Origin: Macrostomum lignano
Lineage: Eukaryota
Direction: 5' to 3'
DNA: 38,615 nt
NCBI GenBank assembly: GCA_002269645.1
Contig: NIVC01003426.1
Location: 1-38,615, forward strand
Positions 1 to 38,615 of the stretch are shown in pieces. The first letter of the stretch is position 1. Every line of letters starts with the position of its first letter. The notes beneath the pieces are model-generated. The model searched no databases. It was not told the DNA's origin and saw only the letters and a program-made list of their open reading frames with translations. A program made the translations under genes and the position numbers.

Positions 1-312
1 GTTGATTCATTCCCATCCTAATAGGGGGGGGGGTCTTGGCTTAAAGCCAACCACCGGGGCTTGGGGAATGGGGGGTTTTAGGGTGGGGAGATTCTTCATG
101 GGGATTGATTTTATCAACATAAACTTTAAAAGAGACATGGAGACCTACTCAAGAATGTGTTGATGAATTCCGCCATATTACAACAAATAGCATATATGAA
201 AAAGACTTGAATGAAACACTCACCTTCATTAAATGCATCTTCTATGTTGATCCTCAATTGACAAATTGGACAAACGGACACCGGGGTTCAATAAATAGCT
301 TAGTGTATAGAT
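1..312 (-). mobile_element. Possible 5' end of a non-autonomous Helitron/HINE-like element
   Basis: Minus strand reads A|TCTATACACTAAAGC... from 312/311, followed by GTCCGTTTGTCC-type repeats. This resembles the A^TC start and TGTC microsatellite of Lep1/DINE-1-type elements. The other end is outside the window. Confidence 0.3.
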
Positions 313-944
313 AACTTATAGTCTTGTACGGTTACTGGCTGGGAGTTGACAGGTGCGAAATGCGAATGTTGGAAGGTAGCTTTGGCTAGGTGTAAGTGAA
401 AGTGTGCAAGTGCAAAAAATCAAGCGGGTTGTGACGTGGCAGTTTTTAAAAAATGAACAGTGACACCTAATGGCCCACGGCTAGCCATGAAATCCACTAG
501 TCAAAAATTCTCGGCTTAGCCGGTGGATCCACCGTGGACCCACGCCCGGCTAGCCGTAATGGCCGTGGACTTGTGATTTTTTATTGCCCCGTGCGCTACT
601 CCGTACTAGGTAGAGTAGAGCATAATGAATATGGCAAATTCAGTGTACTGTGTACAAAAATACCGATTGCTGAGGAAGGACTAAAGGCATGAGCAAAAAT
701 GGTGAATAATTGTATTCCGCTTGGCTAATTATGAAATAAAGCATAAACCGTAATAAAAAGTACTTTGTATTTCTAATACAATACAATAAATTTAATAAAA
801 TTTATATTGTTATTGATTCTTGTATTGTAATAAAAAATTAATAACAATGTTAATCATTGTCGTCAGATACACTTTTTAGACACACTAGCAAATTTTAAAT
901 ATAAAATATCGAGAAAAATTTCAAGAAAAAATTATTCCTTAAAA

Positions 945-1000
945 TGGACTCGAACCAGAGACCTACCAAAAGCAAAGTAGGCGCCCTAACCACTAGGCCT
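945..1000 (-). pseudogene. tRNA-like sequence (degenerate tRNA or SINE head)
   Basis: Minus strand GGCCTAGTGGTTAGGGCG (A box) ... GGTTCGAGTCC (B box) at tRNA spacing; possible TGC anticodon loop; acceptor stem does not pair. Confidence 0.55.
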
Positions 1001-1946
1001 AGAGACACTTCCTAATCATACGTCAAATGCGCTATTATAAACCTATGAGAAACCTATAGTAAGGCGTAAGCAGGCTAAAATTGGGATTGGGACATATTAT
1101 TGGGACTGCCAGAGCACAAAAAAGCGCAAAGTACAATAACATAATTTCTTTCTAGACCTAAAAAGGGAATCTTGTTCTCTAATTATTTCTAATTAAGTTA
1201 TTCTTTGCTCCAACAAATGATGCTACATTTATGCATTTAATAATGCAATAGAATATTGCTATTAAATAGAGAAACTTTAACTTAAAAAGCATAGGTCGCC
1301 TAATGTCATACATAAGCATAACCTCTATAAAATTATTTTCCGATTTGAAGTCTGGTTACGCAATCCAGTTACAACAAAGCAAAATGTAATTTTTAGACTT
1401 CAAATTTCAGAAGTCTGTAAAAGTAGCTCAAGACAAAATTTAAGCTTTTAGTAATGCAAAATATCCTCATTTTCTGGTTAGGGTAAAAAGTTTGAATAGA
1501 AAACTTAAAGTTTTTCGCTGTGCAAAGTAGCTCGATCGTTCAATCTTGTTTGTTCGCTTCGCTCATACTATTCATACATTCTTTTATCGTAACTAGCTAT
1601 AATTATTTGCTAAGCAGATTAACTTAAATTGCAAATTTGTATTACAAACAATTCAAAGCACTCATTCGCACTATTACTAGAAAAAAACTTTCTTTGAATT
1701 CACTATTCATCTTTTGTGCCTGTGATTGTTAACTACTAACTAGGCCTACTACTATCCTACTACTAAGCTTAATTCTAAGTAAAATAAGCAGGTAAGGACG
1801 AGCCTGTACAATATGTGGCAGGGGTACTATCACTATATGACAGATTGACAGGGTCAGTATCACAAAAATTACTCTAAATAATTTTAGCAGTTCTTATTGT
1901 TCCAGTGACCATAGGCCTATAAATAACAAAATGGTTATTTTTATGG

Positions 1947-2117
1947 TTAACACATAAAACCATATGTTTTATGTGTGGTTTTAAAATTTGTTTTAGGCTG
2001 CTGCTGCTGCTGTTGCTTCTTATGCTGCTGCTGTTGCCTTTGTTGTTGCGGCTGTTGCGGCTGCTGCTTTTTTTTCTTCTGATTTTTCAGGTCGACAGAA
2101 TTTTTGCGCTTAGGCAT
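1947..2117 (-). CDS. Small basic/poly-Gln ORF (56 aa) over a CAG/CAA repeat; may be non-coding
   Basis: MPKRKNSVDLKNQKKKKQQPQQPQQQRQQQQHKKQQQQQQPKTNFKTTHKTYGFMC*; the ATG directly follows a TATTTCAG acceptor-like sequence. Confidence 0.2.
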   Translation of the reverse strand: MPKRKNSVDLKNQKKKKQQPQQPQQQRQQQQHKKQQQQQQPKTNFKTTHKTYGFMC

Positions 2118-2834
2118 CTGAAATACATGATATATAGGGTACTGTAGAGGATATTATAAGTACCGCTTAATTTTAAGAAAAGGTTATGTGGCGCTAGTGA
2201 TGAAACACAGCAGAAAAATACCTAGCCTATTCACAAGTATTATTCAATTACACGAATCCTTATCATGTTTTCTATGGGAGGGAAGGGCTCAGGAGATTGA
2301 GTGAATGCTTGCTATTGAAGAAAGCCCGATTTCAGGGGTGCTTGCTATTGGGAGGAGGCGCAGTGAATGCTTACTATCAGGAGACGATTCCAATTATTGC
2401 TTCCTTATTGCATCTTTAAATTAAATTTAAGCATTCTGAGGGGCAAATTTAGTGATGGTTCCAAGATTGTTAAGCTGACCTGCATTTTCAGTTCATAAAT
2501 ACGCACAGATACTAGTTTGCGAAAGAAAAGAGAAAGAAAATTAACACGGGCAACGAGACGTTGATCAATATCGGCTAATATTGTTATATCAATCACTTCA
2601 TGATATATTTCAATTCATTATGTCATAATTTTTAAAGTTCTGTATCTCTGCTGTCATAATATAACGCAAAAGCGAGGCAGAAACGGAATAAAAAAGGGAA
2701 AAAAGTACGAAGGACTACGGACGAGCAGTACGAAAGATTGGGGGGGGGGCATGGTGAGCAAGAGCAATAGACGGCAAGATGCGTAGAACAATGAAGGGTA
2801 AAACAGATTGACAGAAATTACGTAGGGTTCGTGA

Positions 2835-5249
2835 CGTCTTGGCCAGTGCACAATAGAATGCACTGTTCACTTTCACGCCGGCGATGAGGCGCGTCACGTT
2901 CGTGAAAGAAAAGTTAATGTAAACAATGAGGACATAGCCACTTACAGCAGGAGGCTGAAGCAGCTGTCCGAAGCTTGCAAATTTACCGATTCGGCAGACC
3001 GGCTCAGAGATCAGTTTATCTTTGGACTCCAGAGTAAAGAGATTCTGCGGAAGCTACTGTCTGAGAAAATCGAAGACCTGACGTGGGACAAGGTAACGGC
3101 GGTAGCTGCGGCTTGCGAAGCGGTCCAGCGTGGGGAGAAAGACATGACCGGCTTGAATGTACTGCAGATGCGTCAGACAAGTGGTCGACCGCAAAAAGGC
3201 AGCGAAGCCGGAAGGAAACGTTCACAAAAACCCACGAGTGAGGACAAGAACGCCAAGCAGGTCACTTGCTACTGCTGTGGGAAACCTGGTCATCTAAAGA
3301 GTGAATGCCGATTCAAATTCTTGAAGTGTGATAGCTGCGGAAAATTGGGTCACCTGAGATCTGTCTGCAGAGCTTCGAAGACAAAGGCCGAAAGACACCG
3401 AGAGTCTTCAAGGGTTCGACTAGTGCTGCAATCACCATCAATGGAGAAGTGTGAAGAGGATCAATGCGACAAGATATTCTCCATGACAACCAGCAAGCAG
3501 AGAATTTTGCACACAGTGAGTATTAACGGCACAAGTGTTGAAATGGTGTTTGATACGGGTGCGGATGCCTCATTGGTATCCAAACACTCATTCGAACAAC
3601 TGTCACAGAGGACAGATGTTATGCCAGCCGACAGAACATTTAAGGACTATCAGGGCTGTGCAGTCCCGCTGTTTGGTAAGTCGATCGTCACAGTGCAGTT
3701 CAACGGCATCACAACACAGCTTCCTATCTTCATCGTGGATCGGCCAGGAGCTCCGAACATCTATGGGCTTGAGTGGATGCACGCCCTTGAGCCGCACCTG
3801 AATATTTACCAGGTAACGCATTTCGAAGCACATCTAGTTTTAAAGGACGAAGCCAGACCCGTGTTTCTCAAGCCAAGACCTATACCATACGGCATTCGAG
3901 AGAGTGTGAAACAGGAACTGGACCGCCTGGAAAGTGAAGGAATTCTGAAGAAGATTGATCAGAGCGAATGGGCAACGCCGATTGTGATTGTGAGAAAGCA
4001 GAGTGGAAAAATACGCATATGCGGCGACTACAAGGTGACTGTCAACAAATCCCTATGCGATATGGTCTCAACCACCCCATGCATTGAAGATGTGTTGAGC
4101 CAGTTGGGTGGAGCCAAGATCTTCTCTGTTCTCGATCTGACGAACGCTTACCTACAGTTACCAGTTGACGATGCGTCTGGAAGCATCCTAACTCTGAGCA
4201 CCCCTTTCGGGTTATATCAGCCCAAAGCCCTTGCTTATGGTGTCAAACAGGCACCGGCAATTTTTCAGGGATATATGGACAAGCTATTAGCTTCGGAGAA
4301 AAATGTGGTTAGCTACCAGGACGACATCCTCATATATGGAAAAACGGAACAGGAACACGACAACCAGATTAACGTTGTTACACGCATCCTACAGGAAAAC
4401 AATGTCGTGGTTAACTATCAGAAAAGTGCACTCAAGCGCAGTAGAGTAAAGTTTCTGGGACTCGACATTGGCAGCGAAGGAATCTGTCCAGCAGAAGACA
4501 AGATGGAAGCCATACGGAGTTTAGCAGATCCAAGGTCTGTCAAGGAGCTTAGATCATTCCTGGGCCTGGTAGAGTTTTACTCCAGATTTATAAAAAATCT
4601 ATCTACCATCAAAGAGCCTCTAGCGAAGCTCGTTCGACAGGATGAAGAGTGGCAATGGGGACCCATGGAACAGTCTGCGTTCCAGCTAATCAAGACTAGC
4701 ATCTGTGAGTCGAAGGTCATTAAACCGTTTGATCCATCCGACTCAATTACAAGACTCACAACGGACGCCTCTCCTTACGGTCTTGGAGCAGTGCTTGAAC
4801 AATCCAAAGGACCGGTCATGTTTATATCGAAGACACTCAGTAAGCCGGAGCGTAACTATGCACAAATTGAGCGCGAGGCGCTGGGAATCATCTGGGCTGT
4901 TAAGCGTCTCCATAAATACTTGTATGCTCGAAAGTTTGTACTAGTGACGGATCATCATCCACTGAAGTATATATTTGATCCAGCAAAGAGCCTCAACAGC
5001 CTGGCTAGTGCTAGAATTCAGCGATGGGCGATCTCACTGGCATCGTATGACTATACCGTGGAATGCCGTCGATCTGAGGAGATTCCAGTAGCCGATGCGC
5101 TTTCAAGATTGACATCTACGAGCGCCGAAATGAGCAATTTGACGTCAGTACAGTTCAGGACACCGTACTCAACATGCCGGTGGATAAAAAAGAAATTCGC
5201 AGACAGTCGCTACGGGATCCAACAATGCGTAAGCTGTTTGCCCAAGTAA
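2835..5249 (+). pseudogene. gag-pol part 1: partial gag, two zinc knuckles, aspartic protease, reverse transcriptase, RNase H
   Basis: Frame is open from 2835, upstream of the track's 3144 ATG, and reads EDIATYSRRLKQLSEACKF...RLRDQFIFGL (gag). Then CYCCGKPGHLKSEC and CDSCGKLGHLRSVC, FDTGAD (PR), LDLTNAYLQL and YQDD (RT), TTDASPYGLGAVL...ADALSR (RH). Confidence 0.93.
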
Positions 5250-6439
5250 AACATGGATGGACGGTAAGGGGAAAGAATCAGTTGCCAGAATTTTCCCGGC
5301 TACAAAGCGAGTTCTCTATTGAAGATGGAATCTTGTATCGGGGAATCAGAACTATTATCCCCACTGTACTTCGTGATCAAGTGCTACGAACGCTTCATGA
5401 TGGGCATTTAGGAGCGGAGAAAATGAAATCTATTGTCCGACAGTGCGTATGGTGGCCATCAGTGGATGCGGACATTCAGCTGCGGGCAAAGGCATGCAAG
5501 GACTGCCAGCAGCAAAAAGATCATGCGAAGAGCGAATGGATTCCATGGCCACAGGAAACCGAGAAGTGGAGCCGAGTCCATATAGACTATGCTGGTCCAT
5601 TTAATAATGGAAAATATTGCCTCATAATGATTGACGCCTATAGTAAATGGGCTGAGGTCCATCTGATGAGTTTCACTACAACGGAAGAAACTATTCTGCG
5701 TCTTCGCCGCACATTCGCACAGGAAGGTGTGCCACTTACACTAGTGTCCGATAACGGACCACAATTTACGTCCCAGCATATGGAAAACTGGCTACAGTCA
5801 ATCGGGTGTAAGCACATTCTAACACCACCATATCATCCGCGATCGAATGGACAAGCGGAGAGATTCGTCCGTGATCTAAAAAACCACCTCAGAGCAGCAC
5901 AGCAGGAAAGCTGCATGCAGGCCAACATAGATCGATTCTTGCTGCAGTATCGGAATGCAAAGCACGCTGCCACAGGGAAATCTTCAGCTGAAATGATGCG
6001 TGGTCATTTATTGCGTGGCCCGATCACCCAACTGTCAAAGCAACCGGTGTGGGTCAAGGTCTACAATGATCACCAACGCAAATGGGCACCTGGAGTCGTC
6101 ATCAACTCTGAAGGCAAGGCTATTGTTAATGTTGAAGGTGAAGATGGAAACATCTCGAGAAGGCACCTGGAGCAGATAAAACCAAGAGTTACCGACGCTA
6201 AAGAGGCCGAGGAAGATACAAGTCATAGCGATTCTGGTTCAGAAGCAACATTTCAGAGTAAAATGAGTCCGGACTCATTGCCAACAGATCAAGCGCGCCC
6301 AGAAGACGCTGATAAACGCTATCCTACTCGTAATCGAAGGCCGCCTGATAGACTGCAGTACAAAAAAACTCGGGACACCAACCAAACAGAGCTTAACGTG
6401 AATCCAAGCGTAGTTTGCAATGGAAAGCTACTCTTGTGA
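5174..6439 (+). pseudogene. pol part 2: integrase (HHCC zinc domain plus DDE core), separated by a frameshift near 5150-5175
   Basis: HDGHLG...CKDC; HIDYAGP, SDNGPQF, NGQAERFV; C-terminal TRNRRPPDRL typical of Gypsy integrase ends. Confidence 0.93.
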
Positions 6440-6543
6440 ACTGATTGTGTACCTGTTGTTTTTATTTTATTATTTGAAAGCGTGTCTCCACCTCATTATG
6501 AAACCATGAGGTGCATTCTTTTAGAGTATTTTTTATCTCGCAT

Positions 6544-6551
6544 GGGAGGAG
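6544..6551 (+). promoter_or_regulatory. Polypurine tract
   Basis: GGGAGGAG immediately 5' of the TGTTAG LTR start. Confidence 0.7.
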
Positions 6552-6732
6552 TGTTAGTATCGGCTTGTGTGTGCGTCGGTATGCTGTCTTTGGCCAAACC
6601 CATAGAGTTGTAATGAGCAAAGGCAGCGCTAAAGAATAAATAAAAAAGAATGAAAGAAGGCAAAGTAAGCCGCGAGAGCATGCAGCTTGATTGTCAAGTG
6701 AAAGTGATTCAATAATCGACTCCGAGCTAACA
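6552..6732 (+). repeat. 3' LTR (181 bp)
   Basis: Begins TGTTAG and ends CTAACA (perfect 6-bp inverted termini), follows the PPT, contains AATAAA. Confidence 0.75.
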
Positions 6733-7032
6733 AAAGCAATTCTGCACATTGACGATCCAGTTAATAATTCCATAAATACATTTCACGCATATGGATTGGT
6801 CAAAGCAATTCTGCACATTGACGATCCAGTTAATAACTCCATAAATACATTTCACGCATATGGATTGGTCAAAGCAATTCTGCACATTGACGATCCAGTT
6901 AATAACTCCATAAATACATTTCACGCATATGGATTGGTCAAAGCAATTCTGCACATTGACGATCCAGTTAATAACTCCATAAATACATTTCACGCATATG
7001 GATTGGTCAAAGCAATTCTGCACATTGACGAC
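6733..7032. repeat. 69-bp tandem repeat, ~4.3 near-identical copies
   Basis: Unit AAAGCAATTCTGCACATTGACGATCCAGTTAATAACTCCATAAATACATTTCACGCATATGGATTGGTC recurs at a 69-bp period. Confidence 0.97.
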
Positions 7033-7188
7033 CCAAAATATGAATAATGTCTTCTTTACAGTAGTTCTGCTCCGTGGCCCGTGGGCCTCAGTATAAAGTG
7101 TGTTAACCCCACCTCTTTTCCACCTCTTCCGCGTGCCAGGGGATGATGATTCCGAGTTACTACTAGGTTAGCCTAGTCTAGACTGACT

Positions 7189-7947
7189 CTAGTTTTTTAG
7201 CCATGGGAACTGTTTTAACACCTCTGGGCGTCTCTCGCCGTAATTATAGAGGAGTTCCTCGCCTGCCTTGATGTCTCGAGTGGCCAGAAAGGCTAGGTGG
7301 GGCTTGTCGCCTAGACCAACCACAGTCGGCTTTAAATTTGCTTTCAGCCGACTATGATTGATGTAGCGACCGACATACCCACTTGCATCGGTAGCATCGA
7401 TGCCAAAGGCTCGGTCTCGCCAAGAGAAAAAGAAAAGAAATGAGCTAGACCTCCCTTGATCTTGAAGTTGCTGCTCCCAGTCGAGGCGGGCCTTCTGCCC
7501 CTGGATCAGGTTTCCGCCGTAGCAGCAGACAGTTTTGCCTTTTGCAAGGTCGATACGAGCGAAAGCGCCCAGACCCTCAGCATCTACGCCACCGGCATGA
7601 ACCACAACATTACCGGTCTGTATCATTGTCTGGTGGTACATGTCGGCCATTGAGATCTGCCTCAGGGACGCGATCTCGGACGTCAGGGGCCGGTCTGCAC
7701 TCCGTAAGCTAGCTCGGCCATGGGGCGTCATATGTGGGACCGGTATGCCGACCCCTTCCGGCGTAACATTAACGTCCGGAACAACTATTTCGCAATTAGC
7801 CATCTCCATCGCAGGCGCAGACACTATAGGAGAGGCGGCAGCGTGGCCAGAAGACTGCGCCGGTGACCTTCTAGAGACGTCAACCGGCGTACTGGTTGCA
7901 GGCGCATCTTCTTCGGCTTGCCGCTGGAGCCAAACGCTATAGGGAAT
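7189..7947 (-). CDS. PR-Set7/KMT5A(SETD8)-like SET-domain lysine methyltransferase, terminal exon
   Basis: GLGAFA, CYGG, IDAT, GRYINHS, RDIKAGEELLYNYG and C-terminal FPWLKN align with the SETD8 motif series. Acceptor AATTGTCAG at 7948-7956; upstream exon(s) not identified. Confidence 0.88.
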   Translation of the reverse strand: MPYSVWLQRQAEEDAPATSTPVDVSRRSPAQSSGHAAASPIVSAPAMEMANCEIVVPDVNVTPEGVGIPVPHMTPHGRASLRSADRPLTSEIASLRQISMADMYHQTMIQTGNVVVHAGGVDAEGLGAFARIDLAKGKTVCCYGGNLIQGQKARLDWEQQLQDQGRSSSFLFFFSWRDRAFGIDATDASGYVGRYINHSRLKANLKPTVVGLGDKPHLAFLATRDIKAGEELLYNYGERRPEVLKQFPWLKN

Positions 7948-8037
7948 CTGACAATTAATAAAAAATAAAAAAAGAAAATTTTGTAATGCGTTTGTATTAC
8001 TCAAACATGCAGATTTAAAAATGTGTACAAGTATTTA

Positions 8038-8418
8038 CGAAGGGTGATCAAAAAGTTCTGCAACCTCTTGTCATAACTTTTAACTATGGAGTCGACAAAA
8101 GCCAAAAACTTATACATATGTGGCTATATCTGTTTGCTATATTCATATGCATTTTTGGCTTCCTAATGTGTCCCAGTCAAATGTCACAGCCATATATTTT
8201 CCATGTGTTTTCAGTAGCTGATGGATCCATCAAAAGACAGTGTTTGCTTCTATATCTTTATGCGCATTCAACTTGGCTGCAGAGCGACTGAGATTCATAC
8301 CGATCTGGTGAATGCTTTAGCTGAATCTGCTCCATCATTTGACATGGTTGCCCGCTGGCTGCGCCATTTCTTGAAAGGTCGGGACAGCTTCAACAATGAA
8401 CCGAGATCTGACTTTGAA
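8038..8418 (+). mobile_element. Mariner (Tc1/mariner) 5' fragment with the transposase N-terminal HTH
   Basis: TA|CGAAGGGTGATCAAAAAG mariner-type TIR; ORF 8221.. YIFMRIQLGCRATEIHTDL...APSFDMVARW...GRDSFNNEPRS, truncated before GRP. Confidence 0.8.
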
Positions 8419-8755
8419 GTTTGAAGATAGTATACAACCTCATGTTCATTGATACAGAGAGAATTAGTGAGTCAGTAAGAGAGCAGGTTCTCACTTACAA
8501 CTCTACTATCTTTTACTATTATGAATACCCTATTGTTGCACAGTTTGGGGCACTCGGCTGCCTGTTGCGTTTTTTTGAAAGAAAATATTCTGCTTGTCTC
8601 TACATTTTTAAAAGGCAGAAAATACCGAGATTTCTGCGCGGCCTATTGTTACTCAGTGGGATGTGTCGCACGATAAGTCAGTGTGAGTTGCGATGAGTGT
8701 AGCTGTGCCACTCTTTTAAGCATATTCAATATTGGGTGTGCGATTTTTGTATTTT

Positions 8756-9165
8756 GTTATAGCTGACTGAATATCTAAAGCATTTCCTAGAAATAATGGT
8801 TTACTGAAGGCCATTTTATATGTATAAAATTTATTATCGTTAAATTGGATGACACTTTCATATTGTATATACCTGAAATTGCATTGAATTGACCCGTGAA
8901 TCGAACTTTTCTCATGGTTTTAGAGCTGAAATCGTAAAAATTGCACCTTTTCAGAAATTTTAAAAAAAATCACAAAAAATCGCTGTTTTCAGACCATTTT
9001 CACCTGTTTTTAGTCATTTTACTTATTTTTAGTAATTTTCAAAATGAGTAAAGGCATGAGGGCGAGGACACCCTCCTTTTTAAAAAGTATAAAAATTCTG
9101 AAAAAATCTGTTTTGCAAAATATTCCACAGGCCAATGCCCCCACATGCCCTCACCCTCAACCCCG
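8756..9165 (+). repeat. Dispersed repeat, copy A (copy B at 31715-32120); possibly the 3' region of a piggyBac-like family
   Basis: Shared blocks GTTATAGCTGACTGAATATCTAAAG, CCTGAAATTGCATTGAATT, AAAAAATCGCTGTTTTCAGACCATTTTCACCTGTTTTTAGT. Both copies are preceded by decayed Cys-rich coding-like segments. The piggyBac link is tentative. Confidence 0.8.
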
Positions 9166-10545
9166 GACTGCCACTTATGTTGGTGCAACGTTTTTCCAAT
9201 CATTGAAATTAGGTGTTTCTTTAACATTTAAATTACATTAATTTTGACCCGCTTTGTACGGTTTTTTCAACGTTGTAGGCCAACGTTGGTAACCCACCAT
9301 TAAACAACCTTCTAACAACCTTTCTGTGAGAGCTCGTACATACTACTAGCAGTAGTGAGCACAGTAAAGGCACTCAATCTTGTTTTTATATATTGAAGCC
9401 TATAGTTTGCAACGCAGGATTTGCCTCATTTTTCTGTAATATCAACAAAAGAAACTCACTCGGTATCAGAGCTAGTTTATGAAAGCGAGTATATTTATTT
9501 TATTTTTATTAACAAAAAAGTTCACATATAGCTTTTTTACGATATATTGGCGATGTTCATAAATATTAGCATAGAGTTAAGAAAGTAAAGAAGGTTTACA
9601 TGTAGTACGAGCGTACTGCAATACTGTAGTATTGCAATGTAGTACTGTTAAAGAAACATTTTTACATGTAGTACTGCAATGTAAGAAGACACAAGAGTAA
9701 GTACAACATTAAGCTTGGGGTTACATACTTGGGATACATGGGCTATCATTTATGTAACCTTTAGTCTTCAGTGGTAATCCGACCCGATTAATTTCACACA
9801 TACATTTTACACATTCAAGTAAAACACTTAGTAAAATTTTCAAAAAGTTTAAACTACAAAAAGATGCAGCAGACTAACAGACGCGAAAAACAAAGCAAAA
9901 GGTTTTATCTGCTTCACTAAGCTTAAAAAACACATTCACTTTTAATATAATTTGGCAAACGCACTTTTCGAAAATTTAGCTCACTACTGTTAGTAGCTAA
10001 TACTGCACAAACAGTAAACCTTAAGCGACCGAAACAGTTAAATTATGAAAGATTATGCACAACCAGACATAAAAAGTTTTTTAATCTGATATATAAGAAC
10101 AGAATAAGATAATATTTTACTAAAACTAAACATAAAATGATTTCTAAGATCAGCCAGGCCCCCTTTTATAAAAATAAGATTAATCCTGTCTACAAAGTCC
10201 CAAGCTCCTGCACCGAAGGTTTACCCTTTCGGCTTTCTACGATTTCTAAGAAACCCTTAGCAATTAGATAGTTAAAATTACTTATTTTTTTCACTTTGTG
10301 ATAACAATTGAACCAAGGTTGCTTTTTACCTGTTTGGTATAACACTTTCATATCAACGATTTTTAAATCTAGACTTTACTATTAAAGCGACACAGTTCAT
10401 GGCCCCTATATGCAAACTTTCATTTTTGCTTTTCTTATTCAATCGATTTTACTAGTGCTGGTCCTAAAAATTATATCACCCTGGATTAAATACCAAGATT
10501 GAATAGCTAACATATGAGGAGAGGAAACATACATAGTGCACAGCT

Positions 10546-12280
10546 TTAGTTTGAGTAAATTTGATCCAACAAGTCAAAGTCGTCTTCATCATCAGCCTCC
10601 ATCGACTCTTCTGAAGAAGATGCGACAGCTCCAGCTGCCATCTCGAGCTGCTGTGAAGCCTGGCTCTGCTTCTTCACTCGAGTGCCGGCGTGCCTCAAAT
10701 GTTCGGCCACGGCTAGGCCCACCGAAACTGCAGTTGCGTCCTTGAAAATGCCTCCTGCTGCATCTGAAGCAAAAAAAGTATAAATTGATAATTTGTATTT
10801 TTCCATGTCCATAACCTTATTTAAAACCGTTTCATTAACTGTTGCAATCTTCGATTTTACTGCCTACTTAGTGGTTTAGATATTGTATGCACTACTCATG
10901 TACTTACTAGCAATGATCGGCAGCAGTCCGAGACTCGAAAAACTCTTTTTTGATTTGCCTTGGCGGGTTGCTCCACGAAGGCTCATCTGAGCCGCCAGTT
11001 CATCGGTCATCAGAAGCCGCAGTATATTAAAGACTGGATGATTGAGTCGTCTCCCTCCAAGTGAGCGAAAGTGCGACACCTTGAATGGACGAGATAAAGT
11101 AGTTAAATTAATTACGAGAGTACCTCTGTGATTTTTTCGCCTGATATACTATGCATTCAAATGATAGCAACATTGGCAGCTTACAGCGTGTTTGACAGCC
11201 TTTCGATCAGACTGAAGAGCCGCCACCCAGTTTTGTAAGGCAACGAACTCTGTACATGGCAGTCCATCGAACAGACTGTGTAAGTCACCGTCATCTTCTG
11301 AAGGTCCACCAGATGTGCGAGCCACCAACTTGTTCTGAAGGTCAACCAAAGAACTTTTCACTGAAGTATGCTGTGCGCGAATCACACCTGTCAATAAGTA
11401 TTTTAGTCACATCTCTCTGTTGAAAATTAACCCTTTGCCATTTGGGGTTTTTCAAAGCTATATATTACGTTCGTTTATACTACATTTAGATTTAAATTTA
11501 CACTGCTAGACTACTCTATCTCAATGGATTATCTCATTCAATTGTCTGTCACAACTGTCCTCAGAAATTTAAGCGTTTCGAGTTTGAAAATTATGCAGAC
11601 TCACTCTCCAGTCGCTCAACGGCTGCAGTGAGCTTCTCGACTTGTGAACTCAAGTTGGTGATACTTAGGTTGATGCCTGCAAGCCCTTCCTTTGGCAAGC
11701 TTGAGACTTGGACTGGACCAGCTGGTGTTGATTATCCTGCTGTGCAGCTTGCCGAAACGTTTCGAGCGGCGGAGGTGGAGACGCAAGGGCATGAAGCGTT
11801 GGTGGGGGTGAATCTGGAGGTCGGGCCACTCGTCGACTTTGTCTGCCAACACGCGAGCTCCCAGCTTCCACAGCTTCATTGATGAAGCGACTGACTGTCT
11901 TTCGAAGACGAGGAGCATCAGAGTCGCTTGTTTCCACTGTCCCTTTGCTCAGAAAGCGCCGTCGTAGTTTAACGGCCTCTGGGAGAGTGGCTGAAGTTTA
12001 AAATTAAAAGGCATTTTCCCTGGTGTGAGATGCGATTGCCCAAGAAAGAATTGTTGAGTAATTAAATGGAATGGACCCTTGTCTTACCTCGAGATCCGAC
12101 AACTTCAACGGTTTCCACAGCCCAGTTCTCATTCGGTGTCCTGTGGCCTTTGATGGCTTGATTGTACTCTGCTGCAGGGGGCCAGTGCACAGAAGTTCCG
12201 CTTTCAAACCATTCTTTTAGGACGATTTCTACACTATCGTCTTCAAAAAGAACCAAGACAAACCTGTTGTCCGATGACAT
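10546..12280 (-). CDS. 5-exon DUF4806-type (BEN-like, transposon-associated) gene with one frameshift in exon 2
   Basis: Exons 12280-12088, 11990-11605, 11387-11185, 11079-10908, 10763-10546, all with GT-AG sites and compatible phases except that exon 2 is 1 nt off. N-terminus FVLVLFEDDSVEIVLKEW...WPP...AIK...P..W; coiled coil SITNLSSQVEKLTAAVERLE; C-terminus LPC...RSLGG...NILRLLMTDELAAQMSLRG...KKSF...EHLRHA. Confidence 0.72.
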
Positions 12281-12737
12281 GCTGTCTCAAAGTTGTGCTA
12301 AATACGATCTTAAAGCATATAATCAGTCGTGATACATGCAAATCTTTGCGATAGGGAATGAAACGGAAATAAAAAACAAATGTTAGAATAGGTTTCATGG
12401 TTCAGATCTTCCGATTGGTTTGAAATTTTTGCATACAGGAAGGAGGTTTAAAAAATTTCCCAGCACGACCCAATGAGAAGCAGCTGAGCTGAATGTTACT
12501 TTAAAATTTAGTAGACTGTGAAGTCGCACGGCATTGGACGCGCCAACATCTGAACTCACGGGAGGCGCAATAGTGTTCATGCGACCCACGCTTCCAGCTT
12601 TACCAATCCAAAATTCCCAGTTCCATACTTTAAGTTTTTACACTTAACAAAATTAATTTTTTTAATTGCAGCTTTTTCATTTTGGACCCTTATGAGCTAT
12701 TTATAAACTGCAGCATTTTACAAATATAACTATGATT

Positions 12738-12940
12738 CAGGGGCGGATCTATTCAAGGGCGGCCGCCCCCCCAAAAACAGCTTGATAAAAAATATTGCTT
12801 CCCCTAAGACCTAAGTTTTTTGGGGGAGCCCTTTAACTTGATTTCTGCGCCCCCTAGCTAAAAAATTGGCGCCCCTGATATTTATGTTGGCGCCCCAAAC
12901 TTGGACCGCCCCCTTAAATGAAATTCTAGACCCGCCACTG
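12738..12940. mobile_element. hAT-type MITE (203 bp)
   Basis: TIRs CAGGGGCGGATCTA / TAGACCCGCCACTG; 8-bp TSD CTATGATT / TTATGATT (7 of 8 match). Confidence 0.8.
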
Positions 12941-14087
12941 TTATGATTATATTTGATTTCATAATGTGTCCAACAACAAACAACTCGTGAAATCCAGTTG
13001 GGCAAGAAAAGATTCGTGCCTGTCTGTTGCAGATTTAAAATGCACGATTCGAAATTTTATTTCAATGTAGAAATTTATGCTACCTTAGGTTAATTAAAAT
13101 TTATGAAGCAAATAAATACAAACTAAAAAGCGAAGTGGAGAAACTGACAAGAAGCGCAGCGCAGGAGAAAATATGAAACTAATGGATTGATTGGGAAGAG
13201 GATTTCAACTTCTCGCGTGTTAGCCACTGGATATTGCACACTTTTGAGCAGTGGCACAGCAGAATAACAGAATAGACAGATAAAAATAAATGTGTTAATA
13301 CGCCCGTATATGCCAATTTTACTTACTACAAGATGATTTAAAATATCAGGATCAAAAAATTCTACAGCAATCAACGCGTACGCTCGTATCAGAGCGTCTG
13401 TTTACTGGTGGAAGGTCTTTTATTTTTGGAAAAGTTCACGTTCAGCCGGTTCAAGCAGGCTGTTTTTCTCTCACCGATTCCATATAGTGTCACTTTATTT
13501 GCACCTAAAATGCACCTTGTAAGAATATCATTCATTGAAGTTGGCTCAAGAATTCTTTGTTCCGTGCTTCTTTGTTCTTTGTGTTTTGCTTTAAAATGTC
13601 CCTAAGTTGGGGGTGGGGGACTAAATTCATTCTCAGTTAACCCGAAAGCAAGCATACGCTATATAATACCTGGTATGTTGTACAGAGCTAGTATAGAATA
13701 ATGCTATAGCATATGCTTGGCTGCAATTCCCACGATGCTTCAATATAGCTTCTTGATAAGAACAGATCTTATCTTTTATCAACCTTCTGACCAGGAAATA
13801 TTCTCGTCGATCAATGAACTTGCTTTTGGTTAGAACTATATGCGCTTTGGCCTTGCTTTGCTTCTATAAACTAGGAGGTAACATGGTACAAATAAATTCA
13901 TTCGTTTCATGAATATGAAAAAAACCAGCTGCACAAAATTATTGTTTTTTTCTATTGAATACAAAAAACAGAAAAAAACTAATGAATTCGAAGAACAGCG
14001 AGCTACACGGTAAATTACAAAAGCGGGGAATAAATTGAGGCGCCGTAAATAATTATTCGCATCCTATAGTGTGCAACAGTGGAAAGG

Positions 14088-15438
14088 CAGTCGGTATCAC
14101 CCGCAGAAAGAATCGTGTCTCTAGATTAATCCGCTTTCCAGATATTCGAAGGCGGCGATTCGGGAAAATTCTAATGCATTCAAATGGGCAAATCCGGGAA
14201 AATCAATTAGGAATTGCCAAACTGTATCAGTAGCCTCAGCTTTGGGATTCTACACATCATTAGAGTGTGCCAGTCGGTGTCACCCGCAGAAAGAATCGTG
14301 TCTCTAGATTAATCCGCTTTCCAGATATTCGAAGGCGGCGATTCGGGAAAATTCTAATGCATTCAAATGGGCAAATCCGGGAAAATCAATTAGGAATTGC
14401 CAAACTGTATCAGTAGCCTCAGCTTTGGGATTCTACACATCATTAGAGTGTGCCAGTCGGTATCACCCGCAGAAAGAATCGTGTCTCTAGATTAATCCGC
14501 TTTCCAGATATTCGAAGGCGGCGATTCGGGAAAATTCTAATGCATTCAAATGGGCAAATCCGGGAAAATCAATCAGGAATTGCCAAACTGTATCAGTAGC
14601 CTCAGCTTTGGGATTCTACACATCATTAGAGTGTGCCAGTCGGTATCAGCCGCAGAAAGAATCGTGTCTCTAGATTAATCCGCTTTCCAGATATTCGAAG
14701 GCGGCGATTCGGGAAAATTCTAATGCATTCAAATGGGCAAATCCGGGAAAATCAATCAGGAATTGCCAAACTGTATCAGTAGCCTCAGCTTTGGGATTCT
14801 ACACATCATTAGAGTGTGCCAGTCGGTATCAGCCGCAGAAAGAATCGTGTCTCTAGATTAATCCGCTTTCCAGATATTCGAAGGCGGCGATTCGGGAAAA
14901 TTCTAATGCATTCAAATGGGCAAATCCGGGAAAATCAATCAGGAATTGCCAAACTGTATCAGTAGCCTCAGCTTTGGGATTCTACACATCATTAGAGTGT
15001 GCCAGTCGGTATCAGCCGCAGAAAGAATCGTGTCTCTAGATTAATCCGCTTTCCAGATATTCGAAGGCGGCGATTCGGGAAAATTCTAATGCATTCAAAT
15101 GGGCAAATCCGGGAAAATCAATTAGGAATTGCCAAGCTGTATCAGTAGCCTCAGCTTTGGGATTCTACACATCATTAGAGTGTGCCAGTCGGTATCAGCC
15201 GCAGAAAGAATCGTGTCTCTAGATTAATCCGCTTTCCAGATATTCGAAGGCGGCGATTCCGGAAAATTCTAATGCATTCAAATGGGCAAATCCGGGAAAA
15301 TCAATCAGGAATTGCCAAACTGTATCAGTAGCCTCAGCTTTAGGATTCTACACATCATTAGAGTGTGCCAGTCGGTATCAGCCGCAGAAAGAATCGTGTC
15401 TCTAGATTAATCCGCTTTCCAGATATTCGAAGGCGGCG
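14088..15438. repeat. 183-bp satellite-like tandem array, ~7.4 copies
   Basis: CCGCAGAAAGAATCGTG recurs every 183 bp; copies differ by only a few substitutions. Confidence 0.98.
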
Positions 15439-16604
15439 TATCGGGATGACGTGACGAACAACGAGGACCAGTACTCAATGTTTTAATTGAGAATGAGAAA
15501 TTCTATTTTACAGAAAGGAACGAATGGATGCTCTCTACTGCACTCAGAAGATCACGAAAGCACCCTTACAAAAATAAAGGAAGTGGTTTATATTGCTTTG
15601 AAAGACAGACTTAATGCTGTAATTGGTTAGAAGGATAGGAAATATAGGAAAAATATTAGTGCATGGAGTTTACAGTATACACACACCTTTTGACTGTCAA
15701 CTGTCACCCCACCGTGTCATTCTTTCTCTGTTGCGGTTTGGTGGGGGAGGCTGTCAGTGTTCTCTCAATTGGCCGCGCTTTAACCAATAGGAACAAATAT
15801 TCTATAGAATTCCAGAACGATTCCATGGAATAATCGTCTTTCCGTGAACCCAACTGTATTCTACAACTAATTGAGTAATCGGGTGTGATTTTCCAGTGGG
15901 TTATATTGATGCTTTCAAACGAATACTCTTTAGGACCTTACTGTCAGTAGTAGCTAACTACAACGGGCAACCATATTATACATGTATGAATACGTTTTTC
16001 ACCCGACCATCAAAATCAAAATCAAAATATAAAGTTATTCGGCGCCTTCAGCAAACTGGAAACTAAGCTCATAATTAATAGTACGTGTAATGTAACTTAT
16101 AACAGAAATATCTGACTCATTGTAATTGCCATCAGCTCAGCTATAGCTGCCTGTACGCTCGTACATGTAGCAGAAAAACAGTTTCAGCTTCCGTATCGTC
16201 GTCCAGCGAATTTATTTTTTCATCTTATCTTCGAGCTACATGTACAAAAAGCTTTGCATAATTAATACAAGCGGGAACAGATTAGTTTACCCGATTAACA
16301 GTAAACAGTTTTTCAAAAAATTTCCGGCCAATTCGTCTATTTTGTACAGGTATACAAACATGCGTATGATGCTACTAAAAGTAAATGTGCCGCAAATGTG
16401 CGGTATTTTCCTTCGTTGAATGTCCCACATTGTTCCAACGTTTTTTCAACAGCCCATACGACTATTCACTTTGCCCAAATATCCTTTTCGTTGGACGAAC
16501 GTTTTTTGGCAGCCCGGGAACACCCTCACACAAGATATTTATATATCTTTATATTTATATAATTATATTTATATACTCATCACACACCCACTGGCAACTA
16601 TGAC

Positions 16605-16714
16605 CTGGTGGTAGTAGTAGTATGATATAAGGGGCTGAGTCATCCAGCGAGCTGGCGCGAAATGCGCCCGAGCATTAAGTGTGGCGCAGCCTCTTATATC
16701 ATACTACTACTTAC
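16605..16714 (-). other. 99-bp hairpin element (16613-16711) filling a predicted 110-nt GT-AG intron, copy 1
   Basis: Arms AGTAGTAGTATGATATAAGGGGCTG and its reverse complement match at 24 of 25 positions. Minus strand has AC|GTAAGT at 16714 and ACCACCAG|G at 16605. Confidence 0.7.
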
Positions 16715-17000
16715 GTTTTACTAGATTTCGAATGAGTCTCTCTTTCACAGACAAGTCACTGGTTGGAATCGCATCTAAATCAGCTATCATTTTTTCATCA
16801 GCTATATGCTTCTTTGCTAGAGCTTCTTCTGGATTTAAAGATGTTTTTTTCAGCATCTCTATGAGTCATTGCGGTCTAAATATCTAATCCTGTTCCTAGA
16901 AAAATCTGCTTACTGAAGCCCATTTTTACTGTGATATTTTAGTACAATTATTGTGCCAAGAAGCTAAAAATATCTCTATTTCCTTTTCCGGAATGTAATT
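16707..17000 (-). pseudogene. Polinton/parvovirus-type PLA2-like domain remnant
   Basis: Decayed ELH.G...LD..TAMTH followed by the open stretch KKHIADEKMIADLDAIPTSDLSVKERLIRNLVKRK*, resembling the HD...RH.AD..M...L region of Polinton PLA2X proteins; stops and frameshifts upstream. Confidence 0.45.
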
Positions 17001-17458
17001 CAGTTATATTCTTCAGAAATCTTTGGCATTTTTATAATGAAAAAATTGAAGACGCGTTTTTGTCAATCCAAAGATGGTAAAATGCTACTTTATTCGTATG
17101 AAGTTCTGGCTTGGCCAGCAAAAGATGTTTTTAACTTGCTACTTATGTAAGTAAAATGCTTTGAACGAAATTAAATGTTTCATTTTGACAATTCAGGATT
17201 TTCCTGACAATTGCAGCTAGTGTAGCTAGGACTTTAGAAGCTAGTCCTCCTCATGATCATCCGTGTCTGGGGCCGGCGCCGTGTCCGGGGCCGGCGCCAC
17301 TGTCCGCGGACTTGGACTCCGGGCTCGGCAAACTGCGGAAATAAAGAACTAGCAATCTGAGCAACCCTTCAGGGTGGGCAAATATTAAACATACATTTTA
17401 ACTCTCAAGGCTTGTCGTATTGTTGTCAAGGGTTGCTGCATTGTCGTAACTATCTTCA

Positions 17459-17540
17459 GCAAGCATCCCCCAGTAGACAGCAAGAATTTCCACAGCAGAC
17501 AGCAAGCATTCCCCCCAGCAGACAGCAAGCTTTCCCTGCA
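17459..17540. repeat. ~22-bp minisatellite (AGACAGCAAGC core), ~4 copies
   Basis: Repeated CAGCAAGCAT(T)CCCCCAG(T/C)AGA. Confidence 0.8.
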
Positions 17541-19240
17541 TTCAAGTAGAACTTCTAGGGGGGTAGTCAGGAGGGGGTTGCTACTTTAGTTATATAAGAT
17601 TTAGGGCCTGAACACGCAACTTAAGCTGCTGAAAGATGCAAGCGCTAAATGCAAATTCGAGTAACAGAAAGTCATTCCACACTTAGGAATGAAACGCTGC
17701 ATTCAGAGTTTGGGGGAGTCAAGTTGTTTTTACTCACTTAGATGGAGGATTTCTGTAAAGAAACGACGCACTATATATTTTCAGTCGATGCCTAAGTGTG
17801 CATGTAATGATTGTGCGAAGGATTAGGGGACTACAAGTCAACGCAAGTTTCTAAGTGATGAAGCACACCCTTGACAAGTGAGTTAAGGGGGGATTAAGCG
17901 ATGGCACAAGGTGCATAGAGTACATTACACATGCAACTCCACCCACAGCGCACAAGCCAAGTCACCAAGTCGCCAAGTCACCTCTTATTTTACAGTATAA
18001 GATTTCAATATCAATAAAAATGAACAGAGAAGGTAATCGTCAAGAAGAAACTAACCTCTAGCGCTGTATAATACAGCGTGTTTTCTTCAATGAATGAATC
18101 CATGGAAATCTGAAGAGATAAGTGAGATAAATTCACGTATTCATTGATAAATCATTCATTGATAAATCTATAGGCAAAAACTTATAGACATGGTCGCCAG
18201 TCACTATTAGAGACATGACCACCATGTCAATGAAACTTGCATGGCAGCTGTATCATTAATATTGAATGGGTTCACACGACACTGTGGGTGGCCATGTCTC
18301 TAATATGGGAGCTTATAGGCACGGCTGCCATGCATAATAATCATCAATCACAAATTGGATGTAAAAATAGATTGACTGATTTGTAAAAAGTCAGAGTTTT
18401 TTGTACTTATTTTAAATTAAACTTGTACTTAAGATTGAGTGTTACTTCTATTAAAAATAATTTAATTTATTTTTAGGCTATAGAAGAAAAAATAGCTATA
18501 TGTATATTATGCCTATGAATATACAAAAAGCTATCTTTTTATCAGTGTGCCATTGTGTAGTAACATGCAATTTTATCTAACTTATCTCTGCATTGTTTTC
18601 CAATTAGAAAATAAAAAAAAGTTAGAGCTGCCTCTTTCACCTCATTTTAAAATATGATTTCTTATGGGAATTCGTTTGTAATTTATTGATACACTTATTT
18701 TAGTGAGCACCAAGAGCTAGGCAAAACTTTTTTGCAAAATATAAATTTGTAATCATTTTTGCATAAGAAATTAAATGGAAAAATAAAAACCCATGGTGCT
18801 TAACAAAATATTTGCATTAAATTTTTATAGGCAAAATACATTGACTAAAACAATTTTCTTAATTGCAAGAATTTAATCAATTAATCCATATGATATATTA
18901 TTAGAAAGTATTTTTCCAATAGAATATGTCTTTTTCTACCACTTATTTCTATTCTTTGTTATCTAGGTTATTTTTAAGCTAGAAAAAAGTTTTTTTTCAC
19001 ATTTTTTCATTTGGTCATATTTATATTTATCTCATTGAAGTCCCTACTAACAGCTATGGATATGGATCTTGCATTGCCATTGCCATTAAAATATGGGCAG
19101 TTGTTATTGTTATGGTGACAAGCGTCTAGCGAGACAGTTAACACTTATGGTTATGGTTAACACTTGAAACAATTACCATCTAAGTAAGTACTGAGAAAAG
19201 TACTGAGAGAAAGGATGGGGAAACATACAAGAAAGATTCG

Positions 19241-19326
<86 letters not shown>
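19241..19326. repeat. (GA)n microsatellite
   Basis: GA run of ~86 bp with one interruption. Confidence 0.99.
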
Positions 19327-19328
<2 letters not shown>

Positions 19329-19408
19329 GTGCTGTGACCCTCTAATCTCGGGAACACCCGACTAGGACTCATTATTGAAGTTCATGTACCTGTACTAGAC
19401 TGCTCAGG

Positions 19409-19561
19409 CCATACATAAGACGCTACCAGACATACATAAGACGATACCAGACTAATACATGAGACGCTACCAGACTAATATATAAGACGCTACCAGACTA
19501 ATACATAAGACGCTACCAGACTAATATATAGGACGCTACCAGACTAATACATAAGACGCTA
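19409..19561. repeat. 21-23-bp minisatellite, ~7 copies
   Basis: Unit GACTAATACATAAGACGCTACCA. Confidence 0.95.
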
Positions 19562-21499
19562 TCCGTACGCTACTGAAACCGCTATATTTAAATAAAAATT
19601 CCAAGAAATTACTAAGAAATATTAGTATAGAGGCAAAAAACCTGTCACAACTTGGTGGCATTAGTGGGATATTATCAAGAAAGAAGTCACCCCTACCACA
19701 ACTTTGGTCCCTACCACAACTTTGGTGGCAGCTTTAAGATTAATTTCATAGACAGAAGAATAACGCTTGTTACACTTTTAATTCCAACTAATGCTTGATT
19801 AGAACTTTTGACAATTGACAATATATTCTTAACTTATTAATCTTAGCTTAGGAGTTTTTAAAAAAATTATATGCTTTTAAATGGCACTGCTACTGCTAGA
19901 TTCATAGCTGTTAGAAAATGAACATTTGCAAAATTAAAATAAGAAATTATAAATGAAGCATTGCCAGCCATCATTATAAGATGTTTATACATTAAAGTTA
20001 GGCTTCCATTGCCATTTACACTGTGACAGCTGTTAGAGAACTGGTTCTGGTGCTAGAACTAGTCATTACCAGTGGCTGTATCATATTTAACAGGTTATAA
20101 CTGTTATAACTGAGTATAGCTCATAGGCAATGGCTAGATTCCTAGAGTTCCAGCACCGGAACCCATTTTCTAACGGCTATGGATCTGGCAGTGCCATTAT
20201 TATAGAGATGGAACAGATTTCTTAAAATTATTCTTAGTAGTATTGAATTATATGCTTCTATATGGCACTGCTGGATCCATAACTGCTAGAAAACGGGTTC
20301 CGGTGCCAGAACTCTAGCCATTACCATTGTCCATTACTGATTGAATATAGGCATATGCCTTGTCATGAAAATAACTTTGGCTGATAATTTTTACCAACGT
20401 TAAAACCAATGTTAAAATGTACAAAACATGTGCATGATTCCACATGATGACTCACTCACCCGTCACCCCTCACTCCTTGGTCAGCTACCCCATAATTTTT
20501 GTCGTCTAGTATATAGCCACCCCACTCTTACTATGTACATTTTAACATCAGTTTTAATGTTGGTAAAAACCAATCCGCCAAAGTTATATACATGCGTAGT
20601 CATGCAGCTCAGCAGCTGCAAGCAGAGCTGCAAAGATGGTTATGGCTAGAGTTCCAGCACCATAACTAGTCCCTAACAGCTGTGTAACTGACACTGCTGG
20701 ATCTTCTATCTAGGGTAATATAGCCATAAGAAAACTGGCTACTGCCTATTGGCTTTGCTGCCAGAAGTCTACTCAAGCTAGCCTGAGCCTGTTGCCTTGC
20801 TTTTTTGGAACAAAAAACTTGACAAGGCAACTTTTGTTTTTTATCTTGAACTATATAGTTACTTAGAACTATATTCAAACTTATTTAGTTGCTGCGGGCC
20901 TTTAGGCCACCACAAGTTTTAATGGTGGCCCAAAACTGGCATACATAGTAGGCATTTTTAGAATAGGCAAGAAATAGTAAGTCAGATTCAGATACCAATT
21001 GACACTCTTGTAAAACTTGCAACTTATTCCCTTAACCTTGAAGTTTTACTTTCCTATAATGTTTGACAAAACTGGAGTGGAAGTTATTGTCCGCTTCTAT
21101 GAATCTGTTTTTATTAGGTTCGCTTGTTTCGCTTGTTTTTAGAAATGGCTGTCCAAGTCATGTTGATTAACATTTAAAGATTGGTCCAAATCAAAACTAC
21201 ACAGTATAACAACAATGTACAAAAATAAATTTAGAACGCTATGCGTAGATATGAAATTCAATTAAAAATGTATAGTTGATTTTTTTTATTATAGCCTCTA
21301 ATATACATGTTTTAAGCAAAGTTGTAAATACTACACACAATGTCCACCATGTCAAAATACTATTAGGCGGAAAATAAGAAAGACAAGAAGCATCATAAAA
21401 CATTTCAAGTGAAAAATGGCAAGACAGTTTTAGCAATAATGAAAACAGAAAAACAGTGACACGAACGTGAGCATGTGTATATTTTCTTTTCCTCCTCCT

Positions 21500-22010
21500 T
21501 TTTCATCCGGGCTGGGGACCGGGAATAGCGGAATTAAAAGATTTGACTAAACGCAAGAATCACAAATTTGGTGGCCCTGAGAAGGGCTGTTTTGTCGTTC
21601 AGGGGTCACTCATTTATAGGTCGGTGACCAAGACCTTACGCACACCACGACTGCATAAGTGCAGTGGCAGTGGTCCACTTCTGCAAGCCGCCAGACTGGC
21701 CAGCGTGGCTAGGCTTGGCACTTTGCCAGTTGCGGCACGTTTGGCAGCCAAACGAACTGACCAACGATATTTTGCAAAAACGGTCCGCACTGCGCAGCGT
21801 TGCCAGTCGAAACCGGGCTTAGGCGGCGCGGAGGTAGAACACGAGCTGGCGCTGGAGCTGGCACAGCTGGCCCCTTGCACCATGAAGTTTGCCCCCAAAA
21901 GCAGCCTGGCCCATTGCAGATTGCGTAGAAATCATTGTCTCTTGGACAATGTTTCCTACGGCACGTATTCGCCAGCAACTTTCGGCAGCAGCCTTAATGG
22001 TGCAAGGGGC
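21500..22010 (+). repeat. GC-rich unclassified repeat, copy 1 (partial, rearranged copy at 22885-23120)
   Basis: ~140-bp direct match (GGCTGGGGACCGG...GGTGGCCCTGAGAAGG...GGTCGGTGACC) plus an ~85-bp segment present in opposite orientation in copy 2. Confidence 0.85.
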
Positions 22011-22114
22011 ACCATTCATCTTCTGCCACCTCAGTAGCAGACTGGCGCGACAATAGACAGCCCTGGAATCATTTTGTGAACAGAAATGATAATCCCACAA
22101 AAAATAAAAAACTA

Positions 22115-22190
22115 GCCAACATCTAGCCAACTGCCCACCTAGCCACCCAACTCCCCATCTAGCCACCCAACTCCCCACCTAGCCACCAAC
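22115..22190. repeat. C-rich ~18-bp minisatellite
   Basis: Repeated CTAGCCACCCAACTCCCCA(T/C). Confidence 0.8.
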
Positions 22191-22884
22191 GATCCACCTC
22201 CGCTTATCTCTACTCATCTCCGCTCCAGCCTGAGGTAAAAAATAATAGAAAAACAAGGCTACTGTACATATGCTTTGTGCATGATAAAACAACATCGTTG
22301 GTGCGTGTTTTTTGGATTTGTCATCAACAAGTAATTAGTGATGCCATATTGTATTGCATTTTGTGAGTGGCGCGTCCGCTTACAGTACTCCTTAGTCTTT
22401 AGACTTACATTTTATTTCTATTCCTGCGTGTCGCGCATCTCCTACTTCAAGTAGCGAACTCAGCTTATTTTACTCAGCATGAAAAAATAAATGAGCAAAA
22501 ATATTGTATTTTTAGTAAATTTCTATTGTGTACGTTGCAAACTCGTAATACACGAATACTAAAACTCTTAATTACAAGTTTTGCAATAGTATAGTTTCAG
22601 CTTTGCGTGCCTCTATTTTCTGTGTCCCTCACTAAGGGAGGAGGGGTAGAAGAATGGAGGAGAGAAGGGTAGAATGTAGGCGAGAAGGGGTAGAATGAGG
22701 AGAGAATATTTATTTGCACCTCAATGCACCAATACAGGACCCACACAATTGAAAACAATATTAAATCGAGCAGAAAACACGCAGCTTTATGCACTCGCAG
22801 TATCGTTATATTCAGCTGTTCCAATGCAGCTCCTAGCAGGCCAAGCCCGAACCCTTTCCCTTCCCCAGCCCGAACCTTTCTCTC

Positions 22885-23120
22885 CTCTTTTTTCATTCCG
22901 GGGGCTGGGGACCGGCAATGGCGGAGTTAAAAGATTTGACTAGCGCAAGCATCAATAATTTGGTGGCCCTGAGAAGGCCGCTTTAGCGTTCAAGGGTCAC
23001 TCATTCTATAGGTCGGTGACCCAAAACCTATAGGTTGCTGGCCAATACGTGCCGTAGGAAACATTGTCCAAGAGACAATGATTTCTACGCAATCTACAAT
23101 GTGCCAGGCTGCTTTTTAGT
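22885..23120 (+). repeat. GC-rich unclassified repeat, copy 2 (internal deletion plus inversion)
   Basis: 22885-23030 matches 21500-21640; 23036-23118 is the reverse complement of ~21897-21979. Confidence 0.85.
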
Positions 23121-25339
23121 GGTCACCTCAGAAGTCAACATCCGTACGGAACTCCAAGTCGCCCATGGACATCATCACACCGGCCTTCTCGAAGTTCATG
23201 AAGTCAAACGGATTTCCCATAAAAACTCACGAGTGCTTTTGCTTTCTTCCAAAAACTTTGCGAACTCTGTCTCAAAGCGCAAAAATGCCATCTCTTCAAC
23301 CTTTCGGCGACTTTGCAACCAAGCAGCTGAAAATGGATGAAAACCAATTTTTCATTCAGACTGATAATATATGAAAAAATAATAAATATGAACATACAAT
23401 ATCACAATGACATACGAATTAATTCAAACAAATAAAATACTAACTGATCGACATGATGCGTGCGAAGTTCATAGTGTCAGCGACGTAATTCAGAAAATTA
23501 TCGATTATCATGCACCATCTCCTTTACTTGAAGTCCAAATCTGCGGAATGCAGCCAAATGCGCTCAAAGCTTTCGCCATCTATCAGGCCCACAGACTCGG
23601 TGGCACGAATGCCGAACAACAACTGACAAAGAAGAACGTGACCATAAACGTGCAACACCGGCAAGACAAAAGTTAATATTGGATCGCAGAATCAACCAGC
23701 CAGTTTGCAACTTATGTCGTAAGATACGATTATTGAAACGTGGGGAGGAATATCGCGCAGCATCTGCTGAACCATGCACTCGCTGTAGTTAAGGCTGTAA
23801 AACAAGCAAAATAACTGGTGTTCAAAAATCATATAGGATAACTAGTACTCGTAAGCACTGAAAGGAATTACCGCTCGCCAGGAGTAGTCACTAGTATTTA
23901 CTAGTCAAAATAATCCCGACGCCTGTTCATCAATTTCTAAAGTTAATAAAAATTTTAAAAAATTATCGTTTGTATGATTTAAGAAGAATAACAAATTTCT
24001 AGTCAGATAGCCCAACATTTTTAGTTAATACAAACAATAACACCACGATGACACAGATAATAAATATTTTCTATGGCATAAAACTATACAAAATTACTGC
24101 GCGAATACTAACTACTACGACGTTAAAATATAATTCTCATAGACATGACTAGAGAGATAGACAAGATCTAGACAAAAATCTATGCAGTAAACGAAATAAG
24201 GGCAAAGCCCATGTACTGACATAAAGTACAGTGGAATTGCTATCGCATGTAGATGTAGCAACCTTAACTTAATTTAATTAGTGTACAGTGCCCTACGATT
24301 CTACGAGTTGATTAATATTTTAATTTTGAGTTCAACGAATGTGAAATTTTAAATTTCCGCGTGAATTTTTATTTTGTTTCAATTTTTAGTTTGTTTTAAC
24401 TTCATGCGAAAATTCTAAAATTATTTGAATTTGAATAAAATTAGTCTTTTTCGCATAATATTTACAAACGGATGCAGTATATTACCTCCAAGGACAAATC
24501 CAAGTACAAAGGCGATTAATTTTATGCCTTTATCAAACATCTAGAAATTAGAAAACTGGCACTTCGTGAATTAGGAAATTGGCCTGTCTATCAATTATAA
24601 ATATCTCGCTTGGTACCTTACTTTGCTAAAAAAACATTCAAAACGAAAATGGGTGACTAACTAGTCCTCGTTTCTTGCGCCTGTACTATTTTTCTCTGAC
24701 CAAATTTCCACTAAATTTAAAAACAGAAGACTATAGATTCGTAGCATATTGCAATTCTAAGCTAAGCTAGACATAAAAGAAAGAAAATGATTACAATGCA
24801 ATTTAGGACCAACCGGCCACGTTTGCTTGCCAAAGACAAAGCCGTCTTCATCCAGTATACATTAATATACGAGAAATGAGTCCCGGATGTGCAGCGTTTT
24901 TAGCTTGCTTCATTGCTAGTACAGTGCTAGTACGCTAGTGCGCACTAGCGTTCCACACTCACCCCACCCCACCCCACCCCTCTCCGCTCGTGGGCTGGCC
25001 CTCTCTAAGGGAGCCCATCCCACCGTGGGCTGGGTCCCGTTAACGGGCTATTTTTAGCGTGGGATGGGCTCCGCTATCGGCGGGCCGTTAGGTGCGTGGA
25101 CTCACTATCTAGTCAGGTATTTTTTGTTAAGTGGATTGTCTGTCTAGTCCACGGCCGTTAGGTGGCGGAGGAACGAAAGAGCAGAAGGGGGAAGGGTCCA
25201 GCGAGCGCACAAGGGGAGGAGTGCAGCTATCTAGAATTGCATACACTGAGCAATTGTACGCGGCAGGCCAGGCAACAACAGTACAGGCAAGCGCCAAATT
25301 TGGCGGCTTCCACTAACTAACCCTAGGCTAGAAAAACTT

Positions 25340-26315
25340 CCTAATTTTTATGTTAATGAGCCTCATTATGATGACTCGATTGCGCCATATTGTGCAACTT
25401 CTTAGCGCCAAGGAAGGCTGCTTAGAGTACATGGAGGCAGCAGAACAGTTCCTATTACAGATGGCGGAGTAGCCTAGTAAGGGGTTGTAGCCTAGTAAGG
25501 GGTTGTAGCCTAGTAAGGGGTTGTAGCCTAGTAAGGGGTTGTAGCCTAGTAAGGGGTTGTAGCCTAGTAAGGGGTTGTAGCCTAGTGGTTAGGGCGTCGG
25601 ACTCACGACTTGAAGGTCGGGGGTTCGATTCCCGATCCCTCTGCAACAATTTGTGTCCTTGAGCAAGACACTTAACTCTGCGTTGTTTCAGTTTACCCAG
25701 CTGTAAAATGGGTACCAGCATTAGCTGGGGTAATTGAGGGTGTGTGTGGCGACCCCCCAGTCCTTGGACTGAACAGCCGTACGCAGCCTTCAGATGCGCC
25801 GCGCAATAGCTGCGGCTGAGCTGTCGGTTGCACATCTGCCCATTGGGCAGGTGTAATCAATTATTATAAAATTATTATTATTACAGATACTAGCAGCGTA
25901 CAACAGCGCCTAAGATGTGACTGCGGCCCTATGCTTGCAGCAGAAAGCTGCGGCCACATCACTGCTATATAAAAGATACATGTTGGTGTGAATTTTACTT
26001 ACATTCCACTTTCGAACTGCATGAGGTGGATTGTGGCCATGAGCAGCTTCAAGACAGGTCTTACACACCTGAAGGTGACAGCTTTCACAACGAAATAAGC
26101 CCTCTGATTCCTAACAGATTAAGCAATTGCCTTTGATAAAAAAGTAAGCTGCCACACCATCAGCCAGCTGTTCACTGAGCAATGCCCATTTCTCCTTTTC
26201 ACATCGGGCATCATAACGGCTAGGGCCATTGGGTTCTTCAAGCAGCTAAAAATCTCCCACTGTACCTTCACCTTCTACAGCCTAGGCTCCTGAAGAGTCC
26301 CCGAAACGACTTTGC
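25340..26315 (-). pseudogene. Degenerate KDZ (Kyakuja-Dileera-Zisupton)-type transposase N-terminal segment, CxC3/B-box-like cysteine cluster
   Basis: Exon 26315-26003 reads ...RYDARCEKEKWALLSEQLADGVAAYFFIKGNCLIC*ESEGLFRCESCHLQVCKTCLEAAHGHNPPHAVRKWN|GTAAGT. The next exon (...CCTLLVSVIGTVLLPPC...) is continuous once the SINE and one TSD copy are removed. Several in-frame stops. Confidence 0.5.
25463..25878 (+). mobile_element. tRNA-derived CORE-type SINE with tandemly amplified head
   Basis: A box TAGTGGTTAGG, B box GGTTCGATTCC; central GTGTCCTTGAGCAAGACACTTAAC...CAGTTTACCCAGCTGTAAAATGGG resembles the MIR/CORE consensus; (ATT)n tail; perfect 10-bp TSD TATTACAGAT at 25453-25462 and 25879-25888. 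Confidence 0.88.
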
Positions 26316-26542
26316 CTGAAGCATGACATTAAATCATGTTGCATAAAAATATTGTCAGCAGTAAAAAGGGTTGCAAGCTGTAAAGCAGTTCCAATTAGCA
26401 CTAATACTGGCAAATTTTATTGTCTAGATTGTCTAGGCATAATGCTGCTATGTAATTTGTGGGCAAGTATCATTACTTTATATAAAAGTTTATTAGTATA
26501 AACAAGCTCAAACAAAATAATACATTTGAAGTAATAACACAG

Positions 26543-27532
26543 TTATAACACTCCACGGTCGGCTCGAACAGTTGCTGTCAGCAGTGTGCTGCGTTCGTAC
26601 AGAAAAGTCGCAAGCCGTACTGAAGCAAACCACTTGTCGACGAAAAGGTGATAGCCGAAACCGAGCAGGTCCTTGCAAAGGTGCACTACGATTTTCTCGC
26701 TTAGAGACAGCTGGTCACAACCGAGGTCGTCGCCAAAATGAGAGTTCTCTTCAGCAGTCGAATGTACTAGAAAGTTATACAGGTAGCCAGATGCAGACTC
26801 ACAGGCGCAGTACATTTTAATTCCAACTCTGGCTCTCTTCGATGGGATGTACTGCCTAAACTGAAGGCGCCCCTTGTACAGAATCAGGGACTCGTCGACG
26901 CTGACCTGCTGCTCCGGCTGGTACACGTTCGCGCAGAGCTGCTGAGCCAGACGGAGCAGCGGCCGAATCTTGTGCAGTGGGTCGTTCGAGGCGGGTGCTC
27001 GTGCATCGTAGAAACGAAGGAAGGCCAGCAGCTGCTTGAATCGGTCACGGGTCAAGCCATTGGGCGATTGAAAAAACGGAGTACTGTGAATGACACTGGT
27101 GCTCCAGTAATCATGCAGTTCCGGCTTCCGTGAGATGCCCATGAACAGGTACATACCCAACAGCTTGGATATCTCACTGCGGTTTGTGTCCTTCCATGAC
27201 TTCAGCAAGCTCGAAACATCTCCATCATGTGTCGCCTGCTCATACTCAGCCCAAGCTTTTGCGTTTGTCCACTCCACGATCTTATCCAGCAGCTCATCGG
27301 TTAGAAACAGTCGTAGAAAATATTGGATGTCTTCACGGTCTTCGGGAAGGACAATGCTGGGGTTTACACCCGAAATTCCAGTGAAACTGGGGCCGTCTTC
27401 AACAATGTCTTCGCCTGGCTCCACAAACTGCCAATCGTCTTCTTCTTCGCTGATAGTGACCGACTCAGACGACTCGGAGTTCTCCGCTATTCCAGCGTCA
27501 CTTTCGGAGTCGGAAGTCAACAGAATATCCAT
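26543..27532 (-). pseudogene. piggyBac PGBD4-like transposase (DDE_Tnp_1_7), truncated after the second catalytic Asp
   Basis: Acidic N-terminus; FLTDELLDKIVEWTN; MGISRKPELHDYWS; RDRFKQLLAFLRF; KIRPLL; VSVDESLILYKGR; QYIPSKRARVGIKMY; GYHLFVDKWF; stops at RADRGVL* before the GGVD motif. Confidence 0.92.
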
Positions 27533-27826
27533 ATTTGGATTGATTTGAATTACATGAATAGAATTGTACAGAATTTGGCACAGCCCTTAATATACTAAAA
27601 CTGGACTGTCTATGGCCAGTCTTGTACAGTTTTGATAAGCGTGTGTGCAACCCATTCCAAATGTACATTCTCCTTCAACCCTAGATTAGACCAGCGATGG
27701 CTGGCTTATCGGCAGGAGTGGCAATGCAATTCAGTTCACTGAAAACTTGAAATAGTCTATGGTCAGCTCTGCTGACCATGCCGGCAGGAACGGAGCTTTC
27801 TATTTAGGAATTCAGGCTTGAAAAGG
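26543..27826 (-). mobile_element. piggyBac transposon, 5' end present, 3' truncated
   Basis: TTAA at 27827-27830 followed on the minus strand by CCTTTTCAAGCC; transposase ORF downstream; no second TIR found. Confidence 0.8.
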
Positions 27827-29429
27827 TTAAAGACCTTTGCTATTGCCAGAAAGGGACAATTAGAATTTTCAATCCTGTTGTCTCCAATAAAATAGTACGT
27901 ATCTTAAAATAACATGCTTTCCTTTCTGAATTGTAGAACCAATTTCAAAATAGTTGCACAAAACAACTCCATCCTAAACAGGGATCTTATGCCAAAATAG
28001 CACTTTGGCATCTCAAAATCACAAATGGCACCTTGATTTTGGAGTTCAGGTGCCAAATAACACCTTAAAATTGTGTTTCAATGTACCACTTACACCTCCT
28101 AGTTTGTCAAGCTGCCTCGGCACTTCAACTTAAAGCTGAGGGGGATAGAGAAGGACAAGAGGAAATAATAGCTACAGGGGCATTATTAGGAATATAATCG
28201 TTAATAGCAGGGAAACATTAAGGGGCAAAGAATGAAAAAGGTGCCAACTGCCAGGAAGGGATAGAGAGCAAAGGGAAGATAATAGTCTAAGGAAAAAAGA
28301 GGGAAACCATAGAGCAAGGTAATAGGATTGGCCACAGGGGCAAAGGGAGGGTATAGAAGAAGGTAGAGATGATGGGTAATGGCGCCAGGTAGCCACCTTG
28401 CTAGATCACCTAATGACTACAATAGGGTACCATGCCATGTGGCTAAAATAATTTAGAAAGCATGCCAAGTGTTTATCCTAATTTTTTATCAATATAGGAT
28501 AAAATGTTTGCAAATGTTACTTAATTCAAGTAATATATAAAATTAAGTACCCTATAATAGATCATAATGCGCTTCAGCTACCTTGCATTCGCATTTTAGT
28601 TAAAGTTAGTGGATGCCCTTCCACCGGGTGCCCTTCACAATGCAAAGCATGATAAAATGACACAATCAACACTGGCTCACCTGCTCCAAGCCATGCTGTA
28701 GAATACCACTAGTGGTGGCTCAGGTTGTGAGTTCGTTGCTGCATCCGTGAAGACGATCGACATTATGAGTTAATACAGATAATGATGCGTAATATAAGAT
28801 GCAGTGCAGTGGCTATTGGCTAATGGATTAAGTATTGACTCGTGCAGTGCAGTCGTGCAGTGGCTTGATAAAGACAGTATCAGGACTTGACCCGCAAATA
28901 ATGAAAAGGTTATTGTACATTTATCGTTTTGTTCAGATATTTCAACACAGAAATCGATTGTGAATCACGTAAATTAACATGGCGACATATCCCAAAATAA
29001 ATACGAAAGAAATAAAGGATCAATCACAATTGAACATAACTCCAAATTGACTAAAGTGATAAATCAGCGACAATTCTAATTCAATCGAAAATCTAAGTCT
29101 CATTCATTCATCTAAACTTGAAAGCAATCGAAATAACCGACACGGAAAACGCGAAATTCTGCAGTCAATCGCATGAATGCGACTTGTAACCATAGACTAT
29201 TGAATTGCTAGTATGCCTTTGCTTGGCACGCATTTTTTAATTCAGTTCATAGGCTCTACCCATGCGCGACTATTTCTGTATCAGCGAGCCAAATATAAAC
29301 GGGGGACGACCCCAGACAGAATACAAATGACCTAGCCATCGACCAATACACAGCAGCGAAAACCAACCCCATTTCACAGGCCAATCGGCGATTATAACTG
29401 ATACTAAAATTAGCAGCAAAGGTTGTTTC

Positions 29430-30320
29430 TAAACTCTACATTTTAAGAACAAAAATGAAAAGGAAAATACCAGTGGCCTCTTACATCTTCGGCCCAGCGC
29501 AGTTGGTTCAAAATACCTATGGCCAGCGCACAAATTCTCTACCCACCGTTCCAGTCGGTTATGGTTCGAACTCGACCAATAATAGAGGTAAAGGAAACAA
29601 CTTTGCAAAGATGGCTCTCGTATTAACAGTAACAACAGTAACAAACCAGCAAACATAGCGGGAAAGTTTCATTCAAATTTCAATAGCATTCGTCAGAATC
29701 AAGACCGAGTCTGCGTTTTGCAGCCAGAAAGTGTCTATGGCCCGATTCCGACCCATCCGACTGAAACGGAGAGTGACAAATATCTTTACCGTCTTGAAGA
29801 GGTTAAGTCTCGAGCATTTTCTCTTGTCGGAAGCCTTCTTAGCTCTTTGTAGCGTATGTAGTGCTGCCCACCAGTTCCTTCAGGTCTCAGCCTTCGGTGA
29901 GGTGAGCTTCCCGTCGTAACAAAAGAAATAAGTCAACGAATTCAGCACAACGTGCAGATTTGCAGCTTAACGTACAGGGCGTCTCGTCAGCAGTACCTGT
30001 CGGGCTTGGTTGGTGGATGGGAGGGCTGCGTTAGCCTCTCGTAGGCTCGGGGTTGGCTTTAGTGGGTCTCAGTTAGACCAATAGTAGAGGGTTAGTTGTA
30101 CGCAGCACGGGCGTTCAGTTCTGACAGACACTTAGAGAACGAGTGACTCAGACTCGGAAACTTAGACTCTCAGAAACTAGCGAACAAGAAACTCCTTGAC
30201 GGAAAAAAGGGGGAGGGGGTCCTTATTTATAGCACGGTATTCTCCTCTGCCCGAGAACGCACAAAACCTCGTGACTTGTTACCTCGTTGCCTATCAATTA
30301 GTGCCCATTTATCAACGTGC
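29430..30320 (-). mobile_element. Possible decayed retroelement 5' region with a gag-like remnant
   Basis: TATAAATA at ~30225-30232 (minus); downstream YDGKLTSPKAET*RNWWAAL...SDKRK..L and HRYFEP resemble Gypsy gag N-terminal motifs; heavily disrupted. Confidence 0.25.
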
Positions 30321-30494
30321 ACAAGATATACTCTGAATGACTTTAAATATGGTGGGCATTTGCAATTTGTGTGTTTTAATATTTCTGCTTTATATTCATC
30401 ATAGGCTTTATCAATTTCTTCAATTAGTCGAGCCTTTCGACTAGGGTCTCTTGTTTGAGAAAAGGTATAATAGAATAATAGTATTTATTATAAT

Positions 30495-31066
30495 TTATAA
30501 TAGTATTTTTTGTAGCAGAGCATTTCGAACATTTGGGTTATCAGCTTCCATTTTTTCTAGGAAAATTAAACAATTACAATTGGTTTTGGGAGCAGCTTCA
30601 GCTTTTCCTCCAAGGTGTCGAACGGTCGATTGTCTATCCCTTCGCCGTTGGGATTGAGATTTTTTCCCTTGCTTAGCTTCCAAGAGGCATTTGCATGTGA
30701 AGCAACTGCTACGGTGAGCTTGTTGAAGGTGTGGATTAGATCAGCTTTGTTCAGTTCCGATATGTCGAGACTTGAGTCTTCAGCATACTCCTGGTAGTCA
30801 GTCATTACAGCTATTCCAGTTCTCTTAATAGTGTCCAAATTAATTTTCAAATTAGTCATGAATGTTGCCTTCTCGCGTGGCTTCTTCTCATCAGTTGACC
30901 TTTCTTATGGAGTTATTTTGTCGGATATCGTTGTTAGCACTCGAAGAGGATCCTTGTCGGCATCGCCAAGTTCATTGATTGCAATTATTACACTTGTGTC
31001 ATCTGCCAACTGAACCTCCTTGAGATTTTTTATCTTAGATTCGATAATTTTCTTACCACCAGCCAT
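30495..31066 (-). pseudogene. Intronless unknown ORF with one internal stop and a probable C-terminal frameshift
   Basis: ATG at 31066 (MAGGKKIIESKIKNLKEVQL...) is in frame with the track ORF 30566-30859 across a TAA at 30905-30907; the overlapping frame ends IFLEKMEADNPNVRNALLQKILL*. Confidence 0.4.
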
Positions 31067-31099
31067 GTCGAAATCAAGAATAGTTACTGATGATGTGCC

Positions 31100-32120
31100 A
31101 GTTAGAGTCTATGCTATGAAGCTGCAACGATGAATCTAAATACCCTTCAAATTCTGAGAGATGAAAAAGAAAGGTGGGTTGGACAAATAAGGGTTCGTCT
31201 TTGCGAAGGGAAGCTTTTGAACGTAACGACCACTACCATATATGGTATTATTTCTCCTCTCCATGAATGGGCTAGTATGGAATATCATACTACAGGTGAG
31301 GCAGGGACGCAAGAAGTTTTTAGAAAGAAAGATTGCGAAAACATTCGCACACTCAAAAGTGACTCATCCCTTCATATAAGTCTATTACTAGGGTTTTTGG
31401 ATTTACAAAGGTGTTTTTCTCTTACGTCTCTGGAGTACTGCGGTGTGAGAGCAGGTGTGAGGGAGGCATTGTTCTCCTGAGCAAGAGCAAGTTTCTTTTT
31501 TGTTGAGTCGGATAGAGAGTTAAGGCACGCTGGCTGATGCAAAGTACCGGTATGTGATGGGCATAATTTTTATTGAAGAAAGGGTAAGCTGCCAAGGAGT
31601 TCTGACACATCATCAGCATTGTGAGTCAGCTGTTTGCTTGCGAAAGAGAGAAAATTATATGATGTTATATGAAATTCTCCTGGTTGTTTTCCAGTGGAGA
31701 TGGGTGGTAGTTTTGTTATAGCTGACTGAATATCTAAAGAAGAACCTAGAAATAATGTTTACTGAAGGTCATTTTTATAATGAAAAGAGTAAGCAATCTT
31801 AAATTTAATGCCAATTTCAATTTGTATTCGCCTGAAATTGCATTGAATTAACCCCCAAACCACACATTTCTCGTGGTTTTACTCACGAGATCTCGAAAAT
31901 GACACTTTTTCCAAATATTTAAAAACGACAAAAAAATCGCTGTTTTCAGACCATTTTCACCTGTTTTTAGTGATTTTCAAATGAGTAAGGGCATGAGGGT
32001 CAGGGCACCCCCTTTTTTAAGTGTAAAAAATTCTGAAAATCGGTGTTCTGCGAAATATACCATATGCCAATGCCCCTCCATGGGCATTGAGGGTGAGGAG
32101 CCAATGCTCCTCACCCTCTG
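31100..32120 (+). repeat. Decayed piggyBac-like C-terminus followed by dispersed repeat copy B (31715-32120)
   Basis: Fragments KKKGGLDK (GGVD-like), VCDGHN and CESAVCLRKRENY (CRD-like) occur in shifting frames; the repeat matches 8756-9165. Confidence 0.5.
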
Positions 32121-32163
32121 CCCCCACGCCATGTCTATACCCGCCTGTTGTAACTCTGACCTC

Positions 32164-32270
32164 CTGGTTGTAGTAGTATAATAAAAGGGGATGAGCCATC
32201 TTGTGAGTGGCGCGAACTGCGCCCGAACACTTGATGTGGCCCAGCTCCATTTCACTATACTACTACTCAC
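32164..32270 (-). other. 99-bp hairpin element (32169-32267) filling a predicted 107-nt GT-AG intron, copy 2
   Basis: Same architecture as copy 1; inner core matches copy 1 at 27 of 33 nt; AC|GTGAGT at 32270 and AACCAG|G at 32164. Confidence 0.65.
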
Positions 32271-32776
32271 GTGTTCTAACTGCAGATGTACTTGTCCACG
32301 AAGACAACCAAATCTTCTGTTTGCAACGATTCCGACGCATATCTTTAAAAGCATCTTCCACATCCTTAATTGTTTGAGCGATTGCCGTCTTTCCAAAATT
32401 TGAAAGCTTGACGGAGACGACTTCAACATCTGACTGCGTTATCAGTAGCCCTCTCTTCCCAAAGTTGTACTTTATCTTTACTATGCCCCGATGTCTTCCT
32501 TGACTTTCTGTTTCTTGTCCAACATCAACTTCGACAATTACGTGTCAGCTTGTCATATAATAAACAACACTTTTTAAAAATAGTTTGTATAAGTCGATGC
32601 CACCCGAATCAATTTTCCAGTGATTAAATTGCAGTCCCTAGGACAGCTCTATCATTTCAACTAGTGGTAAAAAATCTAGAGACAGATTGGTAGCGAAGTC
32701 TGCTCCGAAAACTCTAAACTCAGCCCGCTGGGAGGCTAGATGCACTGGCACTGTGCACAACAGTGCGCAACACAAC

Positions 32777-33040
32777 AGTAACTAATTTAGTAAGAAAGTT
32801 TTGCATCGCCAGAAGACCTACAGTGTCGCCGGGTGTCGCCGGGTGGCCTCCTGTACCAACAGAGGATCAAATGTGAGGCATTTTTTCTAGTTTTAGCAAA
32901 CGTTTTATAATACAGTTTAGCTTTCAGTTTCATATGTAGGCCTCAATTAAATCGATTGAATAAACTCTTTTGATAGTAACTAATTTAGTAAGAAATGTTT
33001 TGCATCTCCAGAAGACTTACAGTGTCGTCGGGTGACGCCG
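32777..33040. repeat. ~65-bp direct duplication (32777-32845 and 32975-33040)
   Basis: AGTAACTAATTTAGTAAGAAA..TTTTGCATC.CCAGAAGAC.TACAGTGTCG.CGGGTG occurs twice; it covers an exon end plus its donor site. Confidence 0.85.
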
Positions 33041-34116
33041 TGACGGCGGATGCAGCGCCATTGGCGGGGCCGGCCTGACTCTGGAGATGCAAAAGTTTGT
33101 CTGCAGCCAGGTATTTTATTTCGATGTTATTTGCAAGCTCTGAATCAAAGTGGGGGGCATTTTGTGCTAGAGTTAGCCAGTTTTAAATTTAATATTGTAG
33201 CTCATTAATTGTGTGACATAGTGACACGATGAACTTTGCTATAGGTTGCATGCACTGTAGTGTTGACTCACTAGCAGTGAAGTTGTTATTGATCGGCTTA
33301 GAGATTGTATTTTATTCCACCCCACCCCATGCGCGCGTTTGAATCTGTCTACACCCACCACCTCAGTGCTAAATAATAAATGAGAACAGCCTAGCTCTCA
33401 AGCGAGCACCTTTTACTCACTCCTGCAATTCGACACTTCTGCCTCGCTTAACAAAGTTATCACAAATTGCTACAGTAAGTAATGACTAACAACAATTTAC
33501 AATAAATATATTGACAGCTACACAAAATTACCTCTAGTCCAGCCTGATGCACGGCCTGCCGCAGGAGGCTGTAGGCCTCGGCAATTTCGCCATGCTCGTA
33601 ATCTGGGCCACTAGTCTGTTGAAAGTTAATATGAAATACGGTTCACATGATATTGTTTAAACAACTACTGATTCTTATTGCAAGTCGAAATTCTTGGCAT
33701 GAAAGTAACAAAATGTGCATGCATTGTTAGCCTAACTTTCTAAACATAAAACTTACCAAAGACTGCTGCTCGGCAGCCGCCGAGAGCCTTCGTCTTTTGC
33801 TGCCGGCAGTTTCGGCGTCTTCAGTAACACTGCTGGCACTTGGGCTCGGCCGGCTTACAGCGGCAGACTCACCCTGTCGGCAGCTTCAGCGACAGTGCCA
33901 GCGCCGACACTGGCGCTTGCGCTCGGCCGACTTACGGCGGCAGGGTGCGGCGGCAGATTCGCAGGCCAGGCACCGCTGGCCAAAAAGTCTTCAAAACTGT
34001 TAAAATATTCTTGCGAATAGTTTAACAGTAATTCCGTTTTGTCGAAAATTGCCTTCAGCTGCGCAGGAGTTTGGGACTGCACCGCCTTCATGTGGTCCCA
34101 AAGGCCAGCTCGCAGC
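32822..34116 (-). pseudogene. Multi-exon unknown gene remnant
   Basis: Phase-compatible exons 34116-33757 (1-nt frameshift near 33870), 33615-33532, 33469-33421, 33100-33021 and possibly 32850-32822. Peptide LRAGLWDHMKAVQSQTPAQLKAIFDKTELLLNYSQEYFNSFEDFLASGAWP...SKRRRLS...TSGPDYEHGEIAEAYSLLRQAVHQAGLE|QFVITLLSEAEVSNCR|NKLLHLQSQAG... Confidence 0.55.
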
Positions 34117-35215
34117 CTGAAGCAGGTGCAAAAAACTGCACATTAATACTCATCGCTTGGTTTTTGCATGCGAAAACTTAAGCGTCACATCAATTACTTT
34201 TTGATTGGCCAGATGTTTTTTCCGCGAGATGTGATTGGAGATTGTCCGATCTCATCTGCTTGTTGTTTTGGCAGGCTTGGCCATCTGGTTGCAATTGAAA
34301 TAGAATTTAGCTCTTTTTTATAGTTAATTGTAAATCAACTGTGTAATGATACATAGCATTCTATAATTAATACATCATGATGTAACCGCCCTTGTCGCCC
34401 GTCCGCTCCGTTGGGAGACGAACGCATGACCAGAGGGGACAATGACCGTAGGCTGCCTATGACCGGGCAATGACCTGACGGACCTCCAGCACCAGACTGT
34501 CCCGCCCACATGATTGATAGCTTTGGTAGCGCTTCGTGACCAGAGGGCCAAGGACCCACATGGACCCCACCTGTAGCCAAGGTGCAATAGTTGGTCACTC
34601 GGTCATAGTATGACCGAGTGGCTGCCACCACTCTATGTGACCTGGCGCACCTGGATCTTACTACCAAACCTCTCGAGGCTAGAGCCCCGCCTGGATTGGT
34701 TACCAGGGGATTTGGGCGAACAGGGGAGACACATGCAGCCGAGTACATGGACTCTGCTTGGGGCATGATAGCGAACTCTGGGCTCAATCTAAAGGATTTC
34801 TCAGCAGGAGATCCTTTGTGGCTGTGAGCGAGGCTGATTTGCGGCTTCAATTACTAAGAGTAGTGTGAGGCGAACATGTGCTGTCTATAGTTTAGATTGC
34901 TCAGGGCGAAGGGACGCGTCAGCATGGGGTTGCAACCTTCCTACTGTCATTCTGTGCCAAGACCCGCTAATTCCCTCTACTGCACACACACACGGACCCG
35001 CAGCACTCACACACAGGCGGGCTTTGCACGGGGAGAGCTTACCCAAACTTCCTTATGCTTTGCCACCCCGGGAGAAAGGCTTAGCAAGCCATGAGTGATG
35101 TTAGTTAATAGGTAATAATTAGGCCCTTAGGCAAATTAAGTAACTGAAAAACTTTTCAAACAATTTTTTGAAACGATTAGATAACAAAGATAGCAAATTT
35201 AATCTTTGCTAACCC

Positions 35216-35360
35216 AGCTAGCTGCCCTGCCCCGCCAACCCAGCCGCCCTGCCCCGCCAACCCAGCTGCCCTGCCCCTTATCTAGCTGCCTATCCCCAAC
35301 CTAGCTGCCCTACCCCCCCCCAACACAGCTGCCCTGCCCCCGAAACCTAGCTGCCTATCC
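35216..35360. repeat. C-rich ~20-bp minisatellite
   Basis: Repeated CC(C/T)AGCTGCCCTGCCCC(GCCAA). Confidence 0.85.
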
Positions 35361-35424
35361 CCCAACGATCAAATTATAATCATTTTATCATTTTTCTGTG
35401 CTAACAAATGAGCGCAAGAATGAA

Positions 35425-36717
35425 TTAGTCGGCAAGAACTAAAATTTCTCGATCTTCGTAGAAAACATTTTCTCCTTCACTGCTTCTTGGCCCGCCGAAG
35501 TTCGGCCCTCTGCCTCTTGGGCCGCCAGAGTGCGGCCCCTTGGAATTCGGCCCGCCGAAGTTCGCCCCGCAAGAGTGCGGCTCGCCGGAGTGCGGCCCGC
35601 CGGAGTGCGGCCCACCGGAGTGCGGCCCGCCGGAGTGCGGCCCGCCGGAGTGCGGCCCGCCGTAGTGCGGCCCGCCGAAGTGCGGCCCGCCGGAGTGCGG
35701 CCCGCCGAAGTGCGGTCCCTTGGAGTTCAGCTTGCCGGAGTGCAGCCCGCCGGAAAGCAGCTCGCCGGAGTTCGGCCCTCTGCTTCTTGGGCCGCCAGAG
35801 TGCGGCCCCTTGGAGTTCGGCTTGCCGGAGTTCGGCCCGCCAGAGTGCGGCCCGTCCGGCCAGTTAAGATATTCGAATTGCTCGTTGACTTCGGATTTGC
35901 TGACGTCGCCTGGAACTGGAAAGAAATCAAATATTATGCCTTAGTCATTTGAAATTATTGTATTTTTCTTAACACTTATATTACTTGCCTCATATGAGAA
36001 AACTAATAATTTAGAACGTTAGTAAAACGTTTATGTGGTGAACGAAGAACGAAATGTAGAACAAACGAACAAGTTCGCCATTTAAATTCACAGGTCCTTA
36101 TAGACAAAAATGCAAAAGTTATTTCATCACCTTTAAAGACGGATAACTCAGTCTCAGTGATTAAGGGGAAACAGAAACAGAACATGCTACATGTGTTTTA
36201 ATCTCAAAACACAAACTGATCTCCAGTAAATAAAATTACCTTTATCGCATTGCTTAATGAAGCAGTGCAAATAAAAAAATAACTTAAAAATGTTAGCAAT
36301 GGTAAATGGCCGAGAAGCTTCTAAAAATTTGTTCAATTAGAGCATTATTCATTCAGCAAGAGAAAGCGTGAGACAGTAATTAACCGATTAGAGGTGGCTC
36401 ATACCTCTGCCACTTGCCGCGCCAATTGATGGGGTTCTACGTCTTCTGGGCTGCATGAAAAGTATGGCTGCCTATTCTCGCGGGCCACAATAAAAAAATC
36501 TCCACGATGGGTCCTTGCGAAGCTAAATTTTTGCGATAGGTGACAGCAAGTTTTATAGTGATATAAAAGTGAGTCTGCTAAGCAAATATAAAAATGCTGT
36601 TACCATTTTCTCTATCGTTGAGAGCTTCGGGGCAGTCTTAGCTGCCGTTTGCAGCGAGCCGTTGTTTTTCCGTCTCGCTGAGAGACCTAAACTTGGCTGC
36701 CAACTCCTTCTGTTGAT
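35425..36717 (-). CDS. Multi-exon gene fragment: HMG-box-like exon plus terminal exon with (GGPHS)n repeats
   Basis: Exon 36717-36604 QKELAAKFRSLSETEKQRL (1-nt frameshift); exon 36522-36405 (1-nt frameshift in a T7 run); terminal exon 35909-35425 open for 160 codons after acceptor TTTCTTTCCAGTTCCAG. A linking exon is needed for phase and was not confidently found. Confidence 0.45.
35490..35860. repeat. GC-rich 15-bp minisatellite
   Basis: Unit CCGCCGGAGTGCGGC with variants; an internal ~55-bp block is duplicated at ~35508 and ~35778. Confidence 0.95.
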
Positions 36718-37329
36718 CTGATAATATCAAAATATCATGATATAATAGCATTTAGAAACGAGCATTTTACTGTTTATGGTAAACACGCAGTATTTTATAC
36801 ATATAGGAAATGATTAAATCCTTTTTGCAATACTCTATTTGCAAGAATAAAAAATTCTATGGCACTCCTTAATATCCGCAGGAAAACATAATGTTCAACT
36901 ATTGTTGTTAGTCTTGGTCATATCCTTAAACATGTCATCATGATTGAACAGATCAAATTTAATTTGAGAATCATATATAAATAATTTCTTCATATAATTA
37001 GCTTGTATTCAATAGTGATTTTAGATAAGAGAAACTGGTATTACTACATACAAAATTGACGAAATTAGCCAAATTAAAGTTTTACTTAGACGATTTCGGA
37101 CACTTCTAAATCTGCGCGAAAATGCGTGGCGCAACAGCCAAATTACCGGGGTGACATCGATCGAGCAAAATGCTTTTTATTTGTTATTCGGACAAAAAAT
37201 ATTTACACTCTCAGTAAACGCAAAGGTAATGTGCCGCTTGGATAGAATAAATTTTTGCAGCTACGCAAAAACAACTGAAGTAATGCGCGCAACATAGAGC
37301 TGCCCGCAGAAACTTCGCTACACAGCAAC

Positions 37330-37700
37330 TACAAACCGCTGGTACAGAACTGCGCATCGCCAGGGTGTAAGTCCCACGAACACGTATCACTTCAGACAAT
37401 CGTTCAGGTCACAATAATGTTTATTAAATTACTCTCACTTTGCCTCTGTTCGCTAAGGTCGTCGCGGAACCGGTGATAGCACACGGAGCATCGATCGTCC
37501 TCCGCTTGAGCCAGTGGTCACTGCAGCCGAAGCCTGGCAGCATTTATCTGATCCTTGCAAAATAGAATATCTTTTCTGGCATTCCAAATCCCAAATGGCT
37601 TTCATAAACGCACAGTTCCCCGTTGGAAAGCCGAATACAAAGTGCGGCGTCAGCGTTAGCTGACTCGCATGTACGCACCATGCATGAGAGTGATGCTTCT
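37330..37700 (-). pseudogene. Decayed PHD-finger-like coding remnant
   Basis: AEDDRCSVCYHRFRDDL followed, after a frameshift, by YCDLNDCLK*Y..VGL...FC, where the TGA sits at the position of the conserved Trp. Confidence 0.35.
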
Positions 37701-37817
37701 GATGTAAATAATGATGCTTATTATCTTTTTTGATAATACCGAAACGAAACAATCTTTTAAGTTTCGAACATAAATAGAGACAGTACACAGGGGCACAGTG
37801 GGAGCCTGGAAGTGGTT

Positions 37818-38385
37818 GCCATGGAAGGGGTAGCCTGGGAGGAGTAGCCTGGAAGGGCTGCCTGGGAAGGGTAGAGTAGGAGGGGAGCCTGAGGGGCTGT
37901 CTGGGGGGATGCCTAGGAGAGGTAGAGTGGCAGGGGTAGCCTGGGAGGGTTAGCCTAGGAGGGTTGCCTAGGAGAGGTAGCCTGGGAAGGGTATAGTGGG
38001 AGGGGTAAACTCGACGGGATAGCTTTGGATAGCTCCCTGGGAAGGGTATCCTGGGAGTGTTAGCCTGGGAGGGCTGCCTGGGAAGGGTAGCCAGGAAGGA
38101 TTGCCTGGAGAGGTAGCCTAGAAAGGGTAGCCTGGGAAGGGTAGCCTGGTAAGGGTAGCCTGGGAAGGGTAGCCTGGTAAGGGTAGCCTGGGAAGGGTAG
38201 CCTGGGAGGGATAGAATGGGAGGAAGCCTGATGGGTTTAATAGAAGGGTAGCCATTAAGTGGTAGCCTAGTAGGGCTGTCTGGGAAGGGTAGCAGCCTAA
38301 GAGAGGTTGAATGGGAAGGGTAGCCTGGGAAGGCTGTCTGGGAGGGGTAGAGTAGGAGGGGTAGCCTAGAGGGAAGGCTGCCTTG
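37818..38385. repeat. G-rich ~14-nt minisatellite
   Basis: Unit GGGTAGCCTGGGAA with many degenerate copies. Confidence 0.92.
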
Positions 38386-38615
38386 AACCATGTCATGGCT
38401 ACCATGTCAAACATTAAAGAGCCACCATGTCAAACATATACGTGACTCCATGTCAAACATCAAACATAAAAGAGACACCGTTTAAAACATAAAAAGTGTC
38501 ACGCCAAAAAAATGGAGCCACTATAAAATTAAGGAAATTGTTGCACTAGCTAATTTTTCTCTGGTGGATGCTTGCTATTTAAGGATGGATACTTGCTATC
38601 TGAGGGTTGCTTGAT

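What the first reader, a model, noticed from the sequence alone, without database searches (positions are those of the whole stretch)
16605..32270. Two diverged 99-bp hairpin elements that each exactly fill a GT-AG intron (introner-, mirtron- or mini-Polinton-like)
Seen: 16613-16711 and 32169-32267 are both 99 bp, with ~25-nt inverted arms of the AGTAGTAGTAT type and a conserved GC-rich core (27/33 identical) containing a GCGC-GAA(A/C)-TGCGC sub-hairpin. Arm positions 12 (G to A) and 16 (T to A) are changed in both arms of copy 2, i.e. compensatory. On the minus strand both start inside a canonical donor (AC|GTAAGT; AC|GTGAGT, the AGT being the first arm bases) and end 5-8 nt before CCAG|G. 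Known: introners are TIR elements that carry or co-opt splice sites; mirtrons are hairpin introns; Polintons end in AGTAGT. Inference: a small self-removing element family or conserved structured intron RNA, which I cannot assign to a known family.
Basis: partly seen in the sequence, partly recalled or inferred. Interest (0 to 1): 0.72.

Follow-up and report, generated by a model that had tools for sequence, protein, structure and literature searches.

The report
Hairpin end of a flatworm repeat
The two 99-base hairpins are real and related, but they are the end module of a larger repeated element of Macrostomum flatworm genomes, and nothing shows that they are introns that cut themselves out.

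Summary
Observation confirmed. Both 99-bp hairpins are at the stated coordinates. They fold far better than shuffles (z -8.5 and -7.5), share a GC-rich core, and show compensatory arm changes.

- Homology between the copies runs about 10 nt past the proposed CCAG acceptor.
- A third copy, found with a covariance model in Macrostomum lignano DNA (locus L074), shows the hairpin is the terminal module of a larger repeat: module A (hairpin plus a ~70-nt tail), usually joined to a ~525-bp module B. So the supposed downstream exon is repeat sequence.
- That third copy has a perfect 25-bp stem but a 2-nt insertion that spoils the donor (GTACAA), and it lies outside any called gene.
- The supposed upstream exons have no credible homologues.
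- There is no convincing target-site duplication, no Rfam match, no Polinton gene, and no copy in the viral or metagenome collections.

Across three copies all 96 stem cells pair, and 4 pairs change on both sides.

Best reading: the terminal stem-loop of an unclassified non-autonomous interspersed repeat, conserved because the element's propagation needs it. The GT...AG resemblance follows from AGT-rich and ACT-rich arms. Splicing or small-RNA production is not excluded; RNA-seq is needed.

The parts
16613..16711 (-). Copy c1 of the 99-nt hairpin. The outer stem is about 25 bp with one A.C mismatch on the minus strand. The inner GGCGC/GCGCC stem has a 5-nt loop.
   Evidence: (I6).
16525..16719 (-). 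Module A, copy c1: ACGT, then the hairpin, then a ~90-nt tail (ACCACCAGGTCATAGTT..., an AT-rich stretch, ...GTGAGGGTG). It is homologous to L074 14133-14302 at 87.7%. The lower bound is approximate: blastn gives 16550, and the alignment extends it to about 16525. Module B is absent here.
32169..32267 (-). Copy c2 of the hairpin. The paired part is 32170-32266. It has two G.U pairs on the minus strand, which would be A.C mismatches on the plus strand.
31594..32275 (-). Full composite element A+B, copy c2. It is 72% identical to L074 14141-14839 over 721 aligned columns. It lacks the AT-rich tail of module A and carries an extra palindrome at 32082-32123.
8752..9164 (-). Module B only, copy c3. 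It is 90% identical to L074 14315-14726 and 75% identical to 31711-32082. It has no hairpin module and lacks the last ~113 nt of B.
   Evidence: (D8, D12, D14, D18).
16865..16926 (-). A 62-bp fragment of module B, 146 nt from c1, 76-77% identical to the other copies.
   Evidence: (D10).
16598..16714 (-). Largest candidate intron of c1. The donor G is at 16714 (AC|GTAAGT). Possible acceptors end at 16605 (CCAG|G, 110 nt) or 16598 (ATAG|TT, 117 nt). It is sequence-plausible only; there is no transcript evidence.
   Evidence: M. lignano splice motifs GT[G/A]AG and CAG are taken from PMC8629364.
32154..32270 (-). Largest candidate intron of c2. The donor G is at 32270 (AC|GTGAGT). Possible acceptors end at 32164 (107 nt), 32161 (110 nt) or 32154 (117 nt). 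It is sequence-plausible only.

Best explanation
The hairpin is the terminal stem-loop of an unclassified, non-coding interspersed repeat (a non-autonomous transposable element) of Macrostomum flatworm genomes. The window comes from M. lignano or a close relative.

Anatomy, read on the window's minus strand:
- Module A starts at a fixed boundary, ACGT. The 99-nt hairpin follows, then a ~70-90-nt tail.
- In two of three cases a ~525-bp module B follows directly. The join is a CCCTCA-like simple repeat.
- Fragments exist too: A alone (c1) and B alone (c3).

Shown:
- The module structure.
- The fixed boundary at the hairpin end in all three copies.
- Conservation of pairing through compensatory changes.
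- Stems better conserved than loops.

Inferred:
- The stem-loop is the cis-acting structure that the mobilising enzyme reads, on RNA or single-stranded DNA, at the element's end. Only lineages that kept the stem went on copying.
- Read on the plus strand, the hairpin sits at the 3' end and c1 looks like a 5'-truncated copy. That pattern is typical of stem-loop-dependent retroposition, but the transposon class is not established.
- The donor-like GTRAGT and the pyrimidine-rich tract with AG are by-products of arms built from AGT and ACT triplets.
For: - Self-blast: homology is 125 bp, not 99 bp, and the acceptor-side flank is significantly similar.
- The covariance model built from c1 and c2 finds a third copy in M. 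lignano, L074 14130-14259, at 131.6 bits.
- blastn: window 16550-16717 matches L074 14302-14133 (87.7%), 8752-9164 matches 14726-14315 (90%), and 31594-32267 matches 14839-14141 (72%). The four-way alignment shows separable modules A and B.
- Pair counts on three copies: 96/96 cells paired, 4 pairs changed on both sides, and only 5 of 500 shuffles reach that.
- c1 versus c2 identity is 86% in paired columns and 62% in unpaired ones.
- The L074 copy has a perfect 25-bp stem (z -7.9 and -9.1) but a non-consensus donor, and it lies in no called gene.
- Source taxon: the SET ORF is 57% identical to an M. lignano protein, which is the only hit. Several window repeats are 72-90% identical to M. lignano DNA.
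- The surroundings are transposon-rich: a Ty3/gypsy pol and a piggyBac transposase.
Against: - Only three copies were seen. A further 94 kb of M. lignano DNA held none, so copy number and the true ends are poorly defined.
- No convincing target-site duplication, no terminal inverted repeat for the whole element, no poly-A or microsatellite tail, and no autonomous partner. The class is therefore unknown, and the 'recognition structure' role is inference.
- By parsimony, the consensus donor GTRAGT shared by c1 and the most diverged copy c2 is ancestral to the family. The chance explanation does not fully account for that.
- c2 keeps full pairing despite 24% divergence. That could also mean selection on individual genomic copies.
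- Compensatory changes in a palindrome can arise without selection, by templated correction between the arms.
Confidence: 0.6

Rival explanations
1. Transposon-borne hairpin intron (introner-like or symmetrical-intron-like). The element carries a consensus donor at its very end. The hairpin brings it next to an internal acceptor, so that 107-117 nt are spliced out of host or element transcripts.
For: - AC|GTAAGT and AC|GTGAGT match the M. lignano donor motif GT[G/A]AG, and CAG acceptors follow a CT-rich arm.
- The donor-like motif is shared by the two most diverged copies.
- Open frames of 92 and about 50 codons run into the donor on the minus strand.
- The 117-nt variant is a multiple of three in both copies.
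Against: - The repeat extends 70-600 nt beyond every candidate acceptor.
- The L074 copy has GTACAA and lies in no called gene.
- The 'exons' have no credible homologues.
- After the candidate splice the frames stop within 10-17 codons or run into repeat sequence.
- No target-site duplication creates a splice site.
- Flatworms do not appear in the text of the introner survey read, PMC9860276.
Confidence: 0.1
2. Small-RNA precursor. The long, nearly perfect hairpin is transcribed, alone or within the element, and is diced into siRNAs or miRNA-like RNAs (hairpin RNA, transposon-derived miRNA, or a 3'-tailed mirtron if it is spliced). This can coexist with the transposon reading.
For: - A stem of 25 or more base pairs with strongly negative z-scores in all copies.
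- Pairing is kept by compensatory and G.U changes.
- Weak, sub-threshold resemblance to miRNA precursor models only.
Against: - No Rfam family reaches threshold.
- The hairpin is longer than a typical animal pre-miRNA.
- The loop and core are also conserved, which is unusual for miRNA precursors.
- G.U evidence points to different strands in different copies.
- No small-RNA data were available.
Confidence: 0.12
3. Neutral palindrome. The hairpin is an old foldback or MITE-like insertion nested in a larger repeat, or just a quasi-palindrome. It has no role of its own. The arms stay complementary through templated correction between them during replication.
For: - Both strands fold about equally well, and which strand folds better differs between copies. 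That fits a DNA-level palindrome.
- Only three copies were seen, so compensatory events are few: 4 pairs.
Against: - The hairpin end coincides with the boundary of the repeat in all three copies.
- There is no target-site duplication around the hairpin itself.
- The asymmetric core and its small GC hairpin are conserved in one orientation.
Confidence: 0.15
4. A miniature derivative of a Polinton/Maverick or another virus-like element, with the hairpin arms as its terminal repeats.
For: None from tools.
Against: - No polymerase B, capsid, packaging ATPase or protease domain in any ORF of 80 aa or more. The only integrase belongs to a Ty3/gypsy pol.
- No related hairpin in 2.9 million viral contigs; the matches found are chance.
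- The inverted repeat is not terminal on one side of the repeat unit.
Confidence: 0.01

Closest known systems
Introners (intron-generating transposons; Gozashti et al. 2022, PMC9860276; PMC12130899)
   Same: A short, non-coding, repeated element with a consensus donor at one end and AG acceptors after a pyrimidine-rich stretch. Many introner families have inverted repeats.
   Different: - Introners are defined by copies that are introns of annotated genes, with unrelated exon flanks. Here the repeat continues 70-600 nt past the acceptor.
- One of three copies lacks the donor.
- No gene context is shown and no target-site duplication is seen.
- In animals that survey found introners in only two groups, and flatworms are not mentioned in its text.
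Internally symmetrical sister introns and stwintrons of Hypoxylaceae fungi (Fekete et al. 2021, PMC8469720)
   Same: Proliferated sequences with 45-55-nt terminal inverted repeats that can form a long double-stranded RNA, and no flanking duplications.
   Different: Those are fungal introns verified by cDNA at new positions in protein-coding genes. Here the host is an animal, there is no transcript evidence, and the hairpin is one module of a longer repeat.
MITEs and foldback elements
   Same: Small, non-coding, interspersed and hairpin-forming, in a transposon-rich region.
   Different: No target-site duplication around the hairpin. Homology extends beyond the inverted repeat on one side only. 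The core is asymmetric and kept in one orientation.
Stem-loop-dependent LINE/SINE 3' ends ('stringent' retroposons; from my own knowledge of the field, not tested)
   Same: A conserved stem-loop at one fixed end, a copy truncated from the other end (c1), and composite modular structure.
   Different: No poly-A or microsatellite tail, no demonstrable target-site duplication, and no partner LINE that shares the tail was found.
Mirtrons (3'-tailed)
   Same: The hairpin begins 3 nt after a consensus donor and ends 5-15 nt before an AG.
   Different: The hairpin is 99 nt with about 45 stacked pairs, longer than usual. There is no small-RNA evidence, and the donor is not conserved in the third copy.

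Membership tests
Introner | Copies are spliceosomal introns of genes (GT...AG, removed from transcripts) | not testable with these tools
   No RNA-seq was available. The sequence motifs are present in c1 and c2, but the donor is spoiled in L074.
Introner | Similarity between copies is confined to the intron, and the flanking exons are unrelated | tested here: not met
   Homology extends 10 nt (c1/c2), about 70 nt (c1/L074) and about 600 nt (c2/L074) beyond the acceptor.
Introner | Copies sit in protein-coding genes | tested here: inconclusive
   - The upstream ORFs have no credible homologue.
- The L074 copy is in no called gene.
- The empty-site join of c2 is frame-dependent.
Mirtron | The hairpin is bounded by splice sites and yields a ~22-nt duplex | not testable with these tools
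   No small-RNA or splice data. The geometry is compatible only with a 3'-tailed form.
MITE | Terminal inverted repeats at both ends of the repeated unit | tested here: not met
   The repeat unit extends beyond the inverted repeat on one side. The whole A+B element has no terminal inverted repeats.
MITE | Target-site duplication | tested here: not met
   There are no direct repeats at the hairpin edges. At the element edges the best is a 7-mer in L074 (shuffle p about 0.06), and the others are at chance.
Polinton/Maverick | Protein-primed polymerase B, integrase, capsid and packaging genes between long terminal inverted repeats | tested here: not met
   No such domains in 28 ORFs of 80 aa or more. 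The only integrase is part of a Ty3/gypsy pol. No related sequence in the viral contigs.
Stem-loop-dependent SINE / LINE tail | Fixed 3' end with a stem-loop, variable 5' truncation, flanking duplications, and a partner LINE with the same tail | tested here: inconclusive
   The fixed end and one truncated copy are seen. Duplications are not demonstrable. No partner was found in 197 kb.
Known RNA families (Rfam 15) | Score at or above a family's gathering threshold | tested here: not met
   The only hit is tRNA-Val, elsewhere in the window. Nothing meaningful at E up to 10 on c1 and c2, or up to 1 on the L074 element.

The most novel reading that the evidence does not exclude
The element family carries a working intron cassette. 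A consensus donor sits at the transposon's extreme end, and a covarying 99-nt hairpin brings it next to an internal acceptor. Insertions into transcribed DNA of a flatworm would then be partly spliced out, and the excised hairpin could also feed a small-RNA pathway. This would be an introner-like system in a bilaterian group where the survey read here mentions none.
Probability: 0.08. Interest if true: 0.7.

Novelty: new member of a known kind. Interest (0 to 1): 0.25.

Why it matters
As it stands, this adds one unclassified repeat family with a well-conserved terminal stem-loop to the poorly described repeat content of Macrostomum genomes. It also shows that arms built from AGT and ACT triplets can mimic a donor and a polypyrimidine tract. 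A conserved, covarying structure at a fixed transposon end is a useful handle for finding the enzyme or partner element that copies it. If transcript data showed splicing, it would become a rare animal case of transposon-made introns.

Tried and rejected
- Public collections. Arm and core patterns in the viral contigs gave 7 and 24 loci, all chance matches without a hairpin. Two metagenome scans gave 0 and 40 loci; the 40 are chance matches in GC-rich sequence, and none has the second arm.
- Literature search for the literal sequences: nothing.
- Exact look-ups of five window ORFs in the contig index: none on record.
- Coding test of the 'exons'. There is no Pfam match and no homologue in the word-indexed search. 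The one HMMER hit (E 7e-7, seven stretches) is a tandem EF-hand and ankyrin protein. I treat it as a summed repeat artefact.
- Known structured RNAs. Rfam returned nothing for the hairpin or the element, and I saw no snoRNA boxes by eye. The M. lignano spliced-leader sequence printed in PMC8629364 is absent from the window. No conserved exon lies upstream of the donor, so this is not a spliced-leader RNA gene.
- Further copies in the window: the covariance model with filters off finds only c1 and c2.
- Empty site: c3 is not an empty-site paralogue of c2, because homology does not resume after the hairpin.
- Virus-derived terminal hairpin (single-stranded DNA virus end, or the panhandle of a segmented RNA virus): considered, but no viral domain is in any ORF of 80 aa or more, and copy-to-copy homology ends 17 nt from the hairpin.
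- Other transposon classes. LTR, Helitron and piggyBac-type ends were checked by eye on the three copies. None fits.
Full report
**1. The observation.** The two sequences are where the finding says.
- c1 is 16613-16711. c2 is 32169-32267, but its outermost position is an A.A mismatch, so the paired part is 32170-32266.
- Folded as minus-strand RNA they give -52.5 and -49.1 kcal/mol (z -8.5 and -7.5). None of 200 dinucleotide shuffles folds as well.
- The core pattern TCGGGCGCANTTCGCGCCA and the two-arm pattern each occur exactly twice in the window, against about 0 expected.
- RNAalifold on the pair gives 35 pairs, none broken. Three more change on one side and still pair.

**2. First correction: the repeat is longer than the hairpin.**
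- Self-blast gives 16596-16719 versus 32152-32275, 125 bp at 77.6%.
- The 17 nt on the low-coordinate side (minus strand: ACCAssAGGTCAkAGTT) are significantly similar, with 0 of 300 shuffles as good. On the other side only about 4-8 nt (AACACGT-like) are shared.
- Homology therefore runs about 10 nt past the proposed CCAG|G acceptor.
- In an ungapped register both copies also have AG|GTCA (110-nt intron) and kAG|TT (117-nt intron).
- 'Exactly fills an intron' is thus one of three equally arbitrary choices.

**3. Where the window comes from.**
- The window is animal-like and transposon-rich. It holds a Ty3/gypsy pol region, a truncated piggyBac transposase, a SET-domain ORF, a tRNA-Val and many tandem repeats.
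- The SET ORF has a single hit at E below 1e-10, a Macrostomum lignano protein at 57% identity. The piggyBac hits include M. lignano at 50%.
- I fetched eight M. lignano loci, 158 kb in all. Several window repeats match them at 72-90% nucleotide identity.
- The source is M. lignano or a close relative.

**4. A third copy, and what it shows.** A covariance model built from c1 and c2 finds only those two in the window. It finds a strong third copy in L074 at 14130-14259, scoring 131.6 bits.

blastn and a four-way alignment show a modular repeat.
- Module A is ACGT, the hairpin, and a tail of about 70-90 nt. It spans L074 14133-14302 and, in c1, 16719 down to about 16525, at 87.7% identity.
- Module B is about 525 bp. 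It spans L074 14315-14839. c3 (9164 down to 8752) is B alone at 90% identity.
- c2 (32275 down to 31594) is A+B at 72%.
- A 62-bp piece of B lies at 16865-16926.
- The A/B join is a CCCTCA-like simple repeat.

Two consequences follow. The sequence downstream of every candidate acceptor is part of the element, not a host exon. The hairpin end coincides with the element boundary in all three copies.

**5. The intron reading against the third copy.**
- L074 has a perfect 25-bp outer stem (z -7.9 and -9.1).
- Its 5' flank reads ACGTACAAGT. That is a 2-nt insertion relative to ACGTRAGT, and it turns the donor into GTACAA. The M. lignano donor motif is GT[G/A]AG (PMC8629364).
- No gene is called there in the annotated assembly.
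- By parsimony the donor-like motif is ancestral, because c1 and the most diverged copy c2 share it. It cannot simply be dismissed, but the best-preserved copy does not keep it.

**6. Are the flanks exons?**
- Upstream of c2 a 92-codon frame is open, and upstream of c1 about 50 codons.
- Neither has a Pfam match.
- The c2 peptide has no homologue in the word-indexed search. In the full HMMER search it has one hit, a tandem EF-hand protein matched in seven stretches, which I regard as spurious.
- After any of the candidate splices the frames end within 10-17 codons or run into module B.
- Joining the flanks of the whole c2 element gives a continuing frame in only one of three registers.
- Gene context is therefore unproven.

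**7. The hairpin is under some constraint.**
- On three copies, 96 of 96 cells form standard pairs and 4 pairs change on both sides. Only 5 of 500 column shuffles reach this, and slid registers drop to 23-58% pairing.
- Between c1 and c2, paired columns are 86% identical and unpaired ones 62%.
- Which strand folds better differs between copies. c2 folds better on the minus strand; c1 and L074 fold better on the other. The acting strand, or a DNA-level palindrome, cannot be decided.
- With three sequences these numbers are suggestive, not proof. Templated correction between the arms of a palindrome could produce double changes without selection.

**8. What class of element?**
- No target-site duplication is demonstrable. 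L074 has a 7-mer with shuffle p about 0.06, c1 a 6-mer with p about 0.26, c2 is at chance and c3 has none.
- I saw no terminal inverted repeats for A+B, no poly-A, no LTR-type ends and no Helitron-type end by eye.
- No Rfam family matches the hairpin or the whole element.
- No Polinton or other viral gene is in the window.
- Read on the plus strand, the hairpin is 3'-terminal and c1 is a 5'-truncated copy. This resembles retroposons whose reverse transcriptase recognises a 3' stem-loop. That is inference from one truncated copy.

**9. Verdict.** The most likely explanation (0.6) is a terminal stem-loop module of an unclassified non-autonomous interspersed repeat of Macrostomum. The stem would be conserved because propagation of the element depends on it. 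The GT...AG resemblance follows from arms built of AGT and ACT triplets.

The rivals are:
- a neutral or nested palindrome (0.15);
- a small-RNA-producing hairpin (0.12, compatible with the transposon reading);
- a transposon-borne hairpin intron (0.1);
- a Polinton derivative (0.01).

Introners are reported in very few animal groups, and the survey text read here does not mention flatworms (PMC9860276). The novel reading would therefore matter, but the present evidence leans against it.

**10. Limits.**
- Only three copies were available.
- No eukaryotic genome-wide search, RNA-seq or small-RNA data could be reached.

Noticed in passing
window 3144-6439 (+): Ty3/gypsy-type retrotransposon coding region with zinc knuckle, aspartic protease, reverse transcriptase, RNase H and integrase domains. 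It reads as two overlapping ORFs, so the frame changes at least once. LTRs were not looked for.
   Followed up: partly
window 26543-27532 (-): piggyBac-type transposase ORF of 329 aa. It is truncated relative to its ~560-aa relatives. The best hits are 62% (unnamed JGI contig) and 50% (M. lignano).
   Followed up: partly
window 7189-8004 (-): SET-domain ORF. Its only strong hit is an M. lignano hypothetical protein (57%), which also matches at 69% at the DNA level in L072. This gave the taxon.
   Followed up: partly
window 14088-15485: Tandem array of a 183-bp unit: seven overlapping 300-nt register copies, six at 98-100% identity to the reference copy and the last at 87%. A single unit of the same repeat (86%) lies 3.4 kb from the SET gene in M. 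lignano locus L072 (15386-15562).
   Followed up: partly
window 25451-25882: tRNA-Val (CAC) at 25570-25644, directly preceded by an 18-bp tandem repeat. The region 25574-25882 is 75% identical to L075 9600-9879, so it may be a tRNA-derived SINE rather than a working tRNA gene.
   Followed up: no
window 21897-23116: 83-nt inverted repeats, 96% complementary, 1054 nt apart. This is a candidate terminal-inverted-repeat DNA transposon or foldback element. Its ORFs have no Pfam match.
   Followed up: no
window 20142-20666: Cluster of nested inverted repeats (56-nt arms at 86%, 36-nt arms at 92%, and others). It looks like stacked MITE-like insertions.
   Followed up: no
L074 14310-14430; window 32082-32123: Module B begins with its own hairpin (GAGGGTGAGGGCATG ... 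CATGCCCTCAC). It scores below threshold on plant miRNA models. In c2 the same region carries an extra 42-nt palindrome. The composite element therefore has two consecutive hairpins.
   Followed up: partly
window 9335-9358: Short palindrome CATACTACTAGCAGTAGTGAG. It shares a 10-mer with the c1 arm and lies about 190 nt from the end of the hairpin-less copy c3. It may be a remnant or chance.
   Followed up: no
window 35429-35878 and 37819-38381: A 15-bp tandem repeat with open frames on both strands (alanine-, leucine- and arginine-rich on the minus strand), and a 14-bp GGTAGCCTGGGAAG-like minisatellite that fills a 312-aa ORF. Both are low-complexity and are probably not genes.
   Followed up: no
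window 16437-16515 and 9183-9295: Recurrent AACGTTTTTT / CAACGTTG motifs next to element ends in c1 and c3. ACGT also abuts the hairpin end in all three copies. This may be a target preference or another small repeat.
   Followed up: partly
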